Positions 1 through 64,000 of a DNA stretch of 64,000 nucleotides are shown piece after piece (positions within the stretch are counted from its first letter, which is position 1; each line of letters starts with the position of its first letter). The DNA lies in assembly GCA_965219955.1 (NCBI GenBank), contig OZ244799.1, positions 1,792,001 to 1,856,000 of the forward strand, given 5' to 3'. The notes below the pieces were generated by a model. That model was given only the letters and a program-made list of their open reading frames with translations. It ran no database searches and was not told where the DNA came from. The stretch is from a bacterium (GTDB lineage Bacteria > UBA8248). The translations under genes were made by a program, and so were the position numbers.

Positions 1-930
1 GCCATGGCCGCCATCGACGCCGCGGGCGGCGGGATCTCCTGCGCCCTGGGCACCGGCGGGCGCGACGTCACCGACGCCGTCGGCGGCCTCGCCATGATCC
101 AGGCGATCGAGACCTTGAGTGAGGATGCGGCGACGGAGGTCCTCTTCGTTCTCGGTAAACCGCCCGAACCCGCCGCTTTCGGGAAGATACTGGAAACAAC
201 GGCCACTTGCGGAAAACCCGCCGTCGTTCATTTCGTCGGGGACTGGAACCAGGATATCCTCGAACATCTCGGTCTTCACGTGGCGGATTCGCTGGCCGAA
301 GCGGGGAGGCTCGCCGTCTCGCTGAGCGGCGGGCGCGCCGATGCGGCGGCTCCCGGACTCGACTCCGAAGCGAGAGAGAGAATCGCCGGGTGGAGCCGCA
401 CGCGCGCAAAAGGCCGCCGGTTCCTGCGCGGCGTCTACACGGGCGGGACGCTGTGCGCCGAGGCGCAGGCCATCGTCGGAGATACGGTTCCAGGTATTCA
501 CTCCAACGCGCCCCTCAATAAAATAAGCGCACAAATGACCGACCCCCTGAAACCGGAAGGCCACGCGGTCGTGGACCTGGGTGACGACCTCTTCACCCGG
601 GGGAAACCCCATCCCATGATCGACCCCGCGCCCAGAAGCGCGCGCATCGTCCAGGAGGCCCGTGATCCCGAAACGGCGGTCGTGCTCTTCGACGTGGTTT
701 TGGGTCTCGGCGCGCATGAAGACCCGGCGGGAGAGGCGGCAAAAGCGATCGAGGAGGCGGAAGCATCATACCCCGGCGTCCTGTTCATCGGCTCGGTGAC
801 GGGCACCGAGGGCGACCCGCAGGGATTAAACGCCCAGCGCGCGAAACTTGAAGAGGCAGGCGTCCTCGTGGCGGATACGCACGCAGGGGCGTGTCTCGCC
901 GCTGCCGCCGCGCTGGAGGACATCGACTGA
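1..930 (+). CDS. fdrA: FdrA/AllF-like acyl-CoA synthetase-family protein, 5'-partial
   Basis: GISCALGTGGRD, RGVYTGGTLCAEA, DLGDDLFTRGKPHPMIDP and DVVLGLGAHEDPAG motifs; frame is open from the window edge. Confidence 0.85.
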   Translation, partial: AMAAIDAAGGGISCALGTGGRDVTDAVGGLAMIQAIETLSEDAATEVLFVLGKPPEPAAFGKILETTATCGKPAVVHFVGDWNQDILEHLGLHVADSLAEAGRLAVSLSGGRADAAAPGLDSEARERIAGWSRTRAKGRRFLRGVYTGGTLCAEAQAIVGDTVPGIHSNAPLNKISAQMTDPLKPEGHAVVDLGDDLFTRGKPHPMIDPAPRSARIVQEARDPETAVVLFDVVLGLGAHEDPAGEAAKAIEEAEASYPGVLFIGSVTGTEGDPQGLNAQRAKLEEAGVLVADTHAGACLAAAAALEDID

Positions 931-2348
931 TGAGCGCGAAAAATTTGCTTAATGGCGTCCGCGTCGCCAACGTCGGCGTGGAGTTGTTCGCGGAGAGCCT
1001 GGCCGCGCAGAACGCCCCCGTGGTGCAGGTGGACTGGCGACCCCCCGCCGGAGGAGACCCCGACATGATCGAACACCTCGACCGACTGGCCGCTTGCGAT
1101 GCGGCCAACGAAACCGCCATCGAGCGCCTTCAGGCCGCAAGACCCGTATGGGTGGACGTCGGCGTCGCCATAGAAGATATCCCCGGCATGGGCGGGCGCA
1201 CCCTCCTGCACGCAGGCCCTCCCATCACCTGGGATAGAATGTCCGGCCCCCTCAAGGGCGCGATGATCGGGGCGGCGCTTCTCGAAGGCTGGGCGCAGGA
1301 TGCGGAGGCGGCGGAAAAACTCTGCGCGAGCGGGGAAATCGCCTTCGAGCCATGCCACCACCACTCGGCGGTGGGGCCGATGGCGGGCGTGGTGTCGCCC
1401 TCGATGCCGGTGAACGTCATCGAAAACCGGGCGCCCGAAGAACTCGGCGGCGGCGGGAGGGCCTACTGCACGCTCAACGAAGGCCTCGGCAAAGTGCTGC
1501 GCTACGGCGCCTATTCAGAAGACGTGCTGGCGCGCCTGAAGTGGATGGCGGACGAACTGGCCCCCGCCCTGCGCGCGGCGCTTCGGGCCATGCCGGAAGG
1601 ACTCGACATCAAGAACGTCATCGCGCGCGCCCTCCAGATGGGCGACGAGGCGCACAACCGGAACGTCGCGGCCACCTCGACGGTCGCCCGCACCCTCATG
1701 CCTCATCTCGCGGAGGCGGTGAGCGATCCTAAGGTGATCTCCCGCGTGGCGGATTTTCTCGCCGGAAACGATCACTTCTTCCTGAACCTCGCGATGCCGG
1801 CCGCCAAGGCGAGCCTCGACGCCATGTCGGGGGTCGAGGGCAGCTCCCTGGTCTACGCCATGTCGCGCAACGGGACGGATTTCGGCATCAGGGTCGCCGG
1901 CCTGGGGAACGCCTGGTTCACGGCGCCCGCGAAACATCCGGTCGGCCTGTTCTTCCCCGGCTATTCGCAGGAAGACGCCAACCCCGACATCGGCGATTCG
2001 GCCATCATGGAAACGCTCGGCGTCGGTGGATTCGCCATGGCAGCGGCGCCCGCCATCGTCGAGTTCGTGGGCGGCTCGACGGCGGAGGCCTTTCAGGCGA
2101 CGAACGAGATGTACGGCATCACCTGGGCGCGGAGTCGCGACTACACCCTGCCCGTCCTCGATTTCGCGGGCGTGCCGACCGGAATCGACGTGCGCAAGGT
2201 GATCGAGACGGGCATCTACCCCGTCATCAACACCGGAATTGCCCACCGCGAGCCGGGCGTAGGACAGATAGGCGCAGGCGTCCTGCGCGCGCCCGAAGCG
2301 CCGTTCCAGAAAGCCTTCGAAGCCCTGGCCGAGAAGATGTCCGGGTAG
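930..2348 (+). CDS. DUF1116/YlbE (AllG-like) protein
   Basis: LLHAGPPITW, PCHHHSAVGPMAG, LQMGDEAHNRN, NPDIGDSAI and INTGIAH motifs; ATG overlaps the fdrA stop (TGATG). Confidence 0.88.
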   Translation: MSAKNLLNGVRVANVGVELFAESLAAQNAPVVQVDWRPPAGGDPDMIEHLDRLAACDAANETAIERLQAARPVWVDVGVAIEDIPGMGGRTLLHAGPPITWDRMSGPLKGAMIGAALLEGWAQDAEAAEKLCASGEIAFEPCHHHSAVGPMAGVVSPSMPVNVIENRAPEELGGGGRAYCTLNEGLGKVLRYGAYSEDVLARLKWMADELAPALRAALRAMPEGLDIKNVIARALQMGDEAHNRNVAATSTVARTLMPHLAEAVSDPKVISRVADFLAGNDHFFLNLAMPAAKASLDAMSGVEGSSLVYAMSRNGTDFGIRVAGLGNAWFTAPAKHPVGLFFPGYSQEDANPDIGDSAIMETLGVGGFAMAAAPAIVEFVGGSTAEAFQATNEMYGITWARSRDYTLPVLDFAGVPTGIDVRKVIETGIYPVINTGIAHREPGVGQIGAGVLRAPEAPFQKAFEALAEKMSG

Positions 2349-2371
2349 CGGGAAAGTTTGCCGAAATCCCG

Positions 2372-2441
2372 CAGGGACAACCCCCTGTGGTCGTCCCCCC
2401 ATTGCCCGGCGAACCGGACAGGCACGGGGGCCTGTCTCTAT
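2372..2441. repeat. Degenerate GTAG-type REP doublet
   Basis: gggacaac..gtcgtccc and ggacaggcacgggggcctgtctctat hairpins; the second also occurs at 6017, 35981 and 36364. Confidence 0.6.
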
Positions 2442-2481
2442 GCAATACCCATCACTCCCACCCTCTCCCCCTTCACCAAGC

Positions 2482-2510
2482 TTGACAACGAACCACCCGG
2501 CTCATACGAT
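2482..2510 (+). promoter_or_regulatory. Putative sigma70 promoter
   Basis: TTGACA-17 nt-TACGAT upstream of the ABC operon. Confidence 0.6.
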
Positions 2511-2585
2511 TTGTTCCATTCATCGTCCTTCATAAAGAACCGGATTCGAGAAAGCTTCCTGTCACAGAACCAGGAGGCGCTTGTG

Positions 2586-2795
2586 ATGGATTCTTCCTTC
2601 TCTCTTACGAAGGCATCCTCGCAGCATTCCTCCGCGAAGTCTGCGGGCGGAAAACCGTCTTCCACGTCCAGTCCAGGGAAAAACCACAGCGCACCGACGG
2701 GTTCCCGTCCAGGCGCTTTCCTTTTCTACCAGGGCCGCAGCGCCCGAAGTCTTTGTCCGGCGGCGCGGACCCTTCACCGGGAGGAAACACCATGA
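2586..2795 (+). CDS. Possible Ser-rich 69-aa leader ORF
   Basis: AGGAGG at 2572-2577, 8 nt before the ATG; stop overlaps the next start (ATGA); no recognisable domain. Confidence 0.3.
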   Translation: MDSSFSLTKASSQHSSAKSAGGKPSSTSSPGKNHSAPTGSRPGAFLFYQGRSARSLCPAARTLHREETP

Positions 2796-4009
2796 GCGCG
2801 CACGTGAAACGAGGGTTTTGCATTTTCATCGGGCTGGCGTTCGCTTTGGGAATCGTTCTCTCCGCCGCGCCCGCCAGGGCGGCGAAAAAACCGCTCACGA
2901 TCGGCGTGGCCATCGCCCTGACCGGCAAGGTCTCCAAATCCGGGAAGCTCACCCTGCGCGGGTACGAGATGTGGCAGCGCGACGTCAACGCGAAAGGCGG
3001 GCTCCTGGGCCGGAAGGTGCAGTTCAAGGTCTATGACGATGAGAGCAACCCCACCACCGGGGCGAAACTCGTCGAACGCCTCATCAACCGCGACAAGGTG
3101 GACATGATCTTCGGCCCGTTCAGCAGTCCGGTCACCTACGCGACGAGCACGGTCACCGAGAAATACCGCTATCCCATGATCGCGGGCGGCTCGAGCAGTT
3201 CCAAGCCGTTCTCTCGGGGCTACAAATACCTCTTCCAGGTGATGCGGGTGAACAACCACGCCCTGCTCGGCAACCTCTCCCTATTGAAGGAGAAGGGCGC
3301 CAAGTCCATCGCCATCATCCACTCGGCGAGCATCTACCCGGCCTCACTCGCCAAGGGAGTCGTAAAACTCAGCAAGGAGCTCGGCTTCAAGGTGCTCTCG
3401 GTGGACAAGTATCCCCCGAAAACGACGGACTTCACCTCCCTTCTCCTGAAGGCGAAGGGCCTGAACCCCGACGTGCTCTGCCTGTTCGGCTACTACCCCG
3501 ACGGGCTGGCCATCTCCAAACAGGTGAAGGAGCTGGACGTGAACCCCCGCCACTTGAACGTCATGCTCGGGGCCTCGTATGACGAGTACGGCTCCAAGAA
3601 GGGCGCGGGCCGGGACGCGAACTTCGTGAGCGGCTACACGGGCTGGGAGCCGTTCATGAACACGCCGGGGAACAAGGAGTTCGTGAAGAAGTATTTCGAT
3701 CAATACAAGGACGAGCGCTTGATGGACTCGCACGTCGCCTACGGCTACCTCGTCGGCGAGGTGATGGAGCGGGCGGTGAACCAGGTCGGCTCGTTCGACC
3801 GCGACAAGATACGCGACGCCATCGCCTCCATGAAGTTCAGCAGTCTGATGCCGGGACAGTTCCGGGTGGACCCGAAGTCCGGCATGCAGCTCGGCCACGA
3901 GTGGGCGGCCTTCCAGTGGCAAAACGGCAAGAAGGTCATCGTTTGGCCGAAGAACGTCGCCACGGGCGAGTTCATCTACCCCACACCCAAGTGGAGAGCA
4001 AGAAACTAG
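2792..4009 (+). CDS. Branched-chain amino acid-type ABC substrate-binding protein (LivK-like)
   Basis: Signal peptide (ARA-A), GGLLGRKV..YDDESNP, GPFSS; RBS GGAGG. Confidence 0.9.
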   Translation: MSAHVKRGFCIFIGLAFALGIVLSAAPARAAKKPLTIGVAIALTGKVSKSGKLTLRGYEMWQRDVNAKGGLLGRKVQFKVYDDESNPTTGAKLVERLINRDKVDMIFGPFSSPVTYATSTVTEKYRYPMIAGGSSSSKPFSRGYKYLFQVMRVNNHALLGNLSLLKEKGAKSIAIIHSASIYPASLAKGVVKLSKELGFKVLSVDKYPPKTTDFTSLLLKAKGLNPDVLCLFGYYPDGLAISKQVKELDVNPRHLNVMLGASYDEYGSKKGAGRDANFVSGYTGWEPFMNTPGNKEFVKKYFDQYKDERLMDSHVAYGYLVGEVMERAVNQVGSFDRDKIRDAIASMKFSSLMPGQFRVDPKSGMQLGHEWAAFQWQNGKKVIVWPKNVATGEFIYPTPKWRARN

Positions 4010-4109
4010 CTGCTCGCTCATGCGGGAGAGGAAGCAGGGATAGGTCGCGACCTTCGGGACAACTCCGAAGAGTGACCACCACAACAGGCGAACATTGATG
4101 AGAGGTCGC

Positions 4110-4137
4110 GTAGGGGCGGTTCGCGAACCGCCCCTAC
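4110..4137. repeat. GTAG-type REP palindrome
   Basis: Perfect 28-bp palindrome gtaggggcggttcgcgaaccgcccctac, identical to 55214-55241. Confidence 0.85.
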
Positions 4138-4199
4138 GGATTGGGTGGACGCCCCGCTGTTTGTAGGAGTCACGCCGAACCCGAAGGAGTGCGTACGCC

Positions 4200-5078
4200 G
4201 TGAGCATGGAAATGATGCCGATAATGCTCTCACAGGCCGTCATCAGCGGTTTGCTGATGGGAGCGGTTTACGCCCTGCTCGCGCTCGGCCTCACGATGGT
4301 CTTCGGCGTGATGCACGTCATCAACATCTCTCACGGCGAGATGCTCATGCTGGGCGCCTACGTGAGCTTCTGGCTCTTTCACCAGTTCGGCCTGAGCCCC
4401 CTGCTGGCCATCCTGGCCGCCGCCCCGCTCATGTTCGCCGTGGGAGCGCTCATCGAAAAGGGCATCGTCGACAAGATCGTCGAGGACATCGAGACGAATT
4501 CCCTCCTCGTCACTTTCGGGATATCCATCTGCATCGTGAACATCGGCATCTGGCTTTGGACCACCGACTTCAAGGCCATCCCCTACCTCACCGGCTCGTG
4601 GTTCTACGGCTCGCTGGTGTTCCCCAAGCCCCGCGTGGTGGCCGCCGCCCTCGCCATTGTGCTAACGGCACTCGTCTTCTTCTTCCTCAAATACTCCCGG
4701 CTCGGGAAGGCCATCCGCGCCACCGCGGGCAGCCACGACCTCGCGGCCACCTGCGGGATCTACGTGAAACGCATCTACCTCATCACCTTCGGCCTGGCGA
4801 GCGCGATGGGCGGGGCCGCGGGCGTTCTCGCGAGCATCATGTTCGCGATCTATCCCGAGATGGGCGAGTCGTTCCTGATGCGCTCGTTCACCGTCATCGT
4901 GCTGGGCGGTATGGGCCACGTCGTGGGCGCCGTGCTGGGGGGGATGATCCTGGGACTCGCAGAGGGCGTGGGCAGCCTCTTCCTGAGCGGAGAAGGCGGA
5001 GGGGCCATATCGTTCGCCATCCTGTTGCTCATTCTCGTCTTCCGGCCCACGGGCCTCATGGGCCGCCGGGCGGAATGA
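4200..5078 (+). CDS. ABC permease, LivH-like
   Basis: GAVYALLALGLTMVFGVMHVINISHGE, GKAIRA, VIVLGGMG, RPTGLMG. Confidence 0.9.
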   Translation: MSMEMMPIMLSQAVISGLLMGAVYALLALGLTMVFGVMHVINISHGEMLMLGAYVSFWLFHQFGLSPLLAILAAAPLMFAVGALIEKGIVDKIVEDIETNSLLVTFGISICIVNIGIWLWTTDFKAIPYLTGSWFYGSLVFPKPRVVAAALAIVLTALVFFFLKYSRLGKAIRATAGSHDLAATCGIYVKRIYLITFGLASAMGGAAGVLASIMFAIYPEMGESFLMRSFTVIVLGGMGHVVGAVLGGMILGLAEGVGSLFLSGEGGGAISFAILLLILVFRPTGLMGRRAE

Positions 5079-5085
5079 CGCGCAA

Positions 5086-6012
5086 GTGAAAAAATACGCT
5101 CTCTTCATCATCGCACTGGCCGCGCTGTGTCTGTATCCCGTGTTCATGGGGCCTTATTTCATCTCGATGGCGCTTTTGATCTTCATGTACATCAGCCTGG
5201 CCAGCAGCTGGAACATCATCTCGGGCTTCGCGGGCTACATCTCGCTGGGGCACGCGGTCTTCTTCGGGGTCGGCGCGTATCTGACGGCGCTGCAGATAAC
5301 CAACTGGGGGACCCACTGGCTGCCGGCCTCCCTTATCGCGGGCGTGGGCGCATCCCTGCTGGCGGTTCCCGTGGGAGCCCTATGCCTTAGGCTCCGGGGG
5401 CCATTTTTCGCCATCTTCATGCTCGGGCTGAACGAGCTCATGGCCATCATCGCCTCGGTGTTCGACGAGATCACGGGCGGCGCGGAGGGGCTCTCCCTTC
5501 CCATCATCCGGCAAATCATCCCGCTCTACTTCGCGATGGGGCTGACGGCGCTCTCGGTTTTCCTCGTGATGAAGTGGCTCGAATCGAGCCGCTTCGGCCT
5601 GAGGCTCCTCGCCATCCGGGAAGACGAGACGGCCGCCGACACGCTGGGGACGAACACGACCCTCTACAAGCTGATCGCCTTCATCATGAGCGCGTTCTTC
5701 CCGGGCGTCGTCGGTGGAATCTACGCCCGCTACATCACCTACATCGACCCCGAGACGGTGTTCAACATCCTGTTCAGCGTCCAAATGGTGCTCATGTGTA
5801 TCCTGGGCGGTCGGGGCACGGCGTGGGGGCCCGTGATCGGGGCGACGGCCCTCTATCTCATCCTGGAGTTCAGCTGGGCGCATTTCCCCCATTTCCACAA
5901 GCTGGCTTCGGGAATCTTTATCGTGCTGATCATCCTCTACGCCCCGCGCGGGATCATGGGCTTCATCTACGGGAGGGGCATCGCGCAGTTGCGGCCTTCG
6001 TTCCGGAATTGA
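5086..6012 (+). CDS. ABC permease, LivM-like
   Basis: SWNIISGFAGYISLGHAVFFGVGAY, GLRLLAIREDE, ILGGRGT, PRGIMG. Confidence 0.9.
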   Translation: MKKYALFIIALAALCLYPVFMGPYFISMALLIFMYISLASSWNIISGFAGYISLGHAVFFGVGAYLTALQITNWGTHWLPASLIAGVGASLLAVPVGALCLRLRGPFFAIFMLGLNELMAIIASVFDEITGGAEGLSLPIIRQIIPLYFAMGLTALSVFLVMKWLESSRFGLRLLAIREDETAADTLGTNTTLYKLIAFIMSAFFPGVVGGIYARYITYIDPETVFNILFSVQMVLMCILGGRGTAWGPVIGATALYLILEFSWAHFPHFHKLASGIFIVLIILYAPRGIMGFIYGRGIAQLRPSFRN

Positions 6013-6181
6013 GAGTGGACAGGCACGGGGGCCTGTCCCTACAACGATGATTGACGCGCCCCCGGCGCGATTTTGATGTATGATGAAGATATATTTAGGA
6101 AAATGAAGCGCCGGTTGCAAGCGCACCGGCCATTCGGTTCGTTCTTTGGTTCCGCATCGTCTTCAAGAAGGGGAGCGCACG

Positions 6182-7153
6182 ATGGAATACACGAAACCCG
6201 AAGCGAAAGCGTATTGCAGGGAGCACATGACGGGCATTTGGTCCGCTCTCACGACGCCCTTCACGCCCGAGGGTGAGCTGGACGAGGAAGGCCTACGCAA
6301 GATCGTCCGCACCTGCATCGACGACCTCAAGATCGACGGGTTTTTCTGCAACGGGCTGATGGGCGAATACTGGTCGCTCTCGCCCGAGGAGCGTAAGCGC
6401 GTGCAGCACATCGTCTGCGAGGAGAGCCGCGGCGGCGCGCAGACCATCCCCCACACCCCGCACATCAACATCAAAGAGGCGGTCGAACTCACCAAGCACG
6501 CCGAGGAAGTGGGGGCGGACTACGCCATCATGATCAACCCGGTCTACGGCGCGCACGACGACGACGAGATATTCCTCTACTTCAAGACCATCTGCGATCA
6601 GATAGACATCGGCCTCTCGCTGTTCAACCAGCCCAAGTCGGGCACCACGCTCAGCCCCGAGCTCATCGAGCGGCTCTGCACGCTCGAGAACATCTGCTGC
6701 ATCAAGAACGCCGTGCCCAGCATGGCGCACCAGAGCGAGGTGCGCCGCCGCGTGGGGGATGAGATCGTCGTCTGCGACCCGAACGAGGAGAACTTCCTCG
6801 TGAGCCTCCTCCACCTGGACATGCAGGTGCACATGTCCTCTCCCGTGCCCTATCTCTTCCAGGTGCCGGGCTACACGCCGATCCGCGACTACTACGAGGC
6901 CGCGATGGCGGGCGACACGGAGAAGGCCTGGCAGATCAACTACTCGCTGGAACCCCTGCGCACCGTCCGCAAGAAGTATTTCACGACGGGTCCGAACGGG
7001 CGCACGACGGCGTATCTGAAAGAGTGGACGAAGCTCCTCGGCCTGCCCGCAGGCGAGCCGCGTCCGCCCATCGTGCCGCTCACGCAGCGGGAAAAGGACG
7101 CGTTCCGCAAGGACCTGGAGGCGACGGGGATTCTGGATAAAGCGAAGGGGTAA
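6182..7153 (+). CDS. Dihydrodipicolinate synthase/class I aldolase family protein
   Basis: TTPFTPEGELDE, NGLMGEYWSLSPEERK, Schiff-base Lys in CIKNA. Confidence 0.85.
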   Translation: MEYTKPEAKAYCREHMTGIWSALTTPFTPEGELDEEGLRKIVRTCIDDLKIDGFFCNGLMGEYWSLSPEERKRVQHIVCEESRGGAQTIPHTPHINIKEAVELTKHAEEVGADYAIMINPVYGAHDDDEIFLYFKTICDQIDIGLSLFNQPKSGTTLSPELIERLCTLENICCIKNAVPSMAHQSEVRRRVGDEIVVCDPNEENFLVSLLHLDMQVHMSSPVPYLFQVPGYTPIRDYYEAAMAGDTEKAWQINYSLEPLRTVRKKYFTTGPNGRTTAYLKEWTKLLGLPAGEPRPPIVPLTQREKDAFRKDLEATGILDKAKG

Positions 7154-7186
7154 GAACAAAACCTTCCGTCATTGTTAGATTGACCC

Positions 7187-7560
7187 GTAGGGGCGGACCT
7201 AAGTGTCCGCCCCATCTTCATCAACCCGCCATCGTCTCATTTTTCCGTAGGGACAGGTCGCGACCTGTCCTTATGAGACGGTGCGGTTTTGTTCGTCATT
7301 CCGGCAATCAATGCCGACCGGGGAGGGGCTGCTGAAAAAGCCTTAACCAAAAGAGCAACCCCCCCTACCCCCCCTTGTCAGGGGGGTAAAAAAGGCGACG
7401 CCCGCCGCCGGTCCGCCAACCGTCGGTTGAGGGGCTTTTGTTTTTTCTTGCCCCCCTGACAAGGGGGGGTAGGGGGGGTTGCCTTTATGTGGTTTCCCTT
7501 TCAAGGGGTTGCCATTCCCCTCTCAGGAGCTTTTTCAACAACCCCCTCAAGGGGGGAGTG
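7187..7560. repeat. Intergenic repeat mosaic
   Basis: GTAG hairpins at 7187-7212 and 7247-7274; CGTC fragment at 7294; TIR pair 7325/7545 enclosing the ccccctacccccccttgtcagggggg inverted pair; half of the 162-bp element end. Confidence 0.85.
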
Positions 7561-7597
7561 ATTATGAATACCTCGTTTTTCGTCCGCGCCCGCCACC

Positions 7598-8473
7598 TCA
7601 CGCCGCCTGCCAGATGATCACCACCATCCCGATGAACAGCAAGACGGCGCCCACCGTTTTCTGCCAGGTGATCTCCTCTTCCCCCTTGAGCCATACCCGC
7701 GCGAGCAGCAGGGAGAACAGCGGCGCCGTATACACGATGGGCGCGATGATCGACACGTCCCCGTAGCGATACGACGTGAAATGGCAGAAAAAAGAGAGCG
7801 TGAGAATCGAGCCCGCCAGCGCGAACCCCATGACACCCGCGCGGTTGAAGGAGAGCCGCTCGTTTTCGGGCAGGAAGGGATAGAACACGAACAGCACGGG
7901 AAGGGAAATCGCATAGGAAAGCGTGGCGCCCAGCAGCGGTTCGGGCATGATGGCGAGCACGTGTTTCCTGATGGACGCGGCGAAGGCGAACGAGACGGCG
8001 TGCGCCATCGGCATGAGGATGAAAATCCTCCGCCAGGGCTTCTCGCCTTCTCTTCTCAAGGCCAGCAGGACGCATCCCGCGACGACGAAGAACGTCGCCC
8101 CCAGGACCACGGCGCCCGGGCGTTCGCCGAGCCAGACCATCGCCACGAGGGTGGAGAAAAAAGGCGTCACCGTGATGAGCGGCATGGCGCGGCCCACCCC
8201 GATGTAGCCGATGCTCAGGAACATGAGCGCCTGCGCCAGTCCGGGCGCGAGCGCGCCGCCCGCCAGAAACCACAGGGCGACCGGCAGCGTGAGCTCCCTC
8301 CACGAGGAGAGAAAGGCCGAGATCGCGACCAGCACCACCGTTCCGATGCTCAGCGTGATGAGGCTGCCCGTGAAGGCGCTCGTGTGGCGCATGTTCCGCC
8401 GCGCCATGACGCTGAAGACGGCGAACAGGATCGACGAGGCGAGCGCAAAGAACGAGGCCAGCAAGGGGTTCAA
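7598..8473 (-). CDS. DMT/EamA family transporter
   Basis: About 10 hydrophobic segments in two EamA repeats (VWLGERP, VWLKGEEEI). Confidence 0.85.
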   Translation of the reverse strand: MNPLLASFFALASSILFAVFSVMARRNMRHTSAFTGSLITLSIGTVVLVAISAFLSSWRELTLPVALWFLAGGALAPGLAQALMFLSIGYIGVGRAMPLITVTPFFSTLVAMVWLGERPGAVVLGATFFVVAGCVLLALRREGEKPWRRIFILMPMAHAVSFAFAASIRKHVLAIMPEPLLGATLSYAISLPVLFVFYPFLPENERLSFNRAGVMGFALAGSILTLSFFCHFTSYRYGDVSIIAPIVYTAPLFSLLLARVWLKGEEEITWQKTVGAVLLFIGMVVIIWQAA

Positions 8474-8582
8474 GGAATTCTCCAGAGTCAGGCTTGCTGA
8501 CTTATATGGTACACGCCGCTTGCGCGCTCGCCCGGGCGATGACCGCCGCGCCGCGAAACGGCGCTACCCATGCGGCAAGGCC

Positions 8583-9095
8583 TCAACAGCCGGCTTTCTT
8601 GCACCGGATGCACTCGACGATGTTGTCCGGCTCGTTCGGCCTGGAGGAGTTTTCGACATCGTAGCCCTCCATCTTCCCGTCACCGAACAAGCCGATGAGC
8701 ATTCGCCCGTCTTCGAGAACGATGTAATCCCCAATCAAAACCCTTCCGGTGGCTTCATCCCGGGCGGCCCGCCGGTAAATCTTCCGGGTCTTGATTCTGT
8801 GATTGCACGAAGAGGCGTACCGGAGTCCATTCTTCAGCGTGTGAACTTTCCCGTCCGCGATTTCCGTCTGCGCTGCGCGTTCGCCCCCGGAAGCCCAGCC
8901 GTCCATGAAGGTCACTCTCGTGATAGCGTTTTCACCCACCGCGAAGGATATTTTCAGGTAGCGGGTTTTGCCGCAAATCCACTCGCCGGCCATCGCCCGG
9001 TTGCAAATGGTGACAGGTTCGGCGGCAGACGCACCCCCTGCGGGCACTATGAGAACGATCGAGAGAAGCAACGCTTTCAGAACGAGAGAAAACAT
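8583..9095 (-). CDS. Hypothetical exported protein
   Basis: Signal-peptide-like N-terminus (ASA-A); six Cys; no family recognised. Confidence 0.55.
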   Translation of the reverse strand: MFSLVLKALLLSIVLIVPAGGASAAEPVTICNRAMAGEWICGKTRYLKISFAVGENAITRVTFMDGWASGGERAAQTEIADGKVHTLKNGLRYASSCNHRIKTRKIYRRAARDEATGRVLIGDYIVLEDGRMLIGLFGDGKMEGYDVENSSRPNEPDNIVECIRCKKAGC

Positions 9096-9185
9096 GAGCG
9101 TCTCTCCATAAACGTCCGGTTCCGCGGGATTCTACACCACCCAAGTGAAAAGCGCCGCCCGTATACGGGAAGCAAAGGGGCGTCC

Positions 9186-9345
9186 CTCGATACGGCGCTT
9201 CGCGCCTACTCGGGATGAGGGGGTTGTCCTCGCTCTCCGGTCTGGCACTCACCTTCCTCACCCTGAGTAGCCGCCGGAGGCGGCGTATCGAAGGGCGACA
9301 GCGATCAATGCGGGGTTGTTGAAGAAGCCCCCTGACAAGTGGGGC
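9186..9345. repeat. Repeat mosaic (cctca.cctgagtag..gtatcgaagg family plus a lone TIR)
   Basis: Two inverted halves at 9186-9220 and 9256-9295, then ggggttgttgaagaa at 9312. Confidence 0.75.
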
Positions 9346-9453
9346 AAAGGCGGCACCCCCTTGACCCGCGCACGGGGAGCCTGTCCACGGCGAAAGCGCG
9401 CTGGCGTTCCGATCCGCGATGGGGTATATTCTTTCCAGAATGGAGGAAAGATA

Positions 9454-10077
9454 ATGGGGACGAACAGTACGGACCGGACCATGTCGGCGAACGAGGCGGC
9501 CTGCGTCACCGGCGTGCCCCTGAAACAGGTGCACCGCATCATCGACTCGGGCCTCCTGGGCGCCGCCGCGAAAAGCCGCAAAGGCTCCCGCGTCGTCCTT
9601 CGAGACGGACTGGTGGGCCTCAAGCTCGCCCACGAGACGACGGACACCCTCACCCTCGACGGACGCCGGCGGCTCGTGCGCTATCTTCTCGAGAATCCGA
9701 AGGCCGCGACGGCCCGCGAGAACAACGTGTCCGTCGACGTGCGGCCCATGAAGGGGCAGGTGCGCAGAGGGCTTTCCAGGCTGGCGAGGGCGCGCAGGAT
9801 GATCGCGGCCGATGAGGCCGTACTCTCAGGCTCCGCGTGCATCAAGGGAACCCGTATACCCGTTCACGATATCGCCGAAATGCTTGCCAACGGCGACGGC
9901 GTGGACGCCGTCCTCGCGGCTTACCCCTCCCTCGCGGAGGCCCAGATCGAGGCCGCGGCCCTCTATGCCCGGGCCTACCCGCGCCGCGGCCGTCCCCGTC
10001 AAGGACCCTTCTGGCGGAGCCGAAAACCAATCATATCGAGCGAGGTCGATTTCCGGGAATTGCCTCCGGGCCGGTGA
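9454..10077 (+). CDS. DUF433 antitoxin (VapB45-like, HTH plus DUF433)
   Basis: LSGSACIKGTRIPVHDI..AYPSL..QIEAAALY; N-terminal HTH EAACVTGVPLKQVHR. Confidence 0.85.
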   Translation: MGTNSTDRTMSANEAACVTGVPLKQVHRIIDSGLLGAAAKSRKGSRVVLRDGLVGLKLAHETTDTLTLDGRRRLVRYLLENPKAATARENNVSVDVRPMKGQVRRGLSRLARARRMIAADEAVLSGSACIKGTRIPVHDIAEMLANGDGVDAVLAAYPSLAEAQIEAAALYARAYPRRGRPRQGPFWRSRKPIISSEVDFRELPPGR

Positions 10078-10463
10078 AGTTTCTCATCGACGAATGTCTT
10101 AGCCCGACGCTCGCGGCCATCGCCCGAAAACAGGGGTTTCCGGAATCGACGCACGTGAGCTGGATCGGATTGAGGTCCCGGAAGGACTGGCTTCTCGTCC
10201 GGCGCGCGATCCGGGACGGATATGTGCTCGTAACGAACGACACGACGGATTTCGCTCCGCTCATGGAACGGGAGCGCGACCATCCCGGTCTCGTCTGTAT
10301 CAACGTAGCACACGGCCTCATGAGCCTGGACGTCCAAACGAAGCTGTTTGAGCATGCCTTGGCGCAATTGGCGGAGGTCGACCTCGCCGGTCAGGTTCTC
10401 GAAGTCACACTGACACCCGACCGCACGGTTCGGGTAGACAGATATGTTACGGGAGTCCGGTAA
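10074..10463 (+). CDS. DUF5615 PIN-like toxin (VapC45-like)
   Basis: KFLIDECLS, YVLVTNDTTDF; GTGA overlap with the DUF433 gene. Confidence 0.85.
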   Translation: MKFLIDECLSPTLAAIARKQGFPESTHVSWIGLRSRKDWLLVRRAIRDGYVLVTNDTTDFAPLMERERDHPGLVCINVAHGLMSLDVQTKLFEHALAQLAEVDLAGQVLEVTLTPDRTVRVDRYVTGVR

Positions 10464-10485
10464 CCGCGCCCAGGGCTCCCCCTGG

Positions 10486-10500
10486 AAATACACCTCGCCG
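10486..10500. repeat. Copy of the 3' tail of the 11306-12526 gene
   Basis: aaatacacctcgccg is identical to 11310-11324 and encodes GEVYF on the minus strand. Confidence 0.65.
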
Positions 10501-10611
10501 AGGCGGCGGGAAGCCAAGATCATTCAGCAGGCGGAAATTTGACGGAGAGAACCAAGTTTCGATAGGATAGGTGTGTATGTGCTTATGTGTATATGCACAG
10601 GAGATTGGCCC

Positions 10612-10848
10612 ATGAACCGATGGAACCTTTCCATCCCCGAAGAGACCGACCGCGCGGTCCGCACCTTTCTTGCGCGAAACGGCGGCAAGAAAGGAGACCT
10701 CTCCCGCTTCGTGGATGAAGCCGTGCGACGCCGCGTATTGGAACTCACCGTCAGCCGGGTCAAGGAGCGCAACGCCCGATATGACCAGCAAGACCTCCTC
10801 GATCTGATCGACGAGGAAGTGGACGCCGCGCGTGCGGGTCGTTCTTGA
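10612..10848 (+). CDS. Ribbon-helix-helix antitoxin
   Basis: RWNLSIPEETDRAVRTFLA..KGDLSRFVDEAV; RBS AGGAG; overlaps the PIN gene. Confidence 0.8.
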   Translation: MNRWNLSIPEETDRAVRTFLARNGGKKGDLSRFVDEAVRRRVLELTVSRVKERNARYDQQDLLDLIDEEVDAARAGRS

Positions 10849-11248
10849 CACCAATGTCCTGATCAGCGCCCTCATCACCACCGGCACCCCGCCGGACGGG
10901 TTGTACCGGGCATGGTTGCGCGGCGATATCGAACTCGTGACATCTGCCGCGCAAATCGCCGAGATAGCCGATGTAATTTCCCGTCCCCGCCTACAAAAAA
11001 TTTTGGACGCCGACGAAGCGATTGCCATCGTCGAGAACATCGGCAGCCGCGCCACCATCCTCGATAATCCGCCAGCAGTGAACCTATCTCCTGATCCAGG
11101 AGACAACCCGATTCTGGCCGCGGCAATCGCAGGTCATGCCGACCTGATCGTTTCAGGCGACAAGAAGCACATGCTCGCCCTCGCAGAGGTCGAAGGCGTA
11201 CCTATCGTGACAGCCCGCGAAGCTCTTCAACGTATAGGCAACACATGA
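10832..11248 (+). CDS. PIN-domain toxin (PIN_3 type)
   Basis: VVLDTNVLISAL, DPGDNPILAAA, IVSGDKKH. Confidence 0.9.
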   Translation: MRVVLDTNVLISALITTGTPPDGLYRAWLRGDIELVTSAAQIAEIADVISRPRLQKILDADEAIAIVENIGSRATILDNPPAVNLSPDPGDNPILAAAIAGHADLIVSGDKKHMLALAEVEGVPIVTAREALQRIGNT

Positions 11249-11305
11249 AGCTGAAAAGACCCATCACGGCGGCGGAAATCACTTGGCACCCGCCTTTACC
11301 CGCTC

Positions 11306-12526
11306 CTAAAAATACACCTCGCCGGGCCTGACGGGGGGCGTCCACTCGCACTCGCCGAAGGGGCCGTCGCCGTTTTCCTTGACGTAGGCGACGCGGTTCT
11401 CGTTCACGCTCTCTCCGATCAGGGCGCGGTGCAGCCAGTCGAGAATGTACTGGTGGTTGTCCACGCCGCCCAGGTTCGAGAGGCTCACCAGGGGGTGGAA
11501 CTGGTTCTCGAACACCCACATCTCCTTCTTGCAGGTCAAATCCTCATATACCTCGATGGCGTCCTCGAGCGGGCACAGCGGGTCGAACTCGCCCGTCACG
11601 AGCAGCGTGGGGCACTCAATCTTGTCCATGTAGCCCTTGACGGTCATGTTGCGCGCCATCTCGTCGAAGGCGTCCTCATCGTCCATGCCCGCCATGTACA
11701 TGAACACCTGCTTGAAGCGGGGTGAGGACTGCGTGAAGATGGTGTTGTTCGGATTAAAACACGCCACAGCGCTCGCGACCGCCGCCGCCCGGTGGTCGTA
11801 GCTCGCGAGACGAAGCGACCAGAAGCTCCCCATGCTGATGCCGTAGATGCCGATCTTGGTGGGCTCGATCTCCTCGCGCCCCAGGAGGTAGTCCATCACC
11901 GCCGCGCCCGCGCGCTCGTAGTTGTCGCCGACGGCGCGGATCTTCTGGATGTTGGAATTGCCCTGCCCCGGCCCGTCCATCGCAATGACGTGAAAGCCCC
12001 TGTCCGCCGCCACGTTGTGGCGCGCGTGGGGGAATACTTCTTTACTCTGATCCATGCCCGGCACGTAGATGATGCACGGCGCCTTTCTGCGGTCGGGCAG
12101 CAGGTGCAGGAGGCAGGAGATGGTCTTGCCGTCGTCGAAGGGCACCTCGACGCGCTCGATGGGATAAGACGCCGTCTCCGAGCGTCTGTCGACCACTTCC
12201 TTGAGCTTGTTGCAGAGATAAATCTTCACCGGGTTGTCGTCGTAGAAAATCGGGTGCTGCGCCATGCGGTAGGCCTCGATGGCGTGGTCGTAGTGCTCCG
12301 TGGCCGTGGCGTCGAAGCCCTCCCGCTGGGCCTTCTTGCCGAGTGTTTCGTGCGCTTCCGCGGACTCGCGCCAGACCTTGGGCAGCATCTGGTAGTTGTG
12401 GGCGCGCTTGCCCTGCGGGACTTCCAGGTAATCGCGCTCGAAGTTCTGGACGCGGCCCCTCATGTTCAGGGCCAGGTCGAGCATCCACTGCTGGTTGTCT
12501 CTTTCGGTGCGTAGTTTGCGAATCAT
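11306..12526 (-). CDS. Alpha/beta hydrolase (2,6-dihydroxypseudooxynicotine hydrolase-like)
   Basis: PGMDQSKE, DGPGQG, nucleophile GISMG, GEFDPLCP. Confidence 0.85.
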   Translation of the reverse strand: MIRKLRTERDNQQWMLDLALNMRGRVQNFERDYLEVPQGKRAHNYQMLPKVWRESAEAHETLGKKAQREGFDATATEHYDHAIEAYRMAQHPIFYDDNPVKIYLCNKLKEVVDRRSETASYPIERVEVPFDDGKTISCLLHLLPDRRKAPCIIYVPGMDQSKEVFPHARHNVAADRGFHVIAMDGPGQGNSNIQKIRAVGDNYERAGAAVMDYLLGREEIEPTKIGIYGISMGSFWSLRLASYDHRAAAVASAVACFNPNNTIFTQSSPRFKQVFMYMAGMDDEDAFDEMARNMTVKGYMDKIECPTLLVTGEFDPLCPLEDAIEVYEDLTCKKEMWVFENQFHPLVSLSNLGGVDNHQYILDWLHRALIGESVNENRVAYVKENGDGPFGECEWTPPVRPGEVYF

Positions 12527-12597
12527 TTTCCTCTCCACGTTTGAAAAATGGCAAAAAAGTTTCGCCGGGAAATTTAGCTGTTCCGGATTCGGGCGGA

Positions 12598-12627
12598 ATG
12601 CTAATCACGCCGACGTGATTCGGTCAA
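12598..12627 (-). promoter_or_regulatory. Putative promoter with a palindromic operator in the spacer
   Basis: TTGACC-18 nt-TAGCAT on the minus strand; AATCACG-N4-CGTGATT at 12603-12620. Confidence 0.45.
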
Positions 12628-12653
12628 TCCACCCGACTTAAAAGTACATTCCG

Positions 12654-13826
12654 CTAGCGGACGACGTCCTCCCTCCTGAGGGCAGCTATCTCCTCAACTG
12701 ACAAGCCGAGTTCCCCGAGCACCTCATCGCTGTGCTGCCCCAGCACCGGCGGGGGCCTGCGCACGGAAGCGGGCGTCTTGTCGAACTTCACGGGCACGCC
12801 GCCCAGTTGCAACACCCCGTATTCGGGATGCTCGGCGCGGGCCAGATAGCCCATTGCCTTCATCTGCGGGTCTTCATACAGATCCGTGGGCTTGCGCACG
12901 CGCGCGCAGGGCACGCCCTCGCCCTCGAACCTGCGCACCCATTCCTCGCCCGGCGCCGTGCGCAACACCGCCTGCACGAGGGGGATGATGACGCCTCGCG
13001 CATCGTGCCTCCCCCGGAAGGTTCGCCAGGCCTCTTCTTCGAGCAGCTCCGGGAGTTCGAGAATTTCCGAGGATTTCTCCCAGAAGCCGTCCACGTCCAT
13101 GTAAAGATAGATGTGGCCGTCGGAGACCTCGTAGACGCGGGCGATCCGGTCGTTCAGGGCGTCTTCCACCTCCGAGACGGGTTCCGTATCGCTCGCCCAA
13201 ATGAGGCGTCCGAACTGCATGGCCGTGGCCCCGCCCAGGAGCGATGCGTCGACCCGCTGGCCTTGGCCGGTGCGTTCGCGGGCGTAGAGCGCCATCATCA
13301 CCGCGCCGTAGGCGAGCGCGCCCGTCATGTAGTCCACGAAGGAGCCCTGTACGAGCTGCGGCGCGCCGCCCCCGCCCTGTTCGGCGGGGATGCCCGCCGT
13401 CGTCTGGATGATGGGGTCGATGCCGCGCCGCTCGCGCAGGGGGCCGCCCTGTCCGTAGGCGGATACCGAGAGATAGATGAGTCGGGGGTTCTCGCGCATC
13501 AGGGCGTCCGCGCCGAGGCCGAATTTCTCGATCGCGCCGGGGCGGTAGCCCTCCACGAACACGTCCACCTGCGAAGCCAGTTTTTGGGCGATCTTCCTGC
13601 CCTGTTCGGTGCGCAGATTGAGGGCGAGGCTCCTCTTGCTGCGGTTCAGCCCCAGGAAGAGCCTGCTCTCCCCGGCGAACGAAGACGGGAAATTCCGCAC
13701 GCGGTCGCCCTCGGGCGGCTCTAACTTCACCACGTCCGCGCCCGCGTCCCCCATCATCAGCGTGCAGAACGGCCCCGCCACGTAATGCGTGAGGTCCAGC
13801 ACCCGAATTCCTTCCAGCCCGTCCAT
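12654..13826 (-). CDS. CaiB/BaiF family III CoA-transferase
   Basis: LEGIRVLDLT..AGPFC, GADVVKLEPP, NRSKRSLALNL, PPPVLGQH. Confidence 0.92.
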   Translation of the reverse strand: MDGLEGIRVLDLTHYVAGPFCTLMMGDAGADVVKLEPPEGDRVRNFPSSFAGESRLFLGLNRSKRSLALNLRTEQGRKIAQKLASQVDVFVEGYRPGAIEKFGLGADALMRENPRLIYLSVSAYGQGGPLRERRGIDPIIQTTAGIPAEQGGGGAPQLVQGSFVDYMTGALAYGAVMMALYARERTGQGQRVDASLLGGATAMQFGRLIWASDTEPVSEVEDALNDRIARVYEVSDGHIYLYMDVDGFWEKSSEILELPELLEEEAWRTFRGRHDARGVIIPLVQAVLRTAPGEEWVRRFEGEGVPCARVRKPTDLYEDPQMKAMGYLARAEHPEYGVLQLGGVPVKFDKTPASVRRPPPVLGQHSDEVLGELGLSVEEIAALRREDVVR

Positions 13827-13871
13827 CTTAATCCTTGAAAATACTTGAAATATACATAATATCTATTTGTT

Positions 13872-14288
13872 TTACTGCCGTTTATTAACTATATCAATCT
13901 TCTCCATCAGCTTTTCATTCTTGCGCTCTTTGGGCACGATGAAGCGCTCGTTCGTCCCCCGGGCGACGAGTTCCACCTCGTCGTGTATCTCCACCTCGAA
14001 AACGCAGCGCCTGCGGTCACGCTCGACCAGCCGCGCCCGCGCCTCCACGCGCATCCCCCTGGGCGTTCCCGCCATGTGGGTGAGCGATACCTTCGTCCCC
14101 ACGCTCGTCTCATCAGGCCCCAGGTGCGCCGCCAGCGCGTCCATGGCGGCCTTTTCCATGAAGCGCACCAGTTCGGGCGTCGCCACCACTTCCGCGTTCG
14201 TGCCGCGCAGGTGCAGAGGAACGTGCTCCTCCGCCACGACGACGGCATACGTCCCCGCAAGCCCCGGCTGAATCACGTCTTCATTCAT
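13872..14288 (-). CDS. FlK-like hotdog thioesterase
   Basis: VATPELVRFMEKAA, SVGTKVSLTH. Confidence 0.85.
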   Translation of the reverse strand: MNEDVIQPGLAGTYAVVVAEEHVPLHLRGTNAEVVATPELVRFMEKAAMDALAAHLGPDETSVGTKVSLTHMAGTPRGMRVEARARLVERDRRRCVFEVEIHDEVELVARGTNERFIVPKERKNEKLMEKIDIVNKRQ

Positions 14289-14319
14289 GTGGGTTCACCA
14301 GGTGGCCGCGATACGGCGG

Positions 14320-15306
14320 CTAGCCGCCCATCGTGAGCACGATTTTCCCGAAAACTTTTCCGGTCATCAGCACGTCGTGGGATCGCGGCGCATCCGCCAG
14401 CGGCATCGTCTCCCCCACCGAGGCGCGCACCCTGCCGTCGGCCAGCATGAGGTCCAGCTGGCGAATCATCTCCGGGAATACGGGGTCTGAGTTGAACAGG
14501 CTTAGGCCCCGCACGTCGATGTCTTTGGAATAAAACGGCGGATAGTTCACCGAACCCACCGGGTTCTTGCCGGTGCCCGCGCCGAGCACGACGACCGTGC
14601 CGTATTTCTTGACCGCCCGGCAGTCGGCGTCGAAATTCTCCGCCGCCACCATCTCGATCACCGAATCCACCCCGAGGCCGCCGGTCTCGTCCAGGCAGCG
14701 CTCGGCGACATCCTCCTCTCGGTAGTTGACGACCACGTCTGCGCCGAACCCGCGGCAAAACGCGGCCTTTTCTTCTGAACTCACCGTCGTGATGACGCGG
14801 GCGCCGGCCGCCTTCGCTATCTGAATCCCCATGCAGCCCACGCCGCCCGCACCCGCGTGGATGAGCACCGTCTCGCCCGCCTTGAGCCCCGCCTTGTAAA
14901 TCAGCGCGTAATAGGCCGTGTACAGGACCACCGGGAGGGACGCGCCCTCCTCGTAGGAGAGGTTGTCGGGGAGTTTCGCCGTGCGGAAGGGGTTGAGAAT
15001 CGCCTTTTCGGCGTAAGAGCCGCTCACCGCCGCGCCGAACACCCTGTCGCCGGGGGCGAAGGAGCTTACGCCCTCGCCGACGGCCAGCACGTCGCCCGCC
15101 GCGTCGACGCCGGGCGTCCAGGGCAGGGCCAGGCTCTTCGAGAGCGGGTGCGCGCCCGAGCGGAAGGTGGTGTCCACGGGGTTCACGCCCGCCGCCTTCA
15201 CGTCCACCAGGATTTGTCCCGCCCCGGGCGTGGGGTCCGCCGCATCCTCGAGCACCATTACTTCGGGGCCGCCGAATTCATGCACGTGTATGGCCTTCAT
15301 CTTCAT
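14320..15306 (-). CDS. NADPH:quinone reductase (MDR family)
   Basis: AAGVNPVD, TPGVDAAG, HAGAGGVG, GKIVL. Confidence 0.9.
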   Translation of the reverse strand: MKMKAIHVHEFGGPEVMVLEDAADPTPGAGQILVDVKAAGVNPVDTTFRSGAHPLSKSLALPWTPGVDAAGDVLAVGEGVSSFAPGDRVFGAAVSGSYAEKAILNPFRTAKLPDNLSYEEGASLPVVLYTAYYALIYKAGLKAGETVLIHAGAGGVGCMGIQIAKAAGARVITTVSSEEKAAFCRGFGADVVVNYREEDVAERCLDETGGLGVDSVIEMVAAENFDADCRAVKKYGTVVVLGAGTGKNPVGSVNYPPFYSKDIDVRGLSLFNSDPVFPEMIRQLDLMLADGRVRASVGETMPLADAPRSHDVLMTGKVFGKIVLTMGG

Positions 15307-15499
15307 CTCCTGTCGAATTGGGGCGCCATGCGCCTCGTCGTTATCTCAAAAATGGACAATGGGTTGTTCCGATCCCCTATTCCTTATCACACATCGGGAG
15401 AAAATGCTCTTTCTTCCGGGGTCGCCCCCCGGCGAAGCGGCGAGAGCAAACACTCATTCATCAATCGCGTTTGACCTTCGATACAAACGCTCCTTTCCC

Positions 15500-15706
15500 G
15501 GGGTTGTTGAAAAACCCTGTTTCAGTGTCGGCGGCATGGAGGTTCACGCGGCGCAGGCGCGATGGTTTTGTAGGGACAGGCCTCCGTGCCTGTCCTGCCC
15601 TCCGTGGTTGCCCTTCATCAGGACAGGCACGGAGGCCTGTCCCTACGATGAACAATTCGATGATCGGGATTCCCTCCCTCCCCAGGGGGACTTTTTCAAC
15701 AACCCC
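15500..15706. mobile_element. MITE-like element with 15-bp TIRs carrying a GTAG-REP doublet
   Basis: Perfect TIR ggggttgttgaaaaa/tttttcaacaacccc; flanks ttccc/ttctc; uninterrupted target present at 29621-29653. Confidence 0.8.
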
Positions 15707-15761
15707 TTCTCAGTCGCGTTCGCCGCTCGGGTGGCCTGAGGCCTTCGGGATGCCTCAGGCC

Positions 15762-15789
15762 TTGACACGGAATTTTCAACGGAGATAAT
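15762..15789 (+). promoter_or_regulatory. Putative sigma70 promoter
   Basis: TTGACA-16 nt-GATAAT upstream of the TAXI gene. Confidence 0.5.
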
Positions 15790-15971
15790 GCCTCATTCTC
15801 ATCAGCGTAAACAAAAGCGCGCGCCCTGCCTTTGCGCGTAAGGGGCGGAGAATACCGACAGGCGGAGGACTCGAGTTCCCGGGGAACTCTGAATGGTCCT
15901 GAGCGTTCATCTGGTGATGAGAGGTCATCACCATGAGGTCTGCACGTTTTCACCATGAAAAGGAGCTTGTA

Positions 15972-16964
15972 ATGAAGAAATTCGCATTCCTGGCAACAGT
16001 GGCGGCAGCCGTGGCGTTTACCTTCGCCGCGGCCGATGCGGCCGAACGCTATCGCTTCGGCGGAGGCCCCTCCGGCGGCGCGTGGCACCCCTCCATCAGC
16101 GCGGGAACCCAGCTTCTGAACCGAAAGGTCGGACGGAAGTTCTACTTCCAGTATTCCCCCTCGGCCGGTTCGGTGGCCAACGTCCGCCGCGTGAGCCTGG
16201 GCGAGTTCGCCACCTCGTGGGGACACGTCGGCCAGGTGTATCAGTCCTGGACGGGCACCGGCCTGTTCAAGAAAGACGGCGCCAACAAGGACTTCCGCAT
16301 CGTCGCCAACGTCCGCGCGCAGTCGCAGATCATCGCCGTGCTGGCGGACAGCCCCATCAAGTCCTACAAGGACATGGTCGGCAAGCGCGTGAACCTGCTC
16401 AAGCAGGGAACCGGCAGCCACGTGAACTGCAAGAACATCTTCGCCGCCGTCGGCATCCTCGACAAGATCCAGCCGCGCTACCTGGGCTTCTCCGCCTCGG
16501 GCCGCGCCCTGGGCGACCGCCAGATCGACGTGTACTGCTCGGCCGGCGCGCCGTTCACCATCCCGGCCCTCACCCGGCTCTCCATCCAGAAGCCGGTGCG
16601 CTACATCAGCCTGAGCGAGGCCGAGCAGAAGAGTGTGACCGGCGCTCACAAGTTCTACGTGCCGATCACCATTCCCGTCCAGAAAGAAGTCCGCGGAATG
16701 AAAGAGCCGGCGCGCTCCATCGCCTACGACGTCTGGTGGATCGCCCACAAGCAGATGTCCAACGACGCCGTATACAACATGCTCAAGGTCATCGCCTCGC
16801 CCGAGAACCTCAAGCAGCTGACCAAGACGGCGCGCTACTGGCGTGACCTGAGCGGCAACTTCAACGCCCTCAAGGTGCACAAGATCTGGGTGCACCCCGC
16901 CGCCGCGCGTTACTGGAAAGAACGCGGCGTGAAGGTGCCCGACGAGGTCGTGAAAGGCTTCTGA
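15972..16964 (+). CDS. TAXI-family TRAP solute-binding protein
   Basis: Signal peptide, GGGPSGGAW, SAGSVANV, HPAAARYWKERG; RBS AGGAG. Confidence 0.9.
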   Translation: MKKFAFLATVAAAVAFTFAAADAAERYRFGGGPSGGAWHPSISAGTQLLNRKVGRKFYFQYSPSAGSVANVRRVSLGEFATSWGHVGQVYQSWTGTGLFKKDGANKDFRIVANVRAQSQIIAVLADSPIKSYKDMVGKRVNLLKQGTGSHVNCKNIFAAVGILDKIQPRYLGFSASGRALGDRQIDVYCSAGAPFTIPALTRLSIQKPVRYISLSEAEQKSVTGAHKFYVPITIPVQKEVRGMKEPARSIAYDVWWIAHKQMSNDAVYNMLKVIASPENLKQLTKTARYWRDLSGNFNALKVHKIWVHPAAARYWKERGVKVPDEVVKGF

Positions 16965-16996
16965 TTCTCGCAACGATAACCCGGCGAGAAATCGCG

Positions 16997-17039
16997 CCCG
17001 GGGAGGAGGAGAAACCGGGAAAACCTCCTTCTCCCCGGG
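16997..17039 (+). terminator. GC-rich hairpin after the binding-protein gene (terminator or stabiliser)
   Basis: cccggggaggagg..ccttctccccggg stem followed by a T-rich tract. Confidence 0.5.
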
Positions 17040-17105
17040 ATTCTTTCGCTTCACGGCTTTTCTCGCCATTCAAGGCCCGCTCGCCCGGGCCGAGGTAAGG
17101 ACGCC

Positions 17106-19574
17106 ATGTACCGAAATCTCCTGCCCTTTTTGATGAAGATCGGCCTCATATCGGACGAGATGGTCGTCCCGCGCGACCTGCGGGGCTATTCGCGCGTCAT
17201 CGTCTCGATTATTTCCGTCGCGTTTTCCTACTTCTTCGTTCATATCTCATACTTCGGCCCCCCGCGTTCGGAGATATTCAAGGGCGTCTACATTCTCGCG
17301 ACCGCCACGCTGTGCGTCCTCGTCTACAAGGGCAGGCAAAGGCCCGTCCGCGAGGGCTTCGCCTATCTCGATGAAATCTTCTCGTTCCTCGCCATCGTCG
17401 TCATGTGCGCGTCCCTGGCCCTGTGGGCGTACTGGGGCGCATTCTTCGGCGACGTGCTCTGGAGCGAATTCATGGTCGGGGGAGCCTACCTGGTCGCCCT
17501 GGCAGGCGGACTGTTCGGCGCGTTCCTCTACCGGTTCGAAGCCACCGCAGAGCGCGTATCGGAATTCCCGACGCTCTCGGACTGGCTGTTCATCATATCG
17601 GCCGTCTCCCCCATCATCTGGTGGAACATCTACAACATCGAGCTCACCACGCGCATCGGCGGTCCCGTGCCCACCTCGGTGGTGATATACACGCTGCTCC
17701 TGACGGTGGTGAGCTTCGACATCGCCAGGCGCGTCATCGGCCCCGTCATCCCGTTCATCGGCTTCCTGTTCCTGATCTACAGCTTCAAGCCCATCGCGCA
17801 GATATCGCCGGGACTTCTCTATCACGAGGGCTTCGGGCTCGACCGCGTGACCGAGTTCCTCATGCTCGAGGCCGACGGCCTCACCGGCCTCATCGTCGAG
17901 GTCTTCGCCACCTACATCGTCATCTTCGTCGTCCTGGGCGCCTTTCTGGAAAAGACGGGCCTGGGCGAATTCCTCATCGACGCCACCTACCGGGTGACGG
18001 GCCAGAAGACGGGCGGCCCCGGCCTCACGGCCGTCATGTCGAGCGGGCTGTTCGGCATGATCTCGGGCAGCGGCGTGGCCAACGTGGTGACGACGGGCAC
18101 GTTCACCATCCCCCTCATGAAGCGGGTAGGCTACCGCTCGGAGTTCGCCGGCGCGGTGGAGGCCGCCGCATCCACGGGAGGGGCCTACATGCCGCCCATC
18201 ATGGCGGGCGGGGCCTTTCTCGTCGCGCAGCTCACCGAAACCTCCTATTTCGACATCGTCAAGATAGCGACGCTCCCGGCCATTCTCTATTATCTCTCGG
18301 TGGGCTACATGGTCTTCATCCGCGCCGTGCGGCGCGGGCTCCACGGCGTCGACCCCTCGGAGTTGCCCCCCTGGAGCAGAATCATCCCGCGCCTCCACTT
18401 CCTGCTGCCCATCCCCGTGATGGTGTACTACCTCGTCATCGGCGATTCCGCGTTCCTGGCGGCCTTCAAGACCATCTGCCTCATCGTGATGCTCAAAACC
18501 TGCGAGCTGCTCTCGAACATCAAGGTGCCCACCGCCGATCAGACGGCCCGCCCGTTCCTGTTCGTCTCGATCGCCTTCGGCGTCTTCTCCTATTTCTTCG
18601 GCCTCACGGTCGGCGCGCCGTTCGCCTGGTTCGCGGACACGCTTCGCGGGATGAACTGGGGAGACGCCCTGTTCTGGACGGTGACGGCGTTCATCGTCCT
18701 GAAGCTCGCCGAGATCATCTCGACCGGCTTGAGGGCGGAGACCGGGGAGCCCGAATACGATACGGGGCCGATCCTCTTCAGGCGGCTGTGGGAACTCGTG
18801 GTGGATATCGTCAGGATCACCTGGATTTCCCTCGAAGCGGGCGCGCGGAACACGCTCGTCATCGGCTGCATCGCGTGCGTGCTGGGCATCCTGCTCTCCT
18901 GCGCCACGCAAAGCGACCTCTCGGGCCGCATCTCCATACTTCTGACCGAGTTCAGCTTCGGCCTGCTGCCGCTCACCATCCTCTGGGTGATCATCGCGGG
19001 CTACATCGTCGGCATGGGCCTGCCCATCACGGCGAGCTACGTCGTGCTGGTCATCTTCGGCGTCATCGCGCTCACCAACCTGGGCGTGCCGACCCTCCAC
19101 GCGCACCTCATCTGCTTCTGGGTGGCCGTCGTGAGCGCCGTGACCCCGCCGGTCGCACTGGCGGCCTACGCGGCGAGCGCCATCGCGGTGTCGGACCCGG
19201 TCAAGACAGGCTTCCAGGCGCTGAAGCTCGCCTCGTGGCTCTTCATCATGCCGTTCCTGTTCGTCTACACCCCGCTTCTCCTGGACGGCACGACGACCGA
19301 GGTGACAATCACCTTCATTGCCTGCCTCATCGGCATCGTCGGCTGGACCGGGTGGATGGAGAACTTCATGACGCGGTACGCGAACGGCCTCGAGCGCGCG
19401 TTGATGTTCATCGGCTCGGTGTGCCTGCTCCTGCCCGTGGGGAATTTCGTGGTATTCATCACCCCGCTGGAGGGAGACTTGCGGTACGTCTCCTACGGCG
19501 TCGGCGTCATCTCCCTGGCAGCCGTGTTCGTCATGCAGCGCACGCGCGGCGGGGTGGACCCCGAACCCGCGTAA
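17106..19574 (+). CDS. TRAP transporter fused 4TM/12TM permease
   Basis: GMISGSGVANVVTTGTFTIPLMK, AVEAAASTGG, GMGLP, TPPVALAAY. Confidence 0.92.
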   Translation: MYRNLLPFLMKIGLISDEMVVPRDLRGYSRVIVSIISVAFSYFFVHISYFGPPRSEIFKGVYILATATLCVLVYKGRQRPVREGFAYLDEIFSFLAIVVMCASLALWAYWGAFFGDVLWSEFMVGGAYLVALAGGLFGAFLYRFEATAERVSEFPTLSDWLFIISAVSPIIWWNIYNIELTTRIGGPVPTSVVIYTLLLTVVSFDIARRVIGPVIPFIGFLFLIYSFKPIAQISPGLLYHEGFGLDRVTEFLMLEADGLTGLIVEVFATYIVIFVVLGAFLEKTGLGEFLIDATYRVTGQKTGGPGLTAVMSSGLFGMISGSGVANVVTTGTFTIPLMKRVGYRSEFAGAVEAAASTGGAYMPPIMAGGAFLVAQLTETSYFDIVKIATLPAILYYLSVGYMVFIRAVRRGLHGVDPSELPPWSRIIPRLHFLLPIPVMVYYLVIGDSAFLAAFKTICLIVMLKTCELLSNIKVPTADQTARPFLFVSIAFGVFSYFFGLTVGAPFAWFADTLRGMNWGDALFWTVTAFIVLKLAEIISTGLRAETGEPEYDTGPILFRRLWELVVDIVRITWISLEAGARNTLVIGCIACVLGILLSCATQSDLSGRISILLTEFSFGLLPLTILWVIIAGYIVGMGLPITASYVVLVIFGVIALTNLGVPTLHAHLICFWVAVVSAVTPPVALAAYAASAIAVSDPVKTGFQALKLASWLFIMPFLFVYTPLLLDGTTTEVTITFIACLIGIVGWTGWMENFMTRYANGLERALMFIGSVCLLLPVGNFVVFITPLEGDLRYVSYGVGVISLAAVFVMQRTRGGVDPEPA

Positions 19575-19602
19575 TTCAAAAGAATCCCGAGAAGGAGGCA
19601 CC

Positions 19603-20232
19603 ATGAGCAAAACCCCTCCCGCTCTCAGGCGCATCCAGCACGTGGGCCTCAAGGTCCACGATCTGGACGAGGCGGTGGCCTTCTACCGCGACGTCATGGG
19701 GCTCAGGGTCTCGGACCGCTACGAGCCGGGCGACAACCCCCACAGTCCGTGGGGCATATGCTTCATGCGCTGCGGCGAGGGCCATCACGAGGTATCCCTC
19801 ATCGCCTATCCGAAGGAAGCCGGCCTGGCGCCCAAGGAGGGCGGTATGCGAAAACCCGAAGTCGGCCTCCACCACGTGGCCTTCGAGGTCGGCTCGAAGG
19901 AAGAACTCGAAGCCTGGGCTGCGCACATCCGCTCGCATGGAATCAAGATCGCTGCGGGGCCGCTCGTCCACAGCCCCACGCACCCCGAGGGCGACGGCAC
20001 GCTGGGCGAGAACCGCGCCTTTTATTTTCACGACCCGTGCGGAAACGGCATCGAGATTTTCTGCGACCTGGCCAGAATGGACGCGGAAACCAACCGCATA
20101 AACGAGGCGTGGTTCCGCGACAGGCTCGAGCGAGACGGTTTCTCGCGAGACGACGCCGACCCGCCCCCCGCCTGGCGGCCCGGCACATCGAGCATGGCGG
20201 ACGCGAAAGAGAAATTCGGCCAGCCATCATGA
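19603..20232 (+). CDS. VOC/glyoxalase (extradiol dioxygenase-like) protein
   Basis: IQHVGLKV, LHHVAFEV, FYFHDPCGNGIE. Confidence 0.85.
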   Translation: MSKTPPALRRIQHVGLKVHDLDEAVAFYRDVMGLRVSDRYEPGDNPHSPWGICFMRCGEGHHEVSLIAYPKEAGLAPKEGGMRKPEVGLHHVAFEVGSKEELEAWAAHIRSHGIKIAAGPLVHSPTHPEGDGTLGENRAFYFHDPCGNGIEIFCDLARMDAETNRINEAWFRDRLERDGFSRDDADPPPAWRPGTSSMADAKEKFGQPS

Positions 20233-20348
20233 TGACGGGGTTGTTGAAATAGCCCGGATTTCACGATTCGGCAAATGTAATCAACCGGGGAGGAAGGAGA
20301 CAACACTCCCCTTGAGGGGCTGTTGAAAAAGTCCGAGAAGAGAGGAAT

Positions 20349-20510
20349 CACTCCCCCCTTGAGGGGGAGTCGAGGAAGCCGAGCGGTTTGTGCGAAGGCT
20401 GACTCGGTGGGGGGTAAAATGCGTTTTCTTGCCATCCGAATTATCCCCCCCACCGATTCGCTTGCGGGCTTGCGCCCTTAGCTCATCGACTCCCCCTCAA
20501 GGGGGGAGTG
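20349..20510 (+). mobile_element. 162-bp MITE-like element, nested in a TIR pair at 20315-20596
   Basis: cactccccccttgagggggagtcg..cgactccccctcaaggggggagtg; homologues at 35778, 38314 and 51288. Confidence 0.8.
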
Positions 20511-20725
20511 ATTGATTGGCGCTCTGCAAGGGGGGGAGTGAACTTCAAAAGCGTGCGCCAACCAAAATCGCTCCGCGTGACTTTTCAATGTCCCCCTCAG
20601 GGGGCGTAAAAACCCCAAGGGAGAGCCATTTCATAAACGAATGTCGATTGATAAATCCATTCTAGGCTTGAGGTTTTTTTTCAACATTCCCGTGACGCAC
20701 CGACACAATGGAGGAAACCATCAAA

Positions 20726-21682
20726 ATGACACACCGCGTCTTGAGCGTGGATGAGCGCACCAGAACGCAGCCCGCGCGCCGGGCCTTCATGGAGGAGTAC
20801 CTGCACGAGGGCTATGAATTCGTAGAGCCGGAATCCTTCGACGACGCGAGCCTGCTCGAGGCGGCCGAGAGCGCGTGCGCGCTCACCACCGGGTTCGCGC
20901 CCATCACCCGGGAGATGATGGAGGCGGGGCCAGATATCAAGGTGGTCGGCAAGGTGGGCACCGGCGTGGACAACATCGACACGCAGGCGGCCACCGAACT
21001 CGGCATCCCCGTCGCCAACGCCCCCGGCTGGATGCGCTGCATTCCCGTGGCGGAACACGCGATGGCGCTCACCCTCATCATGGCGCGCAGGCCCTGGCTT
21101 TGGCCTGTCGGGGAGCGCAAACTCCACTTCCAGCTTCAAGGGGCGACGCTCGGGATCGTGGGTCTCGGGAACATCGGGGGGGCGCTGGCGAAGCGCGCCG
21201 CCGCCTTCGAGATGAATATCTGCGCCTACACGCGCACGCGGGGGAAGTTCAAACCCCAAGGCTTCGAGGTGGAAGAGGTGGAGACGCTCCACGACCTCCT
21301 TCCGCGCGTCGATTTCCTGGCGCTCACCCTGCCCCTGACGCCCGAGAACACGGGCATGATCGGCGAAAGAGAACTCGACCTGATGAAGGAGACGGCCAGC
21401 CTCGTCAACGTCTCGCGCGGCCCCCACGTGGATACCGACGCGCTCGCGCACGCCATCCGGGAGGGGAAAATCGCGGGCGCAGGGCTGGACGTGGTCGAGC
21501 CGGACCCATTGCCCGAAGACCATCCCTTGCACAAATTCCCCAACGTCGTCATGTCGCCCCACAACGCCGCCCAGACCGAAAGCGTTCAGCGTGAGAGCTA
21601 CAGGCTTTTGTGCGATAATATCAAGCGGGCGGTGGAGGGCGAGAAGGTCACCTCGCTCGCCAATCCCGAAATCTACGAGTAA
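20726..21682 (+). CDS. D-2-hydroxyacid dehydrogenase family protein
   Basis: GTGVDNID, GIVGLGNIG, LVNVSRG, GLDVVEPDP, SPHNA. Confidence 0.9.
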   Translation: MTHRVLSVDERTRTQPARRAFMEEYLHEGYEFVEPESFDDASLLEAAESACALTTGFAPITREMMEAGPDIKVVGKVGTGVDNIDTQAATELGIPVANAPGWMRCIPVAEHAMALTLIMARRPWLWPVGERKLHFQLQGATLGIVGLGNIGGALAKRAAAFEMNICAYTRTRGKFKPQGFEVEEVETLHDLLPRVDFLALTLPLTPENTGMIGERELDLMKETASLVNVSRGPHVDTDALAHAIREGKIAGAGLDVVEPDPLPEDHPLHKFPNVVMSPHNAAQTESVQRESYRLLCDNIKRAVEGEKVTSLANPEIYE

Positions 21683-21706
21683 AACGCGCCGCTAAGGAGA
21701 GTCGTC

Positions 21707-22843
21707 ATGGAAGATACACCGGTTCGGGGCCTCGAGGGCGTCATTGCGGCCGACACGCGGATATGCTCGCTCGACGGCGTGAACGGGATTCTGGGGTATT
21801 ACGGCTACGACGTGCCCGAGATGGTGCGCAAGAAGGTCTCCTTCGAGGAGATCGTCTATCTCCTGTGGCACGGTGAGTTGCCCACCCGCGAGCGCTTGAA
21901 GGAATTCGACGGGGCCATGAAGGCCGAGCGCGCTCTCTCGCCCGGATTGCTGCGGGCCTTGAGGCAGATACCCACAGGCGAGCAGAGAACGGCGGCGCTC
22001 AGAGGCGGCGTGGGGATTCTGGGGTTGTTCGACGAAGAGGCGGAAGACGACTCCGTGGACGCGAACCGCAGAAAGGCGCTCCGCCTCACCGCGAAAATGC
22101 CCACCATCGTCGCGGCGCAGCACCGCCTCGCGGCGGGCCTGAAACCCTTGAACCCCCGCCGGGGACTCGGGCACGCGGCGAATTTCCTCTACATGATCAC
22201 CGGCGAGGCGCCTGACAAGCTCGACGCCCGCGCGCTCGACGCCACCCTCGTCCTCTATGCCGAGCACGAGTTCAATGCGTCCACCTTCGCGACGCGCGTC
22301 GTCACCTCCACCATGTCGGACATCTACTCCGCCGTCACGGCGGGCATCAGCGCCCTGAAAGGCCCCCTGCACGGGGGCGCGGGCCTCGCGGTGATGGAAA
22401 CCTTGAGGGAGATCGGCGATATCGAGAACGTGGAGCCCTTCGTCGAGGCGGCGCTCGCGAGGAAACGCCTGTTCATGGGCTTCGGCCACCGGGTCTACAC
22501 GAAGAGCGGCGACCCGCGCGCGAGCGTGCTCATCGAGTTGGCCGAGGAGGTATGCCACCAGCCCGGCCGCGACGCCAGGTGGTTCGACATGGCGCGCGCG
22601 CTCGACCACGCGGTGCAGAGCCGAAAGGGCGTCATCCCGAACGTGGACTTCTACTCCGCGCCGCTGTGGCAGGGGCTTGGGATCCCCATGGAGCTGTTCG
22701 TCCCCATCATCGCGATGTCGCGGGTCGCGGGCTGGACGGCCAACATCCTGGAGCAACAGGCCGACAACCGCCTCATCCGCCCCCGGGCGCGCTACACCGG
22801 CCCCGAAAAGCGGCCTTACAGGACCATGAGAAGCCGTGGCTGA
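21707..22843 (+). CDS. Citrate/2-methylcitrate synthase
   Basis: GLEGV, EHEFNASTF, GPLHGGA, GFGHRVY, PNVDFY. Confidence 0.92.
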   Translation: MEDTPVRGLEGVIAADTRICSLDGVNGILGYYGYDVPEMVRKKVSFEEIVYLLWHGELPTRERLKEFDGAMKAERALSPGLLRALRQIPTGEQRTAALRGGVGILGLFDEEAEDDSVDANRRKALRLTAKMPTIVAAQHRLAAGLKPLNPRRGLGHAANFLYMITGEAPDKLDARALDATLVLYAEHEFNASTFATRVVTSTMSDIYSAVTAGISALKGPLHGGAGLAVMETLREIGDIENVEPFVEAALARKRLFMGFGHRVYTKSGDPRASVLIELAEEVCHQPGRDARWFDMARALDHAVQSRKGVIPNVDFYSAPLWQGLGIPMELFVPIIAMSRVAGWTANILEQQADNRLIRPRARYTGPEKRPYRTMRSRG

Positions 22844-24818
22844 TCCCGGAACGCGTAGCCTCACGCAGAAGCTCATCGACGCGCACCTCGTCTCGGGCGC
22901 TGCGAGAACGCCGGGCGAGGAGGTCGAGATACGAATCGACCAGGTGCTCTTGCAGGACGCATCCGGCCCCACCGCCCTGCTCCACTTCGAGGCCATGGGC
23001 TTAGCCCAAGTGAAGCAGAAAACGGCCGTCATGTACGGCGACCACCAGACGATTCAAGTCAACAGCCTCCACACCGACGCCCACCGCTTCATGCTCGGCT
23101 TCTGCCGCAAGCACGGCATCCATTTCTCGAAACCGGGAAACGGCATCTGCCACAACGTGCATCTCGAGGAATTCTCCGTACCGGGCGAGAGCCTCCTGGG
23201 CACGGATTCCCACACCCCCCAGGGGGGCGCGGTGGGAATGCTCGCCATCGGCGCGGGCGGCATGGACGTGGCGACCGCCATGGCGACGGGCGCGACCATC
23301 ATCCCGCGTCCGGCCATCGTCGAGGTGCGGCTCACCGGGAAGCTGGGCGCCTGGGCCACGGCGAAAGACGTGATCCTGGAGCTCCTGCGCCGCCTCGGCG
23401 CGCGCGGGGGAATCGGCAAGTATTTCGAATACACGGGCCCCGGCCTCCGGACGCTCACGGTGCCGGAGCGCTTCACGGTCGCGAGCATGGGCACCGAGCT
23501 CGGCCTCACGGGCAGCATCTTCCCGAGCGACGCGCAGACCAGGACGTTCTACGAGCGCATCGGCCGCGCGGCCGACTGGAAGCCGCAGGAAGCGGAGGCG
23601 GATGCCGAGTATGACGAGAGAATCGAACTCAATCTATCCGACGTCCAGCCCCTGGTCGCCCTGCCCTCGAACCCCGAGAACGTCGTTCCCGTCTCTGAAG
23701 CCGCCGGCACGCCGGTCCACCAGGTCATCATCGGAAGCTGCACGAACGGCACGTTCACCGACGTGGCCTCTTTCGCGCAGGTGCTGAGAGGCCGCAAGGT
23801 GGCCGACGGCGTCGACGCGATCGTCTTTCCGGGCAGCAGGCAGGCGTTCGAGGAACTCGCGAGAGAAGGGCACCTGGCCGACCTGCTCGCCGCGGGCGTC
23901 TGCGTATCGGAATCCACCTGCGGCTCCTGCCCCGGCTACGCCCACATCCCCGCGCCCGGCATGAACTCCCTGCGCGCGTTCAACCGCAACTTCAAGGGCC
24001 GCTCGGGGCTGAGCGAGGACGCCGTCTATCTCGCGAGTCCCGAACTCGCCGCCGTGGCGGCGCTCCACGGCGAGATACGAGACCCGAGGGACGAGGGCAA
24101 GGCGCCCGAGATCCTGCTCCCCTACCGCTTCGCGAGCGACAGGACGGGAATCGTCGCCCCCTCCGACGATCCGGAGGAGGTGGAAATCATCCGGGGGCCG
24201 AACATCCAGCCCGTACAGGTGGGCGAGGCTTTGGGGGATTCCTGCACGGGGGAGGTGCTCATCAAGCTGGGCGACAACGTCTCGACCGACCACATCAGCC
24301 CGGCGGGCGTCGAGGCCATCACCTACCGAACGAACATGCCCGCACTCGCCGATTTCACCTTCAGGCGCGTGGACGAGAGCTTCGCCTCGCGCGCGCGGGA
24401 GGCGGGCGGGGGAATCATCGTCGGGGCGAAGACGTACGGGCAGGGCTCCGCGCGCGAGCAGGCGGCGATTTGCCCGATGATACTCGGCGTGCGCGCCGTC
24501 ATCGCCAAGAGCTTCGCGAGAATCCACCGGGCGAACCTCATCAACTGGGGCATTCTGCCCCTCGCGTTCTCTGATGAGGACGATTACGAGAAGATAGACG
24601 CCGGCCAGAAGCTCTCCATCTCCGACATCCAGGATTCCCTCGCCACGGGGGTATTCGAAGTCAAGAACACGGATACGGGCCACACGTTCGGCGCGACGTG
24701 CCCGCTCACCGAACGCGAACGCCGGATGCTCGCCGCAGGCGGCGCGCTGGCGCTGGCGCGCATCGAAGGGGGCGGCGCAGGCGCAACGAACCCCGCCCCG
24801 GCGCAGGACGGCGCTTGA
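22836..24818 (+). CDS. Aconitase-family hydratase (single chain, 660 aa)
   Basis: GNGICH, GTDSHT, IGSCTNG, CGSCPG, FNRNFKGR, STDHISP, YGQGSARE. Confidence 0.92.
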   Translation: MADPGTRSLTQKLIDAHLVSGAARTPGEEVEIRIDQVLLQDASGPTALLHFEAMGLAQVKQKTAVMYGDHQTIQVNSLHTDAHRFMLGFCRKHGIHFSKPGNGICHNVHLEEFSVPGESLLGTDSHTPQGGAVGMLAIGAGGMDVATAMATGATIIPRPAIVEVRLTGKLGAWATAKDVILELLRRLGARGGIGKYFEYTGPGLRTLTVPERFTVASMGTELGLTGSIFPSDAQTRTFYERIGRAADWKPQEAEADAEYDERIELNLSDVQPLVALPSNPENVVPVSEAAGTPVHQVIIGSCTNGTFTDVASFAQVLRGRKVADGVDAIVFPGSRQAFEELAREGHLADLLAAGVCVSESTCGSCPGYAHIPAPGMNSLRAFNRNFKGRSGLSEDAVYLASPELAAVAALHGEIRDPRDEGKAPEILLPYRFASDRTGIVAPSDDPEEVEIIRGPNIQPVQVGEALGDSCTGEVLIKLGDNVSTDHISPAGVEAITYRTNMPALADFTFRRVDESFASRAREAGGGIIVGAKTYGQGSAREQAAICPMILGVRAVIAKSFARIHRANLINWGILPLAFSDEDDYEKIDAGQKLSISDIQDSLATGVFEVKNTDTGHTFGATCPLTERERRMLAAGGALALARIEGGGAGATNPAPAQDGA

Positions 24819-24819
24819 T

Positions 24820-25965
24820 ATGGGCCAAAGGAAATATCCGGCCGTCTTCATGCGCGGGGGCACGAGCCGCGCCATCGTCTTCCACGAGAAAGACCTGCCC
24901 GAAGATCGGGCCGAGCGCGACGCCATATTCCTGAAAGCCCTCGGCAGCCCCGACCCGAACGGACGCCAGCTAGACGGCCTGGGGGGCGGGGTATCGTCTT
25001 TAAGCAAAATCGCGGTCGTGGCCCCTTCCGGGCGCAAGGACGCGGACGTGGATTTCACCTTCGCGCAGGTGGGCGTGACGGACGAAACCGTGGACTACGT
25101 CGGCACCTGCGGGAACATTTCGAGCGCGGTCGGGCCGTTCGCCGTGGACGAGGGTCTCGTGCGGGTGAATGAGGAAACCGCCACCGTGCGCATCTTCAAC
25201 ACGAACACGGGCAAGACCTACCACGCGCGCTTCCCGGTGGTAGAAGGCGCCGCCGGCGTGAACGGAGAGTTCGAGCTGCCCGGCGTCTCGGGCGCGGGCG
25301 CGCAAATCACGCTCGAATTCATGGACCCCGGCGGCGCGGCCACAGGCAAGCTCCTGCCATCGGGCAATGCCGTGGACACCTTCGAGATCGAGGGTGTCGG
25401 CAGCATAGAGGCGAGCATGGTGGACGCCACCAACCCGATGGTCTTCGTCCGCGCCAAAGACTTAGGACTCACCGGAGGAGAAGGCCCCGGCTTAATCGAC
25501 GCCCAAGTCGAGGTGATGGTGAACCTGGAGCAGATCCGCGCCGAGGCGGCGGTGCGCATGGGGCTCGCGCGCGACAGGCGGGAGGCTTCAGAAAGCGTGC
25601 AGGCGGTGCCGAAGGTGGTGCTCGTCGCTCCGCCGCTGGAATATATCGACCTCAAAGGCGAGATTATCGCGGCGGAGGATTGCGACATCGCGGCCCGCAT
25701 CATCTCGATGGGCAAGACCCACCGAGCCTTCGCCCTCACCGGGGCGATGTGCCTCGCCGTCGCCGCGCGGATACCGGGCACCGTGGTTCACGAGGCCGCC
25801 CGGGGCGGTGCGGGCGACATCCGCCTGGGACACCCCTCGGGTGTGCAGACCATAAACGCCGTAGTCGCAGAGACGCCCGGAGGCCCCGTGGCCGAAAAGG
25901 TGATCGTCTACCGCACGGCGAGAAGGCTCATGGAAGGAATGGTCTGCGTGCCAGCGAATCCCTGA
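24820..25965 (+). CDS. prpF: PrpF-family (2-methylaconitate cis-trans) isomerase
   Basis: MRGGTSR, QLDGLGGGVSSLSK, CGNISSAVG, YRTARRLMEG. Confidence 0.88.
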   Translation: MGQRKYPAVFMRGGTSRAIVFHEKDLPEDRAERDAIFLKALGSPDPNGRQLDGLGGGVSSLSKIAVVAPSGRKDADVDFTFAQVGVTDETVDYVGTCGNISSAVGPFAVDEGLVRVNEETATVRIFNTNTGKTYHARFPVVEGAAGVNGEFELPGVSGAGAQITLEFMDPGGAATGKLLPSGNAVDTFEIEGVGSIEASMVDATNPMVFVRAKDLGLTGGEGPGLIDAQVEVMVNLEQIRAEAAVRMGLARDRREASESVQAVPKVVLVAPPLEYIDLKGEIIAAEDCDIAARIISMGKTHRAFALTGAMCLAVAARIPGTVVHEAARGGAGDIRLGHPSGVQTINAVVAETPGGPVAEKVIVYRTARRLMEGMVCVPANP

Positions 25966-26097
25966 AGCGCGCGCAGTTTGTACCTCCCATAGAAAAACCC
26001 TGTTTTCACGGCGATTCAATGCGCTTTCACCCGCGGGGGCGATAAACGAGGGTTTGACCCGACCGATCAGGGAAGGTGCGCCGAACCCGCTTTTGCT

Positions 26098-26408
26098 CGT
26101 CATTCCGGCGAAAGCCGGAATCCATTCGCGGGCGCGGGTGAATACGCGGCGGCGTTTCATTCCCCGCCGATGCGCGCGAACCTGGACGAAAGGCAAAAGG
26201 CGTAAAAATGGATTCCGGCTTTCGCCGGAATGACGGTGAACGTTCGCGATTGGGCGATCGGCGTTCGCCCTCATCCCGAGCAGGCCCTCCGAATCCTCAT
26301 CCTGAGTAGGCGCGCAAGCGTCGTATCGAAGGATGGGGGGGTGCATCTCTCCGGCGAGCGCAGACTTCGCCCTTCGATACGCCGCTTTCGCGGCTACTCA
26401 GGGTGAGG
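26098..26408. repeat. Repeat mosaic (CGTC-type inverted pair plus cctcatcctgagtag family)
   Basis: cgtcattccggcgaaagccggaatcca..tggattccggctttcgccggaatgacg at 26098-26235; second family at 26268-26408. Confidence 0.85.
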
Positions 26409-26477
26409 GAAAAATGTCGGGTGTCGGGAAGGCATCGGGCAGGCGCGAAGGGGAGAGTATGTTCCCGTTTCCTCCCC

Positions 26478-27353
26478 CTACCTCCTCTCCCCCGTCACGA
26501 GCCAGACGCCCGTCGCCGTAAGGGCGGCGCCGACCAGCAGATGCCAGCCCAGTTGCTCGCCGAGGTAGAGGGCGCTGCCCGCCACGCCCACGATGGGCGT
26601 CATGAAGAAGAACACCGATATCTTGGCGGGCGAGTAGCGGAGCAGCAGATGGCCCCAGTAGGCCAGGAGCAGCGCGCTCGCTATCACGCCCATGTAGATG
26701 ACCGCGAAAATCTGCGGGCCGCCGATATGGGTGATCCCGAAATTGGGCTGACCGAAAGAGAGAAGGAAATAGGTCGGCGCGCCGATGAGCATGGACCATC
26801 TGGCGATCGAGGTAACGTCGGATTTGCCTAGATAGCGGCGGTAGTGGATCGTCTGCGTCGCCCAGCCTGCGGCGGCGATGAGGATGTAGAAATCCGCCTG
26901 CATGGAGCCTTCCGCGTCGAGGCTGTTCGAGAAGACGGTGACGGTGCCGGCCATCGCCGTGGCGAAGCCCAGCGCCCGCACGAGGGTGATGCGCTCGCCC
27001 GTGAGAAAGAGGGCGCTCAGCAGCATCACCCAGACGGGCTGCGTGTAGAGCAGCACCGAGGCGCGCGCGGCGGCGGTTCCGAACATCCCCTGGTAGAGGA
27101 ACCAGACGTAGGCGTTGTGCATGCAGGCGTTCAGGATGCGGTGGCCCTTCTCCCGCCAGGGGTCGTGATAGGTCACGCTCTCGGGGATGCGCATCAGGAG
27201 CCTGTAGAGCGTGAGGGTCAGCACCCCCGCGCAGCAGCGCATCCATATGATGGCGTAGGGGGTTACGCCCGCGTAGGCGCCCTTGATGACGGGCTGCGCC
27301 ATGCCCCACACCGTCGTGAGGAGGAGCGAGCCCAGCACCAGTTCGAGCGTCAT
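26478..27353 (-). CDS. DMT/EamA family transporter
   Basis: ASVLLYTQPVWV..LTGER, TPIVGV..YLGEQL. Confidence 0.85.
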   Translation of the reverse strand: MTLELVLGSLLLTTVWGMAQPVIKGAYAGVTPYAIIWMRCCAGVLTLTLYRLLMRIPESVTYHDPWREKGHRILNACMHNAYVWFLYQGMFGTAAARASVLLYTQPVWVMLLSALFLTGERITLVRALGFATAMAGTVTVFSNSLDAEGSMQADFYILIAAAGWATQTIHYRRYLGKSDVTSIARWSMLIGAPTYFLLSFGQPNFGITHIGGPQIFAVIYMGVIASALLLAYWGHLLLRYSPAKISVFFFMTPIVGVAGSALYLGEQLGWHLLVGAALTATGVWLVTGERR

Positions 27354-27394
27354 TCCCGAGTCGGCGGATGGTTTCGGTGAGACCGGGCGGCTGG

Positions 27395-27805
27395 TCAATC
27401 GCTCTCCCCGGACACGCGGGGCCGCTCGCATATCTCGACGCGGATGTTCTCGGGACCCTTGATGAAGGCGATCATCCGCCCGCCCACGCCTGCGGCCACG
27501 GGCGCCATGTCGACCTCCGCCCCGCGCTCCACGAGCCGGGCGACCGACGCCTCCACGTCGTCCACCGCGACGCCGAGATGATCGAGGCCGTGCGTCAGCA
27601 TGGGCGCCACGGCGTCGGGTTCGTCACCCGGGCGGTAGCCCCGGATGCGCAGGTCCCCTTCCCCGAGTTTCAAAATGGAGTAGGCCGCGCCCTTGAAGTC
27701 CTCCTCGTAGGAGAGCAACTCCAGTTCGAAGACGTGCTCGAAAAAATCCGTCATCGCGCGCACGTCGCGCGTGAGGAAGTGCACGTGGTCGTATCGGTAT
27801 TCCAC
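27395..27805 (-). CDS. VOC family protein
   Basis: YDHVHF, GLDHLGVAVDD, FIKGPENIRVE. Confidence 0.85.
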   Translation of the reverse strand: MEYRYDHVHFLTRDVRAMTDFFEHVFELELLSYEEDFKGAAYSILKLGEGDLRIRGYRPGDEPDAVAPMLTHGLDHLGVAVDDVEASVARLVERGAEVDMAPVAAGVGGRMIAFIKGPENIRVEICERPRVSGESD

Positions 27806-27904
27806 AAAAAACTCCTTTCGTGATTGTTCATCTTCACACGCTCATATTACGCTGAACCGAGAATCCCACAGGAAGCGCCGTTTGCACAAACGATTTTCAC
27901 GTTG

Positions 27905-28275
27905 AGGGAGTTGTTGAATAAGGCCGTAAGGGGAGCCTGCAAGTAGACGGTTTGTAGGGACAGGCCTCCGTGCCTGTCCTGACGAAGGACAACCACAGAG
28001 GGCAGGACAGGCACGGAGGCCTGTCCCTACGGTGAACAATTCGATAATCGGGATTCCCTCCCTCCTCGCGGAGGATTTTTTCAACGGCCCCTTGTCAGGG
28101 GGTCAGGGGGGGGTACTCCCTTAACAAAGGGAGTGTAGGGGTCGCATATATGCGACCCTGCTTTTTCCCATTCCAACAATGGGCCGCATATATGCGGCCC
28201 CTACGGGGCGAACCCGTTCAGTGCAAGAAGGTCAAACCCGACTTGGGAGGGCTTTTTCAACAGCCCCTCAGGGGG
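27905..28275. repeat. Repeat mosaic (TIR ends plus two GTAG-REP doublets)
   Basis: Doublet at 27954-28030 matches 15570-15646; doublet at 28135-28204; TIR-like ends near 27905, 28091 and 28267. Confidence 0.8.
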
Positions 28276-28303
28276 CAACAACCCGCATTCAGAAAGGATA
28301 CCC

Positions 28304-29215
28304 ATGCCGAAAACAAAGATCACGGGCGAGGAGCACCGGGCGCATCACGACGGCGCCGACCTGTTCCTGTGGAGGAAGCGAATGGAGGGCGCCGAAAAAG
28401 CGAGGGACGCCGTGCTCCTCGTGCACGGCTCGTCCATGGCCTCGACCCCCACGTTCGACCTCCAGGTGAAGACGCGGCCCGGATACTCCCTGATGGACCA
28501 TCTCGCCGGGCGCGGCTACGACGTCTGGTGCGTCGACTGCGAGGGCTACGGGAGGTCCACCAAGTCGAGGCGGGTCTCCTGCGGTATCGAGCGCGGCGCG
28601 CGGGACGTTCTCGCGGCGGCGAACGTGATCCGGCGGGTCAGCAGAAAGAACGCGGTTCACCTCTACGGCATCTCGTCCGGCGCGCTGCGGGCCGCCCTGT
28701 TCGTGCAGAAAAACCCCCGGCGCGTGAAGCGTCTGATCCTCGACGCCTTCGTCTGGACGGGCGAAAGCAGTCCCACGCTTGCGGAGAGAAGGGAGCGATT
28801 CCGCGGCGTGGCCTCCACGTCGAGAAGGCCCGTGAACGCCAGGTTCATCGAGAGCATCTTCACGCGCGATCATCCCGGCACCGCCTACCGCGACGTCATC
28901 CGTGAATATGCGAAGGCGATCTGCGCGCTCGACGACACGATCCCGAACGGCACCTACATCGACATGTGCGAGCGGCTGCCGCTGGTGAACCCTGAGAAAA
29001 TCACCGCGCCGGTGATGATAGCGCGCGGCGAGTTCGACGGCATCGCCCATCTCGACGATCTGGTGGAATTCTTCCGGCTGCTGCCGAACCCCGACAAGCA
29101 GTTCGTCATGATGCCGGGCATCGCCCACGCGAGCCTGCAGGAGAAGAACCACGGCATCGTCTTCCACCTGATCGAGCGCTTCTTCAGCCAGCCCGCGCCC
29201 GTCTACAAGGGCTGA
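28304..29215 (+). CDS. Alpha/beta hydrolase
   Basis: LLVHGSS, DCEGYGRS, GISSG, RGEFDG, GIAHA. Confidence 0.88.
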   Translation: MPKTKITGEEHRAHHDGADLFLWRKRMEGAEKARDAVLLVHGSSMASTPTFDLQVKTRPGYSLMDHLAGRGYDVWCVDCEGYGRSTKSRRVSCGIERGARDVLAAANVIRRVSRKNAVHLYGISSGALRAALFVQKNPRRVKRLILDAFVWTGESSPTLAERRERFRGVASTSRRPVNARFIESIFTRDHPGTAYRDVIREYAKAICALDDTIPNGTYIDMCERLPLVNPEKITAPVMIARGEFDGIAHLDDLVEFFRLLPNPDKQFVMMPGIAHASLQEKNHGIVFHLIERFFSQPAPVYKG

Positions 29216-29288
29216 AGCCGCCCGGCGGGGGGCGCGCCGGAGGTTCGTCAGGCTTTGCGGATAAGGAGGTTCCGTAGGGGTCGCATAT

Positions 29289-29734
29289 GGGGTTGTTGAA
29301 AAATCCCCTCCTCACTCGGAATTGACCAACGCCGTCATTCCGGCGAAAGCCGGAATCCATTCTCAAGTAGAATGACAATACTCGGGCTTTTCATCTCCTG
29401 GTCATTGGCAGGAAACAATCAGAAAATAAAAACAAAGGCAAAGCAAATGGATTCCGGCTTTCGCCGGAATGACGAACAAAACCGCACCACCTCATCCTGA
29501 GTAGCGGCCCCTCGACTCCGCTCGGGACAGGCTCCGCCGTTGCCCGACACCCCTCATCCTGAGTAGGCGCGCAAGCGCCGTATCGAAGGATGTCCTCTCG
29601 CCCATAGAGAAGCGTTCGCCCTTCGATACAAACACTCCTTTCTCAGTCGCGTTTTACCTTCGGCGGCTACTCAGGGTGAGGAAAGAGGCGTTGGCGGTTT
29701 CGAGGGGACCTATGCGGGATTTTTCAACAACCCC
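29289..29734. mobile_element. 446-bp MITE-like element with perfect 19-bp TIRs enclosing two other repeat families
   Basis: ggggttgttgaaaaatccc/gggatttttcaacaacccc; CGTC pair at 29333-29474; cctcatcctgagtag family at 29490-29681; abuts a truncated GTAG REP at 29274. Confidence 0.8.
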
Positions 29735-29870
29735 CTATATCTCCCCCGCTTGATTCGCGCGGGGCAATGGGGCTAGATTAGGGCCATCGATTCGTACAAA
29801 TGGTAGGGGCGAGAACGTCCTATATCCTAAAGCGAATAAATTCTTATCCCTCAAGCAGAAAGGCGCATCC

Positions 29871-30692
29871 ATGGAAACCCAGGACTGGTATTCCGTCAAC
29901 AATTTCGCACCGGGCAGCTACCAAATCACCGAGGGGGGCCGCTTCAACATGCTTCTCCTGGAAGGAGACGACAGGGCGGTCGCCATCGACGGCGGCATCG
30001 GTATCGCGAATCTGAGGAAACTCTACGAGAGCATCACGGACAAGCCCATCGACTTCATCCTCACCCACACCCACTGGGACCACGTGGGCGCGGCCTCGCA
30101 GTGGGACAGCGTGGGCGTCCACCCCGTCGGCAAGGACCTGCTCGCCAACGATTTCTCGAAACTCGAACAGGCCTTCGTGAACATGTGGAAAAAGAACGGG
30201 AACGCCTTCCCCGACTGGTTCGACGAGGAAGCCTACGGCATCAAGCCCGCCACCTTCGGCTGGACGCTCTCTGAAGGCGACACCTTCGACCTGGGCAACA
30301 GGAAGTTCCACGTCTACGAGACGCCCGGCCACTCGCCCTGCAGCATCTCGCTCTATGACGAGCGCGAGAAGATTCTCGTCTCGGGCGACCTGATCCGCTG
30401 CGAGGAATACCTCTTCCTGCAGGTGCCCACGGCGGTGCTCTCCGACTACGCGCCCTCGCTGCGCAAGCTCGAGAAGGTCGCCGCGGAGAACGAGGTGCGC
30501 TGGATCACCTCGGGCCACACCGATCCCTACCCGGACCCCTCCATCATCGGCGAGATGGCGCAGAACATGGAGGAGCTCGAAGCCGGCGCGCACGACCCAC
30601 CCGCCAAGGTGGACGGCGGCGCGTGGGGCGAAGTGGACGAGTACGTGTTCCCCCGCGTGAAGGTGTGGATTCAGGACCACGCGAGAAAGTAA
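29871..30692 (+). CDS. MBL-fold metallo-hydrolase (paralog 1)
   Basis: THTHWDH, TPGHSP, SGD, SGH. Confidence 0.9.
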   Translation: METQDWYSVNNFAPGSYQITEGGRFNMLLLEGDDRAVAIDGGIGIANLRKLYESITDKPIDFILTHTHWDHVGAASQWDSVGVHPVGKDLLANDFSKLEQAFVNMWKKNGNAFPDWFDEEAYGIKPATFGWTLSEGDTFDLGNRKFHVYETPGHSPCSISLYDEREKILVSGDLIRCEEYLFLQVPTAVLSDYAPSLRKLEKVAAENEVRWITSGHTDPYPDPSIIGEMAQNMEELEAGAHDPPAKVDGGAWGEVDEYVFPRVKVWIQDHARK

Positions 30693-30713
30693 CCCGCGAG
30701 CAGAAAGGACGAC

Positions 30714-31529
30714 ATGGACACGCAAGGCTGGTACGACGTCACAGAGTTCGCGCCGGACACCTATCAGATATCGGAAGCCGGGCGGTGGAACATGTTCCTG
30801 CTCGTGGGCGAGGAGAAGGCGCTTTCGCTCGACGGGGGAATCGGCGTGGGGAGCGTGCGCAGGCTCTGCGAATCGATTACCGGCCTGCCCGTGGAGCACG
30901 TCCTGACCCACACGCACTGGGACCACGTGGGCGCGGTCCATGAATGGGAGTCGGTGGGCGTTCATCCCAACGGGAAGGACAAGCTCGCGAACGACTACAG
31001 CGCGGGTTGCAAGGATTTCGTGCAAACGTGGAGCGGAAAACCCTTCCCCGAGGGTTTCGACCCCGAGGCCTTCACCATACCGCCCGGCAAGTTCGGGTGG
31101 GCGGTTCAGGAAGGCGACACGATCGACCTGGGCGGCAGGAAAATCCACGTCTACGACACGCCGGGCCATTCGCCGTGCAGCATCTCCTTGTACGATGAGC
31201 GAGAGCGCGTCCTGATCACGGGCGATCTGGTGAAGCCCGGCCAGCCACTCTTCATCCAGGTGCCGACGGCCGTCCTGTCCCAGTACGGCCCCTCGATGCG
31301 CAGGCTCCAGAGAATCGCGGAAGATAACGACGCGAGGTTCGTCTGCTCGGGCCATACCGACCCGTGCGAGGATATCGCCGTTATCGGGCGGATGGCGCAG
31401 TTCGTGGAAGATGTGGCGGCGGGCGCGCACGAGCCGCCCGCCAGGGTCGAGGCCGGCAAGTGGGGCGTGGTGGACGAGTACGTTTCCGGCGACATGAAGA
31501 TATGGACGAACGACAACGCGAGAAAATAG
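30714..31529 (+). CDS. MBL-fold metallo-hydrolase (paralog 2)
   Basis: Same motifs; colinear with paralog 1. Confidence 0.9.
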   Translation: MDTQGWYDVTEFAPDTYQISEAGRWNMFLLVGEEKALSLDGGIGVGSVRRLCESITGLPVEHVLTHTHWDHVGAVHEWESVGVHPNGKDKLANDYSAGCKDFVQTWSGKPFPEGFDPEAFTIPPGKFGWAVQEGDTIDLGGRKIHVYDTPGHSPCSISLYDERERVLITGDLVKPGQPLFIQVPTAVLSQYGPSMRRLQRIAEDNDARFVCSGHTDPCEDIAVIGRMAQFVEDVAAGAHEPPARVEAGKWGVVDEYVSGDMKIWTNDNARK

Positions 31530-31539
31530 CGGAGGGTAA

Positions 31540-33492
31540 ATGCAAGTGAACGCTTCTGACATCATCTGGCGGCCGGATGAGGATTTTCTGACGAACAGCC
31601 ACGTCGCCAGGCTGATGAAAAAGCTCGGCATCTCCGATTACCGCGAGTTCCTCCGGTGGTCCATCGAGGACATCCGGCGCTTCTGGGAGGTCGTCTTGGA
31701 TGACATGGGGCTCGAATGGTACCGGCCCTACGACGAGTTGCTCGACCTGAGCGGCGGCTTCCCGTGGGCGAAGTGGTTCATCGGCGGGGAGACGAACATT
31801 GTTCTGAACTGCATCGACCGCCACCTAGAGGGCGGGAGGGAGGACCAGACCGCCCTCGTCTGGGAGAGCGACGGCGGCGAGGTGCGGACGTTCACCTACG
31901 CCGAACTCTCCGCGGAAGTATCGCGCCTTGCGAACGCCATGCGCGGGATGGGCCTCAAACCCGGCGACGTGGCGGGCGTGTTCCTCCCCATGGTGCCCGA
32001 AGCCGCCATCGTCATGTACGCGTGCTTCAAGACGGGGGTGGCCGTGCTGCCCGTCTTCTCGGGCTTCGGCCCCGAAGGGCTGGCCGAGCGGTTGATACAC
32101 GCGGAAGCGCGCATCCTCTTCACGGTGGACGGGGCCGTGCGCCGGGGCAAGAAGGTGCCCTTGAAAGGCACGGCGGACGCGGCTTTGGAGCGCGGCACGA
32201 AGGTGGAGAAAGTCGTGGTGCTCACGCGCTCGGGCGATGAGGTCCCCATGAAAGCGGGGCGCGACGTCACCTGGGATGATTTCGTTGCGGGGCAATCCCC
32301 GCAAGCCGAGACCGAGCGGCTCCCCGCCGACGCCGTCTCGATGATCATGTACACCTCGGGCACCACCGGAAAGCCCAAGGGCACCGTCTACACCCACGCA
32401 GGATTGATGAGCGGCCCGGGGCGCGAACTCAAGTACTGCCTCGACATGCGCGACGGCGACACGGTCTTCTGGGTCACGGATTTCGGCTGGGTCATGGCGC
32501 CCTATGAACTCGTGGGTTCTCACTTCAACGGCCATTCGTGCCAGCTCTACGAGAGCGTGCCGAACCACCCGGCGCCCGATCGCTTATGGCAGATCATCGC
32601 GAGGAACGGCGTCACCCACCTGGGGCTTTCCCCGACGGCGGTGCGCGTGCTGATCAGCGCGGGCGATGAATGGGTGGAAAAGCACGACCTCTCCTCCTTG
32701 CGCGTGCTGGGCTCCACGGGCGAACCCTGGGACCCGGAATCCTACATGTGGTATTTCGAAAAGGTGGGCGGCGGCAGGTGCCCCATCATGAACATATCGG
32801 GCGGCACCGAGATCGGCGCCTGTCTCTTACAACCCCTGCCCGTCATGGACCTCTCCCCCTGCACGCTGGGCGCGCCCGCCATGGGCACGGACGCCGACGT
32901 GTTCGGCGAGGACGCCAAGCCCATTCGCGGCGAGGTGGGCCACCTGGTGCTCAAACAGCCCATCCCCTCGCTCACCAACGGCTTCTGGAAGGAGCCGGAC
33001 CGCTACCTCGAGACCTATTTCTCGCGCTGGGAGGGCGTATGGTACCACGGCGACTGGGCCAAGGTGGACGAGCAGGGGCTGTGGTATCTCTACGGGCGGT
33101 CTGACGACACCATCAAGGTATCGGGCAAGCGCGTGGGGCCGAACGAAATCGAGTCCGAACTCATCAAGCACCCCGGCGTCATCGAGGCCGCCGTCGTGGG
33201 GACGCCCCACCCGGTGAAGGGAGAGGGCCTCACCTGCTTCGTCGTCATGCACGATTCCTTTGAGCTGAACGACGCCCTGCGCGAGGAATTGAAAGACCAG
33301 GCGGTGGAGTATCTCGGCAAGAGCCTGCGGCCCGATGAGGTCCGCTTCGTCAAAGCCCTGCCCAAGACGCGCTCCGCTAAAATCGTGCGCGGCGCCATCA
33401 AGAAAGTGTATCTCGGCGAACAGGTGGACCACATGGACCTGAACTCGCTCGAAAACCCCGCGCACCTGGACGCCATCCGGGAAGCGGTGTAG
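31540..33492 (+). CDS. Acetate/acyl-CoA ligase (AMP-forming), paralog 1
   Basis: YTSGTTGKPKG, GSTGEPWD, SGGTE, GRSDD, LPKTRSAKI. Confidence 0.92.
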   Translation: MQVNASDIIWRPDEDFLTNSHVARLMKKLGISDYREFLRWSIEDIRRFWEVVLDDMGLEWYRPYDELLDLSGGFPWAKWFIGGETNIVLNCIDRHLEGGREDQTALVWESDGGEVRTFTYAELSAEVSRLANAMRGMGLKPGDVAGVFLPMVPEAAIVMYACFKTGVAVLPVFSGFGPEGLAERLIHAEARILFTVDGAVRRGKKVPLKGTADAALERGTKVEKVVVLTRSGDEVPMKAGRDVTWDDFVAGQSPQAETERLPADAVSMIMYTSGTTGKPKGTVYTHAGLMSGPGRELKYCLDMRDGDTVFWVTDFGWVMAPYELVGSHFNGHSCQLYESVPNHPAPDRLWQIIARNGVTHLGLSPTAVRVLISAGDEWVEKHDLSSLRVLGSTGEPWDPESYMWYFEKVGGGRCPIMNISGGTEIGACLLQPLPVMDLSPCTLGAPAMGTDADVFGEDAKPIRGEVGHLVLKQPIPSLTNGFWKEPDRYLETYFSRWEGVWYHGDWAKVDEQGLWYLYGRSDDTIKVSGKRVGPNEIESELIKHPGVIEAAVVGTPHPVKGEGLTCFVVMHDSFELNDALREELKDQAVEYLGKSLRPDEVRFVKALPKTRSAKIVRGAIKKVYLGEQVDHMDLNSLENPAHLDAIREAV

Positions 33493-33494
33493 CC

Positions 33495-35438
33495 ATGCCC
33501 GAAGACATCATCTGGCGGCCGAACGAGGATTTTCTGGAAAACTCGAACGTCGCCCGCTTCATGAAGAAACAGGGTCTCGCGAGCTATGAGGCGCTGATCG
33601 ATTTCTTCCGGGAAGACGTCGGACGCTTCTGGTCGGCCATCGAGAAGGACATGGGCGTCTCCTGGTACAGGCTGTATGACGAGATCATGGACGCATCGGG
33701 CGGCCTGCCCTGGACGAAGTGGTTCCTGGGGGGCGAGCTCAACATCGTCCACAACTGCATCGACAGGCACCTTGAGACCTCCAAGCGCGACAGGACGGCC
33801 CTCATCTGGGAAGGCGACGGCGGCGAGGTGCGCCGCTACACCTACGCCGAGATGAACACCCACGTCTGCCGCCTGGCGAACGCCATGCGCGCGATGGGGA
33901 TGCGGCCCGGCGACAGCGCCGGCATCTTCATGCCCATGCTGCCGGAGACGGTGTTCGCCATGTTCGCGTGTCTCAAGATCGGCGTCGTGGCGATCCCCAT
34001 CTTCTCGGGCTTCGGCCCCGAGGCCGTCGCCGAGCGTCTCGACCACGCCGACGCGCGGCTCGTCTTCACGTCGAACGGCGGGATGCGCCGTGGCAGGGAG
34101 ATCGGCGTGAAGACCCTGATGGACAAGGCCCTGGACCTCGGAACCCGGGTCGAGAAAGTCGTGGTCTTCAGAAGGACGGATACGGACGTTCCCATGCAGG
34201 CCGGGCGCGACGTCGATTGGGAGGAGTTCATCGAGGGCCATCCCGACGATGCCGAAACCGAGCGCCTGCCCGCCGAGGCCCTCTCCCTCATCATCTACAC
34301 CTCGGGCACGACGGGAAAGCCGAAAGGCTCGGTGCACACCCACGCGGGCTGCATGCTCAACGTGGCCAAGGAGATCCGCTACTGCATGGACCTGCGCGAT
34401 TCGGACACCCTTTTCTGGGTGACGGACATCGGCTGGATGATGGGGCCCTGGAAGATGATAGGCGTCCAGTTCGGGGGCGGAACGTATCTCATCTACGAGG
34501 GCGCGCCCAACTGGCCCGAGCCCGACAGGCTGTGGAAGATGCTGAGCGACCACAAGGTTTCCATCTTCGGGGTCTCGCCCACCGCCGTGCGGCTGCTCAT
34601 CAGCGCGGGCGATGAATGGGTGGAAAAACACGACCTCTCCTCCCTGCGCGTGCTGGGCTCCACGGGCGAGCCCTGGGACCCGGAATCCTACATGTGGTTC
34701 TTCGAAAAGGTGGGCGGCGGCAGGTGCCCCGTCATGAACATATCGGGCGGCACCGAGCTTTGCGGCTGCATATTGCAGCCCTACCCCATCGTCCCGCTCA
34801 CGCCCTGCTCGCTCGGCGGCCCGGCCCTGGGTTCCGACGCCGACGTGTTCAACGAGGAGGGCGAGCCCGTGCGCGGGGAGATCGGCCACCTCGTGCTCAA
34901 ACAGCCCGTCCCCTCGATGACCAAGGGCTTCCTGAAAGACGATGCGCGCTTCCTGGAAACCTATTTCTCGCGCTGGCCGGACGTCTGGTACCACGGCGAC
35001 TGGGCGCGCCTGGACGAGGACGGGCAGTGGTATCTCTTCGGGCGTTCGGACGACACCATCAACGTCGCGGGCAAGCGCGTGGGACCCGCCGAGGTGGAGT
35101 CCGCCCTCATCAGGCATCCCGCCGTGGTGGAGGCCGCCGTCATCGGCGCGCCGCACCCCATCAAGGGCGAGGGTCTTTGCTGTTTCGTGGTGCTGGTCGG
35201 GGGCCATGAGCCGAGCGACGCGCTCCGTGAGGCGCTCAAGGAAGAGACCGTGAAATATCTCGGAAAGAGTTTAAGGCCAGATGAGGTCAGGTTCGTCGAG
35301 GCGCTGCCCAAGACGCGCTCGGCCAAGATCGTGCGCGCCGCCATCAAGAAAGTCTATATGGGCGAGGACCCGGCCAACATCGATACGTCATCCATCGAGG
35401 TGCCGGAGTTTTTACGCGCGATCACAGAGGCGCGATGA
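33495..35438 (+). CDS. Acetate/acyl-CoA ligase (AMP-forming), paralog 2
   Basis: Same motifs; colinear with paralog 1. Confidence 0.92.
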   Translation: MPEDIIWRPNEDFLENSNVARFMKKQGLASYEALIDFFREDVGRFWSAIEKDMGVSWYRLYDEIMDASGGLPWTKWFLGGELNIVHNCIDRHLETSKRDRTALIWEGDGGEVRRYTYAEMNTHVCRLANAMRAMGMRPGDSAGIFMPMLPETVFAMFACLKIGVVAIPIFSGFGPEAVAERLDHADARLVFTSNGGMRRGREIGVKTLMDKALDLGTRVEKVVVFRRTDTDVPMQAGRDVDWEEFIEGHPDDAETERLPAEALSLIIYTSGTTGKPKGSVHTHAGCMLNVAKEIRYCMDLRDSDTLFWVTDIGWMMGPWKMIGVQFGGGTYLIYEGAPNWPEPDRLWKMLSDHKVSIFGVSPTAVRLLISAGDEWVEKHDLSSLRVLGSTGEPWDPESYMWFFEKVGGGRCPVMNISGGTELCGCILQPYPIVPLTPCSLGGPALGSDADVFNEEGEPVRGEIGHLVLKQPVPSMTKGFLKDDARFLETYFSRWPDVWYHGDWARLDEDGQWYLFGRSDDTINVAGKRVGPAEVESALIRHPAVVEAAVIGAPHPIKGEGLCCFVVLVGGHEPSDALREALKEETVKYLGKSLRPDEVRFVEALPKTRSAKIVRAAIKKVYMGEDPANIDTSSIEVPEFLRAITEAR

Positions 35439-35439
35439 A

Positions 35440-35697
35440 GTGTCGCTCCTGAACTGCCCCGAATGCGGGGGGCTCCTGAGCACCGAAGCCAGAGAGTGTC
35501 CCCACTGCGGCTATCCGCTCAGGAAAGGCAGCATCGCGGGCGTCTTCAAAGCCATCGCCCAGATCCCGTGTTTCGTCGCGGGCCTGATCCTCATCTTCAT
35601 CATCTTGTTCTTCGGCCTGGTGCTGCTCGACGTCTACTACTTCCACGGCCTGCTCTTCAAGTTGTTCGGGATCGAGGGAGGCGTCACCACGTTCTAG
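35440..35697 (+). CDS. Small zinc-ribbon membrane protein
   Basis: CPECG..CPHCGYP followed by a hydrophobic segment; GTG start. Confidence 0.7.
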   Translation: MSLLNCPECGGLLSTEARECPHCGYPLRKGSIAGVFKAIAQIPCFVAGLILIFIILFFGLVLLDVYYFHGLLFKLFGIEGGVTTF

Positions 35698-35707
35698 GGT
35701 GACCGCA

Positions 35708-36595
35708 CGGGGTTGTTGAAGAGCCCGGCGCACGTCAACTACGGCGATTTCTCTCCACCAAATAGAATTTCAAATCAACTCCCCCCTTGAGGGGGAGTCG
35801 AAGAGCTGAGGGCGTAAGCCCGAAAGCGATTCGGTGGGGGGTATAAGTCGGACTGACAAGAAAACGCATTTTACCCCCCACCGCATCAGCCTTCGCATAA
35901 ACCGCTCGGCTTCTGCGACTCCCCCTCAAGGGGGGAGTGAAGTTCAAAATCCGCCCGTCGCTCAAATTCACACAAATACAGGACAGGCACAGGGGCCTGT
36001 CCCTACAGCCCTTGCGGTTTTGCCCTCCTCACCCTGAAAACCAACCCCCCTACCCCCCCTTGTCAGGGGGGTATGAAAAGTCGATGCCCCCGGCGAGGGG
36101 GTATGAAAAAGCGACGCCCGCCGCTCCGCCTCACCCTGAGTAGCGGCGAAGCCGCGTATCGAAGGGCGAAATTCGCGCTCCCCATCCTTCGATACGGCGC
36201 TTACGCGCCTACTCAGGATGAGGGTTTGGGACAACCGATGAAAGAGCAAGAAACACTCCATCCTTGCAGAGCACTCAACAATCACTCCCCCCTTGAGGGT
36301 CGGGCTTCCCGAGGGGGGAGTGAACTTCAAAAGCCGCCCGTCGGTCATATTCACCCCGATACAGGACAGGCACGGGGGCCTGTCCCTATAGCCCTTGTGG
36401 TTTTGCCCTCCTCGCCCTGAAAACCAACCCCCCCTACCCCCCCTTGTCAGGGGGGTATGAAAGAGCAAACCCTCCACCACAGCGGCGGAGGGCGAGGCCT
36501 TTTTTTACCCCCCTGACAAGGGGGGTAGGGGGGGGTTGCCTTTATCCCCTGAGGAGAGGGGTACTCCCTTGACAACGCCTTTTTCAACCACCTCG
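35708..36595. repeat. 0.9-kb repeat mosaic containing a reversed 162-bp element and a duplicated ~150-bp composite
   Basis: Element at 35778-35939; 35929-36079 repeated at 36312-36462; cctcaccctgagtag family at 36129-36223; inverted pair at 36426-36540. Confidence 0.85.
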
Positions 36596-36677
36596 CAAAC
36601 CCGCCCCCGCGCTTGTTCCCGGCCCCCCGAATCGCTAAGCTGGCGCTTCATATCGTCAAAGGCAAGCAGGGGACGTT

Positions 36678-37427
36678 TTGGACTACACGGCGCATCAGCT
36701 TCTCGCATTCGGGATCACCGCCTTTTTCGTCGGCTTTCTGAAAACCACCTTCAGTTCCGGTATCGGCATCCTTCTCGTTCCGATCATGATCATGTTCTGG
36801 CCCACGCGGTTCATCATCGGAATCGTGGCCGTCATCATGTGGGTGACGGATTTTTTCGCCATCCCCATGTTCTGGAAGCAGTGGGAGAGCCGCTTCCTGC
36901 GCTACCTGGTGCCCGGCTTCTACATCGGCATCATCATCGGCGTCTACTGGCTGGTGACCCTGCCCGATTTCTGGCTGAGAAAGGGGATCGGCTTGACCTG
37001 CGTCCTCTTCGCCGTGGTGCTCTTCTGGCGAGAGGCGCGTGGCGAGATGAAGCCCCCGCCCATCAGCCTGCCTGCGGGGGTGGGCATCGGTGTGGGCGGC
37101 GGCATCATCAGCGCCATGTTCCACTCGGGCGGCCTCGTGCTGAGCCTTTTCTTCATCAGCCAGGGAATGTCCAAGACGGCGGTGGTGGCGAGCATCCTCG
37201 TCGTCTGGTTCTGCGTGAACCCCTTCAAGGTCGCCTCGCTGTGGTACGGGGGCGTCGTGCAGACGCCCATGCTCGTGGCGGGCGCGCTCGCCTTCCCCCT
37301 CGCCTGGGCCGGAAGCTGGTGCGGCAAACAGGCGCTCAGTAAAATCCCCCAGAAGGGATTCACCTACATCCTCCTGCTCCTGTCCCTCATCACGGCTCTC
37401 CGCCTTCTGCTCGAATCGAACCCGTGA
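36678..37427 (+). CDS. TauE/SafE sulfite exporter family protein
   Basis: About 250 aa, hydrophobic; VGFLKTTFSSGIG, GGIISAMFHSGG. Confidence 0.75.
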   Translation: MDYTAHQLLAFGITAFFVGFLKTTFSSGIGILLVPIMIMFWPTRFIIGIVAVIMWVTDFFAIPMFWKQWESRFLRYLVPGFYIGIIIGVYWLVTLPDFWLRKGIGLTCVLFAVVLFWREARGEMKPPPISLPAGVGIGVGGGIISAMFHSGGLVLSLFFISQGMSKTAVVASILVVWFCVNPFKVASLWYGGVVQTPMLVAGALAFPLAWAGSWCGKQALSKIPQKGFTYILLLLSLITALRLLLESNP

Positions 37428-38173
37428 TGCCGGATTTCACCTGGGTCGAGTGGGGCTTCGTTCTCGCGGCGGCGTTTTGCAACGGCTTTCTGGTGCGCAC
37501 GTTCGGGGCGGGCGTGGGACTGGTGATCACGCCGTTCCTCATCTTCGCGTTCTCGCCCTCTTTTTCGCTCGGCCTCATCGCGCTGTTCAGCTGCTGGTCG
37601 GGCCTGGGGTCGGCGCCCCATTTCTGGGGGAAATGGAACCTGCGCTACGTGTTTCTCTTAGCGCCCGGCATCGTGGTCGGGCTGGCCTGCGGCGTCTGGC
37701 TGCTCACCTGGCTGCCGGGCGCGGGTCTGAAAATGCTGATCGGCGCCATCTGCTTCTCCCTCGCCGCCTACCAGGCGCTCATCGAGATCAGGGGCAGGCC
37801 CTTCGAGATCCCTCCCCTGCCGATGTGGCAGGGCGGGGGCTTCGGCGTCATGAGCGGACTCTGCTCGGCACTCGCCAACAGCGGGGCGATCTTCCTCACC
37901 CCCGTCCTCATCAGCCAGCGACTGGAAAAACTCACGCTTGTGAGCACGATATGGGCGCTCTACACGGTGATGAACCCCGTCAAGGTGGTCGCCTTCTGGC
38001 AGGTGTCCGTCGTCACCTGGGACACCATCTGGGCGACCGTGGCCGGCCTGCCCGTCCTGTGGCTCGGCATCATGGCGGGCGCATGGGTGCAGGAGAGGCT
38101 CAGCGGGCGCACGTTCAACCTGTGCGTGCTGAGCATCGCCCTGGGAGGTTCGATACGGCTGCTGCTCGTTTAG
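37424..38173 (+). CDS. TauE/SafE sulfite exporter family protein (paralog)
   Basis: GFLVRTFGAGVG, SGLCSALANSG; GTGA overlap with the upstream gene. Confidence 0.75.
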   Translation: MMPDFTWVEWGFVLAAAFCNGFLVRTFGAGVGLVITPFLIFAFSPSFSLGLIALFSCWSGLGSAPHFWGKWNLRYVFLLAPGIVVGLACGVWLLTWLPGAGLKMLIGAICFSLAAYQALIEIRGRPFEIPPLPMWQGGGFGVMSGLCSALANSGAIFLTPVLISQRLEKLTLVSTIWALYTVMNPVKVVAFWQVSVVTWDTIWATVAGLPVLWLGIMAGAWVQERLSGRTFNLCVLSIALGGSIRLLLV

Positions 38174-38313
38174 GGAACGCTCGGGAATTATATGCTTGAA
38201 TTGGCAACTTCTTCTGAGCGGTCAATCCGTAAAGAATCCAGCAACCACTCCCTCATTCTTGAGTTGTTCTCACTCCCCCCTTGAGGGGCATCGGCAACCG
38301 AGAAGAAAGGAAT

Positions 38314-38476
38314 CACTCCCCCCCGGAGGGGGAGTCAGTGAAGCCGAGCGATTTTTGCGAAGGCTGAACTGGTGGGGGGGGAAAGTGCGTTTTATCGCCA
38401 CCCGAATTATACCCCCCACCGAATCGCTTTCGGGCTTACGCCCTCAGCTCTTCGACTCCCCCTCAAGGGGGGAGTG
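38314..38476 (+). mobile_element. 162-bp MITE-like element
   Basis: Same ends and interior as 20349-20510; flanked by further repeat fragments across 38271-38533. Confidence 0.8.
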
Positions 38477-38578
38477 ATTCCTCTCTCCTCGGGATTTTTC
38501 AACACCCCCGACAACGGGGGTTGGGGGGTTGGCCGGTCAAATATATAATCCCCCCAAAAACCGCATGGAGGATCGACA

Positions 38579-39691
38579 ATGAGCACGACGCCGCAAGCCG
38601 CGAAAACGCCCCTGCCGGTCTCGGAATCCAGCATCGGCATGGTGGACGCGGATATCCACCACGTACCGCCCTCGCTCGACGCGCTCAAGCCCTACCTGCC
38701 GCTCGTCTGGCGAAACTACGTGGAAGAAACCGACTACACGAAACTGCCCAACGCGCCCTATCCCAAGACGGCGGGGGGCGGCGTCCGCAAGGACGCCATA
38801 CCGCCGGACGGCCCGGCCGGTTCGAGTCTCGCCATGCTCCAGGAGCAGGTGCTGGACGCCTATGGCGTGAGCTACGGGGTCCTGAACGGCGCGTATTACA
38901 ACGTCTCCTTCATGGGAATCCCCGAATTCGGCGCGGCTCTGGCAAGCGCGCACAACGACTGGACGATCGAGCACTGGCTCGAAAAGGACGAGCGCCTGCG
39001 CGGCGCCATCACCGTCTCGCATCAGGACCCCCAGCACGCCGTGGACGAGATAAAGCGCGTCGGCGGGCGCGACGACATGGCGCAGGTGCTCTTCCCGGCG
39101 GGTTCGCACGCCCCCTACGGGCAGCGGCGCTACCACCCCATCTACGCGGCGGCGGAAGAGCGCGGGCTGCCTATCGGCATCCATTTCGGCGGTACGGGCG
39201 CGGGCAACGCGCCGCCGCCCACGGCTTCGGGCTGGCCCACCTACTACATCGAGTGGCACACGGCGATGAGCCAGGCCTTCATGACGCACGTCGTGAGCTT
39301 CATCTGCGAGGGCGTGTTCGAGTTTTTCCCGAAGCTCAAGGTCGTGCTCATCGAGGGGGGCCTCTCCTGGATTCCGGGGCTGCTCTGGCGGCTGGACAAG
39401 AACTACCGGGGGATGCGCGCCGAGGTGCCCTGGCTCAGGAAGCTGCCGAGCGAGTATTTTTACGAGCACTTCCGGGTGACGAGCCAGCCCATCGAGGAGC
39501 CGGATAAGGACGAGCACCTCGTCCGGATATTCGAGATGGTCCACGCCGAGAAAATCCTGCTCTTCGCCACCGACTACCCCCACTGGGACTTCGACTCCCC
39601 CGTCCACGCCCTCCCGCGCCAGGTGGACGCAGACCTCCGCGCGCGCATCATGCGCGACAACGCGGTGGAGTTGTACGGGTTGGGGGGTTAG
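38579..39691 (+). CDS. Amidohydrolase_2 family protein
   Basis: [26 protein letters not shown]. Confidence 0.9.
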
Positions 39692-39697
39692 TAGATT

Positions 39698-39726
39698 TTG
39701 ACGGGGTTTGGTGGATCAATTATAGT
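39698..39726 (+). promoter_or_regulatory. Putative sigma70 promoter of the defence island
   Basis: TTGACG-17 nt-TATAGT. Confidence 0.65.
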
Positions 39727-39850
39727 TAGAGTGCGACTCAATCCAGCAACTACTGTCTGCTAGGATGTGTTAGAAGTAATCGCATATTCGTCAAAATTCA
39801 TCGAATTTTTACAGCATAAACCCTAAAAATTCTGCGAATGTGAGGGAAAT

Positions 39851-41821
39851 ATGAAAGCAGGTCCGGTAACAATCAGACATCTTCTGGAAAACCGACAGCG
39901 TTTCTGCGTGCCAATTTACCAACGTCATTACGTTTGGACCCGTGAAAAACAGTGGGAACCTTTTTGGAATGATATAAGATCTAAAGCCATCGAGCGTCTT
40001 GCTGGCCGTGATAGGCGGTTTTCCCATTTTATGGGGGCAGTGGTTCTAGAGACTCGGGGGGGCACTTCATCGAAAAGCGTAACATCTTATCAAGTCGTTG
40101 ACGGACAGCAACGCTTAACGACCTTCCAATTGTTCCTCTCTGCTGTACGCGACTATGCCACTCAAGTCGAGTTCAAAGAAATAGCAGAACGTGTCGAGGG
40201 TTTCTTGCTTAATGAACGACCTCATTTGATGGAAAATCCTGATATCGAAATCTTCAAGATATGGCCAACGGAATATGATCGGGAGCTTTTTCTGGACATC
40301 CTAAATCTCACCCGTACTGATTTGCGCAAAAAATATCGTCAACATTTCTATGCCAGACTTGACAAGATTTATGGATATCGAACCGTTCCTAATCTCCTCG
40401 GTGCTTATGGCTTCTTCTACGATTGTATCAAGTATGCTGTAGAGAGTGATGATCTAGACGATGACTTTGCTGAAGTTGTAGATGACACGAACGAAGAAAA
40501 GTTGTCTCCGCCATTAACCGACCGGGCAATGATGGAAATTCGTCTTGATGCCATTTGGGAAGCCTTGATTGAGGAATTCAAGGTCGTGGAGATCAGACTT
40601 GAAGAAGGCGACGATGCACAGGTTATCTTCGAGACCCTAAACGAACGTGGCGAACCTCTCCTGGCTGCCGACTTGGTGCGGAACAATATTTTTCATCGTG
40701 CTGATGCACATGGAGAGGACGCCGAAAAATTATTTTCAAAATACTGGACTCTCTTTGAAGACCCATTTTGGAACGAACTCGAAAAGCAAGGCCGCTATCG
40801 CAAGCCCAGGATCGAGTTCTTCATCGCAAATTTTATCTCCGGTCGAATCGCTAGTGAGGTTACGCTATCTAAATTATTCAGCGAGTACAAATCATTCTTG
40901 CAATATCTGAAAACAACACCAGCGGGTGGTTATCGCTCAGTCGAAGATGAAATTAAAGAACTTACGAAATATGGTGCCATATACCGAGTTTTGCTTGAAC
41001 GATCTGATAAAAATCCACTTGGCAAGTTTGCGCGTCAATTGCATGCATGGGATGTGACGACCGTCTTCCCATTCGTTCTCCGTTTGTGGGCAAATGATGA
41101 TTTAGAAGATGAAGAAAAAGAAGCTTGCCTGCCAATCCTTTTGTCATTCATTATCAGGCGAGCCGTCTGTGGCTTAACTACAAAGAACTACAATAAATTC
41201 TTCCTTTCCGTAGTTCGTCATCTCGATAGAGAAGGGTGGTCTCATACTCAACTAGCTAGATTTCTTGCAATTCAAAATACTGATACCGCGCGATTTCCAA
41301 CCGACACAGAATTTCAAGGCGTATGGCTCTCAAAGCCTGTTTACCAATCTCTTGGGAATACAAGGGTTCGATCCATTCTCGAATCCCTAGAGAAAGCCAA
41401 GCGTGGAAAATATCAGGAAAACGGTCAACTTAATTCAAACTTAAGCGTCGAACATATTCTTCCAATAGACTGGAGAGAGCACTGGCCTCTTGATGACGGA
41501 TCAACACCTACCCCTTCGGATATGTTACAGGCTTTCTTAGCTTCAGAAGAAAGCGACTCATTGTTAGGACATATAGCTCGCCGTGAACGACTTAAACATA
41601 CATTTGGGAATCTGACGCTCTTAACTCAACCACTTAATAGCAGTGTAAAAAATAAAGACTTCTTCACAAAACGAAGTGCTCTTTTAGAACACTCTCTTCT
41701 CATTCTAAACCGTGAAATCACACGAGAGGAAGAATGGGGCGAAGAACAAATCGAAAGAAGAGGAAAAGAACTTTTCCCTCTCGCACAGCAACTCTGGCCC
41801 TACCCTGATATAGATATATAA
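39851..41821 (+). CDS. DUF262-DUF1524 (GmrSD/SspE-like) modification-dependent nuclease
   Basis: VPIYQRHYVW, VVDGQQRLTT, IFETLNERG; C-terminal SVEHILP and GNLTLL..LN; AT-rich. Confidence 0.9.
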   Translation: MKAGPVTIRHLLENRQRFCVPIYQRHYVWTREKQWEPFWNDIRSKAIERLAGRDRRFSHFMGAVVLETRGGTSSKSVTSYQVVDGQQRLTTFQLFLSAVRDYATQVEFKEIAERVEGFLLNERPHLMENPDIEIFKIWPTEYDRELFLDILNLTRTDLRKKYRQHFYARLDKIYGYRTVPNLLGAYGFFYDCIKYAVESDDLDDDFAEVVDDTNEEKLSPPLTDRAMMEIRLDAIWEALIEEFKVVEIRLEEGDDAQVIFETLNERGEPLLAADLVRNNIFHRADAHGEDAEKLFSKYWTLFEDPFWNELEKQGRYRKPRIEFFIANFISGRIASEVTLSKLFSEYKSFLQYLKTTPAGGYRSVEDEIKELTKYGAIYRVLLERSDKNPLGKFARQLHAWDVTTVFPFVLRLWANDDLEDEEKEACLPILLSFIIRRAVCGLTTKNYNKFFLSVVRHLDREGWSHTQLARFLAIQNTDTARFPTDTEFQGVWLSKPVYQSLGNTRVRSILESLEKAKRGKYQENGQLNSNLSVEHILPIDWREHWPLDDGSTPTPSDMLQAFLASEESDSLLGHIARRERLKHTFGNLTLLTQPLNSSVKNKDFFTKRSALLEHSLLILNREITREEEWGEEQIERRGKELFPLAQQLWPYPDIDI

Positions 41822-41882
41822 AATCTCGGCTCTACAAAGCTTGCCCGAAAGTTACTAGAATGCGACTCGAAGAGAGAACGCG

Positions 41883-41987
41883 ATGGGCCTCAACATTAAG
41901 AACGAAGAAACCTACCGCATGGACCCTGACATGTGCACACGCATCATGCGCGAGAACGCATGCGAATTGTACGGGTTTGGTGGTTAG
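41883..41987 (+). pseudogene. Chimeric remnant: vapB-like N-terminus fused in frame to a copy of the amidohydrolase C-terminus
   Basis: MGLNIKNEETYR + MDPDMCTRIMRENACELYGFGG*, versus [22 protein letters not shown] at 39623-39691. Confidence 0.8.
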
Positions 41988-42152
41988 GGGAGTATCGCAA
42001 TTAGAAAAACGAAAGTTGTCAATTCACCTTAATCAAACCATTGCAAAATGAAATGATTCTGATATATTCCGCTTTCCGCCCACGCAGAATCCAAAACCAA
42101 AATCAAAGTGCTGATTCATAAACCAGAACATCATGAGAAGGATAGAGAGTAG

Positions 42153-43088
42153 ATGAAAGCATTCATCTCATATTCTCACAAAGATGAAAGAATTCTAGAA
42201 CGGCTGCATACACATCTCGTAATGCTTCGCCGTGATGGCCAACTCAATGATTGGTATGACCGAGAAATTCTCGCTGGGGGGGACCTAGACCAAGAAATTT
42301 CAGAGCACCTCGAATCTTCCGATCTTTTTTTGGCCCTTGTAAGCCCGGATTTCCTTGCATCAGACTATTGCTATGACAATGAAATGATGCGAGCACTTGA
42401 GCGCCATGAGGCTGGTCAGATGCGTGTCATCCCGATAATCATTGAGCCATGTGACTGGAAAGCCTCTCCACTTAAAAAGCTAAAGGCACTTCCGCGCGAT
42501 GGAGAACCCATCACAGAATGGACAAATGAAAACAATGCATTCTTGGACATTGTAGAAGAATTGCGAAGAATTCTATCCAGCGACAATGCTGCTCAACCCG
42601 CTACGACTGTTACACCAAGCACTCGTTCAGTATCTGAAAGTCACCGCTACAGGATAAAACGCGACTTTGATGAAATCGATCGTAGTGATTTCCGCGATAA
42701 CGCGTTTAAGGAAATTCAAAGCTACTTCGAGTCCTCTATCGCTGAAATTGACATTATCGAAGGTCTTCGAGGTCGCCTTGTTGATGTCGGCCCGCAAAAC
42801 TTTACTTGTACCGTAGTCAACCAACGTATGAGCCGGGGAGCAGCACATATCACCGTAAATGCACGAAACAGTAACATGGGTTTTGCAGACATCTACTACT
42901 CCTTTTCGGAGAACGCTCCGCTTAACACAGCAAACGGCGGATTTAGTATTGAGGCTGACGAATACGATCTTTTCCTACGACCCCATATGTTTTTTATTTC
43001 TGACCAAGATAAAAAGCTCACGCCTCAACAGGCCGCAGAGCTTCTATGGTCTGAGTTTATCAAACAGGCGGGAGTGTCCTATGACTAA
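42153..43088 (+). CDS. TIR-domain protein with an unrecognised C-terminal domain
   Basis: AFISYSHKD, WYD, LVSPDFLASDYCYDNEM (putative catalytic Glu), VIPII. Confidence 0.9.
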   Translation: MKAFISYSHKDERILERLHTHLVMLRRDGQLNDWYDREILAGGDLDQEISEHLESSDLFLALVSPDFLASDYCYDNEMMRALERHEAGQMRVIPIIIEPCDWKASPLKKLKALPRDGEPITEWTNENNAFLDIVEELRRILSSDNAAQPATTVTPSTRSVSESHRYRIKRDFDEIDRSDFRDNAFKEIQSYFESSIAEIDIIEGLRGRLVDVGPQNFTCTVVNQRMSRGAAHITVNARNSNMGFADIYYSFSENAPLNTANGGFSIEADEYDLFLRPHMFFISDQDKKLTPQQAAELLWSEFIKQAGVSYD

Positions 43089-43245
43089 ACTGGTACGGTT
43101 TTTTTGCAGAAATTGTGGTAACAGGTTTGAGGCTAAGGTCCTCGACGACGATGAAAAGCGTGAGGCGAGAAGCAAGAATCAGCCGACCTCCCCCGTCCGA
43201 TGCCCTGAATGCAATCGTGCTGATGTTCGAATTGGTTGGGATTGA
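43081..43245 (+). CDS. 54-aa zinc-ribbon protein
   Basis: CRNC..CPEC; RBS GGGAG; 8-nt overlap with the TIR gene stop. Confidence 0.7.
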   Translation: MTKLVRFFCRNCGNRFEAKVLDDDEKREARSKNQPTSPVRCPECNRADVRIGWD

Positions 43246-43311
43246 TCATCCACAGAGAGCCAAGCACTCTCGCTGTGGCTGAAGTAAGCACCTCGATTGT
43301 TCGTCTTCTTC

Positions 43312-43338
43312 GGCGAAGCGGACGCAATACGCTTCGCC
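43312..43338. terminator. Hairpin between convergent genes
   Basis: ggcgaagcg-N9-cgcttcgcc. Confidence 0.35.
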
Positions 43339-43351
43339 CTCCCGTCCAATG

Positions 43352-44050
43352 TCATTTGTGTTGCCTATTCACAGGCACGAAAACATCCAAAACATGCTGC
43401 TTCAGGGGGTGGTTATCTGGAAGTCCCAATGCCTGATGCGCCGCCTGGATATGAGGCTGCCACCCGGTACGTGTCTCTGGACATTTAGTTTTGTAAGGGA
43501 ATTTATCCCCGGTAAAGTAAATGAGAATCAGCCGCGAGGGTATACCTGCCACCTTGTTGAGGAAATAAAGCGCCGCCAGCCTGTTAGCGAGTTGGTAGTA
43601 GGTTTTATACCAGACCACCGACTCGTCAACACCAAAGAATCGCTTCGTTTCATTCAATCTATTGATGATTTTATCTAGGCCGCCATCCTTAGACGCTCGA
43701 CATATTGGGTACTTTATCTCATAGGCACGAGCCTTTGCCTCGACCAACAGTGGAACCTTACTACCTTGCTCGTTGGCTACCGCCCAACCGTCCCACTTTT
43801 GTGAACTCCCAGACGTTGGCCAGAATTCGCGCCATTTTTCCACCACATCCTGGCGGCTAGATTTACAAAAAAAATCCATCCCGTCCAACTCATGGTAATT
43901 AGATACCTTGAGTGGGGACTTCCATTGGAGGTCAGAAAATAGTGGTCCTAGCCCCGCGTCTTGATATGCTTGAGCAATTGCCTTACAAATCCTCTGAGGC
44001 TCCTCGTTAACGAGTCGCCGTAAGTGATACTTGCTGCCGTAATGCTTCAT
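43352..44050 (-). CDS. Putative PD-(D/E)XK restriction-like nuclease
   Basis: WDG..LLVEAKA and YYQLANR pattern; AT-rich. Confidence 0.65.
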   Translation of the reverse strand: MKHYGSKYHLRRLVNEEPQRICKAIAQAYQDAGLGPLFSDLQWKSPLKVSNYHELDGMDFFCKSSRQDVVEKWREFWPTSGSSQKWDGWAVANEQGSKVPLLVEAKARAYEIKYPICRASKDGGLDKIINRLNETKRFFGVDESVVWYKTYYQLANRLAALYFLNKVAGIPSRLILIYFTGDKFPYKTKCPETRTGWQPHIQAAHQALGLPDNHPLKQHVLDVFVPVNRQHK

Positions 44051-44234
44051 TTTTGCCTCCACACATAGTTTCCCCTTTATGACCACCAAGAGTCCGAAAT
44101 AAATTCAGTCAGATAAACAAACTTTCCCCTTCCACTACTCCCGACGGCTCCTCTCTTGCCCATCAACCCAAAATGCCGTTGGGTAGAAATAGAAATTGTA
44201 TCCTACCCTTGTGTGTTACCGGGGAGATAAAACG

Positions 44235-44293
44235 ATGGGCCTCAACATCAAGAACGAGGAAACCTGTCGGCTCGCAGGGAACTCGCTCAATTG
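44235..44293 (+). pseudogene. Truncated, frameshifted vapB-like (Rv0623/PSK-type) antitoxin
   Basis: MGLNIKNEETCRLA, then RELAQL after a 1-nt shift; RBS GGGGAG; upstream inverted repeat gggtag..ctaccc at 44181-44208. Confidence 0.7.
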
Positions 44294-44319
44294 CCCTGCC
44301 CTGGTCTCTATGCTACATT
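44291..44319 (+). promoter_or_regulatory. Putative promoter of the TAXI operon
   Basis: TTGCCC-17 nt-TACATT with a TGn extension. Confidence 0.35.
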
Positions 44320-44509
44320 TAACTATCTCTAATATATTTATACTTGTGACCACGCCATCAAACATCTTTCAAAGAGAAGCGTTTTGGGTGTCCCGATGCG
44401 CCGCCGCTACGCCGGCGTATCGGGGTGCGCATCCGGGAAACCCGACAAAGACGCGGAAGGCGCCGGTGCGCTTTCCTTTTCTTAAACCTGGAGACAGGGG
44501 AGGTGAACT

Positions 44510-45547
44510 ATGTGGCGTAATCGAAGCAATGGTAAGCGTCTCGTTCAAAACCGAACCGTGAGAAGTTGTGGATGGCTCCTGGCGTCGGCGATATTCGGCT
44601 TTGTCGCCGTTCTCTCGACCCCCGTATTCGCCATGGACAAGCAGCTTACCTTCATGTCGGGCGGCGCGAAGGGTTCGTGGTACCGCTACCTGACCGCGAT
44701 GAGCGAATGCATGCGGAAAAACAGCGACATCAAGGTCACCGTCGTCCCGACCTCGGGCGGCATGGAAGCGTTCCGCAAGCTCCAGGGAGGCAAGGCCGAC
44801 GTGGGGTTCACCTTCCAGACCGTGGCCTTTCCGGCCTGGCAGGGCAAGGGAAGCTGGAAGGGGAAGAAGCTCCGGGAACTGCGCGCGGTCGGTTTCGGGA
44901 TTTCCTCATCGATATTCCACTTCGTCGTCCTGAAAAGCTCCGGCATCAAGAAACTGGCCGACTTGAGCGGGAAGAAGTTTTCGCCCTGCCCCATCGGCAC
45001 CACCTGCTACGCATCCGTCGGCTCCTTTCTCAAGCACATCGGCCTGTACGAGAAGATCAAGGTCAGCAACCTCTCCCACGGCGAGCAGGTCAGCTATCTG
45101 AAGGACGGCAAGATCGACGGCTACGCCCTTCAGGGCGGCCTTCCGAACCCCTCGGTCACCGAGGCGGCCCTGACCCGGCCCGTCCGGCTGATCAGCATCG
45201 ATCAGGGGGTGAATTTCAGCGGCTTCCTGAAGGAGTTTCCCGGCTTCGAGCCCACGACGATTCCGAAGGGGACCTACAAGGGCGTGGACTACGACGTGTC
45301 CACCATGGGCCTGAGCGGTGTTCTGGTGGCGAACAAGAACACCTCGCCTGATCTGATTTACCAGATGACGAAGACGCTCTGGGGCAAGTCCTGCGTCGGT
45401 TACCTGACCAAGAACAACCGCGGCCTGGCCGGCATGAAGAAAGCCAATCCGACCGAAGGGCTGGTGATTCCGGTTCACGCGGGCGCCGCGCGCTACTGGA
45501 AGGAAAGAGGGATCAAGAACATGGCGCCCGCCGAGGGCTCGATGTAA
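44510..45547 (+). CDS. TAXI-family TRAP solute-binding protein
   Basis: Signal peptide (VFA-M), SGGAKGSW, LKDGKIDG, IPKGTY, HAGAARYWKERG. Confidence 0.9.
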   Translation: MWRNRSNGKRLVQNRTVRSCGWLLASAIFGFVAVLSTPVFAMDKQLTFMSGGAKGSWYRYLTAMSECMRKNSDIKVTVVPTSGGMEAFRKLQGGKADVGFTFQTVAFPAWQGKGSWKGKKLRELRAVGFGISSSIFHFVVLKSSGIKKLADLSGKKFSPCPIGTTCYASVGSFLKHIGLYEKIKVSNLSHGEQVSYLKDGKIDGYALQGGLPNPSVTEAALTRPVRLISIDQGVNFSGFLKEFPGFEPTTIPKGTYKGVDYDVSTMGLSGVLVANKNTSPDLIYQMTKTLWGKSCVGYLTKNNRGLAGMKKANPTEGLVIPVHAGAARYWKERGIKNMAPAEGSM

Positions 45548-45643
45548 CCCAGGCGGGTGATATTGGCGTTTGTCTCCCCGGAGGCGCGGGGTTCGGGCAG
45601 CCTTCGCTATCCATTTGCGAAGGCGCCCGGTTCCACCTCCTGC

Positions 45644-45878
45644 GGGGCTGTTGAGAAACCCTGTTTCGAGAGCGGGCGGACACTTAGGTCCGCCCCTACG
45701 GGTCAAGACGCGATGGTTCCGTAGGGGAGGACCTGTGTGTCCTCCCCCCGCCGAGAGGTGAGGGAATGATTCTCGCCTTGGCCGTCATTCCGGCGAAAGC
45801 CGGAATGACGGCCAAAACCCGAAACCGGGCGGAGGCGCAGGCGTCACTTCCTCCTCGATGGACTTTTTCAGCAACCCC
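45644..45878. mobile_element. MITE-like element with a 5-bp target duplication
   Basis: ggggctgttgagaaa..tttttcagcaacccc, flanked by cctgc on both sides; contains GTAG hairpins and a CGTC palindrome at 45778-45815. Confidence 0.8.
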
Positions 45879-45958
45879 CCTGCGGGAGAAGTCGGCGATG
45901 GTCATGATTCGGGGTTTCCCGGTCCCGTGCGGGACCCAAGAGGGCGGAGCCGTTTGCG

Positions 45959-47053
45959 ATGAGTTTTGAGAGAAAGACACTCGGGGTCGCCGTCATCGGC
46001 GCGGGGCGCATGGGGACCCACCGCGCCCGGATGGCGTCCAAACACCCCGCGGTCCGGTTCCTGGCGATTTCGGATATCGACCCCGACCGCGCCAGGGCGC
46101 TGGGCGAACAGGTGGGCGCCCATTTCACCACAGGCGACAACGAGGAGGCGATATCCCACCCCGACGTCACCGCCGTCATCGTGTCCACCCCCGAACCCAG
46201 GCACGTCGAGCCGATTCTGCAGACCATCGAGCGCGGAAAACGCGTCGTTGTCGAGACGCCCCTGGCCCTGAGCCTCGACGATGCGGACAGGCTCATCGAT
46301 GCTTCGGCGAGCAGCGGCGTGGAACTGCACGTGAACTACAGCAAGCGCTACTCGCGGCACTACTTCCTCGGCAAGGAGCAGGTCGTGGAGGGACGGCTGG
46401 GGCGGATCCTGGGCGGAACGGCCCGGGTGTACAATTCGCGCGCGCAGGCCTTCGAGATCCTGAAGCGAACGGACGAGGTCACCCCGGTGGTCGACGTACT
46501 GGTGTATTCCGTAGACATGATCTGCTGGCTCATGGAGGGGATCCGCCCCGTGGAGGTTTTCGCCCGCGGTCACGGGGTCGTTTTCGAAGAGGCCGGCTAC
46601 CCCGGAATCGACGATACGACCTGGGCGATCCTCACGTTCGAGGACGGCGCCGTCTTCAGCCTGGGAATCTGCTACGCCCTGCCCTACAAATATCCCACGC
46701 TGGGGCAAGGCACCCGCCTGGAAGTCATCGGAAAGGAGGGGGTCCTGCTTTTCGACGAGGACAAGAAGGAGAACCTCCTCTACACGGAAAAGGGGTATCC
46801 CCACGTCTACGTCCCCGACCACCACATCAACACCGCGTTCCTGGGAACCAACTCCGCGGGCGACTGGGCGCTCGATCACATGTTCGGGCCCGTCGCCCAC
46901 GAGACGCGCGCCTGGCTCGATTACCTTTCGACGGGGAATCCCTGCCTGCATCCGACCGCCAAAGAAGCGCGGCAGACGCTGGAAATCACCCTCGCGATCG
47001 ACGAATCCGCCCGGACCGGACGGGCGATAGAACTGCCCTCGAGAGTCATCTGA
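45959..47053 (+). CDS. Gfo/Idh/MocA oxidoreductase
   Basis: AVIGAGRMG, VIVSTPEPRH, VVETPLA. Confidence 0.88.
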   Translation: MSFERKTLGVAVIGAGRMGTHRARMASKHPAVRFLAISDIDPDRARALGEQVGAHFTTGDNEEAISHPDVTAVIVSTPEPRHVEPILQTIERGKRVVVETPLALSLDDADRLIDASASSGVELHVNYSKRYSRHYFLGKEQVVEGRLGRILGGTARVYNSRAQAFEILKRTDEVTPVVDVLVYSVDMICWLMEGIRPVEVFARGHGVVFEEAGYPGIDDTTWAILTFEDGAVFSLGICYALPYKYPTLGQGTRLEVIGKEGVLLFDEDKKENLLYTEKGYPHVYVPDHHINTAFLGTNSAGDWALDHMFGPVAHETRAWLDYLSTGNPCLHPTAKEARQTLEITLAIDESARTGRAIELPSRVI

Positions 47054-47117
47054 GAATCCCCCGCTCCGCATATGACGCCCCTGACGCCATACGAGCCATG
47101 CCCCCGGAACGTAAGGC

Positions 47118-49067
47118 TTGGAGACGATAGCCGTGCGCGATGACGCCCAGAGGAACTGGCTCGACCGCTTCGTCACCCGGACGACCGCCATTCCGCTGCC
47201 CCGGGACCTGCGCTCGAAGGGGCTCCGCACCGTCGTAACGCTGGTTTCCGTCGCGTTTTCCCTGCTCTACATCTACTACGCCGGGTTCGGGTATTTCTCG
47301 CCCGAGAGCTTCATCTCGGGATACCTGGGTTTCACCTTCGTCCTGGTTTTCATCCTTTTTCCGGGTTCGGACAAATCGCCGCGCGACCGCATCACCGCGG
47401 TCGACGGGATTCTGGTGTTGAGCACCATCGCGGTCACCTACCACTACAACGTCTACTTCCCCATCCGCTACATCGAGCGGTTCGGCGAGGCGCTCGCGCA
47501 CGACGTGGTTTTCGGCATCATGGCCATCGTGCTGGCCCTGGAAGCCTGCCGCCGCACGCTGGGCCCCGCCCTCCCGCTGATCTCGGTGTGCTTGATCGGA
47601 TATTCCCTGTTCGGCCCCTACTTTCCGGGCCATCTGACGCACCAGGGAATCAGCGTCTGGGACACCGCGGCTTGGCTCTACAGCAACCAGTCGATCTACG
47701 GCGTCATCACGCGGATCTTTGCGAGTTTCGTGTTTCTCTTCATCGTGTTCGGCGCGATTCTGGAGATGTCGGGAGGCAAGGAGCTCTTCCTCAATCTCCC
47801 GCTCTCGATTATCGGGCGGACGCGGGGAGGCTCGGCGAAGCTCAGCGCCGTGGCGAGCGCGCTCTTCGGCATGATCTCCGGGAGTCCCACGGCGAACATC
47901 GTGGGCACCGGAACGCTCACCATCCCGCTGATGAAGCGCTCCGGGTTCCCGCCGCACGTCTCGGCCGCTTTCGAGGCCACCGCCTCGACCATCGGGGTGA
48001 CCATGCCCCCGCTGATGGGCGCGGCTATATTCCTCATGGCGGATTTCACGGGAATTCCCTACCTGGAAATCGTCAAGGTATCCATACTGCCTTCGCTGTT
48101 GTTCATGCTGTCCCTCCTGGTGGTGGCCCACGTGTACGCGAGGAAGGCGGGCATCGAGGGATTGCCGCCCGAGGAGTTGGGAGACCCCTGGGAGATACTC
48201 AAAAACTACTGGACCTTCGCGGTTCCCCTGGGTCTCATCTTCTACATGCTCGGATCGGGCTACAGCCCGGATTACGCCGTGTTCGTCGCTATTCTCGGTG
48301 TGGCGGGGGCGAGCCTCCTCTCCAGGCACACGCGCCTGACGATTCCCCAGTGGGCGAAAATCCTGGAAGTCGGCGCCCGGAGATCGCTCACCGTCGGCGG
48401 ATTGGCCGGATGCCTGGGCATCATCATCGGGATCGTGTTCCGAACGGGAATCGGAACCAAGCTCTCGATTCTGGTGGTCGACCTGTCCGGGGGGTATCTC
48501 ATCCTCGCCGTCTTGCTGACCGCCCTGGTGACGTTCGTGCTGGGGATGGGCGTCTCCTCCATCACCGCCGACTACCTCCTCCTTTCGGTGCTGATCGCAC
48601 CGGCGCTGATCGAACTCGGCGCGACGCCGATGGCGGCCCACCTGTTGATCATCTGGTATTCGCAGACTTCGAACCTGACGCCTCCGGTCTGCGGCGGCGC
48701 CTTCACCGCGGCCGCCATCGCGGGCGCTCACCCCTGGAGGACGGGGTTCTTCGCCTTCCGGATCGGGCTGTTCATCTACCTCATCCCCATCGCTTTCGTT
48801 TTCGGCGACCTCCTGAACCCGGGGCTGAACCTCCCCTTCTTCTGGACGCTGTTGACGGCGGCCCTCTCGGCGATTTGCTTCGGCGGCGCCGTCATCGGCT
48901 ACCTTGCGGGCTCCTTGAATATATGGCAGAGGTTCTTGCTCGCGGCGGCGACGATCGCCTTGTTCGAACCGCATGTACTCCTGGACTTCATCGGCATGGT
49001 CCTCCTGGCGCTGGTGGCGGGGTGGCAAATTCTCGGGAGAAGGCGGGAGAATCAGGAGGACGCTTGA
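47118..49067 (+). CDS. TRAP fused permease
   Basis: GMISGSPTANIVGTGTLTIPLMK, MPPLMGAA, LGMG, LTPPV. Confidence 0.92.
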   Translation: METIAVRDDAQRNWLDRFVTRTTAIPLPRDLRSKGLRTVVTLVSVAFSLLYIYYAGFGYFSPESFISGYLGFTFVLVFILFPGSDKSPRDRITAVDGILVLSTIAVTYHYNVYFPIRYIERFGEALAHDVVFGIMAIVLALEACRRTLGPALPLISVCLIGYSLFGPYFPGHLTHQGISVWDTAAWLYSNQSIYGVITRIFASFVFLFIVFGAILEMSGGKELFLNLPLSIIGRTRGGSAKLSAVASALFGMISGSPTANIVGTGTLTIPLMKRSGFPPHVSAAFEATASTIGVTMPPLMGAAIFLMADFTGIPYLEIVKVSILPSLLFMLSLLVVAHVYARKAGIEGLPPEELGDPWEILKNYWTFAVPLGLIFYMLGSGYSPDYAVFVAILGVAGASLLSRHTRLTIPQWAKILEVGARRSLTVGGLAGCLGIIIGIVFRTGIGTKLSILVVDLSGGYLILAVLLTALVTFVLGMGVSSITADYLLLSVLIAPALIELGATPMAAHLLIIWYSQTSNLTPPVCGGAFTAAAIAGAHPWRTGFFAFRIGLFIYLIPIAFVFGDLLNPGLNLPFFWTLLTAALSAICFGGAVIGYLAGSLNIWQRFLLAAATIALFEPHVLLDFIGMVLLALVAGWQILGRRRENQEDA

Positions 49068-49104
49068 AATTCGTGGATATAACTGAACCAACGATCCGTG
49101 GAGG

Positions 49105-51156
49105 ATGTATCGGTTGTTTACGTTAGGCGTCGACATCGGTGGAACGTTCACCGACCTCGTGGCGGTCGATCCCGAGCGCGGCGAGGTGCGGACGGGAAAG
49201 ATACCCTCGGTTTCGGATGAGCCCGCAAGGGCCATCCTGGCGTGCCTCCGGGATCTCGGGCTCGAAGGCGAGGAACTGGAGCGGATGATCCATGGAACCA
49301 CCGTCGCCACCAATGCGCTCCTGGAGCGGCGCGGCGCCGTGACGGCGCTGGTGACCACGCGCGGGTTCCGGGACGTGGTCGAAATCGGGAGGTGCCGGCG
49401 GCTGGTCGAGGGCGGCATGTTCAACATCGGGTTCCGCCGTCCGCCGCCCCTGGTTCCCCGAAACTTGCGCGAGGAGGTAGACGAGCGCCTCCGGGCGAAC
49501 GGAAGCGTCGAAGCCTCGCCCCGGCCGGAAGAGTTCCGGAATGTAGTGGAGAATTTGAGACGGGAGGGGGTCGAGGCGGTGGCGGTATGCTTCCTCCACT
49601 CCTACGAGAATCCGGAGCACGAGGAAGCCGTCGGGCGGTGGTTGCGGGACCAGTTGGGGCCTGAGGTCTACATCTCGCTCTCAAGCTCCGTGAACCCCCA
49701 GTACCGCGAATTCGAGCGGTTCTCCACGACTGTGGTGAACGCCTATGTCGGTCCGGCTGTGGGGCGGTATCTCTCGAAACTGAGAGACGAAGATATCGGG
49801 AAGCTGGACAACCGGAGCATTTACATCATGGGTTCGGCCGGCGGCGTGATGGATATCGACACGGCGGAGGACTTTCCGGTGCGGACCATCTTTTCGGGGC
49901 CCGCCGGCGGGGTCACCGCGGGGCGTTTTATCTCCGAGGAACTCGAACTGCCGAATCTCATCACCTGCGACATGGGCGGAACGAGCGCGGACGTCGCCCT
50001 GCTCCTCCGGGACCGGATTCTGTACGCCAGGGATGCCGTCATCTCGGGGGTACCCGTCCGCGCCGCCCAGCTCGAGATCAAAACCGTCGGCGCGGGAGCC
50101 GGGAGCGTCGTGTGGGTCGATGTCGACGGGGCGCTATGCGTGGGACCCAGGAGCGCGGGCTCCTCGCCGGGTCCCGCCTGTTACGGATTCGGGGGAGCGG
50201 AGCCCACCGTCACCGACGCGAACGTCATCCTGAACCGGATCGGGGACGGCGCCCTTCTCGGCGGGAAAATACGGGTGGACGCCTCGCTGGCGCGGGAGGC
50301 GATGGCCCCGGTGCGGGAGCGGCTCGATTTCGGTTCGCTCGAGGAACTGGCCGAAGGGGCGTTGAAAATTCTCGTGGCCCGGACGGTTCGGCTCATCCGC
50401 GAGATCTCGCTCGAACGGGGATTCGACCCGCGCGAATTCGCCTTCGCGGCCTTCGGCGGCGCAGGTCCCATGCACGCCGCGGCCATCGCGGATGAACTCG
50501 ATATGGAAACGGTCGTGGTTCCGTCTCACCCGGGGAATTTTTCCGCCCTGGGGCTCGTGATGGCGAAGATGCGCCGGGATGCGAGCGCCACCTACCTCGA
50601 ACGCTCCTCCACCCTCGACTTGACGGACCTGCGCGGTCGGCTCGCGGATATGGCCAAAGGGGTCGAGGGTCGCCTCCTTGCCGACGGCGTCCGGGAGGAG
50701 AGCATCTCCTTGTCGTGTTTTCTGGAGATGCGCTGTCTCGGGCAGGCTCACGAGATTCCCGTTCCCTTAGGGTCATCTCCGGAGCGGGTGGACCTGCCGT
50801 CCATAGAAGGCGCCTTCCGGAAGATTTATGCCGAGCGCTACGGACGCGACCCGGACCCCGCGACCGAATGGGAGGTGATCTCCATCCAGATCATCGGCGA
50901 GGGAGAAGTCCAGGCGTATCCGGCGAATACCTGGCGGGCAAAGCCCGGGGGCGGCGAAGGCCATAAGGAGATCAGGAAAGTCTGGTTCGAGGGGGAGTGG
51001 CGCGAAACTTGCGTATATGAGCGAAACGAGGTTAGGCCTGGAGCAAGCGTGGAAGGTCCCGCCATCATCGAGGAGAGCGGGGCCACGACGGTGATTCCAC
51101 CGGGGTGGCGCGCCGCGACTCACGCGAGCGGGCATCTGCTGCTGCGGCGACTGTAG
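49105..51156 (+). CDS. Hydantoinase A/oxoprolinase family subunit
   Basis: GVDIGGTFTD, HGTTVATNALL, SGPAGG, DMGGTS, PGPACYG. Confidence 0.92.
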   Translation: MYRLFTLGVDIGGTFTDLVAVDPERGEVRTGKIPSVSDEPARAILACLRDLGLEGEELERMIHGTTVATNALLERRGAVTALVTTRGFRDVVEIGRCRRLVEGGMFNIGFRRPPPLVPRNLREEVDERLRANGSVEASPRPEEFRNVVENLRREGVEAVAVCFLHSYENPEHEEAVGRWLRDQLGPEVYISLSSSVNPQYREFERFSTTVVNAYVGPAVGRYLSKLRDEDIGKLDNRSIYIMGSAGGVMDIDTAEDFPVRTIFSGPAGGVTAGRFISEELELPNLITCDMGGTSADVALLLRDRILYARDAVISGVPVRAAQLEIKTVGAGAGSVVWVDVDGALCVGPRSAGSSPGPACYGFGGAEPTVTDANVILNRIGDGALLGGKIRVDASLAREAMAPVRERLDFGSLEELAEGALKILVARTVRLIREISLERGFDPREFAFAAFGGAGPMHAAAIADELDMETVVVPSHPGNFSALGLVMAKMRRDASATYLERSSTLDLTDLRGRLADMAKGVEGRLLADGVREESISLSCFLEMRCLGQAHEIPVPLGSSPERVDLPSIEGAFRKIYAERYGRDPDPATEWEVISIQIIGEGEVQAYPANTWRAKPGGGEGHKEIRKVWFEGEWRETCVYERNEVRPGASVEGPAIIEESGATTVIPPGWRAATHASGHLLLRRL

Positions 51157-51189
51157 GATGAACGAAAGCGGGATTCGCTCCTCCCTTGA

Positions 51190-51493
51190 GGGGGTTGTTG
51201 AAAAAGCCATGATTTCGTGATTCCACGTATAGAGCTGACCATAAAGGGATGAAACTTTATTTCTCCCTTGCAGAACGCCAATCAACTACTCCCCCCTTGA
51301 GGGGGAGTCGATGAAGCCGAGCGTTTTATGCGAAGGCTGAATCGGTGGGGGGTAAAATGCGTTTTATCGCCACTCCGAATTATACCCCCCACCGAATCGC
51401 TTTCGGGCTTACGCCCTCAGCTCTTCGACTCCCCCTCAAGGGGGGAGTGAAATCTAGCGCGCTCCTTCTGTGGGCTTTTTTAACAGCCCCTCA
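51190..51493. mobile_element. TIR pair enclosing a 162-bp element
   Basis: ggggttgttgaaaaagcc..ggcttttttaacagcccc; inner element at 51288-51449. Confidence 0.8.
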
Positions 51494-51574
51494 TGGAAGG
51501 ATTCCGAACATTTTCGAGGCCTGCCGGAAACTCTATTTGGAATTACGGCCTGCCATGAATGAAGAGGTGGAGAG

Positions 51575-52864
51575 ATGACTTCAAGAAAGGGATCTGATTT
51601 CCTCGAAAGGGCCCGCGCTTCCCTCCCGGGCGGCTGGCTCGGGGACCTGACGCTTCCCGATGAGATGATGCTGATCGCCTCTCGCGGCGAAGGAAGCCGC
51701 CTGTATGACGTGGATGGGCGCGGTTACCTCGATTTCACGATGGGCGGGGGGTCCCTGATTCTGGGACACGCGCATCCGGCCATCCTCGAGGCGGTGCGAA
51801 AGCAGATGGAACTCGGTTCGACTTACTATACGCTGAGTGACCGCTCCATCGAGTTGGCCGAGGAGCTTGTGAAGGCGATTCCCTGCGCGGAACTGGTGCG
51901 TTTCGCCTCAACGGGCGGGGAGGCCACGTTCTACGCGCTGCGGCTGGCGCGCGCCTTCACCGGCAAGGAGAAAATCCTGAAATTCGAAGGGAGCTACATC
52001 GGCCACAGCGACTACGGAATGATGAGCGTCTCCCCGCCGCGCCCGAACCTGTATCCGTCTCATCACCCCGATTCTGCCGGGATTCCCGCAGCGGTTCAGG
52101 AGCTGGTGATCACGGCGCCCTTCAACAACGCCGATATCGCCTGCGGGCTGGTGGAAGAGCACGCCGGGGAGCTTGCCGCCGTCATCGTCGAGCCCGTTCA
52201 GCGCTCCATTCCCCCGGCACCGGGTTTTCTGGAGCAGCTTCGACAGGTGACGACCGAGCGCGGGGTGCTGCTCGTATATGATGAGGTGGTGACCGGGTTC
52301 CGGCTGGCCTACGGAGGGGCGCAGGAGTATTTCGGCGTCGTTCCCGATCTGGCGGCTTACGGCAAAGCCGTCGCGTGCGGATTCCCCTTGTCGGCGGTCG
52401 CGGGACGAGCGGACGTGATGGAGCTGGCGGACCCCGCCCGAAAGGGGGAGCCTGGGTACGTCTACATCAGCGGCACGCTCTCGGGTAACCCGGTGTGCGC
52501 CGCGGCGGCGCTCGCCACCCTGGCAGAATTGTCCAGGCCCGGCGTCTACGACGGCTTACGCGAGATGGGGGAGCGATACCGAAGAGAACTTGCGGCGTTG
52601 TTCGACGAATACGGGGTTCCGGCCCGGGTGCAAGGGCTCGGGCCCTTCTTCCAGGTATTCTTCACGCCGAATCCCGTCACGGACTACCGGAGCCAGACGC
52701 AGGCCGACAGGAATCGTTTCGAATCGTTCGTCCGAAAAATGTTCGCGCAGGGGATTTTCATGAGCCGCAGGGCGAAGAACTATCTTTCCACGGCCCACGG
52801 CGAACCGGACCTGGGCGAGTTCCTGGAAGCGGCGCGAGCCGTATGCGCCGGAGGCCTCGACTGA
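51575..52864 (+). CDS. Class III aminotransferase (glutamate-1-semialdehyde aminomutase-like)
   Basis: YDVDGRGYLD, STGGEAT, YDEVVTGFR, PDLAAYGKA, SGTLSGNP. Confidence 0.9.
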   Translation: MTSRKGSDFLERARASLPGGWLGDLTLPDEMMLIASRGEGSRLYDVDGRGYLDFTMGGGSLILGHAHPAILEAVRKQMELGSTYYTLSDRSIELAEELVKAIPCAELVRFASTGGEATFYALRLARAFTGKEKILKFEGSYIGHSDYGMMSVSPPRPNLYPSHHPDSAGIPAAVQELVITAPFNNADIACGLVEEHAGELAAVIVEPVQRSIPPAPGFLEQLRQVTTERGVLLVYDEVVTGFRLAYGGAQEYFGVVPDLAAYGKAVACGFPLSAVAGRADVMELADPARKGEPGYVYISGTLSGNPVCAAAALATLAELSRPGVYDGLREMGERYRRELAALFDEYGVPARVQGLGPFFQVFFTPNPVTDYRSQTQADRNRFESFVRKMFAQGIFMSRRAKNYLSTAHGEPDLGEFLEAARAVCAGGLD

Positions 52865-52866
52865 TC

Positions 52867-54927
52867 ATGAGCGAGAGCCGGACGATTCCAGAGAGCGCCT
52901 CGGCCGACGCCGTCACGGTCTCGGTCATTCAGGAACTCCTCATCTCCGTGGTCCGCGAGATGCGGGTCACTTTTTCGAGAAGCGCCTTCTCGTCGATCAT
53001 CAACGAAGGACACGATTTTTCCTGCGCCCTTCTCTCGCCGGAAGGAGATCTGGTCGCCCAGTCGGAAGATCATCCCGGCCACATCTTCCCGATCTCCTAC
53101 GCCGCCAGAGCGGTTTTCGAGCGCTACGCGGGCGACGTTCATCCGGGCGACGTTTTTCTCCTGAACGACCCCTATATCTGCGGAACCCACATGAACGACA
53201 TGGCGATGTTCTGCCCCCGGTTTTTTGAGGGCCGCGCGCTCGCCTTTCCGGCGCTCCGCGCGCATTGGGGGGACGTCGGCGGCTCGGTGGCCGGCAGTCT
53301 CTCCGGCGACGCCTCCCACATCTTCATGGAGGGGATGATCGTCCCGCCCATCCGGCTCTACTCCCGGGGCGAGTTGAACCAGGAATGCCTGGAGGTCGTT
53401 CTCCGGAACATGCGGGGCCGCGAAGACAGGCACGGCGACCTGATGGCCATGCTCGGCACCTGCCGGCTGGCCCAGCGGCGCCTGGACGAAATCGAGGAGC
53501 GGTACGGACGCGAAACGCTCCAGGCGGTGAACGACAACCTCATAGCCAGGGCGGAGAAACGGATGCGGGCGGCCATCAGCGCGCTGCCGGACGGAACGTT
53601 CCACTACGAGAACTATATCGACAACAGCGGGACGGGCGCCGAGCCGCTCAGAATTTCACTTCGCCTCCAGATTCAGGAAGACCGAATCCACTGTGATTTC
53701 AGCGGGACTTCCGGGCAGGTGAAAGGGCCTACGAATGCGGGCCCCGCCACGGTGGCCACGTCTTGCTTCATGGTGCTCAAATCGCTCCTGGATCCCGCCC
53801 TGAGCGTGAATGCGGGCTGTTTCCGCCCGCTTACGATGGATGCCCCGGAAGGGTCCATTCTCAATGCGGAATTTCCCGCTCCGTTCGGCGGCGCTTCCGA
53901 CGTGCGGCGCACGATTGAATCGTGCGTCCTGGGCGCGGCGGTCCAGGCGATGCCCGACCTTGCGGCGGGCGACACGAAGGGGGCGGCCAACCATTGCTAC
54001 ATCGCTGGCAGCCAACCCGGCTCCGGCGAAGCCTTCCTCTACTATGAATATCCGGCGGGGGGCACGGGCGCTCTCGCGGGAAGCGACGGGGACCACGCCA
54101 TCCGGACCTACACCGAAGGGGATTTTAACGCCGTCCAGCCGGTGGAGAGCCTGGAGGCCACGCTTCCGGTCCTCGTGGAGGAGAGCGGCCTTCGGGTCGG
54201 CTCCTGCGGCCACGGGGAGCGGCGCGGCGGTCTGGGAATGGAGCGGAGGGTCCGCCTGGAGACAGGCGGCGCGGGTCTCACCGTTTTGACGGACCGCGTG
54301 ATCATTCCTCCCTACGGGGTGGACGGCGGGACCTCGGGTGGAGGAAACCGGTTCACGGTGCAGCGGGATGGTTCGGAGGTCGAGCCTTCCGGCGTCCCAG
54401 GAAAAGCCACGGCGTTCCCGCTTCTCGAAGGCGACGCCGTCGTGCTGCGCTCCGCGGGTGGAGGAGGCTGGGGAGACCCCCTGCTCCGCACGCCCGAGGC
54501 GGTGCTGGCGGACCTCCGGCTGGGATACATCACGGTGGAGGATGCGCGGGATATCTATGGCGTGGTCTTGAAGGACGGAGCGCTCGATGCGGCCGCGACC
54601 TCCGCTGCGCGGGAGCAGCTTAGAAATGGAAGGACATATCTCACCATACTCATTGACGAGGAGGACGCCTGCAGCGGCAGCCGGCGGCTTTGCCCGATGT
54701 CTCCCGAGACGGCTGGCGAAGGCGGATTCTCGGAGGGAATGCTCGTGGAGTACGTTCCGGCGCGGGGCGCGCCGCTCAGAGCCTGGGTGAAGATAACGCC
54801 GGGGCCGGCCAAGGGGGAAACTCCCCTCGGACCCGTCGCGGCGAGCATCCTGAAACTGCGGGATAAAGAGCGAATATGGGTCCGGCGGATCCTGACGCCC
54901 TATTCGCACCCCCCGTTGGCCTCGTGA
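52867..54927 (+). CDS. Hydantoinase B/oxoprolinase family subunit with a C-terminal extension
   Basis: SAFSSIINE, NDPYICGTHMND, RAHWGDVGG, AGGGGWGDP. Confidence 0.92.
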   Translation: MSESRTIPESASADAVTVSVIQELLISVVREMRVTFSRSAFSSIINEGHDFSCALLSPEGDLVAQSEDHPGHIFPISYAARAVFERYAGDVHPGDVFLLNDPYICGTHMNDMAMFCPRFFEGRALAFPALRAHWGDVGGSVAGSLSGDASHIFMEGMIVPPIRLYSRGELNQECLEVVLRNMRGREDRHGDLMAMLGTCRLAQRRLDEIEERYGRETLQAVNDNLIARAEKRMRAAISALPDGTFHYENYIDNSGTGAEPLRISLRLQIQEDRIHCDFSGTSGQVKGPTNAGPATVATSCFMVLKSLLDPALSVNAGCFRPLTMDAPEGSILNAEFPAPFGGASDVRRTIESCVLGAAVQAMPDLAAGDTKGAANHCYIAGSQPGSGEAFLYYEYPAGGTGALAGSDGDHAIRTYTEGDFNAVQPVESLEATLPVLVEESGLRVGSCGHGERRGGLGMERRVRLETGGAGLTVLTDRVIIPPYGVDGGTSGGGNRFTVQRDGSEVEPSGVPGKATAFPLLEGDAVVLRSAGGGGWGDPLLRTPEAVLADLRLGYITVEDARDIYGVVLKDGALDAAATSAAREQLRNGRTYLTILIDEEDACSGSRRLCPMSPETAGEGGFSEGMLVEYVPARGAPLRAWVKITPGPAKGETPLGPVAASILKLRDKERIWVRRILTPYSHPPLAS

Positions 54928-54960
54928 GCGGGCTGACAACCTTACCTCGTCGCCGGGTCA

Positions 54961-55320
54961 GAGCGAGGAGGGGCTGTTGAAAAAGTCCTGTCCAACCTTC
55001 GAGATTGTTCGCCGTAGGGACAGGCCTCCGTGCCTGTCCTGACGAAGGACAACCACGAAGAGCCGGACAGGCACGGAGGCCTGTCCCTACAAAACCATCA
55101 CGTCTGCGCCGCATGAACCTCCTTGCCACCGATCCCGAAACCGGCTTTCTCAACAATCCCTTCTCGCTCGAAATTGACCACCGCCGGAATGACGCTCAAA
55201 GCTGTATTCGCCCGTAGGGGCGGTTCGCGAACCGCCCCTACAATCCCATCATGTCAAACTCTCACTCACCAGTCGGCTCCATGTACCGAATCAGGAAATC
55301 GGGACTTTCTCAACACCCCC
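54961..55320. repeat. Repeat mosaic (reversed relative of the 15500 element plus a REP)
   Basis: TIR pair at 54970-55160 with doublet 55014-55090; REP at 55214-55241; extra TIR end near 55318. Confidence 0.8.
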
Positions 55321-55420
55321 CCGGATCAGGGTTCCATGACACCCTGAACACAATGAATTACAATTCCTCCACACATCGAACCCAGCCCCAAGAGACTCGA
55401 TTTTTCGGGAGGAACCCAGA

Positions 55421-56809
55421 ATGCCTCAGAAAGCCGATTATCTTCTAAGCGGGGGAACCGTCATCACGGTGGATGAAGAGCGCCGCGTTATCCGGGACGG
55501 CGCCGTAGCCATTCGAGGAGACCGGATCGCCGCCGTCGGGAAGGCGGAGGAGTTGAGCCGGGAATTCACCGCCGGGCGCACGATTGACGCCAAGGGGAAG
55601 CTCATCATGCCCGGTTTCGTGAATTCCCACATGCATTTCTACCACACCATGCACCGGGGGCTGGCGCCGGAAAATCTCGGAGGTATGCTGTGGTCCGACT
55701 ACGTTCACAGATACATCGCCACGGTCCTCACGCCCGAGGATGAGATATACGGCGCGCTGACGATTCTCCTGGAAACCTTGAAGGCGGGCACCACCACCTT
55801 TCTCGAGGCGGGCTCCTACAACCCGGCGGCGGTGATCGAGGGAATCTCGCGCATCGGGATGCGCGGCCTGATGGGCAGGCGGTCCTTCGACGAGGAGCTT
55901 CTGGGCCACGGCATGCTCCTGGAGGATACCGAGACGTGCCTGAAGGAAAATCTCGCCTTCCTGGAGAAGTACAAGGACGGCTACAACGGCGGGTTGATCA
56001 AGGCGTGCGTGGACGTCGTCGGGCTCGGCCGCTGCTCGGACAAGCTGTATATCGATTCGAAAAAGATGGCGGATGATTACGGGACCACCCTGAACCTGCA
56101 CCTTGCGGCCATGTTCGAGGAAGTGACGGCCACGCGCATGCGCTATGGCCACCGTCCCGTCGAGCATATGTATCATCTGGACGTGCTCGGGCCGAATACG
56201 GTTCTCGTTCACATGGTTCACGTGAGCGAGCGGGAAATCGACATGCTGGCCGAAAAAGAGGCGCGGGTGATTCACTGTCCCTCGACGGCGCTCAAGATTT
56301 CCTACGGCAACGCGGCGTTCGGAAGATTCCCGGAGATGTTGGACAAGGGCGTCACCGTCGGAATCGGAAGCGACGCTTCGGACTGCTCGAACTATGCCGA
56401 CATGATTCGCGTCATGTACCTGGCCGGCGTGCTGCCCAAGGATTACCGCTACGACCCCGACGCCGGTTCCGCGGAGACGGCCATCGAGATGGCCACCATC
56501 AACGGAGCGCGCGCCATCGGGATGGACCATGAAATCGGTTCGCTCGAGACCGGCAAAAAGGCGGACGTGATCATCATCACCATGAAGCGGCCCGAGTGGT
56601 ACCCGCTCTACAGCGAGGTGCAGAACCTCGTGTATTCCGCCTCGGGCGATTCGGTGGAGACGGTGTTCATCGACGGGAAGGTCATCATGGAAGACCGCCG
56701 GGTGTTGACGGTGAATGAGGAGGAAATCCTGGAGAAGTGCCAGGAATGCGCGGCGGGAATCCTCAAGAGGAGCGGCGTGGAAGTACCGGGCAAATGGCCT
56801 ATCCTGTAA
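55421..56809 (+). CDS. Amidohydrolase (MTA/SAH deaminase/AtzB-like)
   Basis: PGFVNSHMH, VHMVH, HCPS, GIGSD, ATINGARA, GSLETGKKAD. Confidence 0.9.
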   Translation: MPQKADYLLSGGTVITVDEERRVIRDGAVAIRGDRIAAVGKAEELSREFTAGRTIDAKGKLIMPGFVNSHMHFYHTMHRGLAPENLGGMLWSDYVHRYIATVLTPEDEIYGALTILLETLKAGTTTFLEAGSYNPAAVIEGISRIGMRGLMGRRSFDEELLGHGMLLEDTETCLKENLAFLEKYKDGYNGGLIKACVDVVGLGRCSDKLYIDSKKMADDYGTTLNLHLAAMFEEVTATRMRYGHRPVEHMYHLDVLGPNTVLVHMVHVSEREIDMLAEKEARVIHCPSTALKISYGNAAFGRFPEMLDKGVTVGIGSDASDCSNYADMIRVMYLAGVLPKDYRYDPDAGSAETAIEMATINGARAIGMDHEIGSLETGKKADVIIITMKRPEWYPLYSEVQNLVYSASGDSVETVFIDGKVIMEDRRVLTVNEEEILEKCQECAAGILKRSGVEVPGKWPIL

Positions 56810-56810
56810 A

Positions 56811-56830
56811 AAAACCCGCTCGGTCCGGGG
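56811..56830. repeat. Left copy of a 20-bp inverted repeat
   Basis: aaaacccgctcggtccgggg; 19/20 match to the reverse complement of 63954-63973. Confidence 0.5.
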
Positions 56831-56984
56831 AGAAGCGTCAGGAGCGGATCACGAAACCGGAGGGCGAATGAACAAGATTTACGGCGTGAGATGAAGCGCA
56901 TTTCCACACGAATCGAATTTCCGAAAAATTCGATTAATAATTGTCATGAACCCGGTGTCGGCGCGATAGTATGATTGACTCCGT

Positions 56985-57012
56985 TTGTCTACGATAACTG
57001 GTTGTTTATAAT
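56985..57012 (+). promoter_or_regulatory. Putative integrase promoter
   Basis: TTGTCT-16 nt-TATAAT in an AT-rich spacer. Confidence 0.45.
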
Positions 57013-57130
57013 ACCATATTTCTTTTATTTCCTACCCGATGCCCCTTGCGCTTCCGCCGCACATATGCTTGGATAGCTCCCAGTTTGATGCCGCGCGTAT
57101 GCGTTTTGATTACAGACTCAGGGAGGCGGG

Positions 57131-58315
57131 ATGCCGAAGCGAAGCGATCTGAAACTCACGAAGCGCACCGTCGACGCTCTGGAGGTGGATTCCAAAGACG
57201 CCGTCTTCTGGGACCGGGAGCTGGCAGGCTTCGGGGTGCGCGTCCACGCCACCGGCCGGAAGACCTACGTGGTGCAGTCCCGGGGACCCGGAGGGCCGAA
57301 GCGCGTGACGCTCGGCCGTCACGGGGAGCTGTCTGCTGATGAGGCCAGGAAACAGGCCGCCCTCATTATCGACCGCATCAAGCGGGGCGAGGAGCCGGTG
57401 GCCGAACCGCCCGAGGCGGAGACCACCGTGGCCGGCCTTGCAGAGCGCTTCATGCGCACCCACGTGGAGAAACACCTGAAACCCGCCAGCATTGCCGCGT
57501 ACCGCACCGTGCTCGAGGGGCACATCCTGCCGGCCCTGGGCGGGATGGGGCTGGACGAGGTCGGCGGGGCGGAAGTCACGGCGCTCCATCACGGCCTTCG
57601 CGATACGCCGGTCCTGGCGAACCGGGCGGTCCACCTGCTCTCGCGCATGTTCGTACTTGCCGAGGCGTGGGAGCTGGTCCCGCCCGGGCGGAACCCCTGC
57701 CTCGCCGTGCGCCGCTACAGGACGCAGGCGCGCGAGCGGTTCCTGACGCCCGAGGAATACCGGCGCCTGGGCCGTGCGCTCGGGCAAGCCGAGGCGGAGG
57801 GTGGTGTATGGCCGCCCGCCGTCGCGGCCATCCGGCTGCTCGCACTTACCGGATGCCGCAGGGGCGAGATACTGAATCTCGGGTGGGACGACGTGGACCG
57901 CACGTCGGGGGACCTCAGACTTCGGGACGCCAAGGCGGGCCCCTGGATGGTCCCCCTGACGAAGCCCGTGCTCAGGGTGCTCGACGCCATCCCCCGCTCC
58001 GGGGAGAACCCATGGGTGATCGCGGGACAAAGACCCGGAAAACCCCTGACGGGCCTGCACCACTACTGGCGGCCCGTCCGGGAGCGGGCGGGGCTTCATG
58101 ACGTACGCATCCACGACCTCAGACACTCCTACGCATCGAGGGCGCTGGCTCTGGGCGAGAGCCTCTACACGATCGGGAAACTCCTCGGGCACACGAGCGT
58201 GGCGACGAGCGCGCGCTACGCGCACCTGATGCGAGACGCCGAGAGGGAGGCGGCGGTACGGGTGGGCGGGAGCATCGGCGCCCACGTCGCGAACGGGAGG
58301 GTTGAGCACGGATGA
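57131..58315 (+). CDS. Tyrosine integrase 1 (arm-binding domain plus catalytic domain)
   Basis: WDRELAGFGVRV; catalytic TGCRRGE, DAKAG, HDLRH, LGH and ARYAH intact. Confidence 0.93.
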   Translation: MPKRSDLKLTKRTVDALEVDSKDAVFWDRELAGFGVRVHATGRKTYVVQSRGPGGPKRVTLGRHGELSADEARKQAALIIDRIKRGEEPVAEPPEAETTVAGLAERFMRTHVEKHLKPASIAAYRTVLEGHILPALGGMGLDEVGGAEVTALHHGLRDTPVLANRAVHLLSRMFVLAEAWELVPPGRNPCLAVRRYRTQARERFLTPEEYRRLGRALGQAEAEGGVWPPAVAAIRLLALTGCRRGEILNLGWDDVDRTSGDLRLRDAKAGPWMVPLTKPVLRVLDAIPRSGENPWVIAGQRPGKPLTGLHHYWRPVRERAGLHDVRIHDLRHSYASRALALGESLYTIGKLLGHTSVATSARYAHLMRDAEREAAVRVGGSIGAHVANGRVEHG

Positions 58316-59481
58316 AGCAGCCCGTCATGAAAACGCTATCAAACCGCGCGGTCGGGAAGATCGCGGTGAAGAAGGACACCGTCTTCTGGGACGGGGAGCT
58401 CACGGGCTTCGGGGTCAGGGTCTATCCCACCGGGAGCAAGGTCTACGTCGCCCAGGCGCGGGGTCCCGAGGGTCCCAAACGCGTGGCCGTGGGCCGCCAC
58501 GGGGTGATCAACGCCGATGAGGCGAGAAAGCGCGCCGCCCATGTCATCGCGCGTATCAAGGCGGGCGAGGAGGCAATCCCCAAGCCCATGAAACCCGTGG
58601 GAGGCCCCACGGTGGCCGAGCTGTGCGCGCGCTACATGGAGGAATACGTCTCGGTGCGGTGCAAGCCGGGCACCGCCGCGCTCTACCGCTCGGTGATCGA
58701 CCGCCACGTCCTGCCCGCCCTGGGCAGGGCGCCGCTGGCCGCGCTCTCGCGCGCGCAGGTGGCGGAATTCCACGAGAGCCTTTATGAGACGCCCGCTGTG
58801 GCGAACATGGCGCTCCGCGTCCTCTCCGCGATGTACGAACTCGCACGGAAGTGGGAACTGGTGCCAGACGGATTATCAAACCCCTGCAAGGCCCTTGTGA
58901 AATATCCCGAGCGGAAGCGCGAGCGGTTCCTGACGGATTCGGAGTTCACCCGCCTGGGAGAGGCGCTCGATGAGGCGGAGGCCCGGGGCGGTGTTTCCGT
59001 GTCTGCTGTGGCCGCTATCCGCCTCCTGGCGCTGACGGGGTGCCGCAGGAGCGAGATACTCAAACTACGCCGGGAGGACGTGGCGCTCGAAGCTGCCGAG
59101 CTCAGGCTGCCCGATTCCAAGACGGGCGCGCGGGCGGTCCCGCTCCCGCCGCAGGCGGTCGAGCTTCTAGTGAATCTCCTGAGCGCCCACGACGGCCCCT
59201 GGGTCATCCCGGGCAGGAAGCCGGGGACGCGCTTGAGGAACATCGACGAGGCTTGGCGAATGATAAGGGAGCGCGCGAGCCTGGAAGGCGTAAGGCTGCA
59301 CGACCTGCGCCACTCCTGGGCCTCGCGGGCGCTTGCGCTCGGCGAGGGGCTGCCCGTCATCGGGAAGCTCCTGGGCCACAGCAGGATGGAGACGACGGCG
59401 CGCTACGCGCACCTCGCGCGCGACTCGGCCCAGGAGGCGGCCGGGCGGGTCGCGGAGAGCATCGCCGAAGACATGCTGTAG
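58312..59481 (+). CDS. Tyrosine integrase 2 (paralog)
   Basis: WDGELTGFGVRV; TGCRRSE, DSKTG, HDLRH, LGH, ARYAH; ATGA overlap with integrase 1. Confidence 0.93.
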   Translation: MKQPVMKTLSNRAVGKIAVKKDTVFWDGELTGFGVRVYPTGSKVYVAQARGPEGPKRVAVGRHGVINADEARKRAAHVIARIKAGEEAIPKPMKPVGGPTVAELCARYMEEYVSVRCKPGTAALYRSVIDRHVLPALGRAPLAALSRAQVAEFHESLYETPAVANMALRVLSAMYELARKWELVPDGLSNPCKALVKYPERKRERFLTDSEFTRLGEALDEAEARGGVSVSAVAAIRLLALTGCRRSEILKLRREDVALEAAELRLPDSKTGARAVPLPPQAVELLVNLLSAHDGPWVIPGRKPGTRLRNIDEAWRMIRERASLEGVRLHDLRHSWASRALALGEGLPVIGKLLGHSRMETTARYAHLARDSAQEAAGRVAESIAEDML

Positions 59482-59854
59482 GGTCGCAGCAGGCGTGCCC
59501 CCCGTGCGCATCCCTTCATCGCTGCTCCTTCCCGGGAGCAGGAAAAACCACAAGAATACACGATAAAGGCATGCAGCTGGTTCCATGGAATATGCACAGG
59601 ATATACGACTCCTGTATAATCGGAACAGACGTTCACCGGGAGGTGAGCGGGTTGCCCGCCTCCCCCGGGGGAAACCGCGGGAGAGTGAAAGGGAGGACCC
59701 GGAAAATGAGGCAGCGCGCGAGGGGAGCCCGCCCAGGCTTGCAGCCGGAGGCCGCATCCCGGACAGTCCGTATTCCGTCATCTCTCACCTGTTTCTACCG
59801 CCCCCGAAGTTATTCTTCTCCACGCAACGAGGTTCCGGTCCCGGAGAGGGCGGC

Positions 59855-60436
59855 ATGAAGATCAAGAAGAATTTTTTGAGCCGTATCGCGCGTCGCAAGG
59901 GTGCCGCACAGGCTGAATCGGAAGAGGGGCACGGGATTCCGCCTCCGGCGGCCATCGAGCCGTTCGTTCCGGATGCGACGGGAATCCCGAAGGACAAGGA
60001 GCTTGGTTCGCACCGGGAACTGGAACTGGTCGCTTCCGGGGAGCCTGCGCCAGCCGGTTCGGCGGACGGCGCGGACGCGGTTGACGGCGGTGATGCTCCC
60101 GCCCCGGAGGCATTGTCCGAACTACCTCGTGGAGCAGCGCCGTATGAGGAATATGGCCTCGAACTCGAGTTGCTGAGCGGCACGGAATCAGAAGCGTCGC
60201 CCGAAGAACCGAATCTGTCTCCGGATGGATCGTCTCTCGGAGAAGAAGCCGCCGCCTCAGCGGCAGCCGGTAGCGTCGTGCAGGCGTCTGCGCCCGAGCC
60301 GGTTCACGAAGAAGACGAGAGCGTCTCGCTCGTGTCCGAAAGCGCCGCGGATGCGGTTGCGCCCGAGCCGGAGGTCATACGGGAGAGCGAACCGGAAGCC
60401 GCCGATGACGCCGTTGCCGGGGATGGGAGAGCCTGA
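59855..60436 (+). CDS. Acidic low-complexity protein with a basic N-terminus (probable 5' part of a split gene)
   Basis: RBS GGAGAGG; MKIKKNFLSRIARRK then E/A/P-rich; repeat SAADAVAPEPEVIRESEP shared with the next ORF. Confidence 0.6.
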   Translation: MKIKKNFLSRIARRKGAAQAESEEGHGIPPPAAIEPFVPDATGIPKDKELGSHRELELVASGEPAPAGSADGADAVDGGDAPAPEALSELPRGAAPYEEYGLELELLSGTESEASPEEPNLSPDGSSLGEEAAASAAAGSVVQASAPEPVHEEDESVSLVSESAADAVAPEPEVIRESEPEAADDAVAGDGRA

Positions 60437-60447
60437 GGGCGCCGGTT

Positions 60448-60858
60448 TTGCAAGATTCGCCGGATGAAGACGAGCCGCCGTTCGCAGACGAAGAAGCCGG
60501 CCCGGAGACAGCCGGAAGCGCCGCGGAAGCTGCTGCGCCTGAACCGGAACTCTCCAGGGAGAGTGAGCCTGCGGGATATGTCACGGGGGAGGTCGGTGAG
60601 CCCCTCGCGGCTCCGGTGACGCAGGACTCGCCGGATGAGTCCTTCAAACCCGCTCCCGCGGAAAACGGTATTTTCCCCCTCGTGCGGGACGCTCGCGGCG
60701 CGTGGCGGCCCGGCAGGGGATTCAGCGGGGGTGAATTGCGCGAAGCGGGCCTGAGCCCCGCCGATTCCCTGCGCCTGCATATCCGCTTCGACAAGCGCCG
60801 CCCCAACGCGCACTCGGTGAACGTCGCAGCCCTCGAACAGGCGAAGAACGGCGTTTGA
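60448..60858 (+). CDS. Acidic linker plus ribosomal protein eL13 (L13e)-like domain
   Basis: PLVR..GRGFSGGELREAGLS..LHIRFDKRR..NVAAL (60670-60858) follows the eL13 pattern GRGFS-x2-EL-x2-AG..I-x-D-x-RR..NV-x2-L. Confidence 0.8.
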   Translation: MQDSPDEDEPPFADEEAGPETAGSAAEAAAPEPELSRESEPAGYVTGEVGEPLAAPVTQDSPDESFKPAPAENGIFPLVRDARGAWRPGRGFSGGELREAGLSPADSLRLHIRFDKRRPNAHSVNVAALEQAKNGV

Positions 60859-60890
60859 GGGCCATGAACCGGCAGTGAAAGGGAGCAACG

Positions 60891-60995
60891 ATGAGCGAAT
60901 CCGTATTGGAATTCAAGAATTGTCACGGCTCCACCAGGTACGACGAGGAGAACAGGACCCTGCACGGCAAGGTTCTCCCTGCGCAGGGGATTTGA
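60891..60995 (+). pseudogene. HicB-like antitoxin N-terminal remnant
   Basis: MSESVLEFKNCHGSTRYDEENRTLHGKVL; RBS GGGAG; stops after 34 aa. Confidence 0.6.
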
Positions 60996-61012
60996 TTGCA
61001 TGCGAAGCCGAA

Positions 61013-61084
61013 GAGGACGTGGCGCTCGAAGAAGCGGAACTGAGGCTCGCGAGCTCCAAGACGGGCGCGCGTGTCGTCTCGCTC
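61013..61084 (+). pseudogene. Internal integrase remnant
   Basis: EDVALEEAELRLASSKTGARVVSL, 19/24 aa identical to 59074-59145. Confidence 0.8.
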
Positions 61085-61397
61085 ACGGAGCCGAACGAGA
61101 GCCGTCTGCCGATCACCGGTCCCCCGGGGTGTGTCCGATTCTCCGGGTAAGCGGCGGTCCTGGGCATGGGCTTTCATGGTTCAACTCTACGATTTGCAGT
61201 TTGAATTCGAGTGTAATCAGGAGCTCTGTCAGCCGCAGGAGTCAAGGTTTGCAGCATCGCACGTTCCTGGTGGTGCGGATGCGTTCCTGTGGACATACCG
61301 GGCCGTTGCGACAAAGCGCAGAATGCAGATAACATCGACAATCATCCACTCTGGCCTTGGCCGGTTCGTTTGCGTTTATCGGGAAAGGGGAATTTCG

Positions 61398-63872
61398 ATG
61401 AGGATCGCTTTGGCGGCCGTCGCCGCTTATGCAGTGCTGACGGTGATGATATCCCATGCCGGGCCTCTCGCGCCGGCCCCGCAGGTTATCGCCGAATACG
61501 ACCGCAAGTTCATCGAGCGGTCGGGCGCCCAGACGCTCGAGGAACTGTTGGACACCGGCATCATCCGCTACTTTTTCACCGGGGGACGAGATCTGCTCGT
61601 ACTGGTGAACGGCAGACCCTACGCCACCACCGGCCATAATCTGGACTCCCTGCCGCTCTCGGCCGTGGAGCGCATCGAGGTTCTGAGAGGAGAGAGTCTG
61701 AGCACGCTGGGCGGCCACGCCGCCGTAAACGGCGCGTTCAATATCGTGCTCAGAAAGGACCTGAACGGCTTCGAGGTGCGTACGGTTACGCGGATGCCGA
61801 GCAAGGACGGTGGCGACGGCTGGCAGGGCAGCCTCTTCTGGGGCGGCGCCGTCGGCAAGGGAGGACGCATGACCATCGGCGTGGACATATTGGATCGTCA
61901 GGAAATCCTCGGAAAGGACCGGGAACACAGCCGCTCCGAGTGGGTCAAGGGTGGCAGCTTCAGCCAGGCCAGGAATATCAGCGTCGGCGGCAACACCGTC
62001 TATGTCACCCAGAAAGACGACCAGGGAGAATTTGTCGGCTTGAGGTCGGTACCACTGGGGGACTGCGACCCGTCGCTAGGCTATGCCGGCCCGCTCAGCA
62101 ATCCGCCCGGTATCCGCACGGGCGACGAGGGCTGTGGTTACGCCTATGGAAACATCTGGTGGGACACACCCAGCTATGAGCAGAAGAGCGCCGTCCTGAA
62201 CCTGGAGTATCCGCTCGGAGAGGACGCCAAATTCCATCTGGACGCGAACATCAGTCAGGGCCACGGGGCGTTCCGCTACGCGCCGTCGATCGACGTGTTT
62301 TCCTTTACGCCGAACGAGACATTGCTGGATGAGCTCAAGAGAGCAGCAGGCTCAGACTTCCAGTTGGGAGAAAACGACGAATTCTCCGTGGGGCACCGCT
62401 TCATCGGCCACGGCAACCGTGACTGGGTGACGGACACCGAGGAATACGACGTTTCCGCAAGCGTTGAGGGTCGTCTGGCTGAAGGTCTCGGCTATGATGT
62501 GCGCGTCAGTGCCTACCGGCTGGACCATTCCGTGTCCGGCGACACCTTCGTGCATGCGGGCAGGATCAGGGAAGAGATCGAGAGCGGGGGTTACAACATC
62601 GCGAACCCGTTGGACCCGCGTAATTCCGCGGCGATCGAGAACAGCAGCTTGCAAGAGGAAAAAGATTCCAGTTCGGACTATCTCGGCGCCCGGCTGGCGC
62701 TGGAGGGCATTGGCTTCTCCATCGGCGGGCGCCCGGCGGCATGGACCGCAGGGGTCGAACTGGGGAGTGTGGACGCGCACCGCCTCCTGGTCTTCCGGGA
62801 CAGGGACGGACGAACCCATAAAGTGACCGAGGTGCTCGGTTCCGGCGGCACCAGCTATGCCGGCAAGCGCGACATCGCCGCGGCCTTTTGGGAGATGTCC
62901 CTGCCGCTGGCCGACAATCTGGAAATCAGGGTCGGGGGACGCGGCGATGAATACGACGATATCGGCGGATTGGAATCGTGGCGTTTTGGAGCCGAATACC
63001 GGCTGACCGGCATCGTCACGCTGCGCGGCTCTTGGAGCGCGGGCGACGCGTCGCCCTCCATGAGGCACCTCTACAGCGACGCGGCGCAGACCCACCCTTA
63101 TGTCGTTTGCGACCCCGGGAGCGGACCGCCGCCCCGCACATGCGATAGTCCGAACTACCGGCAGGTGACGCGCGAGACGAGCGGCAACCCGGGTCTCGAC
63201 CCCTCGGGCTCCGAGATGCTCTCTTTGGGCGCCGAGGCCCGCAAAGGGCCGTTCTATCTCGTCGCGGACTGGTACCGGCTCACAACATCCGACCAGGCGG
63301 GGCAGAACAGCGCCACCTGGGCCATGTTGAACCTGCAAGAATGCCAGGGCGGTAACCGAAACGACTGCATCGAGCGCATCGGCGGCGACATCACCATTCA
63401 CCACAGCTTTGCGAACATTGTCGATACCGATATTTCGGGCGTGAATTTCCGGTACGGCGCGCGGACGAGAACGGCGTGGGGCGTTATCGGGATGCGCGGG
63501 TTCTGGCGGCGCGTCATCAGCTCCGAACAGCAAATCGCGGACGAAAAGCAGCGGTATCCCCTCCCCAAGGATGCCGTCCGCGTCGTCGTCTCGGCCGGGC
63601 GCGGCAACCTCACCGCTTTCTGGTCCACGAACTACCGCTCCGAAATCGAGAATCAGTCGGACGAAGGGAGGTTCAAGTCCTGGACCGGCCACGATGTAAC
63701 ACTCGACTGGAAGCGGCCGCTGGGGTGGGAAGACGTGCGGGTGACCGCAGGCGTGTACAACGTCACCGATTCCAAGCTCTCGACGAATACAGCCAACCCC
63801 TCCCTTGTGGACGGACCCACCGCGGCCGGTTGGGGCCGCACCTTCTTCCTCACCCTCAACATGCGGTTCTGA
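61398..63872 (+). CDS. TonB-dependent receptor-like outer-membrane protein
   Basis: Signal peptide, LVLVNGR..LPLSAVERIEVLR, GNPGLDP, GVYNVTD, C-terminal FFLTLNMRF. Confidence 0.88.
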   Translation: MRIALAAVAAYAVLTVMISHAGPLAPAPQVIAEYDRKFIERSGAQTLEELLDTGIIRYFFTGGRDLLVLVNGRPYATTGHNLDSLPLSAVERIEVLRGESLSTLGGHAAVNGAFNIVLRKDLNGFEVRTVTRMPSKDGGDGWQGSLFWGGAVGKGGRMTIGVDILDRQEILGKDREHSRSEWVKGGSFSQARNISVGGNTVYVTQKDDQGEFVGLRSVPLGDCDPSLGYAGPLSNPPGIRTGDEGCGYAYGNIWWDTPSYEQKSAVLNLEYPLGEDAKFHLDANISQGHGAFRYAPSIDVFSFTPNETLLDELKRAAGSDFQLGENDEFSVGHRFIGHGNRDWVTDTEEYDVSASVEGRLAEGLGYDVRVSAYRLDHSVSGDTFVHAGRIREEIESGGYNIANPLDPRNSAAIENSSLQEEKDSSSDYLGARLALEGIGFSIGGRPAAWTAGVELGSVDAHRLLVFRDRDGRTHKVTEVLGSGGTSYAGKRDIAAAFWEMSLPLADNLEIRVGGRGDEYDDIGGLESWRFGAEYRLTGIVTLRGSWSAGDASPSMRHLYSDAAQTHPYVVCDPGSGPPPRTCDSPNYRQVTRETSGNPGLDPSGSEMLSLGAEARKGPFYLVADWYRLTTSDQAGQNSATWAMLNLQECQGGNRNDCIERIGGDITIHHSFANIVDTDISGVNFRYGARTRTAWGVIGMRGFWRRVISSEQQIADEKQRYPLPKDAVRVVVSAGRGNLTAFWSTNYRSEIENQSDEGRFKSWTGHDVTLDWKRPLGWEDVRVTAGVYNVTDSKLSTNTANPSLVDGPTAAGWGRTFFLTLNMRF

Positions 63873-63953
63873 GGGTCCGTTCGAGAATCTTCAGGGACAG
63901 ACGGTGGAGCGGAATCCGGTCGATGATGAATGCGGTTTTCCTGTAACTCCAAC

Positions 63954-63973
63954 CCCCGGTCCGAGCGGGTTTT
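63954..63973. repeat. Right copy of the 20-bp inverted repeat
   Basis: ccccggtccgagcgggtttt. Confidence 0.5.
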
Positions 63974-64000
63974 CTCCATCGCCGGCGTCCGCCGCTCCAT

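Follow-up and report, generated by a model that had tools for sequence, protein, structure and literature searches.

A conserved pair of arm-type tyrosine integrases at the end of mobile islands, with dispersed repeats as probable landing sites

Comparison of copies places two adjacent genes encoding arm-type tyrosine integrases, intA and intB, at the left end of a mobile island of 102 kb whose host is a sponge-associated bacterium. We consider it likely, with a probability of roughly 0.8, that this pair is the integration/excision module of an island family and that dispersed repeats, not tRNA genes, serve as its landing sites throughout the chromosome. In the window, which designates here the whole stretch of DNA analysed (64,000 nucleotides; Table 1), the initial annotation had proposed a distinct two-recombinase element or a gene-capture platform. 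The former proposal agrees with the conserved two-recombinase module described below. The latter was not borne out, as the pair marks one end of an IME/ICE-type island whose backbone includes a MOBF relaxase, and a reading of the pair as a stand-alone capture platform is not supported.

Table 1. Features of the left island end and its flank, in window coordinates
Feature	Position	Strand	Description
Amidohydrolase gene	55,421-56,809	+	Pfam Amidohydro_1; host-side left flank outside the island, common to the G003 empty allele
Left part of GATAAA repeat	56,893-56,927	+	Host half of attL; left half of the repeat; aligned to the G003 empty site
7-bp crossover overlap ATTCGAT	56,928-56,934	+	Repeated at the right junction, G000:C1:1951092-1951098
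Element-side attL arm and leader	56,935-57,130	+	Promoter-like site, leader motif; putative arm-binding role
intA	57,131-58,315	+	394 aa; arm-type (DUF4102) tyrosine integrase
intB	58,312-59,481	+	389 aa; paralogous arm-type tyrosine integrase; ATGA overlap with intA
Variable cargo slot	59,484-63,910		From intB to the relaxase 3' end; differs between copies
Acidic protein with C-terminal eL13-like domain	59,855-60,858	+	Frameshifted extra copy; frames 59,855-60,436 and 60,448-60,858
Scraps	60,891-61,101	+	34-codon ORF and intB-like fragment (about 61,012-61,100)
TonB-dependent receptor	61,398-63,872	+	Pfam
MOBF (TrwC-type) relaxase 3' remnant	63,911-64,000	-	Continues to window-equivalent 64,342

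Conservation and co-divergence of the integrase pair

IntA and IntB are 54% identical, and both Pfam domains Arm-DNA-bind_3 and Phage_integrase score above cut-off in each of them. The catalytic sets are complete (R243, K268, H328, R331, H354 and Y363 in IntA; R245, K270, H330, R333, H356 and Y365 in IntB), and each protein combines the N-terminal DUF4102/Arm-DNA-bind_3 domain with the catalytic RKHRHY residues as IntSXT-type integrases do. Reading frames, domains and residues thus confirm the annotation of two full-length, catalytically intact, ATGA-coupled paralogous integrases with arm domains. The NCBIfam XerC/XerD models gave the pair 46-67 bits against cut-offs of 330-335, the integron-integrase model scored far under its cut-off, a PDB sequence search returned Xer and integron relatives only, as weak matches, and PADLOC gave no match to IntA.

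When such pairs were sought in other genomes, intA and intB were found in fixed order at 77 of the 79 loci retrieved, a sample that spans three bacterial lineages and is skewed to one genus, and the two misses lie at contig ends; in five whole genomes, 45 of 47 A genes (hand count) were paired with a B gene. The initial annotation had allowed that the pair might not be conserved elsewhere or might separate into two unrelated islands with their own att sites; instead, the pair is conserved and associated with a single pair of att sites. Exceptions to pairing include three B-type genes that stand alone and a further unpaired gene that is split, and the ATGA coupling is not universal among loci. 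Homology among copies ends at the intB stop codon and no third gene is conserved. Single genomes hold 5 to 11 such islands.

The two genes diverged together, as A-A and B-B identities were correlated over 71 loci (r 0.93; none of 999 permutations was as high). The six catalytic residues are invariant across 81 A and 69 B sequences, counts taken after the P7 pair and the second L173 pair (four distant rows) had been set aside. With dN/dS values of 0.14-0.29 for A and 0.20-0.34 for B, both genes remain under purifying selection. In a quick tree including single prophage-type integrases, the A sequences formed one clade (SH-aLRT 99) and A plus B another (100); B was not monophyletic in either of the two trees, both of them quick trees, which leave the place of the L133 group unsettled. 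An A/B chimera that crosses subfamilies is found at L129. The closest single relatives of the pair are prophage integrases, 44-47% identical; viral relatives are mostly single, a second integrase being present at 3 of the 39 loci that have enough sequence on either side, in one case in tandem, and a Paracoccus plasmid match carries a single integrase within the 9 kb examined. By this comparison, the module arose when an arm-binding integrase of phage type was duplicated once, long ago.

Island ends and the dispersed target repeat

The two crossover overlaps are 102,164 bases apart, the right end of the island lying beyond the window. Homology shared by close copies starts at about 56,915. A promoter scan found a promoter-like site at 56,985-57,012 (10 of 12 consensus matches) in the leader, which also contains, at 57,084-57,113, a motif of two TTTGAT units 21 bases apart that is present upstream of all six close pairs in the genome. 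Across subfamilies the crossover is upstream of this motif, at a distance of about 150 bases. The far (right) end carries an arm related to the left one, and three internal right-arm copies are present in the window's island; a loose regular expression for the right arm matched noise and was discarded. The island is thus delimited by att sites and carries its own recombinase, as IMEs do. The initial annotation had reported no tRNA target. There is indeed no tRNA in the window, nor at either island junction, which sets the island apart from the tRNA/tmRNA insertion of P4-like islands, but a target site does exist, at 56,928-56,934, upstream of the start given in that annotation.

In the window's subfamily the 7-bp overlap ends in CGAT and is located within a dispersed intergenic repeat, here called the GATAAA repeat, found at about 71 loci in the window's genome (G000). 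This repeat is AT-rich and built of direct units, its folding at the junction examined was no better than that of shuffles (z -1.4), and it is no REP hairpin. It has flanking inverted motifs of its own, on both sides in 17 of 75 matches. The related genome G003 has the repeat in its empty state, with synteny over 1.45 kb on the left and 5.7 kb on the right. Four other genomes that have the amidohydrolase gene (G016, G014, G008 and G006) carry unrelated DNA downstream and were rejected as empty alleles. With repeat patterns defined post hoc, after the junctions had been inspected, all 21 close left ends adjoin the left half of the repeat, and 29 right ends found by pattern continue into its right half, with the arm upstream in 28. 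Among 43 flanks mappable to G000, 30 (including the window's own filled site) point to an orthologous repeat, for a chance expectation of about 0.02 each, and 13 do not map to a repeat. Searches for the GATAAA pattern in viral contigs and for Rfam families in 50,000-64,000 gave no match. Sibling subfamilies are inserted at a second point of the GATAAA repeat, in REP-like palindromes or in an IS256 gene.

Of the 12 islands delimited, 5 have a left overlap unlike the right one; all of these keep CGAT, and the mismatch could be explained equally well by an IntDOT-like tolerance of mismatches or by reshuffling of ends. The ends are often reshuffled, because the two flanks of several islands map to different places in G000, including G002d in spite of its identical overlaps. 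Assembled contigs of four runs (at most three samples, X1 and X4 being possibly the source) were compared with 55,400-64,000, and among the matches listed there was neither an excision circle nor an empty-site junction. Contigs of run X7 span part of the island and not the amidohydrolase flank, and were not retained as evidence of a different insertion site; an X5 contig ending at 56,938 is accounted for by a graph branch.

Island backbone and cargo slot

According to the initial annotation, no conjugation gene is present in the window. This statement has to be corrected, since a MOBF relaxase remnant starts in its last bases: the coding match, at window-equivalent 63,944-64,342, corresponds to residues 806-938 and is 80% identical to the intact relaxase of a sibling, and thereby indicates a conjugative ancestry of the element. 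The family backbone comprises a MOBF relaxase, ssb, DUF4326, YspA-SLOG and a NikA-like gene. In the 20 close copies examined, the MOBF match was full-length in seven, split in two and cut by a contig end in two. The sibling island P4 encodes an F-type transfer system (TraD, G, H, F, U, W and C) and has the complete type IV secretion system and coupling protein expected of an ICE, whereas neither was detected in the 62 ORFs of the window's island, a set that does not include some ABC subunits or three long ORFs lying across locus borders. Compared with its siblings, the window's copy is a composite of 102 kb that retains just a remnant of its relaxase, and by gene content the family appears to consist of integrative mobilizable islands, some of them conjugative.

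The DNA between intB and the relaxase varies, as tabulation of the cargo behind the pair, suggested by the initial annotation, confirmed: the slot is reduced to 18 bases in P4 and contains HU, a TRAP transporter or no genes in other copies. A contig joint between 59,483 and 63,911 proved to be the P4 locus and not a deletion variant. Of the cargo annotated in the window, the TonB receptor and the intB-like scrap were recovered, but the eL13 gene is frameshifted and the 34-codon "hicB" ORF has no Pfam match at E 0.05, which leaves its label unconfirmed. Only the second eL13 frame scores, with 24.8 bits for Pfam L13e (cut-off 24.9) and an NCBIfam PRK12277 match (E 1e-10) below cut-off; PADLOC gave no match to this piece. 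The frame break is covered gap-free by X5 and X7 contigs. An intact eL13-like copy of about 440 aa is present elsewhere in the genome, and the C-terminal piece has matches in 18 of 22 other genomes of the genus, mostly once. The intB-like scrap has no Pfam match and aligns as DNA to intB copies at 81-93%, and a decayed sibling element, now devoid of integrases, carries a 92% match to the block 61,078-63,910. The downstream cargo is exchangeable, partly broken DNA, and the integrase and relaxase scraps that bound the slot blocks indicate recombination between sibling islands.

Weighing of alternatives and relation to known systems

That slot genes, host-like ones included, differ between copies might also be expected if the pair inserted discrete cassettes behind intB in the manner of an integron. 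This is very improbable, since 59,484-63,910 contains no repeated cassette site, repeat or arm match and the slot blocks are flanked by integrase and relaxase scraps; IntI, attI and attC cassettes define integrons, and here the model score is weak and the slot lacks cassette repeats. As for the repeats, it is rather unlikely that they are footprints made and spread by the islands instead of a pre-existing host feature. The GATAAA repeat is present in exactly the 17 of 23 genus genomes with close pairs (kin, and hence non-independent), the right core of the element resembles the left half of the repeat, and four relatives have no repeat behind the amidohydrolase gene. Against such an origin, however, stand the orthologous repeat positions across species, the two subfamilies that cut the repeat at different points and in opposite orientation, the many pairs of G030 and G032, which have no repeat, and the flanking inverted motifs of the repeat itself. 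This alternative concerns where the repeat came from and does not conflict with its serving as a target today.

Regarding the division of labour within the pair, our preferred mechanism, to which we give about even odds on circumstantial support, is that IntA and IntB act as a XerC/XerD-like heteromer. The element would be excised as a circle and then, through attP x attB recombination, enter any one of roughly 70 repeat copies, IntA and IntB being joined in one synapse, each on one side of an asymmetric core, with an architecture set by the arm sites. Transfer of the island could occur in trans via an F-type system such as that of P4, and cargo could turn over when sibling islands recombine with one another or when stacking takes place at the right end. 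The asymmetry is seen in half-site likeness, which is 0.54-0.59 for host-left versus element-left and 0.09-0.42 for any inverted pairing. Against the model, the likeness of the right half-site profiles reaches no more than 0.35 even in inverted comparison, and the number of units on the host-right side is variable. Of the 14 fixed A/B differences, five are located within the final 31 residues (binomial p 0.003) and seven in the arm domain (p 0.03); the C-terminal tail of such recombinases carries subunit contacts. The A-B complex prediction lent weak support: it scored 0.38 compared to 0.00 for the best control (homodimers were not among the controls), with 78% or more of the contacts common to the runs and a partner pLDDT of 80. 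Of 157 solved pairs 116 attained this mark, as did 2 of 215 mismatched pairs, but just 18 of the 157, and both mismatches, did so with a score of 0.60 or less; the A-B score may reflect likeness to solved recombinase complexes. If the two integrases instead formed homotetramers divided by direction, one integrating and the other excising in place of an excisionase, this would fit the lack of an AlpA gene in the genome, of any excisionase family among the 62 scanned ORFs and of HTH_17 in the window's island (three matches in the genome, one of them in P4), the seven fixed differences in the arm domain (p 0.03) and left and right arms that are unlike except for a common TTTGATTAC-like unit. We regard it as unlikely, because both enzymes would have to read one asymmetric core and family-specific residues are found in the C-terminal tails; moreover, small unlabelled backbone ORFs could be directionality factors. 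Still less probable is that one enzyme recombines the island ends and the other is accessory or works on a different substrate (circle dimers or stacked internal right arms): several internal right-arm copies per island and the lone B-type genes would suit this, but not the strict gene order, the co-divergence or the equal purifying selection, and no second site family was found. The heteromer can be extended, as a tentative proposal that we hold with less than even confidence, to an as yet undescribed class of islands in sponge symbionts, run by obligate heterotetramers of co-evolved arm-type integrases with one half-site per enzyme and freed from symmetric targets, whose subfamilies were repeatedly retargeted to abundant repeats (GATAAA at two points, REP-like palindromes, the IS256 gene) and whose landing network of about 70 copies also reshuffles the chromosome.

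XerC and XerD are chromosomal housekeeping proteins without arm domains that act at one dif site. IntA and IntB resemble them in being paralogous tyrosine recombinases, both catalytically intact, that are retained as a pair, and in the asymmetry of the site; unlike these simple recombinases, they have arm domains and score far under the XerC/XerD cut-offs. The accessible sections of the cited papers allow further comparisons. The IntSXT (DUF4102) integrases of P4-like phages, islands and ICEs, which insert beside tRNA or essential genes, share the Arm-DNA-bind_3, core-binding and catalytic layout as well as arm sites and a short overlap at the end of the island, whereas two integrases and a dispersed repeat target are found here; the terms "pairs", "tandem" and "two YRs" are absent from that paper's text (PMC8138268, Smyshlyaev et al. 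2021). The MOBF backbone, the F-type tra genes of one sibling, the att-delimited structure and the stacked ends are IME/ICE-like; however, about 70% of surveyed ICEs have one tyrosine recombinase and multi-integrase cases are described as composites or as having another function, while the present pair is fixed and co-evolving and no excisionase was found (PMC5587801, Cury et al. 2017). SE, GInt, RIT and Tn554 elements also bear more than one tyrosine recombinase, coupled, at a left end, with cargo behind and a short far end, but they need three or four genes (Tfp/Srap, GinC/GinD, RitC, TnpC), and SEs and GInts are described as non-mobilizable (PMC10214605, Idola et al. 2023; PMC5385486, Bardaji et al. 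2017). Here two equal-sized arm-domain genes are carried by relaxase-bearing islands, without the three simple recombinases and terminal inverted repeats of RITs, the operon of four genes that in SEs and GInts includes a small helical protein and one with a non-catalytic recombinase fold, or, at 394 and 389 aa and with no third gene, the TnpA, large TnpB and TnpC of Tn554. Dispersed extragenic repeats as landing sites recall REP-targeting IS elements and CGTC REPs (PMC3184786, Delihas 2011; PMC3733652, Di Nocera et al. 2013), yet IS1397, IS621 and IS1594 are small IS elements with transposases (PMC3184786) and the present elements are integrase islands of 20-100 kb whose GATAAA target is not a REP hairpin. 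IntDOT of CTnDOT is likewise an arm-type integrase with a short overlap, but a single enzyme of another subgroup (PMC2817482). We found no description of the pair or of its repeat targets in the largely open-access literature searched, although supplementary tables of PMC8138268 and PMC10214605 may list members; 10.1101/2024.02.09.579496 and 10.64898/2026.01.13.699239 proved to have no bearing on the pair.

The tyrosine-recombinase element groups recognised in the accessible sections of PMC10214605 are ICE/IME, SE, GInt, RIT and Tn554, and a two-gene arm-type module is absent from these. If both enzymes are needed, the pair would amount to XerC/XerD in a mobile form regulated through arms, with short, defined sites open to direct testing. 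Its subfamilies with different targets constitute a natural series for how integrase specificity is rewritten, useful for genome engineering with large cargo. Targeting of repeats would explain both the presence of 5 to 11 islands in one genome and the shuffling of transporter, defence and CRISPR cargo in uncultured sponge symbionts of several phyla.

The integrase pair and its conservation

The two integrase genes at the left end of the island, intA and intB, overlap by ATGA and encode proteins that are 54% identical, each with an Arm-DNA-bind_3 and a Phage_integrase domain (Pfam) and a complete set of catalytic residues, which confirms the initial annotation of translationally coupled, catalytically intact paralogues with arm-binding domains; the observation of the pair is real. 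The proposed check for such pairs in related genomes also bore out, since the B gene lies immediately 3' of A in 77 of 79 loci fetched with IntA, the remaining two stopping at contig edges.

Coordinates of features at the integrase locus (window positions)
Feature	Positions	Description
intA	57,131-58,315	tyrosine integrase gene, first of the pair
intB	58,312-59,481	tyrosine integrase gene, second of the pair
Variable slot	59,484-63,910	between intB and the relaxase 3' end
eL13-like gene	59,855-60,858	within-window copy

G000, the genome carrying the window, is a single contig of 4.28 Mb. It contains one distant pair and six close ones, and in one of the six the A gene is frameshifted; among the close pairs, A genes are 62-72% and B genes 65-72% alike, against about 53% for A versus B. 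Close matches were found in 17 of 23 genomes of the genus and in two genomes of another family (41 genomes searched). In five whole genomes counted by hand with both profiles, 45 of 47 A genes are followed by B; these genomes also contain one split lone gene and three B-type genes that stand alone. Pair-bearing records include metagenome-assembled genomes labelled Nitrospinota, alphaproteobacterial and gammaproteobacterial, and the runs containing the window's DNA carry sponge, marine and coral metagenome labels.

In quick trees, the A genes form one clade (SH-aLRT 99) and A and B together another (100), among single prophage-type integrases, the B genes not being fully resolved as a clade. 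Once four distant rows had been set aside, all six catalytic residues were without variation in the A proteins (81 distinct sequences) and in the B proteins (69). Measured against the window's genes, dN/dS lies at 0.14-0.29 in 15 comparisons of A and at 0.20-0.34 in 14 of B. Distances among A and among B are correlated (r 0.93, 71 loci), with one chimera, L129 in genome G008, which combines an A from the window's subfamily with a B from the subfamily of sibling pairs P3 and P4 and is located at repeat site 1, the crossover point of the window's subfamily. The A-B pair is a conserved unit; its fixity and the selection on both active sites are established on comparative grounds. Tandem pairs of about 35% identity from cultured bacteria, on the Shewanella oneidensis MR-1 megaplasmid and an Aurantiacibacter plasmid, form a separate group in the tree.

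Island borders and repeat targets

Homology among close copies begins at about 56,915 and ends at the intB stop codon; there is therefore no third conserved gene. In the empty allele of the relative G003, an uninterrupted copy of the short repeat stands behind the amidohydrolase gene and is followed by 5.7 kb matching G000 from 1,951,091 onward; its alignment therefore places the window's island between 56,935 and a point 102,164 bases away, with the overlap ATTCGAT present at both junctions. At 40,001-45,000, 12 kb before the island's left end, the GC content is low (44-55% vs about 63%).

The repeat comprises GATAAA units surrounding a TTCACGGGG core, and half of one copy occupies 56,893-56,934. 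Its 75 profile matches in G000 correspond to 71 loci, in either orientation and spaced by about 60 kb, of which only one is inside genes by crude gene calls, compared with 75% coding in this genome. A 27-base pattern was found in 17 of 41 genomes (reversed control, 0), the same 17 genus genomes that carry close pairs, which are kin and thus not independent. Among the genomes searched, the repeat, with its AT-rich direct units, occurs in a single clade of the genus. It is often flanked by an inverted CCCGCATTT-type motif, ~80 bases to the left and ~167 bases to the right of the core start, and 17 of the 75 matches have this motif on both sides.

All 21 left ends of close copies adjoin the repeat's left half at CGAT, and the 29 ends retrieved with the right-junction pattern all continue into its right half, with a conserved arm upstream in 28. 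Twelve islands with both ends defined measure 20-102 kb. When flanks were mapped to G000 (43 of 54), the repeat stood at the expected place for 30 of 43, the window's own site included (chance about 0.02 each). Left and right overlaps are unequal in 5 of the 12 delimited islands, and several have flanks from different regions of G000; either reshuffling between sibling islands or an IntDOT-like mismatch tolerance could explain this. Filled and empty alleles, att geometry and the repeat target are established by comparison.

In all subfamilies ~150 bases separate the crossover from the leader motif downstream of it. A junction was scorable at 79 of 86 loci: 22 use repeat site 1, 17 the second TTCGAT of the GATAAA repeat in opposite orientation, 6 adjoin a REP-like palindrome (283 matches in G000; seven loci by eye, with L165), 3 a second palindrome (133 matches), 2 are near a third (402 matches), 3 (L140, L142, L150) occupy a fixed point upstream of intA inside an IS256 transposase gene, and 26 received no target class. 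The four target patterns checked, which were defined after inspection and for loci that are in many cases close kin, match about 0.1% of random windows. Judging from these junctions, different subfamilies use different repeats as targets. Dispersed repeats are known as targets of insertion sequences (PMC3184786, PMC3733652). Three near-identical pairs ~30 kb apart with upstream DNA in common (L133, L135, L136) were observed on one alphaproteobacterial contig, perhaps as a tandem array that inserts at its own end.

Backbone and cargo

Behind the variable slot, sibling islands carry a MOBF relaxase, ssb, DUF4326, a YspA-SLOG protein and a NikA-like gene, with F-type tra genes in P4. Only the last 133 codons of the relaxase are left in the window's island; this remnant starts at the window's end, which corrects the earlier statement that no conjugation gene is visible in the window. 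The island further has three right arms, two ssb-DUF4326-YspA blocks and, nested within it, a distant integrase pair, and is therefore a decayed composite. The nested pair (L001:15120-17691; G000:C1:1869119-1871690) matches IntA/IntB at 33-40%, and in the tree it clusters with those of Shewanella and Aurantiacibacter. The cargo includes a restriction-methylase, AbiE, transporters, an RND pump and a second eL13-like copy; just past the window lie a cytochrome P450 and a protein of the PAP2 fold whose N-terminus is twin-arginine-like (L001:8214-9590), the latter possibly vanadium-haloperoxidase-like. AlpA was absent from the G000 genome and HTH_17 from the window's island.

The suggestion of a gene-capture platform is not supported as it stands. 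The slot measures 18 bases in P4, and the TonB block of the window's slot has a 92% match in a sibling that has lost its integrases, which fits an exchange of DNA among sibling islands and not the capture of cassettes. The eL13-like gene annotated there is present but split into two frames, an extra copy of a gene intact elsewhere in the genome; the hicB scrap had no Pfam match. Outside the window, eL13-like copies lie at G000:C1:2098595-2099900 and 1943369-1944715. Among 22 other genomes of the genus, 18 encode an acidic bacterial protein with a terminal archaeal eL13-like domain, ~12 of the 18 being syntenic with the copy near tRNA-Asn; extra copies are found within islands. HU/IHF-family genes often occupy the slot behind intB (L033, L042, L049, L095) and could be DNA-bending helpers for recombination. 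At the orthologous site in genome G020 (L084:14407-19888, L085:76-2604), the island carries cas3, cas1 and genes between, type I-E-like by our reading, and its relaxase is split by a three-recombinase element.

Proposed joint action of the integrases and relation to known elements

In the mechanism we propose, IntA and IntB would act jointly, the island would excise and integrate via attP, and it would be mobilized in trans. The case for an IntA-IntB heteromer is circumstantial, and we give it about even odds (0.5). Same-side left half-sites are 0.54-0.59 alike, versus 0.09-0.42 for inverted pairings, and fixed A/B differences are concentrated in the arm domain and C-terminal tail. An IntA-IntB complex was weakly predicted (0.38 for this heteromeric pair vs 0.00 for the control). 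Of 157 solved pairs 116 attained that mark, as did 2 of 215 mismatched ones, with a score in this range in 18 of the 157 solved pairs and in both mismatches; the prediction may reflect likeness to solved recombinases. Alternatives are a division by direction, one integrase serving integration and the other excision, which we consider distinctly less probable than the heteromer, and an accessory role for one of the two, which seems unlikely. Among the contig matches listed for assembled contigs of the window-bearing runs there was no excision product.

With respect to known systems, IntA and IntB have the domains of the DUF4102/IntSXT type (PMC8138268), and the window's element probably works like an IME. 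It lacks the defining features of RIT, SE, GInt and Tn554 as given in PMC10214605 and PMC5385486 and, by sequence-model score, also those of XerC/D and integrons. A literature search of main texts found no published description of the pair or its repeat targets. The pair and its island represent a variant among integrative elements.

What the first reader, a model, noticed from the sequence alone, without database searches (positions are those of the whole stretch)
59855..60858. Archaeal/eukaryotic ribosomal protein eL13-like domain in a bacterial integrase island
Seen: the last ~62 aa (60670-60858) read IFPLVRDARGAWRPGRGFSGGELREAGLSPADSLRLHIRFDKRRPNAHSVNVAALEQ. Known: eL13 is a large-subunit protein of eukaryotes and some archaea, is absent from bacterial ribosomes, and has the core GRGFS/EL/AG/D-RR/NV pattern. 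Here it follows a long acidic, repetitive tether and a short basic N-terminus, directly downstream of two integrases. Inference: a co-opted RNA-binding module, for example a regulator of the element, an RNA or ribosome effector, or a host-directed eukaryote-like protein.
Basis: partly seen in the sequence, partly recalled or inferred. Interest (0 to 1): 0.85.

Follow-up and report, generated by a model that had tools for sequence, protein, structure and literature searches.

The report
Broken bacterial gene with eL13-like domain
This is a frameshifted spare copy of a gene found only in one genus of sponge-associated bacteria; its last part is a true relative of the core of the archaeal/eukaryotic ribosomal protein eL13, reused outside the ribosome and closest to a module on a partner protein of an anti-phage helicase.

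Summary
The eL13-like sequence is real. Pfam PF01294 gives E 4.9e-6 for the last 62 aa. The archaeal L13e model gives E 7e-14 for the intact paralog. A family profile hits eL13 chains in the PDB (E 2e-10), and an AlphaFold model matches only eL13 chains in the top 50.

The reported ORF is not one frame. The window has one base fewer than intact relatives near 60421-60424, so translation stops at 60436, before the domain. Contigs from four public runs show the same sequence, so this is not an assembly error.

The gene is one of three paralogs in this genome, of which one is intact (416 aa). Among the 51 genomes of its phylum searched, the family occurs only in its own genus. The main copy lies in a tRNA-Asn hotspot with hicAB, not in an integrase island. 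The integrases and TonB receptor are peculiar to this copy.

The nearest relatives of the domain are C-terminal modules of 500-970 aa, Ig-rich proteins encoded directly upstream of DruE-like helicases (Druantia III-like). One sister genome carries such a pair in the same tRNA-Asn slot.

Most likely role: a nucleic-acid-binding module on a polyanionic tail, not a ribosomal protein. Function is untested.

The parts
57131..58315 (+). Tyrosine integrase 1 of a tandem pair (394 aa)
   Evidence: Pfam Phage_integrase E 1.3e-17 and Arm-DNA-bind_3 E 4.8e-12. Five further paralogous tandem pairs, 70-75% identical, occur elsewhere in the genome.
58312..59481 (+). Tyrosine integrase 2 of the tandem pair (389 aa)
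   Evidence: Pfam Phage_integrase E 3.2e-22.
59855..60436 (+). ORF1: basic N-terminus plus the acidic part of the family gene (193 aa), ended early by TGA
   Evidence: It is 65% identical to the N-terminal 178 aa of family member P0086. No Pfam family.
60421..60424 (+). Place of the frameshift: one base fewer than in intact relatives
   Evidence: blastn alignments to L041, L018, L026, L043 and L037/L020 each put a 1-nt gap here. Contigs of runs X1, X7, X10 and X13 cover it with 0 gaps.
60448..60858 (+). ORF2: the rest of the acidic region plus the eL13-like domain (136 aa from a TTG; the frame is open from about 60418)
   Evidence: It is 74-77% identical to the C-terminal ~140 aa of P0094, P0096 and others.
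60655..60855 (+). eL13/L13e-like domain (67 aa; Pfam match at 60703-60816)
   Evidence: Pfam. NF008914 41.8 bits, E 2.7e-10. Gap-free alignment with 56 relatives. Model of the paralog's domain has pLDDT 87. The top 50 PDB fold hits are all eL13.
60891..60995 (+). Remnant of a hicB antitoxin gene (34 codons and a stop)
   Evidence: The translation resembles the first ~30 aa of the HicB ORF downstream of the intact paralog. Full-length HicB: Pfam E 2e-18. The remnant itself has no Pfam hit.
61013..61083 (+). Integrase gene fragment
   Evidence: 93% identical to G000 2736809-2736879 and 82% identical to window 59074-59148, both inside integrase genes.
61410..63872 (+). TonB-dependent receptor (start uncertain; the ORF is open from 61071)
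   Evidence: Pfam TonB_dep_Rec_b-barrel E 1.3e-19 and Plug E 1.1e-7. A 92% identical copy lies at G000 2234524-2237435.

Best explanation
The feature is a broken, secondary copy of an accessory gene family. Among the 51 genomes of its phylum searched, the family is confined to one genus of uncultured bacteria. Record titles call its relatives Nitrospinota, and the runs that hold the stretch are labelled sponge or marine metagenome. Intact members are 230-541 aa. They have a 16-aa basic N-terminus, a long acidic and proline-rich middle (inferred to be disordered), and a basic C-terminal domain of 55-67 aa. That domain is a true homologue, in sequence and in predicted fold, of the globular core of ribosomal protein eL13/L13e. 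In the window copy a 1-nt deficit at about 60421-60424 stops translation at 60436, before the domain. This copy is therefore most likely a pseudogene or yields only a truncated acidic protein. It arose by segmental duplication: like the second copy, it carries a 34-35-codon hicB remnant. It landed next to a tandem integrase pair. Inferred, not shown: the domain is a small nucleic-acid-binding module (RNA or ssDNA) rather than a ribosomal protein. The genus probably acquired it from the C-terminal module of DruH-position proteins of Druantia III-like defence systems. The polyanionic tail may shield or regulate that binding.
For: Homology. Pfam PF01294 gives E 4.9e-6, and 30.8 and 29.7 bits for the two paralogs. 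NCBIfam NF008914 gives E 7.2e-14 and 51 bits for the intact paralog P0001. The family profile A2 against PDB sequences hits eL13 chains from E 2.1e-10. The AF2 model has pLDDT 87.2, and the top 50 Foldseek PDB hits are all eL13 chains with TMq 0.62-0.77.
Frameshift. Three-frame translation and 1-nt gaps against 5 distinct relatives locate it. Contigs from 4 runs of 3 studies bridge the place with 0 gaps, including a variant with 5 SNPs and an RNA library.
Family. There are 3 loci in this genome. 104 homologues were found at E<=0.001 among 382 candidates. 19 of 51 phylum genomes have a match, all in genus g1 (18 of 22 others plus G000), and 0 of 28 genomes in 14 other genera do. One of the 18 (G007) is a long-family protein, not the acidic type. 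I inspected 15 of the other 17 and all were acidic-type.
Context. hicA+hicB follow the gene in 6 of 14 loci, hicB alone in 3, a remnant in 2, and neither in 3. HicA: Pfam E 5.5e-10. HicB: E 2e-18. A tRNA-Asn lies beside the main copy. The neighbours are IlvD, PEGA, luciferase-like, FMN reductase, alpha/beta hydrolase and NmrA-like proteins.
Nearest relatives. The best non-family hits of the profile are C-termini of 689-971 aa proteins (90-64 bits). In the domain tree the family is one clade (SH-aLRT 98) placed among the long-protein domains, with 61 of 64 short archaeal-type rows on the other side. G007 carries a long-protein plus DruE pair between the same tRNA-Asn and the same right flank.
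Charge pattern of P0001: +6 (N-terminus), -85 (middle), +9 (domain).
Against: The Pfam match covers only 38 of 180 model positions, and for ORF2 it is 0.1 bit under the gathering score. The NCBIfam score (51 bits) is far under the 96-bit equivalog cut-off. The AF2 alignment contained archaeal-type L13e-like sequences, so the fold match is not independent of the sequence match. No binding or function was tested. The branches that place the family among the long-protein domains are weak (SH-aLRT 64-74, 71 columns). The family's N-terminus shows no relation to the long family's (hhalign probability 0.6%). The gene is oriented opposite to the Druantia-like pair relative to the tRNA, so a simple deletion origin is not supported. 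G000 has no DruE. The window copy keeps all six residues that are invariant across 59 aligned domains, and contigs of an RNA library cover it, so a residual role of ORF2 cannot be excluded. No contig bridges the repeated 31-mer at 60443-60473.
Confidence: 0.6

Rival explanations
1. The intact family protein is a ribosome-associated factor. The eL13-like domain docks on bacterial 23S rRNA at the site that L13e occupies in archaea and holds an acidic tail at the subunit surface. The window copy would be a decayed duplicate of such a gene.
For: The domain is homologous to the part of L13e kept in the short archaeal-type proteins. Passages of 10.1101/2021.01.31.429008 say that the N-terminal loop and first helix of archaeal L13e reach into the 50S core. 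In related long proteins the same position can hold S17, NusB or Rpb6/omega domains.
Against: The gene is accessory: it is missing from 4 of 22 genus genomes, including the one-contig, 99%-complete G001. It lies in a tRNA hotspot with a toxin-antitoxin pair, not with ribosomal genes. No binding data exist. Whether the rRNA contact site exists in bacterial 23S was not examined.
Confidence: 0.15
2. The split gene still works. ORF2 (from TTG 60448 or GTG 60614) is translated on its own and supplies a free eL13-like domain, or the two halves act together.
For: ORF2 keeps all six residues invariant in the 59-sequence alignment. The frameshift is shared by a strain variant with 5 SNPs. Contigs of an RNA library cover 59600-60751 and 60801-61040. 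Short forms (102 and 139 aa) exist in the protein library.
Against: There is no ATG in ORF2, and by eye I saw no ribosome-binding site at a usual distance from the TTG. Its L13e score is the lowest of the 25 acidic-family matches (41.8 against 48-62 bits). Positions that are at least 90% conserved in the family are changed (R50 to P, R25 to G). RNA-library contigs do not prove transcription, as one search's own note says. The short database forms may be fragments.
Confidence: 0.15
3. It is a eukaryote-like protein taken from the sponge host and delivered to host cells, where it acts on host ribosomes or RNA.
For: The runs that hold the stretch are labelled sponge metagenome. The family is confined to one genus. 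eL13 is otherwise a eukaryotic and archaeal protein (established knowledge).
Against: The domain scores higher against the archaeal model than against the Pfam model. The 150 best library hits show no eukaryote-type architecture; they are bacterial-type long proteins or short archaeal-type proteins. No hydrophobic signal sequence is visible by eye, and no secretion genes appear in the inspected flanks.
Confidence: 0.05
4. It is an artefact: a chance motif, a sequencing-error frameshift, or a chimeric join of two paralogs.
For: The contigs break at a repeated 31-mer (60443-60473), so no single short-read contig joins the two halves. The second copy (L002/L026) has a shift in a run of five G, and an otherwise identical intact protein, P0091, exists.
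Against: The sequence and fold statistics argue against chance. Four runs show the same sequence at the shift with 0 gaps. Depth is similar on both sides of the break. The genome holds only three family loci, and the other two have their own two halves.
Confidence: 0.03

Closest known systems
Ribosomal protein eL13 / archaeal L13e (Pfam PF01294; NCBIfam NF008914)
   Same: The last 55-67 aa align without gaps to short L13e-type proteins at 35-48% identity. The conserved G-[KR]-G-F-S...E-L...D-x-R-R...N pattern is present. The predicted fold matches eL13 chains with TMq 0.62-0.77.
   Different: Only the core is present (38 of 180 Pfam positions). It sits at the end of an acidic 230-541 aa protein in a bacterium. 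The score is far under the NCBIfam equivalog cut-off (51 against 96 bits). The gene is accessory, lies beside a toxin-antitoxin pair, and is broken in this window.
C-terminal module of DruH-position proteins in Druantia type III-like two-gene systems (long family, e.g. P0109, P0131, L056:5100-6941)
   Same: These are the closest relatives of the domain by profile score (90-64 bits) and by tree position. In G007 such a gene occupies the same tRNA-Asn slot of the same genus.
   Different: The long proteins have a conserved core of about 450 aa made of beta-sandwich domains (model pLDDT 78). They are followed directly by a DruE-like helicase (PADLOC DruE3 E 3e-154). The acidic family has neither the core nor a DruE in the genome, and the N-termini are unrelated. 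PADLOC's own models, DruH included, do not hit the long proteins.
Database entries named 'ribosomal protein L13e' in MAGs labelled Nitrospinae/Nitrospinota or Rhodospirillaceae bacterium (P0027, P0031, P0069, P0085)
   Same: Same family and same architecture, with 75-86% identity in the domain.
   Different: Those copies are intact. The name is an automatic label, not a tested function. Four full-text searches found no paper that describes them.

Membership tests
Ribosomal protein eL13/L13e | Score at or above Pfam PF01294's gathering cut-off (24.9 bits) | tested here: inconclusive
   ORF2 scores 24.8 bits (under), the last 62 aa alone 27.0 bits (over). The paralogs score 30.8 and 29.7 bits (over) and the window copy in six-frame search 23.5 bits (under). 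The match is local, covering 38 of 180 positions.
Ribosomal protein eL13/L13e | Equivalog score for archaeal L13e (NCBIfam NF008914, cut-off 96 bits) | tested here: not met
   P0001 scores 51.2 bits. The window copy scores 41.8 bits, and 0 of 51 genomes are over the cut-off.
Ribosomal protein eL13/L13e | Fold of the eL13 core | tested here: met
   AF2 model with pLDDT 87.2. The top 50 PDB matches are all eL13, with probability 1.00 and TMq 0.62-0.77. Caveat: the alignment held L13e-like sequences.
Ribosomal protein eL13/L13e | Small, basic, stand-alone protein that is a stoichiometric part of the large subunit | tested here: not met
   Architecture: the whole protein has net charge -70 and pI 4.1. 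The gene is absent from 4 of 22 genus genomes. Incorporation into ribosomes itself cannot be tested with these tools.
DruH of Druantia type III | Match to PADLOC DruH models | tested here: not met
   P0001 has 0 PADLOC families at E<=0.01.
DruH of Druantia type III | Encoded next to a DruE helicase | tested here: not met
   tblastn with the G007 DruE-like protein finds only one weak helicase hit in G000 (28% over 200 aa, E 2e-6), far from all three loci.
   Of 30 loci (23 distinct places), 1 has a similar integrase fragment and 0 have the receptor.

The most novel reading that the evidence does not exclude
The eL13 core fold is a mobile nucleic-acid- or ribosome-docking module in bacterial conflict systems. 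A large family of DruH-position proteins next to DruE-like helicases usually ends in it (107 of 120 members examined). Occasionally the family carries S17, NusB or RNA-polymerase-omega domains instead or in addition. This suggests that this Druantia III-like branch reads or docks on the translation and transcription machinery, or on nucleic acid shaped like it. The acidic family of this sponge-associated genus would then be a free-standing derivative of that module. It would bind the same target from the same tRNA-Asn hotspot, as a regulator, a decoy or a ribosome-tethered polyanion.
Probability: 0.2. Interest if true: 0.8.

Novelty: new variant of a known kind. Interest (0 to 1): 0.55.

Why it matters
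eL13 is textbook-absent from bacteria. Here its core fold turns up in bacteria in two non-ribosomal settings. One is a genus-restricted acidic protein of sponge-associated bacteria. The other is the C-terminus of the partner protein of a DruE-like defence helicase. If the module binds RNA, ssDNA or ribosomes, it gives a handle on what this Druantia-like branch senses. It would also show a ribosomal-protein fold being recruited into bacterial conflict systems. For annotation, database entries that call these proteins 'ribosomal protein L13e' are misleading. For this window itself the result is sobering: the copy is broken, and its integrase and TonB neighbours are incidental.

Tried and rejected
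1. One continuous ORF at 59855-60858: rejected.

2. Assembly-error frameshift: rejected for the window copy.

3. Programmed frameshifting: no canonical slippery heptamer seen by eye, and intact relatives read straight through. Not pursued further.

4. Acidic family as a deletion derivative of the long family: the N-termini are unrelated (hhalign probability 0.6%) and the orientation relative to the tRNA is opposite. Not supported.

5. Association with TonB or metal uptake. Other type-2 loci carry an autotransporter, a TbpB-like lipoprotein, a subtilase, an ABC-3 permease and HlyD. No recurrent partner emerged.

6. The IcmE/DotG hit of the family profile (E 1.5e-11) consists of 16 weak repeat matches to GFSxxELxxAG, none significant alone. 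I treated it as a repeat artefact.

7. PADLOC gave no hit for P0001 or the long proteins.

8. The ESM Atlas gave no usable hit for P0131 or P0001.

9. tblastn of P0252 against plasmids gave no match.

10. The first metagenome scan with P0252 alone found nothing. The second, with alignment A4, found 12 loci.

11. Rfam found no family at the gathering score in 56500-62000.

12. Literature. Searches for L13e-like / eL13-like / L13e domain / Ribosomal_L13e / PF01294 found 2 irrelevant papers. A search for 'ribosomal protein L13e' + bacteria + horizontal gene transfer found 1 irrelevant paper. The Druantia and YprA papers listed show 0 occurrences of 'ribosomal protein'. In PMC12458937 the words ribosomal, L13, NusB, omega, DruH and S17 were not found. 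So I found nothing in print on bacterial eL13-like proteins.

13. RNA evidence. Contigs of RNA library X13 cover most of the stretch. No silent control stretch could be laid, so transcription is not shown.

Full report
WHAT IS IN THE SEQUENCE. The interval 59855-60858 is 1004 nt and is not one reading frame. From ATG 59855, frame 2 encodes 193 aa. It starts MKIKKNFLSRIARRK, continues as an acidic stretch, and ends at TGA 60434-60436. That frame is open from about 60418, and its first start codon is TTG 60448 (136 aa, ending at 60858).

Short peptide motifs (APEPE..ESEPE, QDSPDE) occur in both pieces, so they were once one gene. blastn alignments to five distinct intact relatives (L041, L018, L026, L043, L037=L020) each place a single 1-nt gap in the window at GATG-GGAGAG, about 60421-60424.

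IS THE FRAMESHIFT REAL? Thirteen public runs hold half or more of the stretch's sampled words; they are labelled sponge or marine metagenome, or coded 'organism A'. I laid four of them, from three studies. Contigs X1-1 (59600-60472), X7-15, X10-8 and X13-11 (60317-60472) cover the place with 0 gaps, and table 4 lists no inserted or deleted letters. X10 and X13 differ from the window by 5-6 single letters, so they are another strain and not the source. X7 may be the source sample.

All contigs break at 60443-60473, a 31-mer shared with the second paralog. No short-read contig therefore joins the two halves. Depths are similar on both sides, and the genome holds only three family loci, each with its own two halves. 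I take the frameshift as real and the join as correct.

IS THE eL13 RESEMBLANCE REAL? Yes.
- Pfam Ribosomal_L13e: E 4.9e-6 and 27.0 bits for the last 62 aa; 24.8 bits for ORF2 against a cut-off of 24.9; model positions 62-99 of 180.
- The archaeal model NF008914: E 7.2e-14 and 51 bits for the intact paralog; 41.8 bits for the window copy. All are far under the 96-bit equivalog cut-off.
- A 14-sequence family profile (A2) finds 71 distinct PDB sequences at E<=1. Fifty-eight of the 60 shown are eL13 chains, from E 2.1e-10. The two IcmE/DotG rows at the top are sums of weak repeat matches.
- The 67-aa domain aligns without gaps to 48 short L13e-type proteins at 35-48% identity. G22, S24, E27, D46, R49 and N56 are invariant, and the window copy keeps all six.
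- An AF2 model of the paralog's domain has pLDDT 87.2. Its top 50 Foldseek matches in the PDB are all eL13 chains (probability 1.00, TMq 0.62-0.77). The alignment contained L13e-like sequences, so this is not independent of the sequence evidence.

THE FAMILY. The genome (one contig, 4.28 Mb, 61% G+C) has three loci:
- An intact 416-aa gene at 2098595-2099842 (P0001).
- A second copy near 1944400, split by a shift in a run of five G. An otherwise identical intact 373-aa protein, P0091, exists in the library.
- The window copy.

A word-indexed search with the domain found 104 proteins at E<=0.001 among 382 candidates. They are 230-541 aa, and 103 of them have PF01294 precomputed. Four are named 'ribosomal protein L13e' by NCBI in MAGs labelled Nitrospinae/Nitrospinota or Rhodospirillaceae bacterium. 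All share three parts: an N-terminus like M(N)IKKNFLSRIARRK...EIPPPxAIEP, an acidic middle of variable length, and the domain. In P0001 the three parts carry net charges of +6, -85 (28% D+E, 15% P) and +9.

Genome searches gave 19 of 41 relatives and 19 of 51 genomes of the phylum with a match. All are in genus g1 (18 of 22 others plus G000), and 0 of 28 genomes in 14 other genera have one. One of the 18 (G007) proved to be a different, long protein. I inspected 15 of the other 17 and all are acidic-type. G018 and G021 were not inspected. Four genus genomes lack any match, including the one-contig, 99%-complete G001. The gene is therefore accessory. Record titles of relatives read 'MAG: Nitrospinota bacterium', 'uncultured Nitrospinaceae bacterium' or plain 'bacterium'.

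CONTEXT. In 14 loci the gene is followed by hicA+hicB in 6, by hicB alone about 35 nt downstream in 3, and by a 34-35-codon hicB remnant in 2 (the window and the second copy). Three loci have neither. HicA: Pfam E 5.5e-10. HicB: E 2e-18.

The main copy lies beside a tRNA-Asn(GTT) gene. It sits in a conserved neighbourhood of IlvD, a PEGA protein, a luciferase-like oxidoreductase, an FMN reductase, an alpha/beta hydrolase and an NmrA-like protein. None of these suggests a functional link.

The window copy lies 374 nt after a tandem pair of tyrosine integrases. It is followed by the hicB remnant, a 71-nt integrase fragment and a TonB-dependent receptor. Among 30 fetched family loci (23 distinct places), only L043 has a similar integrase, and that is a fragment; none has the receptor. 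Other loci of the window's subtype carry an autotransporter, a TbpB-like lipoprotein, a subtilase, an ABC-3 permease and HlyD. The integrase and TonB setting is thus incidental. The window copy is a segmental duplicate in a rearranged region.

SIGNS OF DECAY. The window copy has the lowest NF008914 score of the 25 acidic-family matches (41.8 against 48-62 bits). It also differs at positions that are at least 90% conserved within the family: GKGFSR to GRGFSG, and RRRN to RRPN. ORF2 contains no ATG.

THE WIDER PICTURE. A profile search of 1.84 billion representatives found 765 proteins at E<=0.001, 55 at <=1e-10 and 14 at <=1e-30. Beyond the family itself, the best hits fall into two groups:
(a) the C-termini of 500-970 aa proteins;
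(b) short proteins of 55-180 aa of the archaeal L13e type, scoring 69-75 bits against NF008914. One named locus of this group is a Hydrothermarchaeota MAG.

The long proteins form a large family: 237 proteins at E<=0.001, with 120 listed. Of those 120, 107 carry the eL13-like C-terminus by my HMM. Others carry Ribosomal_S17 (P0340, E 2.4e-30), NusB in front of the eL13-like domain (P0335, E 2.1e-27), or RNA_pol_Rpb6/omega (G009, E 6.5e-8).

The core of the long family is predicted to be a chain of beta-sandwich domains (pLDDT 78; PDB matches are generic multi-Ig proteins with low global TM). In G007 and G009 the gene is followed directly by a 1387-1425 aa helicase. For G007 this helicase matches PADLOC DruE3/DruE1 at E 3e-154, and Pfam DEAD, Helicase_C and MZB.

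Of 12 metagenome loci, 9 have a DruE-like ORF starting where the long gene ends, 2 end at the contig end, and 1 is a weak match. PADLOC has no model that hits the long protein itself.

Passages of 10.64898/2026.05.12.722862 describe E. coli DruH as an N-terminal globular domain, six Ig-like subdomains and a C-terminal domain, with ssDNA bound between Ig5 and the C-terminal domain. Passages of PMC12458937 mention a distinct Druantia III-like branch whose helicases mostly lack nuclease domains. The long family is therefore DruH-like in gene position and predicted architecture, not by sequence.

LINK TO THE FINDING. In a tree of 171 domain sequences (71 columns, quick search) the acidic family is one clade (SH-aLRT 98). 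It sits among long-family domains, but on weak branches (64-74). Sixty-one of 64 short rows lie on the other side.

In G007 the long gene and its DruE-like partner lie between the same tRNA-Asn and the same right flank that enclose the acidic gene and hicAB in G000, G002, G013 and G020. G000 has no DruE. The N-termini of the two families are unrelated, and the genes are oppositely oriented relative to the tRNA. A common origin of the domain is therefore plausible, but a simple deletion origin is not.

MECHANISM (INFERRED). The domain is small and basic, and its homologues contact nucleic acid: rRNA in ribosomes, and probably DNA or RNA in the DruH-position proteins. I therefore expect it to bind RNA or ssDNA. 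The polyanionic, proline-rich middle could act as an entropic spacer or as an intramolecular competitor for the basic domain. The basic N-terminus is conserved but unexplained.

The window copy, truncated before the domain, most likely does nothing, or makes only the acidic part. What is shown: homology, fold prediction, the frameshift, the distribution and the contexts. What is inferred: binding, role and origin.

NOVELTY. The proteins already exist in databases under an automatic 'ribosomal protein L13e' name. Four full-text searches found no description of bacterial eL13-like proteins or of ribosomal-type C-termini on DruE partners (word search in PMC12458937). Supplements were closed. I rate the family as a new variant of a known kind (a known fold in a new architecture and setting). 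The window copy itself is a broken member.

Noticed in passing
L056:5100-11202 (G007); L059:3742-10498 (G009); L060-L070: A large family of 500-970 aa, Ig-rich proteins is encoded directly upstream of DruE-like helicases. This holds in 2 of 2 genus loci and in 9 of 12 metagenome loci; 2 of the 12 end at the contig end and 1 is a weak match. Of 120 members, 107 end in the eL13-like domain. Others carry S17, NusB plus the eL13-like domain, or an RNA polymerase omega (Rpb6) domain. PADLOC has no model for the first gene.
   Followed up: partly
G000:C1:1943400-1944700 (L002:537-1659; L026): The second paralog is also split, by one extra base in a run of five G. The library protein P0091 (373 aa) is 100% identical over the first 287 aa and reads through. 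Whether this shift is real or an assembly error was not tested.
   Followed up: partly
window 55001-55320: A short interspersed repeat of roughly 80-160 nt matches well over a hundred places around the genome, on both strands, at 75-100% identity. It looks like a REP- or MITE-type element.
   Followed up: no
window 57131-59481: The tandem integrase pair has five further paralogous pairs in the genome (near 2.55, 2.56, 2.63, 2.74 and 3.69 Mb; 70-75% identity). A 71-nt integrase fragment lies at 61013-61083.
   Followed up: no
window 61078-64000 and beyond: The TonB-dependent receptor gene has a 92% identical second copy at G000 2234524-2237435.
   Followed up: no
L026:10487-15090: Beside the second paralog lie a TbpB-like lipoprotein (Pfam TbpB_B_D E 7.5e-7) and a 1166-aa autotransporter (E 2.3e-25).
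   Followed up: no
profile A2 against PDB: The GFSxxELxxAG motif of the domain gives 16 weak matches to the decapeptide repeats of Legionella IcmE/DotG. These sum to E 1.5e-11, but no single stretch is significant, so this is a repeat artefact and not homology.
   Followed up: partly
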